The translations under genes were made by a program, and so were the position numbers. This document shows, piece by piece, positions 1-20,148 of a stretch of 20,148 bases of DNA. The notes under the pieces are model-generated. The model worked only from the letters and a program-made list of their open reading frames with translations, was not told where the DNA came from and did not search any database. The DNA is from a virus (lineage: Duplodnaviria > Heunggongvirae > Uroviricota > Caudoviricetes), in IMG/VR virus record IMGVR_UViG_2541047958_000001, positions 1-20,148 of that record; one strand, written 5' to 3'. How positions within the stretch are numbered: position 1 is the stretch's first letter; every line of letters starts with the position of its first letter.

Positions 1-201
1 TTATTTATTCGATTTCTCTATATGGTGATTTAAAATCTCTGCTTTTGCCTCTTCATAAGTTAGCTTACCTCTTATAACTTCATCCTTTATTTTCTGGTAA
101 AATTCTGACCCGCGAGGATCTTTACCTGATAAATATAAGCTAGCCTCTGCTTTCCTAAATGCCTCAATCCTTTTTCTCTTCGTGGTCTCATCCATTTTCA
201 T
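1..201 (-). CDS. Small helical protein resembling VbhA/YhfG-type Fic antitoxins, with a variant motif
   Basis: Complete 66-aa ORF (ATG at 199-201, TAA at 1-3, AGGT SD-like element upstream). Basic N-terminus followed by A-S-L-Y-L-S-G, which aligns with the S-x-x-x-E-G inhibitory motif of VbhA/YhfG but has Ser where the Glu would be. AT-rich. Family assignment is from memory only. Confidence 0.4.
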   Translation of the reverse strand: MKMDETTKRKRIEAFRKAEASLYLSGKDPRGSEFYQKIKDEVIRGKLTYEEAKAEILNHHIEKSNK

Positions 202-214
202 TACTACCTATGTT

Positions 215-1162
215 TTAGTCAGTTGATGAGGTAAATGATATCATTTCGATAACTTCTATTCCTTTAGAATTAATTCTGTAGCATTCGTTTTTCGATTTCC
301 TGATGTATGAAAATGAATCTTTTTTTGTATTGCAATCTGTCTTAGAAAAAGCATCAAGTAAAAGAAAAGACTTCTGATGCTCTGGTATTATCTTTATTGA
401 AAAAACACTAATGAATAATAATGCAATTGCTGTCGATAATAGATCTGCAACTCTTAAGTAGCTATTCGAACATATGAGTATTTTTTTAAACCATATCATT
501 AAAATTAGTTTTGCTCTATTAATATCTTGTGCCATTGTTTTTGCAATGTATAATAGATTCTTTTTATTGGATGAAGTTGATTCTTTATTTGTTTTTTGCA
601 TTGCTTTGAACATGGTTACGATACCGAAAGCTAACCCGAAAACTAACAACATAATAACTTTGAAATCAACCTCTTGGTTTTTTTCAATCGTCTCTCTTAG
701 CATTGCAGAAAAAGTGATGGTCAAAATTACCGCGTAAAAGCATTGATAAGCAGTAATTCTTCCAAAGTATAAGTATATGAAAATGCTAAGGCCATAAATG
801 GATAGAGATAGAGGAATGGCCATTGCGAAAGCATAACCATAAGATGAGTATATTAAGTATTCCGGTTGAATATCGTAATCAAAATTAATTTTATGTTTTG
901 CATACCACATACAAATTGAAAAAATCAATACTGTTCCAATCCATTTAATGATGCTGTGCTCAATCATTTTATTGACGATTGTTTTTTTGTTGTTATAGGC
1001 ACAAAAAATGAATGCTACGGAGAGGAATAATCCACAAACTAAGAAGGTTTTATCTTGAAGTAATAATGGGAACTTCATGATTACAATGCAAGCAATCAGC
1101 AAATATATAATGGATACAATATTGAAATCAAAATTTGCAATGTGTTTTCTAATGTAACGCAT
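215..1162 (-). CDS. Polytopic inner-membrane protein of unknown function (about 8-9 predicted TM helices)
   Basis: 315-aa ORF, strongly AT-rich, repeated 15-25 residue hydrophobic stretches separated by short K/N-rich loops. AAGGA SD 9 nt upstream of the ATG at 1162, overlapping the integrase stop, so it appears co-transcribed downstream of the integrase. No catalytic motif recognised. Confidence 0.6.
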   Translation of the reverse strand: MRYIRKHIANFDFNIVSIIYLLIACIVIMKFPLLLQDKTFLVCGLFLSVAFIFCAYNNKKTIVNKMIEHSIIKWIGTVLIFSICMWYAKHKINFDYDIQPEYLIYSSYGYAFAMAIPLSLSIYGLSIFIYLYFGRITAYQCFYAVILTITFSAMLRETIEKNQEVDFKVIMLLVFGLAFGIVTMFKAMQKTNKESTSSNKKNLLYIAKTMAQDINRAKLILMIWFKKILICSNSYLRVADLLSTAIALLFISVFSIKIIPEHQKSFLLLDAFSKTDCNTKKDSFSYIRKSKNECYRINSKGIEVIEMISFTSSTD

Positions 1163-1172
1163 AAGATATCCT

Positions 1173-2246
1173 TTATTTCAACTTTAACGCTAAATCCTCA
1201 GCTTTTGGATGATAATACCGCATTAGCATTCTCGGGTCTTTATGCCCCGTGATTTTTGTCAGCTCGTGCATGGGGAAAATCTCAGCCAAGCGAGAGGTCG
1301 CTTCATGCCGGAGATCGTGAAATCTTAAATCTTTGAGGAAGGTGTCATCACATTGAGGTTTAGCTTGTTCATATCTTTCTCTGGCGCGCTTTACAGCTCG
1401 ATCAAAAGCGCGGGTGATCGCATCGGCACGCATTCCAAAAACCTTGTCATCAGCTTGTTTAGAACGCTCCTTTAGATTGGATAGTACCATAACAGCCTTT
1501 GTGGATAAGGGGACATCGCGAGCATTACCATTCTTAGTATCTGGCAGATGTGCAACTCGCCTATCAAGATCGATAAAGCGCCATCGAAGTTCTGCAATTT
1601 CGCTACGGCGCATGGCTGTCTCTAACGCCAGAAGAATGATTGCTGGCAATACTAATGAATGTGTTGCGGCAATGATATGTTCGATCTCGTTGGCTAATTC
1701 CTTTCCTGACGTAACACCGGTTTGCTCAGAAACTAAAGGCAGCGCTTCCAGGCGTCTGGTCCTTGAGTTCTTGGGTTGGGGTTTGCGAATGGCCTCTACG
1801 GGGTTCAGCAGGCTCTCCATGCCCCATTCTTTCCGCGAAACATTGAATACATGAGAAAGTAAGGCCAAACGCCTTAAAACAGTTGCAGGAGCATAAATTT
1901 TCAACCATTCATCTCTTAGCTTGGCGACATCGGCACTCCTGATGCTGGCCATATAGTTTTTTGCCAGCTGAGTGCCTTTTAGTATCCGCACCAATGATCG
2001 GTCTTGCACTGCTCCTTTTTTGTCGGGAACAATCTCTTTTTCATAGCGCGTTAGGGCTTCATACAATGTCGTAGATTCCGCTTCGCTGCGGCTAAGCCAA
2101 ACTCCTCTCGCCATTTCTGACTCGATCATTTTGGCCCAAGCATCTGCTTCTACTTTGGTGTTAAAGGTTTTGGTTTGAGAGGGAAAACCACGTTTACGGA
2201 TTTGAGCTTCCCATTGGTAGTTACCACGTTTGCGTATAGTCGCCAT
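1173..2246 (-). CDS. int: Tyrosine recombinase / integrase (unrelated in sequence to the int at 2398-3561)
   Basis: C-terminal catalytic signature: R in ETAMRRSE, HDLRHE box, tyrosine in LMRYYH. ORF track starts at a TTG (2276); an in-frame ATG at 2246 (MATIRKRG...) is the more likely start. Confidence 0.88.
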   Translation of the reverse strand: MATIRKRGNYQWEAQIRKRGFPSQTKTFNTKVEADAWAKMIESEMARGVWLSRSEAESTTLYEALTRYEKEIVPDKKGAVQDRSLVRILKGTQLAKNYMASIRSADVAKLRDEWLKIYAPATVLRRLALLSHVFNVSRKEWGMESLLNPVEAIRKPQPKNSRTRRLEALPLVSEQTGVTSGKELANEIEHIIAATHSLVLPAIILLALETAMRRSEIAELRWRFIDLDRRVAHLPDTKNGNARDVPLSTKAVMVLSNLKERSKQADDKVFGMRADAITRAFDRAVKRARERYEQAKPQCDDTFLKDLRFHDLRHEATSRLAEIFPMHELTKITGHKDPRMLMRYYHPKAEDLALKLK

Positions 2247-2334
2247 TTCTGTCTGATTCCTAACGAACTGTGGCAATATTGTGGCAAAAAATCTATTTAA
2301 ATTCGATAGGTATTGATTTTACAGGACCAATTTA

Positions 2335-2383
2335 CGCATTCGTAATGCGAAGGTCGTAGGTTCGACTCCTATTATCGGCACCA
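2335..2383 (+). other. 3' 49 nt of tRNA-Thr(CGU) (thrW-like): anticodon loop TTCGTAA, T-arm GGTTCGACTCC, acceptor 3' strand plus CCA; att core copy
   Basis: Sequence cgcattcgtaatgcgaaggtcgtaggttcgactcctattatcggcacca carries the T-loop, an anticodon loop with CGT, and terminal CCA; the 5' half of the tRNA is absent (upstream sequence does not fold as D-arm or acceptor). It lies 15 bp beyond the stop of the P22-type int. Confidence 0.8.
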
Positions 2384-2397
2384 TTTAAATCAATAAG

Positions 2398-3561
2398 TTA
2401 CACATCATTAGTACCTTCCTTATTTTTTGACTGGGACAAATTTGGGACCGATGGGTTCAGGATCGAGTCTATTTGCCGTGCGTGTTCGGTAAGGTGATTA
2501 GGTGCAAGGTGAGCATATCGACGAACCATTTCGATAGACTCCCAGCCTCCCATTTCCTGTAACACTGACAACGGGACTCCGGCTTGAACCAGCCAACTTG
2601 CCCAGGTGTGTCTCAAGTCGTGAAATCTGAAATCATCAATACCAGCCCGTCTCAGCGCCGCTTTCCAGGCTGTGTTTGCGTCATACCGCATCTTCCTTAC
2701 TGTTGGCGCTTTCGTTCCGTCTGGTTTGGTACAGCTTTCCTTGTACACAAATACCCAACGGTGATGATTCCCGATTTGTTTTTTCAATACGCGACATGCA
2801 GTATCATTCAGCGCAACGCCGATTGCGCGGTTTGATTTACTCTCTTCCGGGTTTATCCATGCCACCCGGCGCTGCATATCTATTTGTTGCCATTCAAGGT
2901 TGATGATGTTCGAGCGTCTTAAGCCTGTTGCCAGTGCAAATTCAACAACAGACTTTAATGGCTCCGGACATTCATCAATCAGCCTTTGTGCTTCATGGGG
3001 CTCCAGCCAGCGGATCCGTTTATTCTTTGGTTGAGGCACTTTAATAATTGGTGCCTTATCCAGCATTTTCCATTCACGCTCTGCGGCTCTTAGTAGGGCT
3101 TTTATAAATGAAAGATGCGTAGCCTTCGTTGCAACAGACGCTGGTTTTGGCGTGTATTCTGGAACAGGTTTCCCTTTTTTTCTGCATGCTTCTTCCCTGA
3201 GTTTCCAGTTTTCCTCATTACGCCGGTTCGTCATTTTCTGCATTGCTGAATAAATTTTTGATTCAGTAATGTCTCTTAGTTGCATTCCTGCGAAATGTTG
3301 AAGCCAGAACCCGATCCGGCTTTTGTCATCGTCCAGTGATTTTTTATGTGCTTTCTCTTCAAGCCACCTGACACACGCTTCCTCGAACGTTATATCAGGT
3401 ATTTCACCAAGTTTGCTGACCCGCCATGCTTCAGCCTTTAGCTTGTCATGGAGTTCTGTCGCCTGCCTTTTGTCCTTTGTTCCAAGAGACTGTTTAAATC
3501 TTTTACCGTTCGGCAATGTGAAACTGGCGTACCATATTTCACCTCTGCGGAAGAGTGACAT
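2398..3561 (-). CDS. int: Phage integrase, P22/lambdoid type (tyrosine recombinase)
   Basis: 387-aa ORF with HDLRH box and RYAH catalytic tyrosine region; closely resembles the P22-family integrase as I recall it; 3' end abuts the tRNA-Thr att core, as expected for attL-int. Confidence 0.92.
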
Positions 3562-3788
3562 TTTCTTTCCTCTGTTATGCCATCACCCGCGCTCACCTTG
3601 ATAGTATGCAGCGGAGACTGAAGCGCCGCAATGCAGGCTTGTCGCGTTGTGAGGTAAGGAGATTTTGGTTTAGTGGGGTCTTTGCGTGTTGCCTGTAGGC
3701 GGCCTGTTCGTATCCAGTTGGTAGCGGTAGGTCTGGATATCTTGAGAAACTGACAGGCCTCATCGAGTGTGAGGCTGTATGATTCCAT
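3438..3788 (-). CDS. xis: Excisionase (Xis), P22-like, 116 aa
   Basis: ATG at 3788 preceded by a GAGG SD 5 nt upstream (ORF-track GTG start at 3818 is probably an upstream extension); lies directly upstream of int and overlaps its 5' end in another frame; basic helix-turn-helix-like N-terminus. Confidence 0.7.
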
Positions 3789-4038
3789 GGTTACCTCTGC
3801 TTTTTGAACGCATGTCACGTAACTTCTTAATGTGTTCTGCCGTTTCGATCTCTTCTGCTATCCGATCTGCATCAGCTTTATTCACAGGTTCAAAGTCATG
3901 ATTAAAGCGGAACATGCTGGCGATACATGTTCTGCCTTTTCGGATGTAGTGAACTTTGTTGTGGGTAGAACGCAGGATTTTGCAGGGAGTGCCGTGGTGG
4001 TCGACGTACCAGGTGTTAGGAAAAATGATTCTGAACAT
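3760..4038 (-). CDS. Hypothetical prophage early protein (92 aa, Cys/His-rich)
   Basis: ATG at 4038 with GAGGTG SD 7-8 nt upstream; compact ORF overlapping the xis start by 29 nt; no family recognised with confidence. Confidence 0.45.
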   Translation of the reverse strand: MFRIIFPNTWYVDHHGTPCKILRSTHNKVHYIRKGRTCIASMFRFNHDFEPVNKADADRIAEEIETAEHIKKLRDMRSKSRGNHGIIQPHTR

Positions 4039-4085
4039 TTTTACACCTCAGTTGGACGATGTTGAAATTTGCTGCTTTGAGGCCA

Positions 4086-4304
4086 TCACAGTCCCCATTG
4101 TTTGTTCTTAAGTTCGATCTCCTCCTGGCAACTTGCACAAGTCCGACAACCCTGAACGGCCAGGCGTCTTCGTTCATCTATCGGATCGCCACACTCACAA
4201 CAATGAGTGGCAGATATAGCCTGGTGGTTCAGGCGGCGCATTTTTATTGCTGTGTTGCGCTGTAATTCTTCAATTTCTGATGCTGAATCAATGATGTCTG
4301 CCAT
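4086..4304 (-). CDS. TraR/DksA-family C4 zinc-finger protein (72 aa)
   Basis: Two CxxC pairs (CCEC ... CRTC) in the C-terminal half after an acidic helical N-terminus, which is typical of phage TraR-like RNA polymerase-binding proteins. Confidence 0.6.
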   Translation of the reverse strand: MADIIDSASEIEELQRNTAIKMRRLNHQAISATHCCECGDPIDERRRLAVQGCRTCASCQEEIELKNKQWGL

Positions 4305-4613
4305 CTTTCATTAATCCCTGAATTGTTGGTTAATACGCTTGAGGGTGAATGCGAATAATAAAAAAGGAGCCTGTAGCTCCATGATGATTTTGTTTTTCAT
4401 GTTCACCGTTCCTTAAAGACGCCGTTTAACATGCCGATCGCCAGGCTTAAATGAGTCGGTGTGAATCCCATCAGCGTTACCGTTTCGCGGTGCTTCTTCA
4501 GTACGCTACGGCAAATGTCATCGACGTTTTTATCCGGAAACTGCTGTCTGGCTTTTTTGATTTCATAATTAGCCTGACGGGCAATACTGCGAAGGGCGGG
4601 TAATGACTCCAAC

Positions 4614-5117
4614 TTATTGATAGTGTTTTATGTTCAGATAATGCCCGATGACTTTGTCATGCAGCTCCACCGATTTTGAGAACGACAGCGACTTCCGTCC
4701 CAGCCGTGCCAGGTGCTGCCTCAGATTCAGGTTATGCCGCTCAATTCGCTGCGTATATCGCTTGCTGATTACGTGCAGCTTTCCCTTCAGGCGGGATTCA
4801 TACAGCGGCCAGCCATCCGTCATCCATATCACCACGTCAAAGGGTGACAGCAGGCTCATAAGACGCCCCAGCGTCGCCATAGTGCGTTCACCGAATACGT
4901 GCGCAACAACCGTCTTCCGGAGCCTGTCATACGCGTAAAACAGCCAGCGCTGGCGCGATTTAGCCCCGACGTATCCCCACTGTTCGTCCATTTCCGCGCA
5001 GACGATGACGTCACTGCCCGGCTGTATGCGCGAGGTTACCGACTGCGGCCTGAGTTTTTTAAATGGCGGAAAATCGTGTTGAGGCCAACGCCCATAATGC
5101 GGGCGGTTGCCCGGCAT
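4614..5117 (-). CDS. insB: IS1 InsB (expressed as InsAB' by -1 frameshift)
   Basis: 167-aa ORF matching the IS1 transposase catalytic part; overlaps insA in the -1 frame. Confidence 0.93.
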
Positions 5118-5311
5118 CCAACGCCATTCATGGCCATATCAATGATTTTCTGGTGCGTACCGGGTTGAGAAGCGGTGTAAGTGAACTGCAGTTGCCATGT
5201 TTTACGGCAGTGAGAGCAGAGATAGCGCTGATGTCCGGCAGTGCTTTTGCCGTTACGCACCACCCCGTCAGTAGCTGAACAGGAGGGACAGCTGATAGAA
5301 ACAGAAGCCAC
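5036..5311 (-). CDS. insA: IS1 InsA
   Basis: 91-aa [46 protein letters not shown]... (zinc finger plus HTH), canonical IS1 InsA. Confidence 0.93.
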
Positions 5312-5471
5312 TGGAGCACCTCAAAAACACCATCATACACTAAATCAGTAAGTTGGCAGCATCACCCGAAGGGCGTTTTCTTGCTGAGGTGTCATTGAAC
5401 AAGTCCCATATCGGCAAGCATAAGCACACAGAATATGAAGCCCGCTGCCAGAAAAATGCATTCAGTGGTTG

Positions 5472-5663
5472 TCATACCTGGTCTCTCTCATCTGCTTCTG
5501 CTTTCGCCACCATCATTTCCAGCTTTTGTGAAAGGGATGTGGCTAACGTATGAAATTCTTCGTCTGTTTCTACTGGTATTGGCACAAACCTGACTCCAAT
5601 TTGAGCGAGGCTATGTGCCATCTCGATACTCGTTCTTAACTCAACGGGAGATGCTTTGTACAT
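5472..5663 (-). CDS. Lambda orf63-like small early protein (63 aa)
   Basis: 192-nt ORF overlapping the upstream orf60a-like gene by 28 nt, the same length and overlap geometry as lambda orf63 as I recall it. Confidence 0.5.
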   Translation of the reverse strand: MYKASPVELRTSIEMAHSLAQIGVRFVPIPVETDEEFHTLATSLSQKLEMMVAKAEADERDQV

Positions 5664-5818
5664 ACAGCCCCTCGTTTATTATTTATCTCCTCAGCCAGCC
5701 GCTGGGCTTTCAGTGGATTTTGGATAACAGAAAGGCCGGGAAATACCCAGCCTCGCTTTGTAACGGAGTAGACGAAAGTGATCGCGCCTACCCGGATATT
5801 ATCGTGAGGATGCGTCAT
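5636..5818 (-). CDS. Lambda orf60a-like small early protein (60 aa)
   Basis: ATG at 5818 overlaps the exo stop (ATGA overlap), same arrangement as lambda orf60a; the ORF track gives a start two codons upstream at 5824. Confidence 0.5.
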
Positions 5819-6495
5819 CGCCATTGCTCCCCAAATACAAAACCAATTTCAGCCAGTGCCTCGTCCATTTTTTCGATGAACTCCGGCACCATCTCGTCAA
5901 AACTCGCCATGTACTTTTCATCCCGCTCAACCACGACATAATGCAGTCCTTCACGCTTCATACGCGGGTCATAGTTGGCAAAGTACCAGGCATCTTTTCG
6001 CGTCACCCACATGCTGTACTGCACCTGGGCCATGTAAGCCGACTTTATGGCCTCGAAACCACCGAGCCGGAACTTCATGAAATCCCGGGAGGTAAACGGG
6101 CATTTCAGCTCAAGGCCATTGCCGTCACTGCATAAACCATCGGGAGAGCAGGCGGTGCGCATACTTTCGTCGCGATAGATGATCGGGGATTCAGTAACAT
6201 TCACGCCGGAAGTGAATTCAAACAGGGTTCTGGCGTCGTTCTCGTACTGTTTTCCCCAGGCCAGCGCCTTAGCATTAACTTCCGGAGCCACACCGGTGCA
6301 AACCTCAGCCAGCAGGGTGTGGAAGTAGGACATTTTCATGTCAGGCCACTTCTTTCCTGAGCGGGGCTTTGCTATCACGTTGTGAACTTCTGAAGCGGTG
6401 ATGACGCCGAGCCGTAATTTGTGCCATGCATCATCCCCCTGTTCGACAGCTCTCACGTCGATCCCGGTACGCTGCAGGATAATGTCCGGTGTCAT
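5815..6495 (-). CDS. exo: Lambda-type exonuclease (Red alpha, Exo), 226 aa
   Basis: Protein [40 protein letters not shown]... is essentially lambda Exo along its full length (from memory). Confidence 0.95.
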
Positions 6496-7277
6496 GCTGC
6501 CACCTTCTGCTCAGTGGCTTTCTGTTTCAGGAATCCAAGAGCTTTCACTGCTTCGGCCTGTGTCAGTTCTGACGATGCGCGAATGTCGCGGCGAAATATC
6601 TGGGAACAGAGCGGCAATAAGTCGTCATCCCATGTTTTATCCAGGGCGATCAGCAGAGTGTTAATCTCCTGCATGGTTTCATCGTTAACCGGAGTGATGT
6701 CGCGTTCCGGCTGACGTTCTGCAGTGTATGCAGTATTTTCGACAATGCGCTCGGCTTCATCCTTGTCATAGATACCAGCAAATCCGAAGGCCAGACGGGC
6801 GCATTGAATCATGGCTTTATGCCGTAACATCCGTTTGGGATGCGACTGCCACGGCCCCGTGATTTCTCTGCCTTCGCGGGTTTTGAATGGTTCGCGTCGG
6901 CATTCGTCCATCCACTCGGTAACGCAGATCGGATGATTACGGTCTTTGCGGTAAATCCGGCATGTACAGGATTCATTGTCCTGCTCAAAGTCCATGCCAT
7001 CAAACTGCTGGTTTTCATTGATGATGCGGGACCAGCCATCAACGCCCACCACCGGAACGATGCCATTCTGCTTATCAGGGAAGGCGTAAATTTCTTTCGT
7101 CCACGGATTAAGGCCGTACTGGTTGGCGACGATCAACAATGCGATGAACTGCGCATCGCTGGCATCACCTTTAAATGCCGTCTGGCGAAGAGTGGTGATC
7201 AGTTCCTGTGGGTCGACAGAATCCATGCCGACACGTTCAGCCAGCTTCCCAGCCAGCGTTGCGAGTGCTGTACTCAT
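6492..7277 (-). CDS. bet: Lambda-type single-strand annealing protein (Red beta, Bet), 261 aa
   Basis: Protein [66 protein letters not shown]... matches lambda Bet (from memory); 4-nt overlap with exo. Confidence 0.95.
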
Positions 7278-7282
7278 CCGTT

Positions 7283-7579
7283 TTATACCTCTGAATCAAT
7301 ATCAACCTGGTGGTGAGCAATGGTTTCAACCATGTACCGGATGTGTTCTGCCATGCGCTCCTGAAACTCAACATCGTCATCGAACGCACGGGTAATGGCT
7401 TTTTTGCTGGCCCCGTGGCGTTGCAAATGATCGATGCATAGCGATTCAAACAGGTGCTGGGGCAGGCCTTTTTCCATGTCGTCTGCCAGTTCTGCCTCTT
7501 TCTCTTCACGGGCGATCTGCTGGTAGTGACGCGCCCAGCTCTGAGCCTCAAGACGATTCTGAATGTAATAAGCGTTCAT
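7283..7579 (-). CDS. gam: Gam (RecBCD inhibitor), short 98-aa GamS-type form
   Basis: ATG at 7579 with AGGAG SD gives [60 protein letters not shown]..., lambda GamS-like. The upstream in-frame extension (GTG at 7618) does not resemble the lambda GamL N-terminus. Confidence 0.85.
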
Positions 7580-7654
7580 GGCTGAACTCCTGAAAATGGC
7601 TGTGAAAATATCGCCCACGAAATGCCAGGCTGATTAGGAAAACAGGAAAGGGGA

Positions 7655-7945
7655 TTAGTGATTCAGGCCGTTACCGCGTCCGTCGAGAAAAACTTCCACG
7701 AGCAAATCACGGGTATAAGTGCGCTCGATGCCGCGATGCAGATAAAGCCGTCCGCGTAAATTAGCTGATGCAGTCCAGGTACCATCTTTGTGTTTGACCA
7801 GCATTCCTGGCATGACCGCACCTCGATTAACGGTCTGCGTTCCATAATGTTGATGAACCATAAAAACTCCTGCCCGTAAGCTGGGCTGCTGAACATATAG
7901 AGACTTCTGCGCGTATTCAGGCGGTGGATGGCCGCCGGTTGTCAT
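7655..7945 (-). CDS. Hypothetical 96-aa protein, first ORF downstream of the pL-like promoter (N position)
   Basis: ATG at 7945; weak GAGG 10-11 nt upstream; no arginine-rich N-terminal motif; an alternative overlapping 77-aa ORF (7663-7896) exists in another frame; coding status uncertain. Confidence 0.35.
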
Positions 7946-8099
7946 AACTAAGCCGCCTCGTTGAAGCGACTAAGGTATGAAATGTTGAGTTAATTTCAGC
8001 TGGTCACACCGACGTTCACGCGTCCGTTTCACCCCTCGCACTCCCCGAAGCCTGCTGAAATTCAAACTGCGGATCTAAGCGGTCATCGCAACGGTGAAT

Positions 8100-8230
8100 C
8101 AGGTAGTTGCCGTATCGTTGTGTTGTTGCGATGAACTTATTTAAAACTATAGTTGTTTTATCGTCAACAACAAAAGTTGTTTTATTGGTTGTTTTAGATA
8201 TAACTGGTTGTATTTAGGATGGATTTATTT
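8100..8230 (-). promoter_or_regulatory. oL/pL-like region: array of GTTGTT/AACAAC operator half-sites with a leftward TTGACG-17 nt-TTAAAT promoter-like element
   Basis: At least six GTTGTT/AACAAC half-sites, including the inverted pair AACAACAAAAGTTGTT; the same half-site appears in the oR palindrome at 10000-10024. Minus-strand -35 TTGACG (8167-8162), 17-nt spacer, -10 TTAAAT (8144-8139). Coordinates in this stretch could not be cross-checked against an ORF. Confidence 0.4.
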
Positions 8231-8307
8231 TGTGACTTGCATCGCACAGCGATAACTGAAGCGAGGTCGTGGTGGTTTTTTGAACGGTTTGTGTGATGAG
8301 GGGAGGC

Positions 8308-8335
8308 AAAAGAAAACCCGGCACGACGGCCGGGG
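8308..8335 (-). terminator. Intrinsic terminator immediately 3' of the 287-aa gene
   Basis: Minus-strand hairpin CCCGGC-CGUCGU-GCCGGG followed by UUUUCUUUU, beginning 4 nt after the stop codon at 8339-8341. Confidence 0.55.
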
Positions 8336-8338
8336 AAA

Positions 8339-9202
8339 TCATTTCGCATCTACAATAAATAACCTGTTTATCTGGCCTTTTTTAACAGTAGCCTTTGCGG
8401 TTATAGTGAATACTGCAGATGGATCACCTTTGGTTGATATATATGCACTAAGAGCTCTAATATACGGGTTATTCTTCTTTCCTGCAGCTGGATCGCTAAT
8501 TTCAGCAGTGATTCTCTTTTTTGAGTCATCACCATCTAAAATTATTTTAGCTGTCATATTTTGTGCATCAAATTCTGTAAGAAAAGCACGATACTCACGA
8601 AGACCGAGAACTTCATCATCATCAAGCCTATCAATTTCAGCTTTATCTCTCTCGTTAACTTTTAGAAGGCAGCCGTCAACATTTGTTGCAACACTTATCT
8701 GATCGCAAGTATTACCAATAGGTGATACTGCCTGCCTTACAGAGGGGCGAAGCTCTACAGCCATTCGGTCAATCAAAGAGATCAACTTATCAATGGTTCC
8801 AGCATCCTTGTTTCCTAGTGCCTCTATGGCCTTTTCAAGTGACTGCTGCAAAGCTTTCATTTCATCTTTCTTGTTAGAATTTCTCGCAAAAATATATTGT
8901 AGTATTGCGCCAAGTATAGTTGCGGCGATCCCCGAGAACAACTGGTTCTGAGTGGCGAAGTTAAGAACTGCTTCAAGAGTAAAGCAGTTAGCTTTTGCTT
9001 CGCGTGCGTAAACCTTAACTTCCTGATAATTAATGTATTTACTATATTTTTGTGTAACAGAGAAAGAAGCTGCTGTTGAGAGAACTTTAGAAAAACCCTT
9101 TAGGGATTCTCCTAGGCAGTTCAAATCTATTTCATGATTTAAAGCATCTTTTCCGTCATACCTAAGAGAGATTTTTATATCCTGTAAAGCGTCACAATCC
9201 AT
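8339..9202 (-). CDS. Orphan 287-aa protein of unknown function in the immunity-region moron slot (rexAB-equivalent position)
   Basis: Co-oriented with and 66 bp downstream of cI, followed by its own terminator and then oL/pL; clearly more AT-rich than the flanking phage genes; one central hydrophobic helix ([18 protein letters not shown]) followed by a charged coiled-coil-like segment; no family recognised. Confidence 0.7.
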
Positions 9203-9268
9203 AAATCGCTCTCGTCTAATTCTAATTAAATTTACTATCCCCTAAACGACTCATCAGCACAGTACTGA

Positions 9269-9958
9269 TTATCCATGTTTCCTGTACGTCTGGGGCATGC
9301 TCCCAATAACCTTACCGAAGATGAACACCCGGTTCATCTCGTCTTTCTCGATCGGGTCCCACGGTGAGTAGCTCTTGTTATCAGAGATAACCAGCAGCTT
9401 ATCCTTCATCATTTGCAGGCGCTTTACATGGGCTGTGTCGTCGTACAGAAACGCATAGATACCATCACCGTCGAAAGATTTAACCGTGATATCAACGAAC
9501 AGCAGATCACCTGGTTCGATCGTTCCTGACATGCTGTCACCACGCACGTTAATGATGCGGATATTTTCCGCCTTCCTACCATCGAACATGTGACGAGCAT
9601 CGTCAAACGAGTACTCAACCGAGCGTAGAACTTCTACAAACTCACGGTTGATGACTCCCGGCCCAGCACTGACTTCTATATCAAGAACGTCAATCTTGAA
9701 GTATTTGGAATGGCTGACAGTTGATTGTATTGGTTGCACTGTACTGTCTGACATATTTCCAACGCCAGAAGATAACCATTCTGCGCGCACACCCAAAGCG
9801 TTCGCGATCTCCACGATTTTAGTTGTTTGATTAGCTTTCCCTGTTTCGATTTTCTGAATAGCAGCCTGGCTAACCCCGACCAAATCCCCAAGCGCCTTTT
9901 GTGTAAGGCCTCGCGCTAATCTGGCTTCTTTAAGTCTTTCTGAGAGTGTTGTTTTCAT
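9269..9958 (-). CDS. cI: CI-type prophage repressor (HTH_XRE N-domain plus S24 LexA-like autopeptidase C-domain), 229 aa
   Basis: HTH LTQKALGDLVGVSQAAIQKIETGK; Ala-Gly cleavage site in EVSAGPG; Ser nucleophile in RGDSMSGT and Lys in HVKRL. Start taken at ATG 9958 (MKTTLSERL...), because the ORF-track extension to 10024 runs through the operator/promoter region. Confidence 0.85.
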   Translation of the reverse strand: MKTTLSERLKEARLARGLTQKALGDLVGVSQAAIQKIETGKANQTTKIVEIANALGVRAEWLSSGVGNMSDSTVQPIQSTVSHSKYFKIDVLDIEVSAGPGVINREFVEVLRSVEYSFDDARHMFDGRKAENIRIINVRGDSMSGTIEPGDLLFVDITVKSFDGDGIYAFLYDDTAHVKRLQMMKDKLLVISDNKSYSPWDPIEKDEMNRVFIFGKVIGSMPQTYRKHG

Positions 9959-10062
9959 AGTCCAAATGTACAACCAAGGTTTTATTCCATCAAACGAAAA
10001 TGGTTGTTGACTAAAAACAACCATAGTTTTAATCTTGATTCAAATTAACCACGGAGGTTGTT
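9959..10062 (+). promoter_or_regulatory. oR/pR/pRM-like divergent control region
   Basis: Perfect 9-bp-arm inverted repeat ATGGTTGTT-N7-AACAACCAT (10000-10024) overlapping a rightward promoter: -35 TTGACT (10007-10012), 17-nt spacer, -10 TAATCT (10030-10035), then GGAGG SD (10053-10057) 5 nt before the cro ATG. Confidence 0.6.
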
Positions 10063-10293
10063 ATGAACCCAGCTATCAAAACAGCGATCAATATCGTTGG
10101 TTCACAAAAGAAACTGGGCGCTGCTTGCGAAGTTTCACAGCAGGCCGTCTATAAGTGGCTTCACAACAAAGCAAAGGTATCCCCTGAACATGTCGGCAGC
10201 ATTGTTACGGCTACTGGTGGAGTAGTGAAGGCATACCAGATTCGCCCGGATCTTCCGAAGTTGTTTCCACACACCGAAAAGAACGCAGCTTAA
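10063..10293 (+). CDS. cro: Cro-like HTH regulator (76 aa)
   Basis: Divergent from cI across the operator region; helix-turn-helix (KKLGAACEVSQQAVYKWLHN); strong SD. Confidence 0.8.
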   Translation: MNPAIKTAINIVGSQKKLGAACEVSQQAVYKWLHNKAKVSPEHVGSIVTATGGVVKAYQIRPDLPKLFPHTEKNAA

Positions 10294-10305
10294 ATTTCCA
10301 TTTCA

Positions 10306-10318
10306 CGCTCTTTAACAA
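10306..10318 (+). promoter_or_regulatory. boxA-like element (CGCTCTTTAACAA) in the cro to cII-position intergenic region; nutR-like
   Basis: Matches the boxA consensus CGCTCTT(T)A and the rrn-type extension AACAA; I could not find a convincing boxB hairpin downstream. Confidence 0.3.
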
Positions 10319-10362
10319 TAAGCAATCAACTTAACAGTCAATTCAAACTAAAGGAGTCAATT

Positions 10363-10902
10363 ATGCAACCACTTACATACCAACAGACTAGCGGATTTAG
10401 CCCGACTGCGGTGATAAATCGTTCTCAAACAAAACAGGTGCCAGGCCACGAAAAAATCCGTGATGCCGTCCGCGCCTGGTCGGCTGTAGATAATCAGGAT
10501 GTCGTTGCCACACTCATTGTGAATGAGTATCGGGAGCAGGGCGGCGGCACCATCGATTTCCCTGATGATGTCAGCCGTGCACGCCAGAAGCTGTTCCGCT
10601 TCCTCGATAACAAATTCGATTCTGAAAAATACCGAAATAACGTGCGTGAACTGACCCCGGCAATTCTGGCGGTACTACCGCTGGAATATCGCGGTTACCT
10701 GGTTGAGCAGGATAGCTTCATGGCTAGGTTGGCTGAAATGGAAAAGGAACTCAGTGAGGCAAAACAGGCTGTCATTCTCAACGCACCACGCCACCAGAAA
10801 CTGAAGGAAATTAGTGAAGGTATTGTGTCGATGTTTCGTGTGGACCCAGATCTGGCTGGTCCATTGATGGCGATGGTTACTACCATGCTGGGGGCGATAT
10901 GA
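10363..10902 (+). CDS. CII-position regulator, 179 aa (CII/CP76/YdaT-like)
   Basis: Position immediately after cro, AAAGGAG SD; family assignment by position and size only, from memory. Confidence 0.5.
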   Translation: MQPLTYQQTSGFSPTAVINRSQTKQVPGHEKIRDAVRAWSAVDNQDVVATLIVNEYREQGGGTIDFPDDVSRARQKLFRFLDNKFDSEKYRNNVRELTPAILAVLPLEYRGYLVEQDSFMARLAEMEKELSEAKQAVILNAPRHQKLKEISEGIVSMFRVDPDLAGPLMAMVTTMLGAI

Positions 10903-10988
10903 CAGGTTCAGAAATGGCGAAAGCCGGTCTGCTGGAACAGAACCGACTTTCAGGTGCAAATCGTAACACACTCATTGCGGGAGGAATT

Positions 10989-11918
10989 ATGGCAAACACT
11001 GCTGAGATATTCAATTTTCCAGTGCCGGATGCGGCACAAAAGGAGCCGCGCGTGGCAGATCTCGATGATGGTTATACGCGCATTGCAAATGAGTTGCTGG
11101 AAGCTGTGATGCTGGCCGGATTAACACAGCACCAGCTTCTGGTCTTCCTAGCTGTCATGCGCAAAACATATGGCTTTAATAAAAAACTGGATTGGGTGAG
11201 CAACGAGCAACTGTCCGAATTGACCGGGATATTGCCGCACAAGTGTTCTGCTGCAAAAAGTGTTCTGGTAAAGCGTGGGATTCTTATTCAGAGCGGGCGG
11301 AATACCGGCATTAATAATGTGGTCAGTGAATGGTCAACATTACCCGAATCAGGTAAGAAAAATAAAGTTTACCTGAAAGAGGTAAATTTACCTGAATCAG
11401 GTAAAAAAAGTTTACCCAAATCAGGTAAAGACGTTTACCCGAATCAGGTAAACACAAAAGACAAACTAACAAAAGACAATATAAAACCTTTTTCGTCCGA
11501 GAATTCTGGCGAATCCTCTGACCAGCCAGAAAACGACCTTCCTGTGGAGAAACCAGATGCTGCAATTCAGAGCGGCAGCAGGTGGGGGACAGCAGAAGAC
11601 CTGACCGCCGCAGAGTGGATGTTTGACATGGTGAAGACCATCGCGCCATCAGCCAGAAAACCGAATTTTGCAGGGTGGGCTAACGATATCCGCCTGATGC
11701 GTGAACGTGACGGACGTAACCACCGCGACATGTGCGTGCTGTTCCGCTGGGCATGCCAGGACAACTTCTGGTCCGGTAACGTGCTAAGTCCGGCCAAACT
11801 CCGCGACAAGTGGACCCAACTCGAAATCAACCGTAACAAGCAACAGGCAGGCGTGACAGCTAGCAAACCAAAACTCGACCTGACAAACACAGACTGGATT
11901 TACGGGGTGGATCTATGA
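10989..11918 (+). CDS. O: Replication initiator O (lambda O family)
   Basis: N-terminal domain DLDDGYTRIANELLEAVMLAGLTQHQLLVFLAVMRKTYGFNKKLDWVSNEQLSELTG resembles the lambda O DNA-binding domain; ori iterons embedded in the linker-coding part; ATG at 10989 with GAGGA SD (the ORF track extends upstream to 10899). Confidence 0.85.
   Translation: MANTAEIFNFPVPDAAQKEPRVADLDDGYTRIANELLEAVMLAGLTQHQLLVFLAVMRKTYGFNKKLDWVSNEQLSELTGILPHKCSAAKSVLVKRGILIQSGRNTGINNVVSEWSTLPESGKKNKVYLKEVNLPESGKKSLPKSGKDVYPNQVNTKDKLTKDNIKPFSSENSGESSDQPENDLPVEKPDAAIQSGSRWGTAEDLTAAEWMFDMVKTIAPSARKPNFAGWANDIRLMRERDGRNHRDMCVLFRWACQDNFWSGNVLSPAKLRDKWTQLEINRNKQQAGVTASKPKLDLTNTDWIYGVDL
11340..11495 (+). repeat. Replication origin: five iterons TTTACCYRAAWSAGGTAA (starting 11340, 11368, 11387, 11411, 11434) followed by an A-rich tract
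   Basis: Five direct repeats, each an internal inverted repeat TTACC...GGTAA, spaced 19-28 bp, inside the O coding sequence, followed by ACACAAAAGACAAACTAACAAAAGACAATATAAAACC. Confidence 0.75.
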
Positions 11919-12133
11919 AAAACATCGCCGCACAGATGATTAACTTTGACCGTGAGCAGATGCGTCGGATCGCCAACAACATGCCGGAACAGTACGACGA
12001 AAAGCCGCAGGTACAGCAGGTAGCGCAGATCATCAATGGTGTGTTCAGCCAGTTACTGGCAACTTTCCCGGCGAGCCTGGCTACCAAAGGTGGGAAGCTG
12101 GAACTGACCATCACTGAACTGGGAGATGAATGA
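11915..12133 (+). pseudogene. Remnant of replication protein P (first ~57 codons lambda P-like, then 15 unrelated codons and stop)
   Basis: MKNIAAQMINFDREQMRRIANNMPEQYDEKPQVQQVAQIINGVFSQLLATFPASLA matches the lambda P N-terminus (from memory); lambda P is about 233 aa and the ORF here ends at 72 aa. Confidence 0.6.
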
Positions 12134-12270
12134 TGTTTGAGTCTTATATGGCAGAACGTCTTCGCCGCCGCTGGGTGCGCCTGCGCTTATATCGTTTCCC
12201 CGGTTCTGTTTTGACCGATTACCGAATACTGAAGAGTTACGCCAAAACCCTGACAGGAGCAGGAGTATGA
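12130..12270 (+). CDS. Small basic protein, 46 aa (YlcG-like)
   Basis: ATG overlapping the P-remnant stop; MMFESYMAERLRRRWVRLRLYRFPGSVLTDYRILKSYAKTLTGAGV; lies just upstream of Q, as ylcG does in DLP12-type prophages (from memory). Confidence 0.4.
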   Translation: MMFESYMAERLRRRWVRLRLYRFPGSVLTDYRILKSYAKTLTGAGV

Positions 12271-12355
12271 AGTCAGAGATAACAATCAACTAATACTGTT
12301 TTGTTGATTTTTGCTTGTAATTGGCGTTTTGGTCTGATTTTTGTGGAGTAAGTTG

Positions 12356-12739
12356 ATGCGTGATATTCAGATGGTTCTTGAGCGTTGGGGAGCGTGGGCG
12401 GCTAATAATCATGAAGATGTGACCTGGTCGTCCATTGCCGCCGGTTTTAAGGGATTAATTCCTTCAAAAGTAAAATCTCGCCCGCAATGTTGTGACGATG
12501 ACGCGATGATCATTTGCGGGTGCATGGCCCGTCTGAAAAAGAACAACAGCGATTTGCACGATTTATTAGTAGATTATTATATAGTCGGTATGACATTCAT
12601 GTCACTGGCAGGTAAGCATTGCTGCTCTGATGGTTATATCGGGAAAAGGTTACAAAAGGCTGAGGGCATAATTGAAGGGATGTTAATGGCATTAGATATC
12701 CGGTTAGAGATGGATATCGTTGTTAATAACTCTAATTAA
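12356..12739 (+). CDS. Q: Late-gene antiterminator Q (phage 21/82 / QuuD type), 127 aa
   Basis: ATG at 12356 with GGAG SD; Cys-rich zinc-binding region ([12 protein letters not shown] ... HCC); last gene before the late/lysis region. Confidence 0.8.
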
Positions 12740-12772
12740 TACGCCAATTATTTACTAAAAGTTATTAAAAAT

Positions 12773-12912
12773 GGGGCGTTGAAGCGCCCCCAAAAATAAA
12801 GGGTAATATATAACAGAAGGTTTGTATAGTTAGAAGCAAGGTTGTGCTTCTAAAGGAAGTGGCTTGAGGGAGCCACTTATATGTTGGGGAGGCAAAGCCT
12901 CCCACAACATAT
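12773..12912. terminator. Cluster of four stem-loops between convergent Q and porin genes (12773-12790 with U-run on the minus strand; 12832-12851; 12857-12878; 12879-12912)
   Basis: GGGGCG-N6-CGCCCC followed on the minus strand by AUUUUU; long near-perfect palindrome ATATGTTGGGGAGGC-AAA-GCCTCCCACAACATAT followed on the plus strand by CUUUU; probably porin 3' UTR and terminators. Confidence 0.45.
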
Positions 12913-12927
12913 CTTTTAGTAATCAAA

Positions 12928-14010
12928 TTAGAACTGGTAAACCATACCTACAGCAACGATATCATCGGTAGCAACGCCAGATGCTTTCGTGAAATCGCTC
13001 TTATCAATCAGGTTGATTTTGTAGTCAACAAAAGTGGACATATTTTTGTTGAAGTAATAGGTTGCACCTACATCAACATATTCAACCAGGTCCTGATCAC
13101 CCCAAACACCCAAGTCTTTTCCTTTAGAATGCAGGTAAGCAACGGATGGACGCAGGCCGAAGTCGAACTGATATTGTGCAACAGCTTCGAAGTTTTGTGC
13201 TTTGTTGGCAATATGGTTATTACCAAAAACAGTCATGTTCTGGGTTTCAGAATAGGTGGTGGCCAGATAGATGTTGTTCGCATCATATTTCAGACCAGCT
13301 GCCCATACTTCAGCATTTTGACCAGAAGCATTCAGACCGTTGTTACCGTAGATAACCTGATTATTAGTGCGATCAGATTTAGCATAGGTTGCACCCACGC
13401 CGAATCCTTCATACTCATAAGTAGTTGAGAAACCGAAACCATCGCCATTAGCTTCAGTTACTTCATTTCGGTCATTTTTGCCCTGATACTGAGCTGCAAA
13501 GTTCAGGCCATCAACCAGACCAAAGAAGTCGTTGTTACGATAAGTTGCAACACCTGTGGTGCGACCAGTCATGAATACATCTGTTTGGGTCCAAGTATCG
13601 CCACCGAATTCTGGCAGAACGTCGGTCCATGCACCAATATCGTATGCTACACCGTAGTTACGGCCATAATCGATGGAGCCGTAGTCACCGAATTTCAGGC
13701 CAGCGAAGGCAAGACGGGTTTTATCTTTGGAGGAACCTTGAGATTCAGCGCGGTTGCCTTTGAATTCATATTCCCACTGACCGAAACCAGTCAGTTGATC
13801 GTTGATTTGGGTTTCACCTTTGAAGCCAAGACGGGCATAAGTAGTATCACCATCATCTGCATCATTAGAGGAGAAGTAGTGCTTAGCATTAACTTTCCCG
13901 TACAGATCCAGCTTGTTACTGTCTTTATTATAAATTTCAGCTGCCTGAGCAGACATCGCCATCAGTACTGATGCAGCTACAGCAGAAATTGCCACTGTTA
14001 ATTTTTTCAT
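12928..14010 (-). CDS. nmpC: General diffusion porin of the OmpC/OmpF/PhoE family (NmpC/Lc-type, phage-borne moron), 360 aa with signal peptide
   Basis: Signal peptide [29 protein letters not shown]; beta-barrel sequence with C-terminal ...VAVGMVYQF; sits between Q and the holin on the opposite strand. Confidence 0.9.
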
Positions 14011-14438
14011 CGTGAGCCCTTTTTTTTGAACTATTATTAAAAAATGATGTCACTGCGCGATAAATATTCATCTAATCAATGTGATTATTTCAAGATGTAA
14101 GTTTTGGTTTCTCGTTTGATTTGTGAAGTAGATCTCTATTTTTATCTGAACTTTTTTCTATCGAATCCTATTCATAGCTCTTGGCTGAATAAAAATAAAT
14201 CTATTAGCCAATTTATATTAACGGTTGTTATTTATAAGTGCTCTATAATTTGAAGGTTCAATTTAAATTGGCTAAAAATAACACTGGAAATTATTTGTTG
14301 GTTATTTGTTGAGATTTGCTTATGTATTTGTAGTGGTGTTTTCAATACTCGGTAGCATTCTCGCAAATATCATTTAGTGGTTTACGTACGTAAAAAATTG
14401 GTTATGCTGTTAAGAGTGGTTACTTCGTCACACAGCTT

Positions 14439-14471
14439 AAACCCGCCGTCGAGCGGGTTTTTCCATTTTTT
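14439..14471 (+). terminator. tR'-like intrinsic terminator upstream of the lysis genes
   Basis: AAACCCGC-CGTCGA-GCGGGTTT hairpin followed by TTCCATTTTTT, about 110 nt upstream of the holin start; position consistent with the Q-modified terminator of the late operon. Confidence 0.5.
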
Positions 14472-14583
14472 GAGTCTCGATATTAGCTGATAACCCAATA
14501 CCTGAGTTATTCACTGACTCCGAGTCTGTTACGTTTCGTAGTATTCCCTCAATTTACACCCGCTTTGTCTGCGAGGTGGGGTT

Positions 14584-14799
14584 ATGAAATCCATGGATAA
14601 GTTAACAACGGGTGTCGCCTATGGCACCTCAGCAGGTAGTGCCGGGTACTGGTTTTTACAGTTGCTCGATAAAGTCACGCCCTCACAGTGGGCGGCAATA
14701 GGTGTGCTGGGTAGTCTGGTATTTGGCCTGCTGACGTACCTGACAAACCTTTATTTCAAGATTAAAGAAGATAAGCGCAAGGCTGCGAGAGGTGAATAA
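14584..14799 (+). CDS. S: Class II holin/antiholin, phage 21 S-type pinholin (71/68 aa dual start)
   Basis: [26 protein letters not shown]...: two start Mets separated by a Lys (dual-start motif), two TM helices, charged C-terminus; GAGGTGG SD. Confidence 0.9.
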
Positions 14800-15296
14800 T
14801 GCCTCCATCATTACGAAAAGCAGTTGCTGCTGCTATTGGTGGCGGAGCAATTGCTATAGCATCAGTGTTAATCACTGGCCCAAGTGGTAACGATGGTCTG
14901 GAAGGTGTCAGCTACATACCATACAAAGATATTGTTGGTGTATGGACTGTATGCCACGGACACACCGGAAAAGACATCATGCTCGGTAAAACGTATACCG
15001 AAGCAGAATGCAAAGCCCTCCTGAATAAAGACCTTGCCACGGTCGCCAGACAAATTAACCCGTACATCAAAGTCGATATACCGGAAACAACGCGCGGCGC
15101 TCTTTACTCGTTCGTCTACAACGTGGGTGCTGGCAATTTCAGAACATCGACGCTTCTTCGCAAAATAAACCAGGGCGATATCAAAGGCGCATGTGATCAG
15201 CTACGTCGCTGGACATACGCTGGAGGTAAGCAATGGAAAGGACTGATGACTCGTCGTGAGATTGAGCGTGAAGTCTGTTTGTGGGGGCAGCAATGA
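14799..15296 (+). CDS. R: SAR endolysin (T4 lysozyme-like muramidase with N-terminal signal-anchor-release domain), phage 21 R-type
   Basis: Weakly hydrophobic Gly/Ala-rich N-terminus [20 protein letters not shown] followed by a GH24 lysozyme fold; start overlaps the holin stop. Confidence 0.9.
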
Positions 15297-15712
15297 GCAG
15301 AGTAACCGCGATTATCTCCGCTCTGATTATCTGCATCATCGTCTGCCTGTTATGGGCTGTTAATCATTACCGTGATAACGCCATCGCCTACAAAGAGCAG
15401 CGCGACAAAGCCGCATCCACTATCGCTGATATGCAGAAGCGTCAACGTGATGTAGCAGAACTCGACGCCAGATACACAAAGGAGCTTGCTGATGCTAACG
15501 CGACTATCGAAAGTCTTCGTGCTGATGTTTCTGCTGGGCGTAAGTGGCTGCGCGTCAAAGCTGTCTGTCCAGACATGCATAAAATCACCGCCGCCTCCGG
15601 CGTGGATGATGGCACCAGCCCCAGACTTACTGACACCGCTCAACGGGATTATTTCACCCTTAGAAAGCGGATTGAAACCAGTGATAAAATGATCCGAGGC
15701 TTGCAGCAATAA
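15293..15712 (+). CDS. Rz: Rz i-spanin
   Basis: ATG at 15293 overlapping the endolysin stop (ATGA); N-terminal TM helix [20 protein letters not shown] then a coiled-coil periplasmic domain. Confidence 0.8.
15486..15692 (+). CDS. Rz1: Rz1 o-spanin (lipoprotein) embedded in Rz in the +1 frame
   Basis: Lipobox LGVSGC after a hydrophobic signal peptide, proline-rich mature part ([18 protein letters not shown]), entirely inside Rz. Confidence 0.7.
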
Positions 15713-16116
15713 ATTCGCACGCAGTGTGTAAGATGAGCAATCTTTGCTAATTAGCCATGAAATAGATAAATATCAGGCCAACGATGATTAGTGCCAGGCA
15801 TCCTAATTGGTCAGAATGGCTGGCATTTGATCGTCTTGCTCTTCTTGCAGTTGATTGGACAGCCCTCTGTCCTCGACTTCCTCTTGGCATTCCTCTCATT
15901 TATTCTCTCTCAACATTGATATTGAACTGACAGATGATAATGATTTCATGAAAGTGGTATCTCGTTGATTTGATTACGCTACATAGTCGCCGGATTTTCG
16001 CATTTATCGGCATCGGGCGGTGCAAAATTGGCATAATCGAAACGTAGAGTTTTTGGCTGACAACAGCATTAGCGGTCACCCGGAGAGTGTTGTGAACATG
16101 TTAATTACATGACGCT

Positions 16117-16437
16117 TTAGATGCATCGACATTTGATGATGCTTGTCAGACCTGTCATTTTCTTTGCTTCATTTTCAACATTGAGGAAGTTGGTTGAGCA
16201 TATTTTTTGATAATCTCCAGTTGTGAATCCTGTTTTATCGATCTTGCGTTTCAAGGGATTAATCGTTTTGCAAGATGCTCTATGGATTCTGGTAAAGCGT
16301 TCGTCAGATTTATTACCTTTACCTCTGGTTCGCTTCAATGCATTGACAACATATCCGTCTGGATTATCGCCAAGCCAATTACGATAGTCTGATTCACTCT
16401 CAGTCTGAAGGTCACTTCTGAATACCTTTATGGACAT
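16117..16437 (-). CDS. Hypothetical 106-aa protein (possibly YbcV-like lysogenic-conversion slot gene)
   Basis: ATG at 16437 with AGGAG SD 7 nt upstream (ORF-track start at 16455 lacks an SD); transcribed opposite to the lysis cassette. Confidence 0.5.
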   Translation of the reverse strand: MSIKVFRSDLQTESESDYRNWLGDNPDGYVVNALKRTRGKGNKSDERFTRIHRASCKTINPLKRKIDKTGFTTGDYQKICSTNFLNVENEAKKMTGLTSIIKCRCI

Positions 16438-16863
16438 GAAGATACTCCTGTGCATTTATGGTACGAAGAAATAGCAAAAGTATTTTTACCGTAAATTGCG
16501 AATCTACAAAAGCAAAACAATGCGTAATATCAGAGTGAATATTCTGCCTTTAATGTGGGTCCTTCTGATGACCTGAGCTCTCACGGGGCGGGAGCGTCGC
16601 GGAAAAAGGCTAGTTTTTGCATTTTTATCGGCCACCATTATCTTTGCATCTTATTGATTATTAATGGTTATTTGTTTTTTGTATGTCGAATTGAGCGGTT
16701 TTTGTTCGACATCGAACGCGTTTTCTTAAAGTTGTTCGCACGATGCATGTTTAAAGCTCTCCGGAGGAAATATGGATCATGAGTTGAAAAACTTGGTGCT
16801 GAATATTAATCAACTGGCGGCTTTAGCCGCTGGCGCATCGAGCAGTGCAGCGAACTGAGCGCG

Positions 16864-17127
16864 GTGAGTGCCTCTTTTGTACTGTCCACGCCGACGGAAA
16901 CGGACGGTGCCGTTTTTCCGGGACGTATCATGCTGGCCAACACCTGCACCTGGACCTATCGCGGTGACGAGTGCGGTTATCACGGTCCGGCGGTCGCGGA
17001 TGAATATGATCAGCCGACGTCCGATATCACGAAGGATAAATGCAGCAAATGCCTGAGCGGCTGTAAGTTTCGCAATAACGTCGGCAACTTTGGCGGCTTC
17101 CTTTCCATTAACAAACTTTCGCAGTGA
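16864..17127 (+). pseudogene. C-terminal remnant of minor tail protein L (about last 80 codons; open frame extends back to about 16810)
   Basis: ...CTWTYRGDECGYHGPAVADEYDQPTSDITKDKCSKCLSGCKFRNNVGNFGGFLSINKLSQ matches the lambda L C-terminus (from memory); no N-terminal part or start with SD. Confidence 0.7.
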
Positions 17128-17132
17128 ATCCC

Positions 17133-17876
17133 ATGACAGAGACAGAATCAGCGATTCTGGCGCACGCCCGGCGATGTGCGCCAGCGGAGTCGTGCGGCTT
17201 CGTGGTGAGAACACCGGAGGGGGAAAGATATTTTCCCTGCGTGAATATCTCTGGTGAGCCGGAGGCGTATTTCCGGATGTCGCCGGAGGACTGGCTGAGT
17301 GCAGAAATGCAGGGAGAGATTGTGGCGCTGGTCCACAGCCACCCCGGTGGTCTGCCCTGGCTGAGTGAGGCCGACCGGCGGCTGCAGGTGCAGAGTGATT
17401 TGCCGTGGTGGCTGGTCTGCCGGGGGGCGATTCATAAATTCCGCTGTGTGCCGCATCTCACCGGGCGGCGCTTTGAGCACGGGGTGACGGACTGTTACAC
17501 GCTGTTCCGGGACGCTTACCATCTGGCGGGAATTGAGATGCCGGATTTTCATCGCGGGGATGACTGGTGGCGTCACGGCCAGAATCTCTATCTTGACAAT
17601 ATGGAGGCAACGGGTTTTTACCGTGTCCCACTGACAGAGGCGCAGCCTGGCGACGTGCTGCTGTGCTGTTTTGGTTCATCGGTGCCGAATCATGCCGCCA
17701 TTTACTGTGGCGACGGCGAGCTGCTGCACCATATTCCTGAACAACTGAGTAAACGAGAGAGGTACACCGACAAATGGCAGCGACGCACACACTCCCTCTG
17801 GCGTCACCGGGCATGGCACGCATCTGCCTTTACGGGGATTTGCAACGATTTGGTCGCCGTATCGACCTTCGTGTGA
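17133..17876 (+). CDS. K: Tail tip assembly protein K (JAB/MPN plus NlpC/P60 domains)
   Basis: MTETESAILAHARRCAPAESCGFVV... HSHP (JAMM motif) ... Cys-His peptidase region; lambda K-like (from memory). Confidence 0.9.
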   Translation: MTETESAILAHARRCAPAESCGFVVRTPEGERYFPCVNISGEPEAYFRMSPEDWLSAEMQGEIVALVHSHPGGLPWLSEADRRLQVQSDLPWWLVCRGAIHKFRCVPHLTGRRFEHGVTDCYTLFRDAYHLAGIEMPDFHRGDDWWRHGQNLYLDNMEATGFYRVPLTEAQPGDVLLCCFGSSVPNHAAIYCGDGELLHHIPEQLSKRERYTDKWQRRTHSLWRHRAWHASAFTGICNDLVAVSTFV

Positions 17877-18421
17877 AAACGGGGGCTGAAGCCATCCGGG
17901 CACTGGCCACACAGCTCCCGGTGTTTCGTCAGAAACTGAATGAGGGCTGGTATCAGGTGCGCATTGCCGGGCGTGATGCAGGCGAAAATGAATTATCTGC
18001 CCGTCTTAATGAGCCGCTGGCAAATGGTGCCGTGATCCACATCGTGCCGCGTCTGGCGGGAGCTAAAAGTGGCGGTGTGTTTCAGGTGGTGCTTGGGGCG
18101 GCGCTGATTGCGGTGGCATGGTGGAACCCTGTGGGCTGGCTGGGGGCCGCGGCTGTATCGGGCATGTATGCGGCAGGGGCCAGTATGATCCTGGGCGGAG
18201 TGGCGCAGATGCTGGCACCGAAAGCCAGGACGCCCACGGCAGCCAGTACAGATAACGGCAAACAGAACACCTATTTCTCCTCACTGGATAACATGGTTGC
18301 CCAGGGCAATGTTCTGCCTGTTCTGTACGGTGAAATGCGCGTGGGGTCACGTGTGGTTTCTCAGGAGATCAGCACGGCAGACGAAGGGGATGGTGGTCAG
18401 GTTGTGGTGATTGGTCGCTGA
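17774..18421 (+). CDS. I: Tail tip assembly protein I
   Basis: MAATHTLPLASPGMARICLYGDLQRFGRRIDLRVKTGAEAIRALATQLP... and C-terminus ...GEMRVGSRVVSQEISTADEGDGGQVVVIGR match lambda I (from memory). Confidence 0.9.
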   Translation: MAATHTLPLASPGMARICLYGDLQRFGRRIDLRVKTGAEAIRALATQLPVFRQKLNEGWYQVRIAGRDAGENELSARLNEPLANGAVIHIVPRLAGAKSGGVFQVVLGAALIAVAWWNPVGWLGAAAVSGMYAAGASMILGGVAQMLAPKARTPTAASTDNGKQNTYFSSLDNMVAQGNVLPVLYGEMRVGSRVVSQEISTADEGDGGQVVVIGR

Positions 18422-18439
18422 TGCAAAATGTTTTATGTG

Positions 18440-18467
18440 AAACCGCCTCCGGGCGGTTTTGTCGTTT
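18440..18467 (+). terminator. Stem-loop AAACCGCC-TCCG-GGCGGTTT followed by a U-poor tail, between I and J
   Basis: 8-bp stem, 4-nt loop, followed by TGTCGTTT; weak terminator or attenuator. Confidence 0.3.
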
Positions 18468-18481
18468 ATGGAGCGTGAGGA

Positions 18482-18648
18482 ATGGGTAAAGGCAGCAGTA
18501 AGGGGCATACCCCGCGCGAAGCAAAGGACAACCTGAAGTCCACGCAGTTGCTGAGTGTGATCGATGCCATCAGCGAAGGGCCGGTTGAAGGTCCGGTGGA
18601 TGGATTAAAAAGCGTGCTGCTGAACAGTACACCGGTGCTGGACAGTGA
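18482..18648 (+). pseudogene. N-terminal stub of tail fibre/tip protein J (about 55 codons), fused to unrelated sequence (ORF runs on to 18736)
   Basis: MGKGSSKGHTPREAKDNLKSTQLLSVIDAISEGPVEGPVDGLKSVLLNSTPVLDSE matches the lambda J N-terminus (from memory); lambda J exceeds 1100 aa; homology stops near 18648. Confidence 0.7.
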
Positions 18649-19021
18649 GCGCATGAGTGCATGTCTATGGCGCATGAAAACGCATGAGTCTCATGCACCA
18701 TTTTTGACGCGAAAGCCCTTGTGTGGTGGCTTCTGAGACGATTAATGAGGTGCATGAAAACCAGTCTGTTAAGTGAAGCGGGAAGGCGTGCGGGGCTGCG
18801 CACGTAGCAGGCTTAAATGGTCAATTCTGGCGCAGCTCACGACATTAAGTCAGCCTCAATAGATGTAAGTGTTGGTAGGGGTAATTCGCTACTTTTTTGT
18901 ATCCTAAATTGTATGGTTTGATGCTGATCGTTTCTTCACCGCACCTGCAGAGATATCAATTCAATGTGGACAAAAATGAGTCTGGCTCTTTCCGTATCAC
19001 TAGAATTGCCAGTATTGTTAG

Positions 19022-20148
<1,127 letters not shown>

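Follow-up and report, generated by a model that had tools for sequence, protein, structure and literature searches.

A conserved FicA/VbhA-like gene without the inhibitory glutamate and without a Fic toxin gene on an integrative element at thrW of Escherichia coli

The window analyzed here is the whole 20,148-nt stretch of DNA, and the features at its left end are as follows.

1..201, minus strand: 66-aa gene with the FicA/VbhA fold, Glu-less ('S-type'), defined by the ORF, the PGAP name, its relatives, the AF2 model and selection.
124..141, minus strand: codons of S21-L-Y-L-S25-G26, the counterpart of the [S/T]xxxE[G/N] inhibition motif, defined by alignment and sequence.
215..1162, minus strand: 315-aa multi-pass membrane protein in a variable cargo slot, 13 nt upstream of the small gene (phrog_26661).
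1173..2276, minus strand: tyrosine integrase of the thrW island (Pfam Phage_integrase, E 9.4e-27; annotated as site-specific integrase).
2335..2383, plus strand: 49-nt 3' portion of tRNA-Thr (thrW), the att repeat of the island, an exact match to the last 49 nt of the gene.

The three genes form an operon-like run on the minus strand in the order integrase, 315-codon ORF and, last, the small gene. With the start used by PGAP the integrase has 357 aa (1173..2246). The 49-nt thrW copy separates this integrase from that of a DLP12-like lambdoid prophage (window 2398-3561), and the prophage fills the remainder of the window. After the repeat, the sequence is the one that follows intact thrW in strain MB56, which has the prophage alone; thrW therefore holds two mobile elements one behind the other, and the small gene lies at that end of the remnant of an integrative conjugative element (ICE) which carries the integrase. 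The E. coli islands of this kind are decayed and contain many IS elements. In strain WAT the island spans 15.5 kb from thrW to the integrase and comprises Hachiman, a HigA gene and a conjugation remnant; the Hachiman defence system, an FRG-domain gene and the HigA gene lie at L048 37336-45634. Copies of IS1, IS3 and IS5 replace the Hachiman/FRG/HigA part in strain 2017.06.04CC (L001 1-5045). The conjugation genes left on the thrW island are traJ-trbJ-trbL only, whereas elements in Enterobacter or Pantoea seem to have a complete T4SS.

The small gene is an ATG-initiated ORF of 66 codons (window 1..201, minus strand; product MKMDETTKRKRIEAFRKAEASLYLSGKDPRGSEFYQKIKDEVIRGKLTYEEAKAEILNHHIEKSNK), and its stop codon is exactly where the window starts. 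Which start codon is used is ambiguous: ATG occurs in frame twice at window 193-201, as M1 and M3, with AGG 6 nt before the first, and several homologues start at the second Met (M3), so the mature product may be 64 aa long. In FicA antitoxins the Glu of the inhibition motif is salt-bridged to the Fic motif's second Arg and prevents ATP from binding productively (PMC5033356, PMC8401265). The 66-aa protein does not carry [S/T]xxxE[G/N] with its Glu but reads S21-L-Y-L-S25-G26, with Ser25 (codon TCA, 127..129) in place of the inhibitory residue and Tyr23 where Glu-type relatives commonly have Arg. Ser25 belongs to the inhibitory-Glu column because the profile alignment puts the 's-L-r-L-e-G' of the relatives on VbhA S20-Q-R-L-E24-G25 (PDB 3SHG_B, 3ZC7_B). 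The original prediction had proposed a Ser at this position from the window alone, and the column-for-column correspondence of S-L-Y-L-S-G with S-x-x-x-E-G of VbhA/YhfG was borne out.

Scanned directly, the 66-aa protein gave no match to Pfam VbhA or YhfG and none in NCBIfam or PADLOC. In PHROGs both the 66-aa and the 315-aa proteins matched function-unknown families alone, and tblastn of the two against 50,697 phage records gave zero matches. A PDB search with the single 66-aa sequence returned only repeat-protein and designed-protein noise. On the other side, the RefSeq/PGAP name of the identical protein, present in 17 of 5,426 complete E. coli genomes, is 'antitoxin VbhA family protein'. 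A word-indexed search found six close homologues only, with Glu absent from all of them. A profile built from these six Glu-less proteins, used in an exhaustive search of 1.84 billion protein representatives, retrieved 45 relatives with E down to 5e-22, and Glu-type relatives were recovered by it at E 1e-12 to 1e-9. Most relatives carry A-E-A-S-L-R-L-E-G, that is, the canonical S-x-x-x-E-G in columns matching the window motif. Pfam VbhA (PF18495) was matched by 26 of 44 relatives (best E 2.3e-7, mostly under the gathering score), and YhfG (PF10832) weakly by 14 of the 44. The family profile aligned with VbhA (3SHG_B, 3ZC7_B) from end to end, but at E 0.6-0.8. Membership of the protein in the FicA/VbhA/YhfG family, as judged from these profiles, is one of transitive remote homology only, because the window protein itself has no Pfam or NCBIfam match whereas its relatives match PF18495.

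An AF2 model predicted from the alignment of the relatives (pLDDT 89) has helices at residues 5-24, 33-43 and 49-65, the three-helix, up-and-down FicA fold, and places the motif S21..G26 at the C-terminal end of helix 1. Helix 1 of EcFicA and VbhA likewise has the motif at its C-terminal end (PMC5033356, PMC8401265). In the PDB, Foldseek ranked highest 5nh2_B and 5eu0_B (TM 0.59-0.69, rmsd 2.0 A), which are chains of BiaA bound to Bep Fic domains; their probabilities were 0.82 and 0.72, with E values of about 1 because the protein is so small. Taken with the PGAP name and the remote profile homology, the predicted fold backs the original assignment to VbhA/YhfG-type (FicA) homologues. That assignment holds for the 66-aa protein as remote homology only, and the profile searches did not place the protein in an unrelated family.

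The sole direct Pfam match of the 66-aa protein was SHOCT-like_DUF2089-C (PF22746; residues 33-53, E 5.5e-4), a match also found in 8 of the 44 relatives. It would be compatible with a SHOCT-like or otherwise generic helical peptide that is not a FicA protein at all, but it covers 21 residues and its 19.9 bits are below the gathering threshold of 27, and the SHOCT-like domain was rejected on these grounds. The highly significant full-length homology to Glu-type FicA proteins encoded beside Fic genes and the BiaA folds as best structural matches also contradict such a reading, which we regard as highly improbable. An excisionase or recombination-directionality role, considered for a gene near int, was rejected as well; there was no match to a DNA-binding domain, and the FicA homology is clear.

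FicA genes are located immediately upstream of, and usually overlapping, a Fic-domain toxin gene, and the original prediction accordingly expected a Fic partner immediately left of position 1. The flanking sequence was available from L001, which is identical to the window up to 2393, except for two mismatches at that boundary, and diverges at 2394; the locus is carried by 16 further E. coli genomes. A hairpin lies within the 32 nt past the stop codon of the small gene in L001 and L002; a convergent 70-aa gene comes next and trbL after it, beyond which are a small lipoprotein gene, trbJ and traJ. The hairpin is a perfect 9-bp one, AGGCTAACA-TAA-TGTTAGCCT (L002 7975-7995, just left of window position 1), and is probably a bidirectional terminator. 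The leftward extension thus revealed no adjacent Fic/Doc-domain gene, and the expected partner had to be abandoned. The convergent 70-aa gene was rejected as a partner because it persists where the small gene is absent; in L001 this gene is frameshifted.

No Fic gene was found in the whole 15.5-kb island of strain WAT. A Fic-signature scan of 64 loci (524 kb), with the pattern relaxed from GN[GK]R so that the GNSR of the L008 FicT counts, detected three true FicT genes, one chance match outside any ORF and nothing else, and none of the approximately 35 Glu-less loci contained the signature. An antitoxin-first order overlapping fic does exist in related genes, as described below. Nevertheless, a vbhA-type antitoxin whose Ser variant regulates the toxin of an adjacent fic gene in a different way retains hardly any probability, being contradicted in every sequenced genome that carries the locus: L001 and the 16 other E. 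coli genomes show the hairpin, the convergent gene and trbL instead, and both the Glu-less loci and the WAT island are devoid of a Fic motif.

The gene upstream of the small gene was the other candidate for a partner. The 315-aa protein had no curated family in the Pfam, NCBIfam and PADLOC scans, and its AF2 model was of low confidence (pLDDT 68). A small beta domain makes up its C-terminal 50 residues or so and contains two Cys that are invariant (LDA..T.C...Y.....CY); homologues of the protein, only 23-57% identical, are encoded beside integrases, resolvases or trbL on ICEs and plasmids. The arrangement of integrase, variable slot and Glu-less gene was found at approximately 35 loci from genomes, metagenomes and viral-contig sets, where the 3' side of the Glu-less gene is usually occupied by the convergent 70-aa gene and trbL and sometimes by other cargo. 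The slot holds the 315-aa membrane protein, a 296-aa homologue in Enterobacter (23% identical to the 315-aa protein), an unrelated 465-aa protein, or 85-aa and 93-aa genes with a 208-nt gap behind them. Across all of these slot types the small proteins keep 63-80% identity. The membrane protein, in turn, has 309-aa and 304-aa homologues with no small gene downstream, and some Pantoea islands lack the small gene.

A two-gene module, toxin first, in which the 315-aa protein would be a membrane toxin, an abortive-infection effector or an exclusion factor and the small cytoplasmic protein its neutralizer or regulator, would be in keeping with genes that lie 13 nt apart on the same strand here and have a 14-nt overlap or a 4-nt gap in other lineages, with a slot in the defence/cargo region of the island near Hachiman, and with the function-unknown PHROG families matched by both proteins. 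A toxin-antitoxin pair is however conserved and co-inherited, whereas the slot is swapped among four barely related or unrelated types next to small proteins that stay 63-80% identical, PADLOC matched neither protein, and the membrane protein is also found on its own. These results make a two-gene module unlikely, though it ranks first among the rival readings. The swapped slot and the membrane-protein homologues without the small gene mean that the neighbour is co-transcribed cargo and not an obligate partner; the gene of the 315-aa protein looks like fast-evolving cargo.

The Glu-type relatives occur with a toxin gene, without it, and fused to another domain. On IncP-type plasmids (L008, L051) a 65-aa S-L-R-L-E-G gene, whose product shares 42% identity with the 66-aa protein (tblastn E 1e-9), overlaps (ATGA) a 337-aa ORF with Fic (PF02661, E 4.8e-12, HPFREGNSR) and KfrB parts; in L058 a protein 45% identical to that of the window (P0021) is encoded directly upstream of a 212-aa Fic gene. 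Some relatives are thus true Fic antitoxins. In the sister IncP plasmids L049 and L050 the Fic core is gone and the small gene and the KfrB part are kept, and in L055 the Fic core is deleted internally. The IncP FicA and Fic-KfrB genes lie between korB/parB and kfrC (L008 5001-6208; L051 2501-3708; L049 and L050 2501-3307). IncP plasmids of the mcr-3 type have a deletion of the Fic core, and Pro codons (PPPP) have expanded in the FicA gene that they keep; these plasmids catch an antitoxin in the process of becoming an orphan.

Many Glu-type copies have no toxin gene. On a 2.3-kb ColpVC plasmid a Glu-type FicA-like gene is the only gene besides rep, and on plasmids of about 3 kb such genes overlap the stop codon of the mobV relaxase (ColpVC/mobV loci L012 2173-2367 and L006 1346-1531). 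The nearest Glu-type sequences are the N-terminal domains of FicA-like + HTH_3 fusions of about 142 aa, annotated as HigA antitoxins; over residues 11-60 these domains share 56% identity with the window protein. These fusions made up 105 of the 120 best clusters in the profile search, in which the Glu was kept in 113 of 113 sequences parsed. At about 142-153 aa they are very common in Enterobacterales, where they also follow mobQ on small plasmids (L010 3465-3926; L011 3965-4426).

In L062-L064 the fusion gene (4001-4429) is located directly after trbL of a sister ICE, with no Fic gene nearby; neither a Fic nor a HigB gene was adjacent to the fusions in L062-L064, L010 and L011. The sister ICE and the ICE of the window have TrbL, TrbJ and TraJ proteins that are 88%, 87% and 86% identical, respectively, and the DNA homology between them stops approximately 46 nt past trbL. 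FicA-like genes are therefore a recurrent accessory at the trbL-side spot of this ICE family, with the Glu kept in the sister lineage and lost in that of the window.

Escherichia, Pantoea, Pseudescherichia, Enterobacter and Brenneria all have conserved copies of the Glu-less gene, as do metagenomes. Comparison of the lineages shows saturation at synonymous sites (pS 0.79-0.95) with a pN of about 0.25; the closest informative pair has dS 0.44, dN 0.11 and omega of about 0.25, and omega is approximately 0.17-0.25 across the informative pairs. The Glu-less clade is under purifying selection, indicating that the gene is not decaying. A functionless relic, drifting since the loss of its toxin, might have been expected from the toxin deletions that retain the antitoxin gene (L049/L050 compared with L051; L055), from the absence of the small gene in some Pantoea islands and from the decayed, IS-riddled state of the E. 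coli islands. It is nonetheless very unlikely, given the omega values, the reading frame and length maintained across genera, and the conservation of the very motif positions that were replaced (Tyr/Phe and Ser).

In the 44 cluster representatives the Glu column contains 33 Glu, 9 Ser, 1 Ala and 1 Lys, the Ser count being inflated and its excess partly an artefact, as the query profile came from Ser-type sequences. Within the Glu-less clade Ser occupies position 25 except in one lineage, which has Phe, and position 23 is Tyr or Phe, as against mostly Arg in the Glu-type relatives. Other Glu-less relatives have Glu-type nearest neighbours, and loss of the Glu therefore seems to be recurrent. 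A Glu-less relative with A-E-A-N-C-R-L-S-G lies in a filamentous-phage cluster (Zot, secretin) that has no Fic gene (L052 2503-2727). The A-E-A-S-L-F-L-S-E-K-D of a 1,785-aa phage tape-measure-like protein (L042 1458-6815) is almost certainly a chance match.

The 66-aa protein is an orphaned FicA homologue that has lost both the Glu and the toxin, and we consider it likely that it is kept as a binding-only module acting in trans. The small gene descends from FicA antitoxins of enterobacterial plasmids and ICEs, a clade whose canonical members have S-L-R-L-E-G and overlap a downstream FicT gene, and the window lineage has shed both the toxin gene and the Glu. It is now the terminal cistron of an operon-like run of integrase, swappable cargo and small gene that ends at the putative hairpin terminator. 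Since the Glu is absent, the protein cannot act as the canonical plug. Positions 23 and 25 have shifted together, from Arg/Glu to Tyr or Phe/Ser; this joint shift, and the purifying selection on the rest of the protein, suggest that a small helical binding module is still working. Such a module may complete a helix bundle with a helix of its partner, as FicA does with helix alpha1 of FicT, and so bind in trans without plugging an active site. The close upstream coupling (13-nt gap, 14-nt overlap or 4-nt gap) would also fit a cis partnership and counts against binding in trans. The E28G mutation of EcFicA lowers the stability of its complex by 10 degrees C (PMC5033356), and binding of Fic folds by a Glu-less protein may therefore be poor.

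Two other roles in trans were weighed against the binding-only module. The concept of anti-addiction or immunity by orphan antitoxins has been discussed for pVbh (PMC5675462). An orphan antitoxin directed against a FicT that comes from another replicon or is injected by type IV secretion would agree with the Glu-type relatives, which are often toxin-less (small Col/Mob plasmids, sister ICE) and kept the Glu in all 113 sequences parsed. In the window lineage the inhibiting Glu is lost, with Ser or, in one lineage, Phe at position 25, and exchange of this Glu for Gly, as in VbhA E24G and EcFicA E28G, is the standard way to relieve inhibition (PMC5033356, PMC8401265); Engel et al. reportedly presented such de-repressing mutants in 2012. 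An anti-addiction role is accordingly improbable for this lineage.

The 66-aa protein might instead be a natural 'de-repressing' FicA that binds the alpha1 helix of a class I Fic protein whose gene is elsewhere (host EcFicT or a plasmid FicT) and displaces or replaces the inhibitory antitoxin, a reading to which we assign only a slight chance. If it were so, the Fic enzyme would be folded but unplugged and a mobile element could switch on a resident Fic protein, for instance to arrest growth, abort infection or compete with plasmids that bear FicTA; the recurrent change of Glu to Ser in several lineages would then be adaptive and not drift.

What defines FicA antitoxins is the glutamate plug and the toxin neighbour; the window lineage is without both and is nevertheless selected on enterobacterial integrative elements. 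The FicA scaffold can thus persist after its toxin is gone. Glu-bearing copies that lack a toxin gene are also numerous on small plasmids and sister ICEs, and with the Glu-less lineage they suggest that FicA-like modules do more on mobile elements than control a toxin in cis. Toxin-less VbhA genes on plasmids have been mentioned in passing (PMC10878067), and no account was found in the literature of a FicA lineage that is conserved, lacks both Glu and toxin and is fixed in a family of ICEs. The family label is already in RefSeq and the new part is this lineage; the name 'antitoxin VbhA family protein' at this locus should not be taken as evidence for a Fic toxin-antitoxin pair. Unless a partner comes to light, the lineage is of modest impact.

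Among the known systems, VbhA of Bartonella schoenbuchensis (3SHG/3ZC7) and BiaA (5NH2, 5EU0) are FicA antitoxins of class I Fic proteins. They share with the 66-aa protein a size of about 60 residues, three antiparallel helices (predicted for the latter) and a motif that ends helix 1, and the profile alignment with VbhA is full-length although the similarity is not significant (E 0.6-0.8). Unlike them, the 66-aa protein has Ser for the inhibitory Glu and no Fic gene downstream or in the island. EcFicA/YhfG of E. coli (S-R-R-L-E-G) has the same host species, motif position and size, but yhfG precedes fic in the core genome, whereas the window gene is on the thrW island without fic. Glu28 and Arg25 of EcFicA contact EcFicT (PMC5033356), and their counterparts in the 66-aa protein are Ser25 and Leu22.

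The nearest relatives with a demonstrated Fic gene in cis are the IncP FicA with Fic-KfrB (L008, L051) and the FicTA of L058, with 42-45% identity over the full length; their antitoxin genes overlap that of the toxin and have retained S-L-R-L-E-G, and the window gene shows neither feature. The closest Glu-type relatives, the FicA-HigA fusions of L062-L064, belong to the same ICE family, lie beside trbL and likewise have no Fic gene nearby, but differ from the window gene in keeping the Glu, in their C-terminal DNA-binding domain and in being transcribed in the trbL direction. VbhA(E24G) and EcFicA(E28G) resemble the 66-aa protein as FicA scaffolds without the inhibitory carboxylate. They are laboratory mutants still with their toxin, whereas the window lineage is natural, selected and toxin-less, and it alone has a second, co-varying change, from Arg to Tyr/Phe.

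Follow-up and report, generated by a model that had tools for sequence, protein, structure and literature searches.

The window, that is the whole stretch of 20,148 nucleotides analyzed here, begins with a compact run of three minus-strand genes flanked by an attachment repeat. The central gene encodes a 315-residue membrane protein, referred to below as Mem, and the features of the locus are as follows:

1..201, minus strand: 66-aa cytoplasmic small protein, annotated "VbhA family" (NCBI pipeline label)
202..214, minus strand: 13-nt gap separating the Mem stop from the small-ORF start codon (ORF coordinates)
215..1162, minus strand: Mem gene, ATG start, 315-aa inner-membrane protein (ORF call, homologue alignments, AlphaFold model, hydropathy, dN/dS)
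1163..1172, minus strand: int–Mem spacer AGGATATCTT, 10 nt, with a Shine-Dalgarno motif; the junction reads TAA-AGGATATCTT-ATG
1173..2246, minus strand: tyrosine integrase of the island, 357 aa (Pfam Phage_integrase, E 9e-27; PHROG 1, integrase; start as annotated in the twin locus)
2335..2383, plus strand: att repeat at the integrase end of the island, corresponding to the 49 nt at the 3' end of tRNA-Thr(CGU), anticodon arm through CCA (repeat mapping)

The 315-aa ORF reported in the initial annotation was recovered with the same ATG start, and its junctions agree with what had been described: Mem begins 10 nt past the integrase stop (TAA, 1173-1175), an AAGGA motif overlaps this stop, and the 66-aa ORF begins 13 nt beyond the Mem stop, all three genes being on the minus strand. 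Comparison of the junctions showed that the 9-10-nt spacing between int and Mem and an AGGA/GGA motif are preserved across all three Mem lineages described below, and Mem is translationally coupled to int. Because neither a separate promoter nor a terminator was detected from int through the two genes that follow it, co-transcription of the three is plausible. The AT bias ascribed to Mem is equally clear, with a GC content of 0.297 (GC3 0.30) vs 0.466 (GC3 0.43) for the island integrase gene and 0.464 for the integrase of the adjoining prophage, the small ORF having a value of 0.348. Since homologues are found in several genera and dN/dS is 0.22-0.34 within lineages, sequence comparison establishes 215..1162 as a real, functional gene for a polytopic inner-membrane protein. 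No diversifying selection was seen at these within-lineage values, and the ratio near 1 obtained for the window protein vs Pantoea KPR is based on only ~8 changes.

The integrase starts with an ATG at 2246, its open frame continuing upstream to a TTG at 2276, and the gene is found in ~106 of the 5,426 complete E. coli genomes. The att core (2338-2384) is repeated at the far end of related islands: a 47-49-nt repeat of the tRNA-Thr 3' end is present at both ends in L012, L010, L013 and L014, the two copies being 15.3 kb apart in L012 (E. coli 1409). The island is integrated at tRNA-Thr by site-specific integration, and these terminal repeats bear out the genomic-island context that had been proposed. 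At 2272-2383, the NCBI pipeline annotates a "tRNA-Ser" of 112 nt, probably a pseudo-tRNA; ARAGORN finds no tRNA at 2335-2383, and the Rfam tRNA model scores 22.6 bits there against a 29-bit threshold.

The transfer genes of the island lie outside the window, to the left of position 1, and were read from near-identical island copies. In the twin locus L001, 100% identical to window positions 1-2400, as in seven related loci, int and Mem are accompanied by a 70-aa ORF, trbL, a 57-aa trbK-like ORF, trbJ and traJ. The backbone thus consists of int and the position behind it, hereafter the slot, followed on the opposite strand by the 70-aa ORF, trbL, the trbK-like gene, trbJ, traJ and a 93-aa ORF devoid of a Pfam match, past which come an HTH gene and variable anti-phage cargo. 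Because near-identical copies carry this traJ-trbJ-trbK-like-trbL set together with variable defence cargo, the E. coli island is, by gene content, of a known kind, a GIsul2/PIME-like, IncP-type integrative mobilizable element, a class described as GIsul2, "IncP island" or PIME (PMC5704250; bioRxiv 10.64898/2026.01.12.698999). As in this class, a terminal tyrosine integrase, IncP-type trbJ, trbK-like and trbL genes and a traJ relaxosome-accessory gene are found without a full T4SS (L001 and the seven loci), flanking att direct repeats are present in the four loci named above, and a big defence cargo is accompanied by a further accessory region beside int; in PIMEs, an int-adjacent accessory region with a restriction system has been reported (bioRxiv 10.64898/2026.01.12.698999). 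The transfer genes are oriented opposite to int, as in PIME3 and PIME4 (bioRxiv 10.64898/2026.01.12.698999). However, the island sits at tRNA-Thr whereas PIMEs use a guaA site, and of the PIME core markers, the alpA regulator and the repA replicase (bioRxiv 10.64898/2026.01.12.698999), no repA and no clearly assignable alpA is annotated in the island stretches examined, which cover the far ends only in part. IncP-helper-dependent excision and mobilisation have been demonstrated only for PIME1 elements (bioRxiv 10.64898/2026.01.12.698999), and neither publication on the class (PMC5704250; bioRxiv 10.64898/2026.01.12.698999) mentions a Mem protein, the word "membrane" being absent from the preprint.

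Across the ~106 integrase-bearing genomes, int is followed by a fixed slot, held in ~85% of cases by one of three very divergent Mem lineages (Mem-315, found in the window, Mem-295 and Mem-309), or else by a 465-aa coiled-coil membrane protein unrelated to Mem. Near-identical transfer genes accompany different slot genes: between the window and strain T28R the transfer genes have a dS of 0.015-0.03 and the slot genes are unrelated, and in strain YJ6 TrbL is 97% identical and Mem 24%. These comparisons therefore mark the slot gene as accessory and swapped by recombination. In L028, the slot additionally contains genes resembling PD-T7-1 (E 4e-83) and an Argonaute-associated nuclease. Moreover, IS1 or frameshifts interrupt Mem in an appreciable fraction of the genomes, and the gene is therefore dispensable. 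The description of Mem as cargo of a mobile island holds as regards mobility, with the qualification that Mem is not arbitrary cargo but the usual occupant of a fixed, int-coupled slot.

This regular occupancy raises the question of a role in conjugation, Mem being then an entry-exclusion or mating accessory factor working with TrbJ, the TrbK-like protein and TrbL during the hijacking of IncP plasmids, or a factor barring sister islands. The slot is filled in essentially every island copy, by Mem or another membrane protein, and Mem and the TrbK-like protein are the most diverged backbone proteins (55% and 49% identity, respectively, vs 73-94% for the others), as expected of specificity determinants. 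The known entry-exclusion proteins of conjugative elements reside in the inner membrane, and Mem resembles RP4 TrbK, SXT/R391 Eex and F TraS in this predicted location, in its allelic diversification and in being carried by an element interacting with an IncP T4SS. However, it has no homology to them, is apparently on the int transcript outside the transfer operon, and belongs to an island that already possesses a TrbK-like gene, TrbK having a role in entry exclusion (PMC5704250). The Mem lineage does not track the TrbJ/K/L lineage either, near-identical transfer modules being associated with Mem-315, Mem-295 or the 465-aa gene; no Mem homologue was found on IncP or other conjugative plasmids among the 72,556 searched, a Brenneria island is without Mem, and in none of the loci examined do distant Mem relatives adjoin T4SS genes. 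We thus regard a conjugation-linked function as unlikely.

By sequence clustering, Mem forms a very small uncharacterised Enterobacterales family, with 21 clusters among 1.84 billion proteins. The identical protein is encoded on 298 contigs, and the cluster at >90% identity covers E. coli, Salmonella, Klebsiella and Enterobacter which, with the att repeats bounding the island, supports the initial proposal of a horizontally mobile, AT-rich, integrase-linked gene. The window gene is present in ~21 of the 5,426 complete E. coli genomes, each time on the island, and species-representative genomes yielded two Mem loci only, both in Pantoea. A phage origin was rejected, as neither Mem-315 nor Mem-295 nor the small ORF had a tblastn match in 50,697 phage records, and the three IMG/VR "viral" contigs with Mem-295 correspond to the island beside a prophage. 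A plasmid or T4SS origin was rejected as well, a search of 72,556 plasmids having found a Mem homologue only on one Pantoea megaplasmid. Mem has no Pfam family above threshold, no NCBIfam or PDB match, and no fold match with the one usable AlphaFold model as query; since only one of five models was usable, with moderate confidence (pLDDT 72.6), these negative fold searches carry limited weight. With PADLOC-DB 2.0, neither Mem nor the small ORF had a match at E<=1, and neither Mem-295 nor the 465-aa slot protein had one at E<=0.1; the PHROGs match of Mem is to phrog_26661, a family of unknown function. Searches of Pfam, PHROGs, PADLOC, NCBIfam, PDB and BFVD revealed no homology between Mem and known exclusion or defence proteins.

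Hydropathy and the AlphaFold model agree on seven TM helices, instead of the eight or nine counted initially, and the positive-inside count places the N-terminus inside. The model predicts a 54-residue Lys-rich cytoplasmic loop (residues 186-239), a conserved periplasmic loop (residues 89-107, with N93, Y96 and I98) and a 55-residue C-terminal beta domain (residues 261-315), also predicted to be periplasmic, in which the family alignment shows D270, C277 and C294 to be invariant and Y286 and K289 near-invariant. The most conserved parts of Mem are thus predicted to be this loop and the small two-cysteine domain, both facing the periplasm. Short family members of 213-231 aa, which have fewer TM segments, retain just these two elements.

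This topology, together with the distribution of the gene, effectively refutes a housekeeping transporter of the DMT/EamA type. The suggestion comes from a Pfam EamA (PF00892) match over residues 111-193 (E 0.0025, 18.6 bits), which does not reach the gathering score of 28.2, spans half of one repeat and is seen in one of 17 family members, the protein having seven TM helices and not ten. No core-genome synteny was found, and the confinement of the gene to the island in E. coli likewise argues against a housekeeping role.

The conserved periplasmic residues could also be read as those of an enzyme modifying the envelope from the periplasmic side of the inner membrane, acting on O-antigen, LPS or another lipid-linked glycan and altering the surface as in prophage conversion. 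Invariant D270 and near-invariant K289, Y286 and N93 could make an active site, and Mem resembles prophage serotype-converting genes, which are AT-rich, int-adjacent and encode polytopic products. However, the Wzy/EpsG-type candidate put forward initially found no support in domain searches of the 17 family members: Wzy_C was detected in one of them at E 0.35, and no acyltransferase-3, GT-C or other enzyme family was matched, leading us to reject a Wzy, O-antigen ligase or similar surface-polysaccharide enzyme. Moreover, no gtrA/gtrB-type partner genes adjoin Mem in the loci examined, and the 213-231-aa members have fewer TM segments and conserve just the loop and the C-terminal domain. We hence consider this function very unlikely.

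The small downstream ORF has a weak SHOCT-like C-terminal motif and is also located 3' of the Mem-295 gene and of the 465-aa slot gene in other island copies, so that it follows three different upstream partners, being separated from the membrane gene by 13 nt or 4 nt or overlapping it by 11 nt. The "VbhA-like" designation derives solely from the NCBI pipeline, and neither the Pfam VbhA family nor the PDB VbhA chain is matched; a wider search for relatives returned close relatives only. The resemblance to VbhA consists of a helix with S-x-x-x-?-(G/N) spacing similar to that of the inhibitory helix. Fic antitoxins have the inhibitory motif (S/T)xxxE(G/N), and in class I modules of the VbhA/VbhT type the antitoxin gene is directly upstream of the Fic toxin gene (PMC3667792). 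In contrast, the variants seen here (SLYLSG, SLFLSG, SLYLSN) all have Ser at the position of the inhibitory Glu, the gene order is reversed, and no Fic gene was found in the loci examined. A VbhA-type Fic antitoxin was thus rejected for the 66-aa protein, in which S-x-x-x-S-G replaces the inhibitory motif.

These observations weigh on the possibility that Mem is a membrane-damaging abortive-infection effector or toxin curbed by the small protein, triggered by phages or forming an island-stabilising toxin-antitoxin pair. Mobilizable islands often carry toxin-antitoxin modules, the surroundings are rich in defence genes, and the two-gene arrangement recurs with each of its upstream partners. However, the Mem-309 lineage has no small ORF and is nonetheless intact and under purifying selection, the conserved parts of Mem are predicted to be periplasmic and not pore-like TM segments, and the presumed antitoxin has neither the inhibitory Glu nor a Fic partner and is encoded downstream, not immediately upstream as class I Fic antitoxins are (PMC3667792). 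An effector or toxin of this kind therefore appears doubtful.

The wider neighborhood of Mem is rich in defence genes. The main cargo varies by island copy (CBASS, GmrSD with HEPN, or AAA with HNH genes). Distant Mem relatives are found within a phage satellite, next to a NotI restriction system plus an AAA_15 gene, close to TIR and DUF6602 genes, on a plasmid-like contig that also encodes a resolvase, CcdAB and ParA and, in one case, at an unremarkable chromosomal position flanked by ychF and budAB. Guilt by association is a weak argument for a single gene. An orphan immunity protein against a bacteriocin or contact-dependent effector acting at the membrane or in the periplasm would also suit a mobile gene with allelic diversity at a fixed locus, whose product is small, polytopic and predicted to lie in the inner membrane with its conserved face toward the periplasm. 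However, immunity genes normally adjoin their toxin or form orphan arrays at toxin loci, and no toxin gene was found near Mem in any locus examined, making such a function highly improbable. None of the roles initially suggested (abortive-infection effector, surface-modifying enzyme or immunity protein) has been confirmed.

While we hold the anatomy and context of the Mem gene described above with high confidence, its function can be proposed only tentatively. Our preferred reading, to which we assign a probability of roughly 0.35, is that Mem is expressed constitutively and serves in exclusion or defence on the periplasmic side of the inner membrane. Because Mem is apparently on the int transcript, it would be expressed in the integrated, resting state, with no need to wait for helper-induced transfer. 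From the inner membrane, it would use its periplasmic face to stop foreign DNA from entering the island-bearing cell, most likely DNA injected by phages and, less likely, DNA of a rival element arriving by conjugation. The small cytoplasmic protein would assist Mem as an accessory partner and might bind its Lys-rich loop.

Such a mode of action would be comparable to that of P22 SieA, T4 Imm and HK97 gp15, which are prophage superinfection-exclusion or lysogenic-conversion membrane proteins. Like these, Mem is carried by a mobile element, AT-rich, close to int and att, predicted to be in the inner membrane and likely expressed when integrated, and it is found as a stand-alone gene in mobile elements of various kinds. 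However, it has no sequence or fold similarity to such proteins in Pfam, PHROGs, PADLOC, NCBIfam, PDB or BFVD, SieA, Imm and gp15 not having been compared individually; it is larger, with seven TM helices and a Cys-containing periplasmic domain, and it belongs to a parasite of conjugation and not to a phage, the likeness deriving from context and predicted topology. A surface recognizing phages in an arms race is expected to vary. Since the periplasmic domain is the most conserved part of Mem, it may instead have a catalytic role or interact with a host component that is itself conserved. A broader proposal, which we consider rather speculative, is that the slot constitutes an envelope-level immunity module, in which an interchangeable membrane protein (one of the three Mem lineages or the 465-aa protein) would operate with a Glu-less VbhA-like adaptor, either blocking the entry of DNA from phages or rival elements or sensing helper T4SS assembly or phage attack and relaying this to the island.

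It is only recently that mobilizable islands parasitising IncP plasmids have come to be seen as widespread vehicles of anti-phage systems. The present analysis adds an Enterobacterales sub-type integrating at tRNA-Thr and a second cargo position, fixed directly behind int and mostly (~85%) held by an orphan membrane-protein family without a characterised relative. If Mem takes part in the life cycle of the island, it would represent a novel participant in the hijacking of plasmids. If the exclusion or defence function holds true, Mem would represent a new single- or two-gene family of envelope-level immunity, spread across E. coli, Salmonella, Klebsiella and Pantoea.

The integrase-linked membrane-protein gene recognized in the initial annotation is real, except for the number of transmembrane (TM) helices and the VbhA label given to its small neighbor. 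The window is organized as follows:

1-201, minus: small ORF of 66 aa, starting 13 nt past the Mem stop
215-1162, minus: 948-nt ORF with an ATG start, encoding the 315-aa membrane protein (Mem)
1173-2246, minus: tyrosine-integrase ORF (int) upstream of Mem, TAA stop at 1173-1175 (Pfam Phage_integrase, E 9e-27)
2335-2383, plus: 3' 49 nt of a tRNA, from the CGU anticodon arm to CCA, directly right of int
2398-20148: lambdoid prophage, the rest of the window

The int-Mem junction reads TAA-AGGATATCTT-ATG, the AAGGA motif of its 10-nt spacer overlapping the int stop, and the claimed AT bias was borne out as well, with a GC content of 0.297 for the Mem gene and 0.348 for the small ORF versus 0.466 for the integrase and 0.464 for the adjacent prophage integrase, a gap paralleled by GC3. 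When scanned for consensus sites, the twin locus (strain E3, identical in sequence) showed nothing resembling a promoter or terminator between the three genes, whose co-transcription is therefore plausible; in this locus, a hairpin is located 5 nt past the small-ORF stop. An 87-aa hydrophobic, low-complexity ORF lying antisense inside the Mem gene (474-737, plus) is most likely a by-product of AT-rich sequence.

Regarding the genomic context, the tRNA fragment at 2335-2383 looks like tRNA-Thr; here, ARAGORN made no call and the Rfam tRNA model gave 22.6 bits (threshold 29). A direct repeat of the fragment's core is found at the other end of the element, the copies being 15.3 kb apart in E. coli 1409, with such repeats also in three related loci (L010, L013 and L014). 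The Mem gene is thus carried by a site-specifically integrated island, within a tandem array at tRNA-Thr. The integrase stop of the prophage, which shares ~95% identity over 54-60% of its length with Escherichia phages with Bet, cI, O, P and OmpD porin, is 14 nt from the tRNA fragment, and the window thus contains mobile elements arrayed in tandem at this tRNA. Two low-GC patches of the prophage (13751-14500 and 8500-9250; 0.31-0.35 and 0.38-0.40) may represent accessory "moron" genes. The NCBI pipeline annotates a 112-nt "tRNA-Ser" (window 2272-2383, plus) in all related E. coli genomes; as ARAGORN finds no tRNA, Rfam remains sub-threshold and only the 3' 49 nt are tRNA-like, it is probably a miscalled att-site pseudo-tRNA. 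In Candidatus Pantoea haifensis, a 2.7-kb remnant between two att repeats (L014, 8770-11563) contains int, a copy of the 315-aa gene with a frameshift, and nothing else.

Window positions 1-2400 match chromosomes with 98.8-100% identity in 15 of 5,426 complete E. coli genomes. Left of the window, the twin locus carries, on the opposite strand, a frameshifted ~70-aa ORF, trbL, a 57-aa ORF, trbJ, traJ and a 93-aa ORF, followed by a HigA-like HTH gene, AAA-ATPase/HNH genes and insertion sequences. This backbone (int and Mem; on the opposite strand, 70-aa ORF, trbL, 57-aa ORF, trbJ, traJ and 93-aa ORF; HTH gene) is repeated in Pantoea, Leclercia and other E. coli strains, while the cargo beyond it varies by copy (CBASS, GmrSD with HEPN and methylase, or DUF2326/MC6/SMEK genes). 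Elements that combine a terminal integrase with IncP-type trbJ/trbK/trbL and a traJ accessory factor, yet lack a full T4SS, are already known, and the island matches GIsul2 and the "IncP island" (review PMC5704250) as well as the PIME family, for which IncP-helper-dependent mobilization, defense cargo and an accessory region adjoining int have been described (January 2026 preprint, bioRxiv 10.64898/2026.01.12.698999). However, PIMEs use a guaA site and require repA and alpA (bioRxiv 10.64898/2026.01.12.698999), whereas neither gene was seen in the examined stretches of this island, located at tRNA-Thr, which hence looks like an undescribed sub-type. The 57-aa ORF between trbJ and trbL (twin locus 13117-13290 and equivalents) is TrbK-like, as its product combines a signal peptide with an LCSC lipobox-like motif; no other backbone protein is as diverged (49-54% identity between lineages), and one pairwise dN/dS reaches 1.38, a value that rests on very few substitutions. 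Three IMG/VR contigs catalogued as viral (L027-L029) hold the mobilizable island, presumably because of prophages adjoining it at the same tRNA site, and the same may explain how phrog_26661, the PHROG family that Mem matches, came to be in the phage catalogue.

The island integrase is present in 106 E. coli genomes, and the gene position directly behind it (the slot) is essentially always filled, as the occupant counts together roughly equal that of the integrases.

Occupants of the slot behind int in E. coli
295-aa Mem relative (Mem-295), 23-24% identity, same conserved motifs: 69 genomes
315-aa form of the window (Mem-315): 17-21 genomes
309-aa form (Mem-309), 55% identity: 4 genomes
Unrelated 465-aa protein, two N-terminal TM helices, long coiled coil, acidic tail (E. 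coli T28R, L024 7567-8964): 17 genomes

Mem thus occupies ~85% of slots, and all three lineages share the 9-10-nt spacing past the int stop with AGGA or GGA. The term "accessory cargo" was hence appropriate, provided that it does not imply an arbitrary gene: the position is fixed and int-coupled, with one dominant occupant family. Between the window and T28R, transfer genes are nearly identical (dS 0.015-0.03) and slot genes unrelated; likewise, TrbL/TrbJ/TraJ are 97-99% identical to those of YJ6 and Mem 24%. These comparisons indicate that slot content is exchanged by recombination. The 465-aa protein, named "phage tail tape measure protein" by the NCBI pipeline, has no match in Pfam or PADLOC and is probably misnamed. 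In a Brenneria island, two small ORFs replace Mem. Moreover, in some island copies the small ORF and the 70-aa ORF are separated by additional genes (L028 9366-12965; L029 1284-4101), including DUF4365, PD-T7-1-like (E 4e-83), Argonaute-associated-nuclease-like and a 461-aa gene with an IS3 element, making the int-adjacent region a second defense-cargo hotspot.

The small ORF follows Mem-315, Mem-295 and the 465-aa gene (window 1-201, minus; L025 7896-8114; L024 7377-7562, without annotation in T28R), with 62-75% identity among copies. "VbhA-like" proved to be an annotation label only, no match to VbhA being found in Pfam or PDB. Fic antitoxins possess an (S/T)xxxE(G/N) motif with an inhibitory Glu (PMC3667792), whereas all small-ORF variants have S-x-x-x-S-(G/N), with Ser in place of this residue, and no Fic gene is nearby. 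That Mem and the small ORF form an Abi or toxin-antitoxin-like module is suggested by their adjacency and nevertheless unlikely; the small ORF is absent after Mem-309 and not required in this lineage.

The Mem family is uncharacterized and structurally unmatched: Pfam, NCBIfam and PADLOC gave no match at thresholds, the sole PHROGs match is an unknown-function family, and every named member is listed as "hypothetical protein". It is also very small, with only 22 clusters (90% identity) out of 5.8 billion (about 15 billion sequences), and the profile HMM gave 21 matches (E<=0.001) with every one of 1.84 billion representative proteins read. The protein of the window is present in identical form on 298 contigs; its cluster at >90% identity includes E. 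coli, Salmonella, Klebsiella and Enterobacter, and one Pantoea species genome has a copy of 97% identity. The within-lineage dN/dS of 0.22-0.34, versus 0.12-0.19 for Int, TrbL and TrbJ, points to a functional gene under somewhat relaxed constraint; some copies are broken by IS1 or frameshifts. Instead of the 8-9 TM helices proposed, the AlphaFold secondary structure and hydropathy show seven hydrophobic helices, and charge counts (19 Lys/Arg per 90 residues in predicted cytoplasmic loops, 7 per 42 in three short predicted periplasmic ones) support an N-in, C-out topology. Family members share 19-57% identity, and strict invariance is limited to I98, D270, C277 and C294; N93, Y286 and K289 are near-invariant. 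All are in loop 89-107 or the C-terminal beta domain (residues 261-315), both predicted to be periplasmic, where C277 and C294 may form a disulfide; shorter relatives (213-231 aa) lack the middle helix pair and keep both elements. Nothing shows mechanistic unusualness, and an envelope-modifying enzyme or an orphan immunity protein, either conceivable for such a membrane protein, each seem quite improbable. An EamA match, sub-threshold and in one of 17 family members, was rejected, and a transporter is barely credible.

No Mem homologue was found in phage records, and one of 72,556 plasmids has one (a Pantoea megaplasmid, near TIR and DUF6602 genes). The surroundings of distant members are diverse: a phage satellite, where the gene is placed between those for primase and capsid; a NotI restriction system together with AAA_15; a plasmid-like contig that also encodes a resolvase, CcdAB and ParA; an integrase and an HTH gene as direct neighbors; or ordinary chromosomal regions. 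A role in conjugation, as an exclusion or mating factor, would suit the trb/traJ backbone; it is a doubtful proposal, none of the distant members examined being adjoined by T4SS genes.

Finally, the gene is mobile, AT-rich and int-coupled, has variable alleles in a fixed slot, is independent of the island T4SS genes and, like its distant relatives, is found in defense-rich neighborhoods. Hydropathy, charge distribution and the AlphaFold model predict an inner-membrane protein with a periplasmic conserved surface. That this predicted periplasmic domain is the most conserved part of Mem favors a conserved host or generic target over direct recognition of variable phage proteins, which is the main weakness of an exclusion or defense role. 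Such a role, exerted at the inner membrane from its periplasmic side and tentatively assigned a probability of about 35%, is likened to that of prophage superinfection-exclusion proteins: Mem would be made in the integrated state, off the int transcript, and would act there as an exclusion or defense factor.

Follow-up and report, generated by a model that had tools for sequence, protein, structure and literature searches.

A 3' fragment of thrW between two integrase genes as the probable shared attachment site of a genomic island and an SfV/P22-type prophage

The window, by which we mean the whole 20,148-nt stretch of DNA that was analysed, carries two integrase genes on the same strand, and the 151 bases at 2247-2397 are exactly the intergenic gap from the integrase gene at 1173-2246 (-) to the one at 2398-3561 (-). 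A 49-nt piece of a tRNA gene lies inside this gap. The features at the locus are as follows.

1-201, minus strand: gene for a VbhA-family antitoxin, 66 aa (RefSeq annotation, from the 98.7-100% identical stretch of strains E2 and E3)
215-1162, minus strand: gene for an AT-rich protein, 315 aa (phrog_26661 match; conserved beside the island integrase)
1173-2246, minus strand: island integrase, a tyrosine recombinase, 357 aa (PF00589, E = 8.8e-27; phrog_1 integrase)
2247-2334, plus strand: island-side arm, the left arm of the proposed attR, in the upstream region of the integrase gene (conserved with the integrase in three genera)
2269-2287, plus strand: two copies of TGTGGCAA, 11 bp apart (the 20-kb window has one further exact copy)
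2335-2383, plus strand: 3' part of thrW, 49 nt, from the anticodon stem (5' strand) to the CCA of tRNA-Thr(CGU)
2338-2383, plus strand: phage core, 46 nt (common to the attP of SfI, SfII, SfV, SfX and P22)
2384-2400, plus strand: post-CCA stretch, 17 nt (stays similar in all thrW-type att sites aligned)
2398-3561, minus strand: prophage integrase, SfV/SfI/P22 type, 387 aa (PF00589, E = 3.3e-48)
2432-2448, plus strand: pair of TGGGAC motifs, 11 bp apart (within the 3' end of the integrase gene; read from the sequence)
3438-3818, minus strand: excisionase gene, xis (phrog_2907, E = 6.6e-52; RefSeq equivalent 3438-3788)

Alignment places the fragment at 2335-2383 (CGCATTCGTAATGCGAAGGTCGTAGGTTCGACTCCTATTATCGGCACCA) on positions 28-76 of K-12 thrW with no mismatch. 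It is present as a single copy in the 20,148-nt window, even when up to three mismatches are permitted, and the 49-mer was recovered in 0 of 100 shuffled sequences. ARAGORN called no tRNA in the entire window, and the fragment scored 22.6 bits against the Rfam tRNA model, under the gathering score of 29; the tRNA thus lacks its 5' half. An earlier, sequence-only reading of this DNA had proposed such a tRNA-Thr(CGU) 3' fragment without its 5' half, and the exact thrW match, the single copy and the two negative tRNA searches bear this out. That reading was also accurate on the flanking genes. The stop codon of the right integrase gene starts 15 bp past the CCA, as it had proposed, leaving a gap of 14 nt, and the start of the left integrase gene, estimated at about 90 bp leftward and reading away, is an ATG at 2246 (-) that is separated from the fragment by 88 nt, with transcription pointing away from it; RefSeq gives the gene the same start in identical relatives.

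The description of the two integrases as unrelated, however, did not hold. Both belong to PF00589 (94.4 bits for the island integrase and 164.1 bits for the prophage integrase, against a cut-off of 27.1), they align with 28% identity over about 337 residues (E = 3e-18), and their HxxR and C-terminal Y motifs correspond in this alignment, so they are better described as distant relatives. No promoter or terminator came up when 2150-2500 was scanned for consensus motifs. Similarity among thrW-type sites continues for about 17 nt past the CCA, with the pattern T[TA]AAATCAA..GTTA, in the native chromosomal flank, in CP4-6, in strain E3 and in the phage arm. The stretch 2384-2400 is identical in E3, which has the island and the fragment and no SfV-type integrase beside them.

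On the right side, the 46-nt core ATTCGTAATGCGAAGGTCGTAGGTTCGACTCCTATTATCGGCACCA is present exactly at 2338-2383, and the cores printed for SfI, SfII, SfV, SfX and P22 are this identical 46 nt (PMC3636060). Similarity to phages in blast searches begins only at 2338, from where the window shows 98-99% nucleotide identity to the attP-int-xis segments of phi458, SfI, SfIV, SfV and SfII; the int-attP segment is about 80% identical to those of P22, ES18, ST64T and phage L. The SfI record (JX509734) places the core 14 nt from the integrase stop codon, the spacing found in the window; it also has xis at the corresponding place, and its integrase converges on the core as it does here. The xis product matched the TIGR01764 excisionase-family domain with 27.5 bits, slightly below the cut-off of 28.8 bits. 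The proposal that the right integrase is of the P22 type and carries a thrW 3' core in its attP is supported by the near-identity to the Sf phages and the exact core. The TGGGAC pair, which is identical in the SfI attP and in the thrW-integrase junction of strain MB56, provides candidate arm-type sites for the phage integrase. Seen from the right, the fragment is an ordinary SfV/P22-type attL minus the tRNA 5' half.

The likeness to SfI, SfII, SfIV, SfV, SfX and P22 extends to the identical core, the 14-nt gap, the converging integrase and the xis gene upstream of it. Two differences stand against it. The core here lies outside an intact thrW, since another element sits upstream, and the remaining prophage is a deleted DLP12/lambda-like genome rather than an Sf-type myovirus with gtr genes.

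The left side is AT-rich, as had been stated, with 31% GC over window positions 1-1000. The 357-aa integrase is identical to WP_000201381.1 in strains E2, E3 and LR-06. The 315-aa protein beside it matches no Pfam or NCBIfam family, and its gene is also found, as two pieces, in a minimal Pantoea element (L008, described below). The 66-aa VbhA-family protein shows a weak SHOCT-like match in Pfam and nothing more; its gene is a member of the integrase-proximal module of the island, which comprises, in conserved form, a HigA antitoxin, traJ, trbJ, trbL, the VbhA antitoxin, the AT-rich membrane protein and the integrase. The thrW-proximal cargo, in contrast to this conserved module, varies, and includes Hachiman, an AAA ATPase with an HNH nuclease, an ABC-three-component system, a dynamin-family protein and the fec operon. 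Gene content was read from L001 1-20000, L004 9888-22246, L007 3234-21077 and L037 143-25576, and on this basis the element resembles an island that carries defence genes and other cargo and retains vestiges of conjugation genes. No excision factor was found for it. In relatives, tet(B) was seen near the island.

Of 5,426 complete E. coli genomes, 95 carry the left integrase together with its 88-nt arm, each as a single copy and always on the chromosome. The fragment adjoins the left integrase in every E. coli genome that was inspected or listed, mostly without a phage integrase. The other arm of the island, taken as the first 100 nt after the thrW CCA in E2, was found in 106 E. coli genomes, again as a single copy each, and the two arms lie roughly 10-30 kb apart in the strains caught by both searches, with a distance of roughly 10-24 kb in WAT, 2017.06.04CC, EA7 and NZ_CM188245.

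When one genome per species was scanned, Enterobacter and Pantoea yielded integrases 91-99% identical to that of the island. These relatives have the same arm and a tRNA-Thr(CGU) 3' fragment that starts at the same base, and the arm at 2247-2334 and its integrase are conserved together across E. coli and these two genera; in Pantoea, the T-arm and acceptor strand of the fragment are of the Pantoea type. The persistence of the fragment in relatives from all three genera supports the proposed link between the left integrase and this stretch of the tRNA gene. In 'Candidatus Pantoea haifensis' (L008) the element is reduced to a minimal 2.7 kb, with an intact thrW at one end and the fragment at the other, in the order intact thrW, arm, AT-rich membrane-protein gene, integrase, fragment. 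The left integrase, if active, would recombine within the 3' part of thrW. The Pantoea-type T-arm of the fragment (L008 and L011) may fit a crossover near the anticodon loop; in L008, however, the sole Pantoea genome in which the intact thrW was also seen, both copies are of the Pantoea type.

A second TGTGGCAA pair in the same orientation lies 81-99 nt past the CCA of the intact thrW in E2 and in Pantoea. The reconstructed island attP contains two such pairs, one on each side of the core region, with 11-bp spacing and in a single orientation. The integrase-side pair is retained upstream of 67-70% identical integrases in Yersinia and Thiobacillus, and more distant relatives have analogous TTGGACA/TGGGACA pairs. 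The TGTGGCAA pairs are accordingly spaced and conserved in a manner that makes them candidate arm-type binding sites of the island integrase. Paired TGTGGCAA repeats were also noted at 38259-38277 of L002 and in L008 (reverse strand).

Target specificity has shifted within the lineage of the island integrase. Relatives with paired repeats lie at other targets in Yersinia (L012, L013, L017, L019 and L020), Thiobacillus (L014) and a member of the Moraxellaceae (L018). The target in Thiobacillus resembles, by eye, a tRNA-Ala(CGC) fragment, that in L018 is an intact tRNA-Ala(CGC) with the arrangement reversed, and that in the Yersinia relatives is a non-tRNA sequence.

The junction between the two integrase genes was found with 98.5-99.6% identity in two complete E. 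coli genomes, E2 and LR-06; no complete E. coli genome matches the window over 80% of its length. Both genomes show the same array: proA, intact thrW, an island of 26-32 kb, the fragment, the prophage, a third copy of the core, and yagP'/paoD. In E2, thrW lies at 253101-253176, the fragment at 285373-285421 and a 46-nt copy at 318727-318772. Island DNA begins directly after the CCA of the intact thrW, and the 32-kb island carries Hachiman genes, traJ-trbJ-trbL, IS elements, the fec operon, VbhA and the integrase. The E2 prophage is truncated by IS1, and its 46-nt copy adjoins a yagP remnant and paoD. The corresponding positions in LR-06 are 3654091-3654166, 3628005-3628053 and 3584981-3585026; here the island is 26 kb long, and about 43 kb holds an apparently complete prophage. 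The third copy in both genomes has an SfI-type arm at its left and the K-12 chromosomal flank at its right, which identifies it as the attR of the prophage.

The sequence-only reading had expected an intact thrW beyond the left island and further copies of the core in the genome. The former is present in both complete genomes that have the junction, and the latter appear as the third copy beyond the prophage. With three-copy arrays in E2 and LR-06, and with each element also found alone, its proposal of tandem integration at thrW is well supported. Direct comparison shows how the array is built in relatives, that the two elements are independent and which phage core is present. By extension from these relatives, the window's own array would likewise include an intact thrW and a third core copy.

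Each element stands alone at thrW in other strains. In MB56, proA is followed by an intact thrW and, immediately behind it, by a prophage 98.4% identical to window 2335-15408; the right flank of the thrW-integrase junction is identical to that of the window, and there is no island. Strain E3 is 100% identical to window 1-2400 and has a different element after the fragment. The tandem junction occurs in 15 of the 95 island carriers (16%), while an SfV/P22-type integrase, counted as matches at at least 80% coverage, is present in 1,044 of 5,426 E. coli genomes (19%). A test of association between island and prophage therefore showed no enrichment over background, and since 16% is close to the 19% expected under independence, the two elements look independent. 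Likewise, E3 and the 80 of 95 carriers without the tandem junction indicate that the fragment accompanies the left integrase whether or not the phage is there. The proposal that these are separate elements is strengthened by the solitary insertions in MB56 and E3 as well as by the unremarkable rate of co-occurrence.

We consider it highly probable that the fragment is at once the attR (right junction) of the island and the attL (left junction) of the prophage. With similarly high confidence, we regard it as the middle att site of a tandem thrW array, with the island at its left and an SfV/SfI/P22-type lambdoid prophage at its right. In the mechanism we propose, both integrases would recombine in the 3' part of thrW, each attP holding a copy of that part, and integration would rebuild an intact thrW upstream while leaving an extra 3' fragment downstream. 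Two elements at the site would then produce a middle fragment with the island arm leftward and the integrase-side arm of the phage rightward, and the expected full structure would be proA, intact thrW, island, fragment, prophage, 46-nt copy and chromosome. Excision of the island should join thrW to the phage arm, which is the MB56 arrangement, and excision of the prophage should leave the island with a normal attR; either element could thus excise alone with thrW and the other element unharmed. Within this scheme, it is the activity of the left integrase, the arm-type sites and the exact crossover position that we infer.

An alternative is that island and prophage are parts of a single composite element and move together, with the fragment as an internal relic. 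The same integrase pair surrounds the fragment in 15 E. coli genomes, and, by eye, the end of a P22-type integrase gene seems to lie right of the fragment in Enterobacter vonholyi, in Ca. Pantoea haifensis and in an Enterobacterales MAG, which favours such an element. However, the tandem junction is missing from 80 of the 95 island carriers, the MB56 prophage sits directly at thrW without the island, the 16% co-occurrence is close to the 19% background of the phage integrase, and the cargo on both sides varies among the genomes that have the pair. This explanation is very unlikely, and the recurrence of the pair follows from two elements competing for one popular site.

There is a similarly slim chance that the fragment belongs to the prophage alone, with the left integrase a stray from an element that uses another att site or none. 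The link between the left integrase and the core comes from sequence comparison, and 58-70% identical integrases adjoin other sequences, including tRNA-Ala and, in Yersinia, non-tRNA sequence, which leaves some room for this explanation. Against it, the fragment stays beside the left integrase in E3 and in most carriers, where no SfV-type integrase is present. The fragment also starts 3 nt (CGC) ahead of the phage core, at the same base as the K-12 CP4-6 repeat. Moreover, both ends of the island are conserved with the same repeat pair on each, and thrW and the fragment bound the minimal Pantoea element.

Loss of the thrW 5' half by deletion or IS-mediated rearrangement, with no second site-specific integration, is less likely still. 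The neighbourhood is IS-rich (IS1, IS3 and IS30 in relatives, IS5 in the window), but the left boundary of the fragment falls on the same base in E. coli, Enterobacter, Pantoea and K-12 CP4-6, an intact thrW lies upstream in E2 and LR-06, and no IS end touches the fragment. Finally, it is scarcely conceivable that the fragment is a genuine, unusual tRNA gene, as the 112-nt tRNA-Ser listed here by RefSeq would imply, because ARAGORN, the Rfam score and a fold test of the 112 nt (no cloverleaf, and no better than shuffles, z = -1.09) all speak against a functional tRNA, which we reject, and because the anticodon loop belongs to tRNA-Thr(CGU) and the supposed 5' part is the island arm.

The tRNA-Ser annotation itself recurs at the equivalent of window 2272-2383 in all relatives for which the annotation was read or listed (22272-22383 in L001; likewise in L004, L007 and L036). 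These 112 nt consist of island arm plus thrW 3' fragment, and the annotation is probably a recurrent artefact.

The locus can be compared with several elements already described at the same site. thrW is among the most used tRNA-gene hotspots of E. coli (PMC7545054), and tandem SfI-SfX lysogens at thrW have been made experimentally in S. flexneri serotype 1d, where the incoming element sat upstream, at the attL of the resident, which contains the intact thrW (PMC3306764). The array described here likewise has two elements stacked at thrW with a copy of the att core between them. Whereas SfI and SfX are both phages with the same type of integrase, the upstream element here is a non-phage island whose integrase is 28% identical to that of the prophage. 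By analogy with SfI-SfX, the island may be the later arrival; the structure itself is silent on the order.

The CP4-6 element of K-12 has the same 49-nt thrW repeat with the same starting base. Like the island, it has its integrase far from thrW and transcribed away from the fragment, with an integrase-fragment gap of 109 nt for intF compared with 88 nt in the window. Its cargo and arms are unrelated to those of the island. IntF (466 aa) matches the left integrase with 27% identity over 173 of 357 residues (E = 1e-5), and we therefore rejected the left integrase as an IntF orthologue: the layout is the same and the lineage is different. PAI III of strain 536 and the Vat/Tsh islands of APEC occupy the same hotspot downstream of proA and, likened by description rather than by sequence, also hold variable cargo within tRNA-derived repeats, as here. 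Relatives of the island carry anti-phage defence systems, Hachiman among them, together with the fec operon and a remnant of traJ-trbJ-trbL.

The hotspot role of tRNA genes, repeats formed by 3' fragments and tandem arrays at thrW are all already established, and in this respect the finding is correct and ordinary. To our knowledge, the family of the left island has not been described; it is only a modestly new item, yet of a familiar kind. A functional reading of the pairing is also conceivable, in which the island benefits from an adjacent P22/SfV-type prophage by being carried out via a hybrid att site or by packaging started from the prophage. We hold this to be very unlikely; if it were true, the recurrence of the pair in E. 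coli, Enterobacter and Pantoea would have a functional basis. It is more likely than this that the island family simply represents uncharacterised, thrW-specific, defence-carrying elements with TGTGGCAA arm sites, distributed across Enterobacterales.

The practical value of the analysis lies in marking exactly where one mobile element ends and the other begins, in a stretch that might otherwise pass for a single 'prophage region'. For annotation, it helps to expose the tRNA-Ser that RefSeq places at this position as a probable artefact. It also supplies boundaries and candidate arm sites for a thrW island family that is present in about 2% of complete E. coli genomes and whose cargo serves anti-phage defence and iron uptake.

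The prophage of the window is deleted and probably defective. Behind the replication gene O come first a 72-aa ORF and next the antiterminator Q (10899-12739), with no P or nin genes between them, and the holin-lysozyme-Rz cassette is followed within about 1.4 kb by the lambda-type tail genes K and I (15281-18421); no terminase, portal, capsid or head genes were found in the window. The far junction of the prophage falls outside the window, which ends within the prophage, and it may have been lost. The gene for an IS5-family transposase (DDE_Tnp_1, DUF772) at 19168-20148 (-) starts exactly at the last base of the window, both ends of which seem to coincide with gene boundaries.

Between the CI-like repressor and the kil/gam region lies the gene for a 287-aa DUF7946/DUF7947 protein (8339-9202, -). 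This protein is very widespread, its exact sequence being found in thousands of records and in several lambdoid prophage contexts, and many of the matches are DLP12-like prophages, apparently at argU as judged by neighbouring genes; it may be an accessory or defence gene of the prophage. As in DLP12-type prophages, an OmpC/NmpC-like porin gene (12928-14010, -) separates Q from the lysis cassette.

Follow-up and report, generated by a model that had tools for sequence, protein, structure and literature searches.

The locus and its promoter

The window (the whole stretch of DNA analysed; 20,148 nucleotides, positions 1 to 20,148 of IMG/VR record IMGVR_UViG_2541047958_000001) is a lambdoid prophage or phage; its nearest records are Escherichia phages PhiR34_1, PhiR5_1, Turner, 4A7 and Perceval, with 91–99% identity across the interval 7580–8307 studied here. 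Relatives that carry the same interval are complete phage genome deposits, several of them with a named isolation host. The following order was found on the minus strand: a cI-like repressor gene (9269–10024; HTH and S24 peptidase), a DUF7946/DUF7947 gene (8339–9202) with a terminator of its own at 8334–8317, the operators and pL, the interval 7580–8307, gam (7283–7579), bet of the RecT family (6492–7277) and exo. On the plus strand lie a cro of the YdaS type, a gene resembling YdaT/CII, a replication gene like O and a gene for a Q-like antiterminator.

Two overlapping frames, both on the minus strand, are the sole ORFs of at least 40 aa from pL to gam: one of 96 aa (7655–7945) and one of 77 aa (7663–7896). 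Both had been listed in an earlier annotation made from the letters and their open reading frames (the sequence-only reading). The 3' part of the 96-aa frame is kil (7655–7861; 68 aa), and the remainder is an in-frame, non-coding extension of 28 codons. The kil–gam spacer (7580–7654, minus strand; 75 nt) is 97.6% identical to that of Stx phages, which have a lambda-type 47-aa kil in the same position; the slot of kil is therefore the same as in Stx phages, and its type differs (Rac/phi80, not the 47-aa lambda type).

The pL-like promoter (8139–8167, minus strand) was read by eye as a sigma-70-like site with a −35 element TTGACG at 8167–8162, a 17-nt spacer and a −10 element TTAAAT at 8144–8139; it was not among the matches listed by a consensus promoter scanner. 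Judged by this promoter sequence, transcription is predicted to start near A8132. Three different, unrelated operator/promoter types were found in the relatives, and each of them meets the same leader at or near 8131, which supports a transcript beginning there. Since kil begins at 7861, the untranslated leader would be about 270 nt long (8132–7862) and not about 190 bp, as had been estimated from the start of the 96-aa frame.

Identity and start codon of kil

Family searches and polymorphism show the 96-aa ORF to be a Kil gene of the Rac/phi80 type, coding for a cell-division (FtsZ) inhibitor, with a mis-called start; the true start is assigned to Met29 (ATG 7861), with the Shine-Dalgarno GGAG at 7870–7867. 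PHROG 294 ("Kil protein for bacterial septation inhibition") matched residues 20–96 of the 96-aa ORF with E = 1.2e-38, a match at odds with the earlier statement that the operon has no recognisable kil; the protein is Kil, and not the divergent early regulator that had been offered as one explanation of the frame. NCBIfam PRK11354 ("FtsZ inhibitor protein"; profile of 73 positions) matched residues 29–96 with E = 4.4e-17 and 61.9 bits, which is below the curated cutoff of 92 bits for the Rac KilR subfamily; as far as these profiles tell, the Kil of the window is a family relative of Rac KilR and not an equivalog. The local copy of Pfam gave no match for the kil ORF; a precomputed Pfam assignment (PF27398) is listed for many related proteins retrieved in the protein-database search. 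For the 77-aa frame, no family match was obtained in the Pfam and PHROG searches.

The start at Met29 is indicated by the homologues. The protein is 42% identical to its phi80 counterpart, 85% to that of HK225 and 78% to the Kil of Klebsiella phage KO-TP1, and in the alignment the first residue of each of these proteins is the equivalent of Met29. Begun at this codon, the protein has the size of the family (about 70 aa) and opens with the conserved M-(V/I)-x-QHYGT; the good Shine-Dalgarno GGAG lies five bases 5' of ATG 7861. Exactly the 68-aa form is called by PGAP on E. coli chromosomes (WP_000233576.1, "phage encoded cell division inhibitor protein"). A block of the FtsZ ring, with filamentation, would be expected of this Kil from its family membership.

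Polymorphism was surveyed in 89 haplotypes, which represent 166 viral, phage and metagenome copies. From 7861 on, 19 of 68 third codon positions are polymorphic in kil vs 3 of 136 first and second positions (p = 8e-8), and the pattern favours the kil frame, not the 77-aa frame. The segment of the extension at 7919–7862 has no such coding signature (1 of 20 at codon position 3 vs 1 of 38 at positions 1 and 2), and in one haplotype a stop codon lies at 7913, inside the 28 codons.

The leader RNA

The leader consists of a pL-proximal module of 147 nt (module 1; 7986–8132, minus strand) and, next to kil, a cassette that is shared with many other phages. The cassette most often opens with an intrinsic terminator; after it come CAUACC and hairpin A, then UUAUG ACAAC and hairpin B, then a variable segment, GCGCAGAAGUCUUGUAUUAACCGUUC and a small hairpin C; after hairpin C come the Shine-Dalgarno sequence and the start codon of the next gene. 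ATG 7945 and the adjoining ACAACCGGCGGCCATCCACCGCC form the cassette core. Homologues were found in phi80 (just past the annotated tL1A, downstream of N), in the putL user HK639, in HK225 and in Enterobacter and Klebsiella phages (features of HK639 and phi80 according to their GenBank annotations), and exact-pattern scans recovered the cassette from more than 120 IMG/VR viral contigs, where it stands before many different downstream genes. In the relatives it usually follows the first terminator of the pL operon; this terminator is missing in the window.

Hairpin A (7943–7979, minus strand) is a real RNA structure. Its closing helix CAUA/UAUG pairs the AUG at 7945–7943, and its stem also covers the motif GAGG; in the window it folds with −15.8 kcal/mol (z = −4.83). 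The 83 distinct variants have stems of at least seven unrelated sequences, yet standard pairs fill 99.2% of pair cells (controls: 85% with shuffled partners, 30–45% with slid partners). The covariation score was 0.383 vs 0.126 in shuffles (0 of 500 reached the observed value) and 0.02–0.056 in the slid controls; compensatory changes were observed at seven pairs, each in 12–34 sequences.

Hairpin B (7920–7936, minus strand; GGCGG-CCAUCCA-CCGCC; −8.9 kcal/mol, z = −2.54) lies within the near-invariant core AUGACAACCGGCGGCCAUCCACCGCC. The identical 23-nt core was found in 99 of 121 independently anchored copies of the cassette; among the remaining 22 copies are four kinds with frame-shifting deletions of 1–2 nt right after the AUG and one copy without the AUG, and these variants indicate that a short ORF from this AUG is not conserved as coding. 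In HK639 hairpin B is labelled as a terminator, owing to the U-run that follows it there; the copy in the window has no U-run. The 3' part of the cassette (7862–7919, minus strand) contains the conserved GCGCAGAAGUCU, hairpin C (7886–7872), in which GC/CG swaps occur among the variants, and finally the Shine-Dalgarno sequence of kil. The reading frame of the conserved GAAGUCUUGUAUUAA differs between variants.

Rfam returned nothing relevant at E ≤ 10 in the window between 7400 and 10600, and no match for the cassette in phi80, HK639, HK225 and one further contig (L018). A search of the window for an antisense partner of the invariant core gave chance-level 10-mers only. The cassette is plausibly a candidate RNA motif outside Rfam. 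It may possibly, and we put this forward tentatively, be an undescribed cis-regulatory RNA of lambdoid early-left operons that marks the start of the delayed-early region in phages with N, with put or with neither; the 147-nt module would then possibly be a second, new element of the pL leader, for example a put-like modifier of the polymerase or a sponge of a host sRNA.

The cassette also accounts for the 96-aa frame: the 28 codons before Met29 prove to be an accidental in-frame read through conserved non-coding RNA. In the lineage of the window, the usual stop was lost by a short deletion, and the upstream sequence was in this way fused in frame to kil. A true product of 96 aa or more, that is, a Kil with the N-terminal proline-rich extension MTTGGHPPP..., is very unlikely. 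Every one of the 45 window-type viral contigs retrieved at first has the 96-aa frame uninterrupted, the 96-aa form is annotated in several phage records, and an ORF from ATG 7945 is retained by many variants of the cassette. However, ATG 7945 and its one Shine-Dalgarno-like motif (a distant GAGG, so that the weak SD reported earlier for this frame was confirmed) are held inside the hairpin that covariation keeps; the extension shows no third-position relaxation and is interrupted by a stop in one haplotype; in other phages the short ORFs opened by the equivalent ATG differ by frameshifts or are absent; and Met29, with its good Shine-Dalgarno, is the start in all Kil homologues. The 68-aa form is thus preferred, and the calls of a 96-aa and a 139-aa "Kil" in several phage records should be changed to it. 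As the main reading of the cassette, a polyproline leader peptide encoded by the MTTGGHPPP mini-ORF was rejected: its AUG is locked in hairpin A, frameshifted and AUG-less variants occur, and the conserved nucleotides further downstream are read in differing frames.

Module 1 is CA-rich at its 5' end and may form a three-way junction at 8065–7989. Its copies are at least 96% identical, also behind the three promoter types, and are restricted to this N-less lambdoid phage family (the window and its relatives); no divergent homologues were found in phages or in species-representative genomes. Beyond the first ~20 nt, its alignment with the leaders of phi80, HK639, HK225 and HK022 was no better than chance. 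Folded as a whole, module 1 has no excess folding energy (z = +0.7); the three-way junction gave z = −2.97. Among the common SNPs of the junction, those at 8056 and 8027 preserve pairing and those at 8048 and 8032 break inner stems. A U-A to C-G covariation at 8048/8027 was considered and rejected: the two positions are not in one helix, which means linkage, not compensation.

The leader is under purifying selection. In its surveyed part (8070–7862), 17 of 209 sites are polymorphic vs 15 of 39 four-fold degenerate sites of kil (p = 6e-6), a level about five times lower. This version of the interval was found in 2207 of 5426 complete E. coli genomes (41%). That the interval is a non-functional deletion scar can hardly be credited. 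Its layout is that of phi80, HK639 or HK225 minus the N/put region and the first terminator, and the start of kil is joined in frame to upstream sequence, as a scar might leave it; against this stand the five-fold lower polymorphism of the leader relative to adjacent neutral sites, the compensatory changes that uphold hairpin A, the complete phage genomes (several with named isolation hosts) among the bearers of the interval, and its presence in 41% of complete E. coli genomes. The low polymorphism and the extensive compensatory covariation of the hairpin likewise contradict the suggestion, made in the sequence-only reading, that the region is degenerate.

An arginine-rich mini-ORF (7970–8065, minus strand) runs through module 1 into the cassette; it reads LNFSRLRGVRGVKRTRERRCDQLKLTQHFIP (31 aa from TTG 8065; alternatively from GTG 8032, with GGGGAG 8 nt upstream), and was below the size threshold of the sequence-only reading. 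Its stop TAG at 7972–7970 is CAG in most relatives. The mini-ORF is probably not a gene. That the leader encodes an arginine-rich micro-protein acting like the RNA-binding arm of N, either of 20–31 aa or as a 128–139-aa fusion with Kil in the relatives with CAG at 7972, is highly improbable. The segment KRTRERRCDQ resembles the lambda N motif TRRRERRAEKQ; the GTG at 8032 behind GGGGAG is ATG in 12 haplotypes; SNPs of the GTG-frame ORF (8032–7970) that are present in at least two haplotypes comprise four synonymous and two missense changes, besides the variation of the start (GTG/ATG) and the stop (TAG/CAG); and the annotation of Perceval has a 139-aa "Kil" that includes the mini-ORF. Yet no relatives were found beyond the phage family (PHROG, tblastn and a search of 5.8 billion proteins); the codon-position bias is not significant (4 of 20 polymorphic at position 3 vs 3 of 40 at positions 1 and 2; p = 0.21); translation of the window in six frames yields comparable arginine-rich stretches at 16 places; neither a boxB-like partner hairpin nor the NusA- and RNA polymerase-binding parts of N accompany the mini-ORF; and the stop/sense polymorphism at 7972 means that the length of the product is not conserved.

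The 5' end of module 1 contains CAACAACACAAC (8117–8128, minus strand), a perfect 12-nt complement of nt 72–83 of GcvB (R1 seed), which would occupy +5 to +16 of the transcript predicted from pL; it is the sole GcvB complement of at least 10 nt in the window. Prophages are known to carry the anti-GcvB RNA AgvB (51–60 nt, at the PR' moron site), and the 12-mer takes in most of the GcvB target consensus CACAACA (PMC4104026). With this precedent, the 5' end of the pL transcript might be a target or a sponge of the host sRNA GcvB, which would tie prophage induction to amino-acid metabolism in the manner of AgvB; there is little chance of it. The sequence is CA-rich and of low complexity, and the predicted duplex energy owes much to composition (3 of 200 shuffles were as good); the 12-mer resembles the local operator half-site AACAAC; it is missing in the leader variant of contigs L053 and L125; pL is repressed in lysogens; and the distance of 270 nt to the first start codon makes classical translational repression unlikely. 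The leader is not AgvB itself, which is ruled out by the location of AgvB at the PR' moron site (PMC4104026); at most, the complement would be an analogous feature.

Early-left expression and comparison with known systems

No ORF in 7580–8140 matched N in Pfam, PHROG or NCBIfam. From pL to gam, kil is the sole family-matched ORF, and the scanned small ORFs of the left arm gave no cIII match. Even with 3 mismatches allowed, no boxA was found in the leader; a boxB-like hairpin with a GNRNA loop is also absent, and hence so is nutL. The N-terminus of the 96-aa frame is not arginine-rich. The earlier description was accurate in these respects. In the absence of N, cIII and nutL between pL and gam, early-left expression is N-independent, one of the alternatives offered there.

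The variant of this proposal in which the leader contains a put-like RNA fails for the HK022/HK639 family. A covariance model was built from putL and putR of HK022, putL of HK639 and six variants from fetched loci, because the put sites of HK022 and HK639 gave no Rfam match at E ≤ 0.01; it targets the conserved GAACGG...CGUCGG...CGGCAAU with two stems. As controls, put was recovered with 49.5–103 bits from HK022, HK639 and four more contigs; one of these copies is diverged and lies outside the training set. With filters off, the best score in the window was 8.1 bits (E = 0.78) at 5079–5159 on the plus strand, and none was in the leader; nothing was found in seven other window-type loci. A bona fide put was observed directly before the cassette in contigs L018 and L021.

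A terminator scan found no terminator-like site in 8132–7862, and in phi80, HK639, HK225 and most contigs the cassette has a strong intrinsic terminator directly in front of it. With this first terminator missing, antitermination is probably dispensable for kil, gam, bet and exo; both the start at pL and the lack of termination in the leader are predictions. More distally, at 4380–4366 (minus strand), the operon has a good intrinsic terminator, and the distal pL genes may still need a mechanism of readthrough past it. In the right operon, the stop codon of cro is followed, 14 nt on, by a perfect boxA (GCTCTTTAACAA; 10307–10318, plus strand), the sole match without a mismatch in the window. Of the 121 relatives with sufficient flanking sequence, 67 retain this boxA; it is not followed by a boxB-like hairpin and has no counterpart in the left arm. 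This boxA hints at a Nus-dependent system in this phage, at least in the right arm.

Module 1 could itself be a new cis-acting antiterminator RNA, a functional analogue of put that loads on RNA polymerase and carries it past terminators such as that at 4380–4366. Its location is that of put in L018 and L021 (pL, put, 15 nt, cassette), and it begins at the transcription start behind three promoter types; it is under purifying selection, has a local three-way junction with two adjacent stem-loops (z = −2.97), and a good terminator does exist downstream. On the other side, it has no match to the put covariance model and aligns with put at chance level, the entire module shows no unusual folding energy, the two common SNPs that carry most information (8048 U>C and 8032 G>A) disrupt predicted inner stems without compensatory change, and the right operon holds no second copy. 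In view of the put in the equivalent place in L018 and L021 this role stays a minority hypothesis, and it is rather unlikely.

The best explanation of the interval in full, which we consider probable, is that it comprises the untranslated leader and kil from the pL operon of a lambdoid prophage without N, a very common one in E. coli, with transcription that is free of an antiterminator. Compared with phi80, HK639 and HK225, the lineage would lack whatever follows the first ~20 nt of the pL transcript as far as the cassette, including nut or put, the initial genes and the intrinsic terminator; a polymerase starting at pL would then reach kil, gam, bet and exo without an antiterminator, as in lambda nin. 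For the leader RNA (the 147-nt module and the cassette), a cis-acting role is plausible, and the delayed-early message is its most likely target; it may serve the stability or processing of the message, protection from Rho over the 270-nt untranslated stretch, or the dosing of the toxic Kil, and modification of the polymerase by the leader RNA appears improbable. A model with a passive leader leaves the strong constraint on module 1 unexplained. The locus is thereby largely explained: the finding of kil is ordinary, and the remaining interest is in a constrained leader RNA, of which the 3' half is a widespread covarying cassette and the 5' half is without known relatives.

About two in five complete E. 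coli genomes thus carry a lambdoid early-left operon that has no N, nut or put and yet has a constrained leader of 270 nt, and the structured cassette is common to phages with different antitermination systems. The function of the cassette could show how prophages dose a toxic division inhibitor together with recombination genes, and the lambda paradigm could gain the cassette as a new cis-regulatory element.

Kil of the window is similar to phi80 Kil and Rac KilR in size (68 aa; 69 aa in phi80), in the common motifs M-x-x-QHYGT...PGM...YLH...GxGN, in its location in the pL operon and in the YdaS/YdaT-type cro–cII pair on the opposite side (the Rac prophage carries ydaS/ydaT); it differs from phi80 Kil in that only 42% of residues are identical. 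Unlike the lambda/Stx arrangement, this Kil stands directly upstream of a lambda-type gam–bet–exo, where those phages have the unrelated 47-aa lambda Kil.

Antitermination by put depends on the beta' zinc-binding domain of RNA polymerase. The window is like HK022 and HK639 in being a phage without N and in having a conserved RNA module that starts at the pL transcription start, and the put of L018 and L021 abuts the same cassette; it is unlike them in that module 1 has no sequence or structure match to put, no significant global fold and no second copy in the right operon.

The early-left region of phi80 (pL-nutL-N-tL1A-...-kil) shares with the window the first ~20 nt of the transcript, ATCG(C/A)AAC...CGA, a homologous cassette after tL1A and a kil of the same family; the ~700 nt of nutL, N and tL1A are absent from the window, and 125 nt of unrelated sequence are present instead. 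In lambda, nin deletions make the right arm N-independent. The window would resemble nin in having no terminator before the delayed-early genes, so that an antiterminator would not be needed; it differs in that the left arm is concerned and that the arrangement is natural and widespread, whereas nin is a laboratory deletion.

Distribution and setting of the RNA cassette

The cassette, a conserved RNA comprising hairpin A, a core with hairpin B, and hairpin C, was located in the window at 7862-7979 (-), at 2510-2615 of the compared viral locus L006, at 2504-2640 of both locus L007 and phage HK225, and in >120 IMG/VR loci; no corresponding family was found in Rfam 15. It is modular and widespread, and is placed after the first terminator of the pL operon in lambdoid phages. 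The core is nearly invariant; hairpin A is kept by compensation in at least seven stem types. Antitermination differs among the phages with the cassette: N (phi80), put (HK639) or neither.

Candidate signals in the pL leader and the right operon

rrn-type boxA: GCTCTTTAACAA, 10307-10318 (+), perfect (12/12), 14 nt 3' of the cro stop; 67 of 121 relatives have it conserved with the context unchanged. No boxB-like hairpin was found downstream of it, and the pL leader contains no counterpart. With no phage N involved, this boxA may serve to recruit host Nus factors to the right operon.

GcvB complement: the predicted pL transcript carries at its 5' end CAACAACACAAC (8117-8128, -), which is complementary at every position to GcvB nt 72-83 (R1 seed); no other complement of at least 10 nt to GcvB occurs in the window, and the leader variant of the compared loci L053 and L125 lacks it. 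On the strand opposite pL, a promoter-like site (TTGCGA, 16-nt spacer, TATAGT; 8126-8153, +) overlaps pL and the start of the leader; it is probably due to chance, since 7 such sites were found in the region vs 8.7 expected.

Leader frame: the window has TAG at 7970-7972 (-), within CATACCTTAG; most relatives have CAG, by which an arginine-rich leader ORF, a cassette ORF and kil are joined as a single frame of 139 aa. This merged frame is annotated 'Kil' in Escherichia phage Perceval, which is among the closest records.

Flanking genes and replication module

Between the repressor and pL, a gene with DUF7946 and DUF7947 (PHROG 5147; 8339-9202, -) was found. The slot is variable: in relatives it holds genes annotated as HipA/HipD, a SIR2-family protein or others, and it looks like a hotspot at the place that rexAB occupies in lambda.

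The left end has a tandem pair of integrase-family genes (1173-2276 and 2398-3561, both -), and a transposase-like ORF (PHROG 720; 4614-5117, -) lies inside the left arm. In the left arm of HK225, a match to Rfam isrB, an Hfq-binding sRNA, was observed at 3413-3510 (-) (38.2 vs gathering score of 35 bits), flanked by Gifsy-like ORFs and recE.

The O-like replication gene is followed by a 72-aa gene (11915-12133, +) that matches a P-like helicase-loader profile over just the first 55 of 236 positions; the replication module thus seems, from this match, to lack a full loader, as has been reported for some lambdoid phages (PMC12315714).

put and cassette in tandem

At 6154-6260 of the viral contig L018 (put, 103 bits), and in the equivalent region of the viral contig L021, a bona fide put RNA directly precedes the cassette; the gap of about 15 nt holds neither gene nor terminator; this layout is the same as that of module 1, the pL-proximal part of the leader, and the cassette in the window.

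Follow-up and report, generated by a model that had tools for sequence, protein, structure and literature searches.

[quoted passage not shown] The cI-to-pL slot that it occupies is a defence hotspot. We regard the encoded protein as a candidate for anti-phage defence of some kind, a role to which we give somewhat better than even credence. The features of the locus are listed below; the coordinates of cI follow the RefSeq-style start, and the longest ORF reaches 10,024 bp.

8122–8193, no strand assigned: oL operator array and pL region with GTTGTT/AACAAC half-sites (half-site count)
8307–8334, minus strand: intrinsic terminator closing the immunity (cI) operon, hairpin 8334–8317 plus T-run (scan; shared backbone)
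8335–9268, no strand assigned: variable cassette, absent or replaced in otherwise collinear phages (homology break points)
8339–9202, minus strand: coding sequence of the 287-aa DUF7946/DUF7947 protein, including the TGA stop (ORF, Pfam, PHROG, dN/dS)
8342–8602, minus strand: DUF7947 region, aa 201–287, OB-like or small beta-barrel domain
8630–9172, minus strand: DUF7946 region, aa 11–191 (Pfam, AF2 secondary structure, conservation)
8885–8941, minus strand: hydrophobic helix, aa 88–106, which may be a transmembrane anchor or else the central helix in a bundle
9203–9268, minus strand: 66-nt spacer between cI and the gene, with a weak promoter-like element and a weak GAGAG Shine-Dalgarno sequence (sequence, scan)
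9269–9958, minus strand: cI-type repressor of 229 aa, HTH_3 plus Peptidase_S24 (Pfam; RefSeq WP_000858975.1, 'S24 family peptidase')
9959–10,062, no strand assigned: oR and pRM–pR region (half-sites, palindrome, divergent cro at 10,063)

The ORF begins with ATG, ends with TGA at 8339–8341 and is co-oriented with cI, 66 nt downstream of it (8339–9202, minus strand), as described in the initial annotation. RefSeq holds exactly the same protein as WP_000340376.1, labelled 'hypothetical protein' or 'DUF7946 domain-containing protein', which was present on at least 1000 contigs. At an identity of at least 99% the gene was found in 77 of 5426 complete E. coli genomes and was chromosomal every time. 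Full-length homologs showed 90% identity in Klebsiella and Enterobacter, 65% in Serratia, 53% in Morganella and 49% in Neisseria and Vitreoscilla. An exhaustive profile search revealed homologs down to approximately 20–40% identity, which fell into 496 clusters (50% identity, E ≤ 1e-3), nearly all of them 270–300 aa long. Comparison with the Klebsiella-type homologs gave a dN/dS of 0.02–0.06, with synonymous sites near saturation. The distant full-length homologs and these dN/dS values show that the 287-aa ORF is a real gene, and it is under purifying selection. Throughout the family purifying selection was strong and localised hypervariability slight, in which it differs from many phage-sensing proteins. 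The GC content of the gene was 0.384 (GC3 0.295), compared with 0.47 for cI (GC3 0.51) and 0.52 for bet (GC3 0.58), which agreed with the earlier claim that it is more AT-rich than its Red and cI neighbours. Broken alleles were also observed, namely an IS1 insertion in strain VG1046-3E9 and copies with a frameshift or truncation in L052, L053, L059 and L085. The prophage of the window itself seems defective, as Q directly follows O, and the gene could therefore be a relic here. Searches of the window for Rfam families and tRNAs found none.

The initial annotation had placed a TTTAGG-16 nt-TAGAAT promoter in the 66-nt gap. The element was present but weak: its -35 hexamer matched the consensus at three of six positions, the promoter scan did not list it and the sites reported by that scan were no commoner than in shuffled sequence (4 vs 4.9 ± 2.3). 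A promoter of the gene's own in this gap was thus not supported beyond a weak consensus match. The minus-strand scan placed no terminator between cI and the 287-aa gene. A six-pair, all-G:C hairpin, CCCGGCCGTCGTGCCGGG, at 8334–8317 and followed by TTTTCTTTTG, began 4 nt past the stop codon. The same hairpin was found in phages in which the slot was empty or held other cargo, and for this reason it belongs to the shared phage backbone; the hairpin and T-run that had been described were therefore present, but their assignment to the gene as its own terminator was rejected. Beyond the terminator, 5 of the 27 half-sites in the window lay within 72 bp (8122–8193), in accordance with the proposed oL/pL operator array. 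At the other end of cI, half-sites clustered between 10,003 bp and 10,062 bp, and a 25-bp palindrome (10,000–10,024) was flagged on both strands of the oR region.

Alignment of the window with phages PhiR34_1, PhiR47_2, PhiR26_1, PhiR30_1 and D2 showed that homology ended at 8334 bp and restarted at 9268–9270 bp. These break points were shared by all five phages, which bore out the suggestion of a swappable single-gene cassette. In GenBank lambdoid phages both flanks were present at 90–99% identity and the 287-aa gene was missing; the gene was the only difference among otherwise collinear phages. The slot of PhiR34_1 contained nothing, that of PhiR26_1 a small lipoprotein gene and those of PhiR30_1 and D2 other two-gene sets. 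PhiR47_2 carried GevT/GevA, annotated as toxin and antitoxin, on which the literature search returned noise and nothing relevant. The PhiR phages and HipAD probably come from Brenes & Laub 2025. In Klebsiella-type phages the cassette was preceded by a 30–40-nt remnant of the 3′-end of the E. coli-type cI, lying downstream of a different resident repressor. This remnant is a scar and shows that the gene moved together with the end of cI. No second ORF of at least 45 aa was found on the same strand between 8335 bp and 9268 bp, so that no partner or antitoxin gene was encoded by the cassette.

The cI of the window was present at a coverage of at least 80% in 1520 of the 5426 complete E. coli genomes. 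The contents of the slot were surveyed in 12 genomes sampled across the cI ranking, together with strain 720632, which bears the 287-aa gene. The repressor was identical to WP_000858975.1 in 11 of these 13 genomes (10 of the 12 sampled), the close variants being WP_061092793.1 in H64 and WP_000858974.1 in H69. Four of the 12 slots were empty and three held a pair of proteins of 87 aa and 147 aa with no assigned function. One slot encoded a HipA-family kinase and a DUF3037 protein (WP_000389051.1 and WP_000210934.1), which are the DS-6/HipAD pair of the DefensePredictor study. Another, in E. coli EC38 with the same cI protein, encoded a 'RexA family antiphage protein' and a 147-aa partner. A third encoded a 353-aa protein with an ASCH protein, matching the arrangement of GevT/GevA, a fourth a DUF6932 protein with WP_001288169.1, which is likewise predicted by machine learning (ML) to be a defence protein, and a fifth a single 126-aa protein. 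All cargos with a functional name carried defence or toxin-antitoxin annotations. The earlier comparison with the slot of rexA/rexB thus held: the validated HipAD/DS-6, a RexA-family pair and a GevT/GevA-like pair all lay beside the same or a nearly identical cI. The cI-n region in general has likewise been described as a site of defence genes (PMC8585504).

The position of the gene downstream of a repressor was conserved across distant hosts. This was established from 73 viral-contig loci and 7 genome loci, together with contigs coding for distant homologs, in which the gene almost always came straight after a repressor and in its orientation. Homologs with 38–67% identity, from Morganella, Vitreoscilla, Neisseria, Mannheimia and many Enterobacterales, lay 8–140 nt downstream of prophage repressors and were co-oriented with them. 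Of 45 distinct upstream neighbours, 32 were HTH plus Peptidase_S24 proteins and five were short CI-type HTH proteins; these repressors were only approximately 13–30% identical to the cI of the window. A hairpin with a T-run followed the stop codon in 20 of the 22 homologs shown, in nearly every lineage (the positions of the other two were misplaced by frame). Exceptions included a Serratia AlpA island, which had no repressor and where an AbiD gene was 1.5 kb away, and contigs in which the homolog followed a portal gene. In a Vitreoscilla prophage the gene after the homolog was the SIR2-like PDC-S25.

The family had been called unrecognised; it is in fact catalogued, though uncharacterised, as Pfam DUF7946 and DUF7947, as PHROG 5147 and as WP_000340376.1. 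DUF7946 matched aa 11–191 (E 3.8e-55, 187 bits) and DUF7947 aa 201–287 (E 1.4e-18, 67 bits), both above the gathering cut-off of 27, and the phrog_5147 profile spanned residues 1–287 of 287 (E 1.5e-178), which makes the protein a member of all three. AF2 secondary structure and conservation indicated that DUF7946 starts with a strand bearing an RYDG-DA--H motif and a long helix, and continues with a probable three- or four-helix bundle and an LRP--RQAV-PIG motif. The C-terminal domain superposed on OB-type barrels. Its best structural matches were the periplasmic metal chaperones SilF and CusF, which carry no implication of defence, and sequence identity to OB-fold or CusF/SilF-like proteins was 3–13% (8–9% for SilF), with Foldseek E-values that were not significant. 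Nucleic-acid binding would be compatible with the conserved basic and aromatic barrel positions K219, R230, Y247 and K270. Foldseek against the PDB returned nothing at E ≤ 1e-3; solved structures gave no sequence match at E ≤ 10, and a BFVD search matched only uncharacterised viral proteins. In the Pfam scan and structure searches neither an enzymatic domain nor a known effector domain could be recognised, nor any significant structural match other than this generic OB-like barrel, and a second, profile-based word-index search yielded no further relatives with a name. The invariant-looking Cys73 and Cys166 were considered as a disulphide or metal site, which was rejected because the two cysteines were lost independently across 178 homologs (both in 112, C73 only in 18, C166 only in 40, neither in 8). 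DUF7946, DUF7947 and WP_000340376 were not mentioned in the main text of the papers found by the literature search.

Two other families shared part of the sequence. The PADLOC candidate PDC-S42 matched aa 9–127 against positions 4–113 of its 302-position profile (E 1.5e-4, 19 bits) and was the only defence family that PADLOC matched. The NCBIfam family LAPAL_fam (NF053583) matched the N-terminal 111 residues only (E 4.7e-6, 26.2 bits against a cut-off of 60). Among 104 diverse members of the 287-aa protein's family, PDC-S42 was matched by 24 (best E 3e-8) and LAPAL_fam by 56 (best E 1e-10), which makes them sister families, with the query a member of neither. Nothing relevant on PDC-S42 or LAPAL was found in the literature. 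The 287-aa protein is an uncharacterised combination of folds, without homology to any studied protein.

The central hydrophobic helix of the initial annotation was confirmed at aa 88–106, but its flanks are 87 aa and 181 aa long rather than about 110 aa and 170 aa. The mean Kyte-Doolittle value of these 19 residues was 1.85, and 117 of 177 homologs showed a peak of at least 1.6; the maximal segment had its median position at residue 88. Lysine and arginine averaged 0.75 on the N-terminal side and 3.5 on the C-terminal side. If the helix spans the membrane, this asymmetry predicts an N-out/C-in topology with the barrel in the cytoplasm. Eisenberg analysis of the segment gave a mean hydrophobicity of 0.72 and a moment of 0.19, and weak holin-type PHROG matches (E 0.1–0.13) were confined to it. 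No signal peptide was detected. The hydrophobic peak and the K/R asymmetry speak for the claim that the protein is membrane-associated, but the anchor was made doubtful by a polar stripe with charged residues in 10–19% of homologs, by the fading of the peak in distant family members and by the AF2 model, in which the helix seems to lie within a bundle of three helices. Mean-field DCA directed at burial of the helix (Meff 117) gave gap artefacts as its top pairs. On balance we lean slightly against helix 88–106 being a constitutive membrane anchor.

The DefensePredictor study (Science 2026, PMC13092281) gave an independent score. In its Table S5 ('uncharacterized_clusters') WP_000340376.1 is a 'Predicted novel defense gene' with a mean log-odds of 6.28 (SD 0.66, range 5.26–7.19), and in Table S10 it has a log-odds of 7.45, above the strict cut-off of 4 (PMC13092281). 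It is described there as a single-gene operon with no homolog or Foldseek match among known defence proteins (PMC13092281). It is absent from Table S6, which lists the cloned transcription units (PMC13092281), and so was outside the set tested in that study. Cloned units within 2 log-odds of 6.28 (4.3–8.3) protected in 16 cases and did not in 14 (PMC13092281), which sets an empirical floor of approximately 50% for similar scores on the 24-phage panel, with approximately 47% showing no phenotype.

Where the gene lies, its behaviour as a cassette, its companions in the slot and this independent score all favour an anti-phage role, which is the best explanation when they are taken together. The distant N-terminal homology to PDC-S42, the AbiD and PDC-S25 neighbours in atypical contexts and the anatomy shared with BstA and RexAB lend it further support, whereas the missing effector domain, the metal-chaperone matches of the barrel, the slight hypervariability, the doubtful anchor and the apparently defective prophage of the window count against it. 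The literature search found no experiments on the 287-aa protein or on the DUF7946/DUF7947 family, and the defence role is accordingly one that we infer. Of the exclusion or anti-phage factor originally suggested, the slot, the cassette and the ML score speak for the candidate, whereas its membrane part is doubtful. A guess of defence is nonetheless reasonable and has been echoed independently. As judged from the anatomy of the locus, the gene would be read through from the cI promoters and made continuously in lysogens. The protein may then shield the lysogen from other phages, whether through superinfection exclusion or through abortive infection. In order of falling certainty, the C-terminal OB-like barrel (DUF7947) could sense a nucleic-acid or protein cue of the infecting phage; the helical module of DUF7946 could be the effector, with helix 88–106 either anchored in the inner membrane (N-out, C-in) or shielded until activation and then engaging the membrane; and genome entry or early infection might be blocked, or membrane integrity lost so that the infection is aborted. 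This specific scheme of sensor and membrane effector is tentative and unlikely to hold in all its particulars. Also tentative is the view that DUF7946/DUF7947 represents a new single-polypeptide class of prophage immunity, in which the barrel would detect a component of an incoming or replicating phage and the bundle would deploy a shielded, membrane-grade hydrophobic helix to the inner membrane. RexA-like sensing and RexB-like membrane action would in that case be joined in one chain and, with PDC-S42 and LAPAL, a widespread superfamily of repressor-linked defence genes would extend across the Proteobacteria.

The slot and the hydrophobic segment can also be read in another way. Morons in such slots are not always defence genes, bstA having initially been tied to virulence phenotypes (PMC8585504), and the segment could serve as a signal-anchor for an exported or membrane-inserted factor with its CusF/SilF-like barrel in the envelope. 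Such a protein would be a lysogenic-conversion or host-fitness factor unrelated to phages, acting in metal handling, stress tolerance or surface alteration, from which the lysogen would gain in a niche. We consider this improbable, as a signal peptide is lacking, the K/R bias of a membrane-spanning helix would put the barrel on the cytoplasmic side, identity to SilF is 8–9%, the named cargos of the slot are all of the defence or toxin-antitoxin type and the ML defence score is 6.3.

The close linkage to repressor genes, which spans many immunity types and has persisted in evolution, would also suit a protein that regulates maintenance of its own prophage or the choice between lysis and lysogeny, affecting the CI/Cro balance, induction or re-lysogenisation, and the OB-like domain of the model could bind DNA or RNA. 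An influence on the lambda switch has been reported or proposed for RexA, besides its role in exclusion. Little weight is given to such a regulator, however, since many genomes and phages have the same functioning cI beside an empty slot, which makes the gene dispensable for immunity; the low identity of the paired repressors to each other (13–30%) argues against a specific partnership with CI, and the gene occurs without any repressor in the Serratia AlpA island. Least weight of all is given to a selfish, addictive toxic element or a decaying hitch-hiker without current benefit. The alleles disrupted by IS1, frameshifts or truncations, the apparently defective prophage of the window and the patchiness of the cassette (77 genomes against 1520 with cI) are what such an element would leave; a dN/dS of 0.02–0.06 over saturated synonymous divergence, full-length conservation across several orders of Proteobacteria and the absence of an antitoxin partner ORF from the cassette are not.

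In a prophage backbone that is very common in E. coli, the cI-to-pL slot acts as a plug-in bay for defence genes. The 287-aa cassette is one of its uncharacterised occupants, from a family of approximately 500 clusters at 50% identity. If it is protective, it would be a single-gene system with a new mechanism, having an OB-like sensor but no enzymatic effector of a known kind, and would help to explain differences in phage resistance among E. coli, Klebsiella and Serratia lineages, with a bearing on phage therapy. The order of repressor, gene and terminator also provides a simple rule for mining further candidates.

The locus was compared with known systems. HipAD/DS-6 is an alternative cargo of the same slot beside the identical cI WP_000858975.1, and was protective in experiment in a kinase-dependent manner (PMC13092281). 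It differs in being a two-gene, kinase-based and toxin-antitoxin-like system whose proteins are unrelated to the 287-aa protein. A type II toxin-antitoxin module was set aside for the cassette itself, within which no adjacent partner gene was found. PDC-S42 and LAPAL_fam are alike in being proteins of approximately 290–300 aa that share the N-terminal part of DUF7946, but alignment was limited to the first 110–120 residues and both families are uncharacterised. SNIPE is a single-pass, N-out/C-in inner-membrane nuclease whose DNA-binding domain is cytoplasmic; it cleaves DNA during injection and acts on lambdoid phages at genome entry (PMC13190303). The same topology is predicted here from the K/R bias if the helix is transmembrane, a possible analogy only, and in the Pfam scan the 287-aa protein had neither DUF4041 nor a GIY-YIG nuclease. 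Scans against Pfam, PADLOC, PHROG and NCBIfam revealed no Abi or nuclease domain, and those against Pfam, PHROG and NCBIfam no match to SieB or other named superinfection-exclusion families.

The closest parallels in organisation were RexAB and BstA. Lambda RexAB is encoded in the repressor operon, where its genes follow cI and precede the operon terminator and the pL region, and consists of a cytoplasmic sensor and a polytopic membrane protein that exclude T4 rII mutants with loss of membrane potential. The 287-aa gene lies in the same cI-to-pL slot of the repressor operon, but is one gene where RexAB is two. Membership of the Rex family was rejected, as hhalign gave a probability of 0.1–0.2% against the RexA-family protein and its partner, and there was no Pfam or PDB match; together with the scans for SieB, this agrees with the initial annotation, which did not recognise the protein as RexA, RexB or SieB. 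BstA of the Salmonella prophage BTP1 is encoded directly downstream of the repressor, with which it presumably shares a promoter, and has a native Rho-independent terminator, an architecture that is also conserved in prophages of diverse Gram-negative bacteria (Owen et al. 2021, PMC8585504). The 287-aa gene resembles bstA as a single prophage gene for a protein of approximately 300 aa, behind a repressor and ahead of a terminator, with an anatomy conserved across taxa. BstA differs in having the aba self-immunity DNA element inside its gene and shows no homology to the 287-aa protein, in which the Pfam scan found no match to KilA-N at E ≤ 1. The 287-aa gene thus follows the genomic logic of RexAB and BstA, that of a repressor-linked prophage moron with a putative defence role, and belongs to the family of neither.

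Two viral contigs of Klebsiella type (L044 and L047) carried, within the cassette that holds the 287-aa gene, a 30–40-nt remnant of the 3′-end of an E. coli-type cI, encoding ...PQTYRKHG and a stop codon, approximately 50–90 nt upstream of the gene. This remnant lay downstream of a different resident repressor; it is a recombination scar and shows that the gene is carried along with the cI 3′-end. Disrupted alleles were also found. The allele in E. coli NZ_CP128594.1 (hit H24) was interrupted by an IS1A insertion, and those at four further loci (L052, L053, L059 and L085) carried single-base frameshifts and one truncation after residue 161.

The slot between cI and kil was filled in E. coli LR-58-2 (L099) by DUF6932 and WP_001288169.1 (310 aa). 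The latter, too, is a 'predicted novel defense gene' of the DefensePredictor study, with a log-odds of 5.77 (PMC13092281), and was absent from the cloned units in the examined parts of Table S6 of that study. Distant homologs of the 287-aa gene in a Vitreoscilla prophage (L011) and a Serratia island (L006) also had defence-type neighbours:

L011, 7661–9271: SIR2-like protein (PADLOC PDC-S25, E 2e-142), directly downstream of the homolog
L006, 3449–4459: AbiD homolog (E 5.8e-55), 1.5 kb upstream of the homolog

The surrounding window contained the following features:

215–1162, minus strand: AT-rich orphan ORF, 315 aa, GC ~0.27–0.32
1173–2276: second integrase gene, adjoining the orphan ORF
2398–3561: main integrase
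4614–5117: IS1 transposase, within the early-left region
7655–7945: kil-region ORF
10000–10024: perfect 25-bp palindrome, ATGGTTGTTGACTAAAAACAACCAT, in the cI-cro intergenic region
10899–11918: O-like replication gene
12341–12739: antiterminator Q
12928–14010, opposite strand: Gram-negative porin gene (Porin_1, E 3.6e-152)

The terminator scan flagged the palindrome as terminator-like on both strands. It is most likely an oR operator, and a terminator is the disfavoured reading, because it lies between cI and cro and bears operator half-sites. Approximately 370 nt (7946–8316) separate the kil-region ORF from the oL/pL region; no N-like ORF was present in this interval, and no Rfam family matched there or in the rest of the window.

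The second integrase gene and the 315-aa orphan ORF were placed upstream of the main integrase. The orphan ORF had no match in Pfam or PADLOC and is possibly cargo from another integrated element. The porin gene, which may be nmpC-like, was flanked by Q and the lysis genes.

In E. coli strain 720632, the 287-aa gene is located in a prophage adjoining tRNA-Arg and intD, where P, a partial ren and a NACHT protein come after O. In the window, Q comes directly after the O-like gene (10899–12739) and the P, ren and nin genes are all missing; this prophage looks DLP12-like and defective.

Follow-up and report, generated by a model that had tools for sequence, protein, structure and literature searches.

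Lambda-like cos sites form a group in which cosQ and the CG flanks are conserved, while positions 7-12 of cosN vary (PMC4669245; PMC9026076). The cos of a defective prophage can be used in trans, as described for Sp4 and Sp14 of Escherichia coli O157 Sakai, and this sets a precedent for interaction between prophages (PMC2669165). The slot between Rz and cos holds bor in lambda and borD, ybcV and ybcW in DLP12, on the strand opposite to the late genes, which is the same position and orientation as those of the cassette described below.

Here we analysed a 1.15-kb interval (positions 15713-16863) of a 20,148-nucleotide stretch of Caudoviricetes DNA (IMG/VR record IMGVR_UViG_2541047958_000001; hereafter the window). 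The interval lies between the lysis cassette and a tail remnant. We find that it is ordinary in kind, consisting of an opposite-strand accessory cassette, a cos site and a deletion scar, and that it most probably represents the mosaic joint between the lysis and packaging modules of a lambda-like prophage, cut afterwards by a deletion. All four kinds of feature in it are known, and a kilobase that an earlier note had called unexplained becomes a map of Rz tail, moron cassette, cos and terminase stub with its deletion junction. What is new is limited to the domain family of a 106-aa protein and a small 50-codon ORF. The features are the following:

15713-15736, plus strand: last 8 codons and stop of the original Rz, from alignment with NT1F31 and EC27; untranslated here
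15747-15899, minus strand: candidate unannotated 50-aa gene, product MRGMPRGSRGQRAVQSTARRARRSNASHSDQLGCLALIIVGLIFIYFMAN, from the codon-position pattern of substitutions
15900-16116, minus strand: spacer of 217 nt separating the 50-codon ORF from the 106-aa gene, holding a non-conserved, mechanical 59-aa ORF
16117-16437, minus strand: 106-aa moron gene, product identical to RefSeq WP_000025003.1 ('hypothetical protein')
16438-16556, minus strand: 5' region of the 106-aa gene, with Shine-Dalgarno (SD) sequence AGGAG at 16445-16449 and a presumed promoter
16557-16563, plus strand: cosQ heptamer GGGTCCT, the packaging-termination signal, with the same place and sequence in lambda
16584-16599, plus strand: cosN, predicted top-strand nick 16585/16586, cohesive end GGGCGGGAGCGT (16586-16597) with CG on each side
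16598-16771, plus strand: cosB-type region up to the small-terminase ATG, from phage identity and conservation, with putative binding sites
16772-16825, plus strand: first 18 codons of a DUF1441-type small terminase (TerS) gene, identical to the start of the NT1F31 DUF1441 gene
16825-16826, no strand: deletion junction at which nt 54 of DUF1441 meets nt 397 of L, the single A at 16825 being common to both
16826-16858, plus strand: ten out-of-frame L codons and the TGA that ends a chimeric 28-codon ORF, from frame analysis
16825-17127, plus strand: remnant of tail gene L, codons 133-232 and stop, from Phage_tail_L and alignment with the EC27 L gene

From 15713 to 16825 the window is 99.8% identical to E. 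coli NT1F31, in which Rz is followed by the counterpart of the interval and then by DUF1441, large terminase, portal and protease/capsid genes. The earlier note had described 15713-16116 and 16438-16771 as lacking any contained ORF of 60 aa or more, and its coordinates were all verified. The longest ORF in the first stretch has 59 aa (15900-16079, minus strand) and was rejected as a gene, a 1-nt deletion in EC27 frameshifting it; no ORF of at least 60 aa lies wholly inside the second, which is crossed, together with cos, by a purely mechanical GTG-start ORF of 75 aa (16555-16782, plus strand). By itself the absence of long ORFs from DNA of about 40% G+C is compatible with chance. What stands out is a coding density that is low for a phage late region, along with a fall in G+C content to 37-45%, compared with about 50% in the lysis genes on one side and 56-64% in the tail genes on the other.

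The right-hand stretch had been taken for anonymous non-coding DNA; instead, comparison with phage genomes identifies 16557-16771 as a complete lambda-type cos with predicted cosQ, cosN and cosB. The cosQ heptamer stands 22 nt ahead of cosN (23 nt in lambda), and GGGTCCT together with a 38-nt cosN block is invariant across six aligned phage and prophage cos regions, the flanks of which vary. Both predicted nick positions are flanked by CG (ACG/GGGCGGGAGCGT/CGCGG, 16583-16602). The cohesive end matches that of lambda, GGGCGGCGACCT, at 8/12 positions and at 6/6 in the left half, differing at positions 7, 8, 9 and 11. The site thus agrees with the published properties of lambda-like cos in its cosQ, its CG flanks and its variable positions 7-12. 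In the database records of phages cdtI and Tritos the first base corresponds exactly to window 16586, and the ends of cdtI match the window, with the first 33 nt of its left end identical. The combined cosQ-cosN pattern was unique in the window, was matched in 0/100 shuffles (0 expected by chance), and was present in 22/45 fetched loci, where it adjoined a small-terminase gene wherever the neighbours were annotated. In addition, 16582-16775 is 97.9-98.5% identical to the isolated phages PhiR40_1, PhiR47_1, PhiR55_1 and 606R10.

Within the cosB-type region we observed a conserved, IHF-like ATTGAT (16653-16658), an inverted repeat (ATGTCGAA at 16683-16690 and TTCGACAT at 16705-16712) and a copy related to this repeat near 16731-16741. 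These elements may be binding sites for IHF and the small terminase. The terminase genes of this prophage are deleted, which would place the orphan cos beyond use by the prophage itself; it would still be open to cleavage by terminase from another phage, co-resident or infecting, whose cosB/TerS specificity is the same. With its cos retained, this defective prophage might be cut by a helper phage that matches its specificity, and perhaps be mobilised as well.

Immediately downstream of cos, the earlier note had drawn attention to a 28-codon ORF (16772-16858) behind a strong SD. Its GGAGG (16763-16767, 4 nt before the ATG) and its overlap with the open L frame stood up to inspection; its standing as a gene of its own did not, as it consists of 18 TerS codons followed by 10 L codons. 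On the alignments it is a chimeric stub, and the ribosome-binding site ahead of it is the one native to the terminase gene. For the intact DUF1441 protein, profile searches gave PF07278 and phrog_141 ('terminase small subunit'), with an HTH-like match at residues 11-40 of the intact homologue and PF07278 at residues 10-149. Membership of the stub in this family as a functional protein was rejected: codons 1-18 compare with a PF07278 domain of about 147 positions, and by this measure the stub is what is left of the gene rather than a functional small terminase.

Comparison with the loci of two relatives allowed the junction to be mapped base by base, and it joins DUF1441 codon 18 out of frame to L codon 133. 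A breakpoint had been predicted near 16800, with loss of the head and most tail genes; indeed, the junction falls inside the interval at 16825/16826, and 13,206 bp are absent relative to NT1F31. The gene map of NT1F31 indicates that 13 whole genes were lost, beginning with the large terminase subunit and extending across the head genes and most of the tail genes, along with parts of DUF1441 and L, the genes at the junction. What is left of L matches Phage_tail_L (PF05100, E = 6.8e-37) at profile positions 119-206 only, which marks it as a C-terminal remnant. With 1 nt of microhomology, the 13.2-kb deletion was illegitimate. The junction was absent from complete E. coli genomes, and an exact search of GTDB species representatives gave no match. 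More generally, where a mini-ORF with a strong SD and an ORF-free stretch occur in a prophage late region, they need not be new genes or sRNAs; what remains of a terminase gene, and a packaging site, can look the same.

To the left of cos, positions ~15737-16556 constitute a single mobile accessory cassette, or moron, oriented against late transcription. Both of its halves were found in exactly 54/5426 complete E. coli genomes (~1%), present as a unit; enterotoxigenic strain H10407 carries it at 5093661-5094492 of NC_017633. In these genomes the 5' region of the 106-aa gene accompanied the gene in all 54. Within E. coli the cassette is linked to either of two TerS types, DUF1441 or Nu1/NohD, and homology between the two kinds of linked cassette breaks within the right half of cosN. 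As the earlier note had supposed, the interval occupies a bor-type slot: it lies in the Rz-to-terminase position where lambda has bor, likewise on the opposite strand. At its left edge, Rz is shortened in the window copy by a TAC to TAA nonsense change at 15710-15712, so that the former end of the gene is now untranslated; the RefSeq 'lysis protein' of relatives ends at the equivalent of window 15736. The cassette would be transcribed from the lysogen, as lambda bor is. No match to the sigma-70 consensus was found inside 16438-16556, and there was no convincing sigma-70 promoter for the cassette.

The left half of the cassette probably holds an unannotated gene of 50 codons. Among 15 copies, the ORF was open in all and had nine variable sites, eight of them synonymous third-position changes and one the substitution V40F. 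By our calculation, the probability of at least 8/9 sites falling in any one phase is ~0.003. The stop codon of the ORF abuts the cassette boundary, 10 nt away from the codon that terminates Rz in relatives, and a purine-rich tract (GAGAGAGAA) precedes its ATG. Its predicted product is rich in Arg at the N-terminus and has a single hydrophobic helix at the C-terminus, and we suggest that it would be a tail-anchored membrane peptide under purifying selection.

A competing explanation sees in 15737-16116 just the 3' region of the 106-aa gene, long and either untranslated or in decay; the 50-codon ORF would then be no gene, and the periodicity would have arisen by chance or be the relic of a recently dead gene. 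Several observations are in keeping with it. No homologue of the 50-aa ORF was found in a search of 5.8 billion proteins, by tblastn against phages or by family-profile search, IMG/VR held near-identical copies only, and no counterpart was seen beside distant homologues of the 106-aa gene. The ORF was called by no annotation pipeline, and its variable sites number only nine. The same frame upstream, that of the 59-aa ORF, is interrupted by a stop in every copy besides its frameshift in EC27, as might be expected of a dead gene about 110 codons long. The reading as a 3' region or relic does not, however, account readily for eight synonymous third-position sites in an ORF open in every copy, for a stop so close to the cassette boundary or for the purine-rich tract, and we consider it a serious possibility but an unlikely one. 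The suggestion that 15713-16116 derives from a decayed late gene was not borne out: apart from the 24 nt of Rz tail, distant-mode blastn against phages, and tblastx and blastn against the fetched loci, gave no match. Similarly, the spacer at 15900-16116 had no similarity to other loci or phages by blastn or tblastx.

The right half of the cassette contains the 106-aa gene. Its minus-strand coordinates and strong SD, as given in the earlier note, were confirmed, with AGGAG lying 7 nt ahead of the ATG; an in-frame ATG further upstream would yield 112 aa, and RefSeq relatives annotate the 106-aa form. The homology search that the note had proposed for this protein showed that homologues exist, contrary to the refuting outcome that the note had named: we recovered 24 at 58-99% identity, nearly all of 105-110 aa, and relatives amounting to 247 representatives or clusters. 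Homologous genes occupy the same Rz-to-terminase slot in Raoultella, Citrobacter and Cedecea prophages. H52, C56 and C103 are invariant in the family and C105 nearly so, and across genera, at 58-69% identity, 35 invariant residues and the 106-aa length are kept. Judged by this conservation, it is a real, conserved gene, and its product is probably a small zinc-binding (His/Cys) protein.

The protein had no match in Pfam, PHROG, PADLOC or NCBIfam, and none at E <= 10 among the anti-phage defence models of PADLOC-DB. A sequence-profile search of the PDB gave no match, and Foldseek with the AF2 model (pLDDT 86.5) against the PDB and BFVD returned no E below 0.4 and no structural relative. Among 28 diverse family members, a Pfam scan yielded only sub-threshold DUF6233 (best E = 0.025, in 3/28), with no match for the window protein itself. 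A literature search on the accession found no record. Membership in the Bor lipoproteins was considered and rejected, there being no Bor or other family match in Pfam or PHROG and no N-terminal hydrophobic signal or lipobox visible; the gene is therefore not bor-like in the sense that had been proposed. Elsewhere its domain is fused to HNH, HNH_2, NOV_C, DUF6998, AAA and kinase domains; fusion to HNH nucleases is frequent, and in HNH-family proteins the domain forms the N-terminal part. On these comparisons, the 106-aa protein is a stand-alone copy of a widespread domain outside any curated family. The domain is otherwise N-terminal in HNH or other nuclease or ATPase effectors, and the conserved His/Cys residues and the fusions suggest that the product may be a zinc-binding recognition module, probably for nucleic acid.

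Of the changes that distinguish E. coli copies of the 106-aa gene, 6 are non-synonymous and 2 synonymous. Among them are R47C and R53S, which affect conserved positions in strains 2 HS-C and 23AR1101, for which reason some copies may be decaying. One could take this together with the rarity of the cassette to mean that the gene does nothing in present-day E. coli and is a passenger undergoing decay. We think this improbable: the ORF is intact, the protein sequence is identical in most copies including the window, length and invariant residues are retained across genera, and the SD is strong.

The cassette might be a hitherto unrecognised two-gene module for lysogenic conversion or phage exclusion, pairing the 106-aa His/Cys protein as a stand-alone sensor domain with the 50-aa tail-anchored peptide; we put this forward as speculation and hold it to be quite doubtful. 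In such a module the peptide would act with or alongside the sensor domain, which elsewhere drives HNH nucleases. In a weaker version, the 50-aa peptide alone may be a new small membrane effector in "non-coding" prophage DNA. The 50-codon ORF is a possible addition to the overlooked small membrane proteins, a class whose numbers are growing.

The earlier note had also raised the idea of sRNAs in the non-coding stretches. On a fuller version of this reading, a regulatory sRNA would be the functional content of the interval, for example a prophage anti-sRNA or the antisense RNA that pairs with a type I toxin. The low coding density would suit this, as would the superficial resemblance of the 50-aa hydrophobic ORF to small membrane toxins. 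An Rfam scan of the whole window gave no match at the gathering threshold, however, and a permissive scan of 15500-17000 gave nothing credible (best E-value 0.28). Minus-strand RNA of 15700-16130 folded no better than shuffles (z = -1.1), promoter and terminator counts were at shuffle level with no convincing promoter-terminator pairs, and cos accounts fully for the right-hand stretch. We therefore regard an sRNA as very unlikely. A lone terminator-like hairpin at 16703-16718 proved to be the cosB inverted repeat. That the true coding frame of the left stretch is instead a plus-strand 48-aa ORF (15784-15930), a small gene on the late-transcribed strand, is the least credible alternative of all: this antisense ORF has third codon positions in common with the 50-codon ORF, and 5/6 distinct substitutions were synonymous in the first seven copies compared, but it carries a nonsense change (W9*) in EC27, variable site 15926 falls at a second codon position and is presumably non-synonymous, sites 15753 and 15782 (periodic or conservative) lie outside it yet inside the minus-strand ORF, and no SD precedes its ATG.

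Set against known systems, the 50-codon ORF shares one hydrophobic helix with type I toxins, but here the helix is C-terminal, behind an Arg-rich N-terminus, and no sRNA was detected. The domain of the 106-aa protein has a short 'LHRAxC' motif in common with Pfam DUF6233 and with the N-terminal domains of HNH and HNH_2 proteins; the DUF6233 matches are far below threshold and are absent for the window protein. Like the bor-type morons, the cassette is lower in G+C than its neighbours and is distributed patchily over related prophages. It differs from them in having a second, unannotated small ORF, and the 106-aa protein has neither a sequence or family relation to lambda Bor nor a lipoprotein signal.

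The cos resembles that of lambda and the lambda-like sites of cdtI, Gifsy-1, N15 and phi80, with the small-terminase ATG at cos bp 187 here and 191 in lambda. Its cosB is unrelated in sequence to the R3-I1-R2-R1 of lambda, and the site is of the DUF1441 type, whereas lambda cos serves a Nu1-type small terminase. Unlike these lambda-like sites, it is orphaned, its terminase genes having been deleted. In this respect the window prophage is closer to Sp4 of O157 Sakai, which is packaged via the Sp14 terminase and likewise keeps a cos without terminase or heads of its own (PMC2669165). Similarly, DLP12 and Qin of E. coli K-12 and the cos-bearing PICIs retain a cos potentially usable in trans (PMC9026076); unlike the PICIs, the window element has no Rpp-type redirecting gene. 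Finally, what lies next to the window cos is the scar of a deletion rather than an IS insertion, which sets it apart from other terminase-defective prophages that have kept their cos.

The window is a defective lambda-like prophage of Escherichia type, in which the interval at 15713-16863, from the lysis genes to the remnant of tail gene L, proved to be a real observation that is largely ordinary in kind. On recheck, the coordinates and ORF statements of the earlier note were correct. From left to right, the window carries:

1173-2276 and 2398-3561, minus strand: tandem tyrosine-recombinase (Phage_integrase) genes
8339-9202, minus strand: DUF7946/DUF7947 protein gene
9269-10024: CI-type repressor, followed by replication genes and antiterminator Q
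12928-14010, minus strand: OmpC/NmpC-type porin moron, between Q and the holin gene
14584-15712: lysis genes S, R, Rz and Rz1
16117-16437, minus strand: 106-aa gene, AGGAG 7 nt ahead of its ATG
16557-16563: heptamer GGGTCCT, aligned to the identical lambda heptamer at the cosQ position
16772-16858: 28-codon ORF, GGAGG 4 nt ahead of its ATG
to the window end: C-terminal L remnant, K, I and an IS5 copy

Several features lie outside the interval. The DUF7946/DUF7947 gene adjoins the repressor and may be another lysogen-expressed accessory gene, and a stretch of 26-28% G+C (14000-14400) comes after the porin moron. ARAGORN predicted no tRNA genes over the whole window; a tRNA-Thr gene directly adjoins the integrase in the relative MB56. 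Beyond tail gene I (18482-20148), the window has just one 84-aa ORF, which matches no family, before an IS5-type transposase ORF that runs to the window end, indicating that the tail region was cut a second time.

Over 15713-16825 the interval is 99.8% identical to its counterpart in E. coli NT1F31, where it is flanked by the Rz "lysis protein" and a packaging/head gene run: a DUF1441 family protein, large terminase subunit, small protein, portal, ClpP-protease/major-capsid fusion and full tail set. From this alignment, the interval is the place where the lysis and packaging modules ordinarily meet in this phage type, and it is broken at 16825. At 37-45%, its G+C content is below that of the lysis genes (about 50%) and of the tail genes (56-64%). 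The earlier note had rightly placed the breakpoint of the head and tail deletion within the interval, and base-by-base comparison mapped it precisely: the window follows the DUF1441 gene from the ATG at 16772 as far as 16825, and identity to L begins at 16825 (L has 699 nt, and this base is its nucleotide 397, which opens codon 133), with only one A common to both sides. Measured on NT1F31, the deletion spans 13,206 bp and removed the remainder of DUF1441, 13 whole genes (large terminase to M-like tail protein) and L codons 1-132. Neither the complete E. coli genomes of the collection nor the GTDB species representatives contained the junction sequence, and none of the former matched the whole window.

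The junction also explains the 28-codon ORF, singled out earlier for its strong SD without recognition of its origin. Since the reading frames differ, it consists of 18 DUF1441 codons followed by 10 out-of-frame L codons and TGA; it is a terminase stub, and its SD is the ribosome-binding site native to the terminase gene. When intact, the DUF1441 protein hits PF07278 and phrog_141, "terminase small subunit", with a helix-turn-helix-like match at residues 11-40, from which we conclude that the stub cannot function.

The right-hand stretch (16438-16771), previously regarded as unexplained non-coding DNA, is on sequence grounds a cos site, the lambda-type DNA-packaging site. It contains no ORF of at least 60 aa, and a mechanical GTG-start 75-aa ORF (16555-16782) runs across it. 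When the window was aligned locally to lambda's cos junction, the cosQ heptamer was followed by a cosN of ACG-GGGCGGGAGCGT-CGCGG, aligned with ACG-GGGCGGCGACCT-CGCGG in lambda, and the terminase ATG stood at cos bp 187, compared with 191 in lambda. Six copies from phages and prophages, when aligned, agreed fully in the heptamer and in a 38-nt block surrounding cosN, and varied in the intervening 22 nt and in the upstream DNA. The deposited cdtI and Tritos genomes begin exactly at the base corresponding to window 16586; phage cdtI is identical to the window over its first 33 nt, carries GGGTCCT at the same distance in its right end, and has as its first gene a DUF1441 protein starting at bp 185. 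The combined cosQ-cosN pattern occurred once in the window and in none of 100 shuffles; it was present in 22 of 45 fetched loci, adjoining a small-terminase gene wherever neighbours were annotated. These features fit published lambda-like cos sites, in which the 7-bp cosQ and CG flanks are conserved and cosN positions 7-12 vary freely (PMC4669245; PMC9026076). Because 16582-16775 is 97.9-98.5% identical to the isolated phages PhiR40_1, PhiR47_1, PhiR55_1 and 606R10, cos is intact in sequence. Within cosB, a conserved ATTGAT (16653-16658) and an inverted repeat (ATGTCGAA/TTCGACAT) are candidate IHF and terminase-binding sites. In PhiR40_1 (1396-1701 of the fetched locus), a GenBank 'hypothetical protein' spans cosQ-cosN-cosB; it is roughly equivalent to the window's mechanical ORF of 75 aa, and its annotation is probably spurious. 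A Citrobacter prophage (L009-L011, 3610-3645) carries the cosQ-cosN pattern with HNH plus Terminase_4 packaging genes, which are not lambda-type.

The remainder of the interval is a minus-strand accessory cassette. Its two parts, 15725-16116 and 16117-16556, were each found in 54 of 5426 complete E. coli genomes at 97-100% identity, always adjoining Rz. In some genomes the partner is the DUF1441 terminase and in others a Nu1/NohD-type "DNA-packaging protein"; when the two classes were compared (window 16586-16640 vs L032-L035), homology stopped within the right half of cosN. Judged from these alignments, the break is the expected mosaic seam, with cos serving as a recombination seam between modules. 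The accessory-gene slot proposed earlier was borne out, as homologues occupy the same Rz-to-terminase slot, placed like lambda bor, and by analogy the cassette is presumably expressed in the lysogen. In a Raoultella prophage (L006, 5769-6044), a Tad2-like gene, whose Pfam family is named after an anti-Thoeris protein, lies beside the 106-aa homologue in this slot, suggesting that the slot collects defence-related cargo. In NZ_CP174001.1 (E. coli SZQ1), a 43,337-bp 'plasmid' record, the cassette straddles the circular record's start (matches 43097-43337 and 152-591); being phage-sized, this may be a circular phage genome, not a plasmid.

At the left border, a TAC to TAA change at 15710-15712 cost the window's Rz its last 8 codons. 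All compared relatives read on to 15736, so the interval's first 24 nt are disused Rz tail. The match to other prophages left of the interval stops near 15670, within Rz. Embedded in Rz in another frame is an Rz1-type ORF (15486-15692, plus strand), whose lipobox-like VSGC and proline-rich tail match expectation for an o-spanin.

The left-hand stretch (15713-16116), whose longest ORF is 59 aa, showed no similarity outside the cassette and no unusual RNA structure, and the suggestion of an sRNA in the non-coding stretches was not supported. Comparison of 15 cassette copies (window, L001-L003, L032-L042) instead pointed to a probable unannotated small gene, a minus-strand 50-codon ORF at 15747-15899. 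Eight of its nine variable sites are synonymous third positions (by our calculation, P of about 0.003 for at least eight of nine in any one phase), the ninth being V40F. The ORF is open in all 15 copies, follows a purine-rich tract and ends 10 nt from the relatives' Rz stop. In the relative EC27, a nonsense change interrupts the antisense plus-strand ORF that shares third positions with the 50-codon ORF, and the upstream 59-aa ORF is frameshifted. The predicted 50-aa peptide has an Arg-rich N-terminus and a single C-terminal hydrophobic helix; it had no homologue or family match, and no counterpart was seen beside distant homologues of the 106-aa gene.

The 106-aa protein is identical to RefSeq WP_000025003.1, "hypothetical protein". 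The homology search proposed earlier returned 24 homologues (58-99% identity, nearly all 105-110 aa, 35 invariant columns) from Escherichia/Shigella, Klebsiella, Citrobacter, Leclercia, Raoultella, Pseudescherichia and Cedecea. The prophages from Raoultella, Citrobacter and Cedecea, whose terminase types differ, have the gene on the opposite strand in the gap from Rz to the small terminase; in Brenneria it is located in an island beside an integrase. When 1.84 billion representatives were searched with a profile, 247 relatives were recovered from many phyla, about two thirds stand-alone (90-110 aa) and the rest fusions with the domain usually N-terminal. Among 20 longer proteins tested, seven contained HNH or HNH_2; the others that gave a hit had NOV_C, DUF6998, a protein kinase or an AAA ATPase match that was weak and sub-threshold. 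In 28 diverse members, Y18, W21, G28, H52, C56, K78 and C103 never vary and C105 hardly does, a pattern suggestive of an H-x3-C...C-x(1-2)-C metal site. AlphaFold gave a confident model (pLDDT 86.5, pTM 0.80), and Foldseek against PDB and BFVD gave no structural relative (E 0.4 or worse). No match was found in a PDB sequence-profile search or among Pfam, PHROG, PADLOC and NCBIfam models, and DUF6233 matched relatives only below threshold. We tentatively propose that the protein is expressed in the lysogen and serves as a small recognition module that binds metal and whose most likely target is nucleic acid. Within E. coli, six changes are non-synonymous and two synonymous, so constraint is not evident there. 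Strains 2 HS-C and 23AR1101 (L033, L034) carry G23S, A33T, R53S and I66N; 23AR1101 also has R47C, at a residue invariant across genera. The remaining novelty of the interval is this uncharacterised domain family together with the candidate 50-codon gene.

In the remaining prophage, late transcripts from a Q-dependent promoter would, as in lambda, traverse both the cassette and cos, and the dead 28-codon stub would be all that is translated from them. The prophage would no longer be able to cut or package its own DNA, and its orphan cos would be a valid putative target for a matching phage's terminase. Such packaging in trans would need a helper phage and a second cos for termination; in O157 Sakai, a terminase-defective prophage whose cos is identical to its neighbour's does get packaged (PMC2669165).
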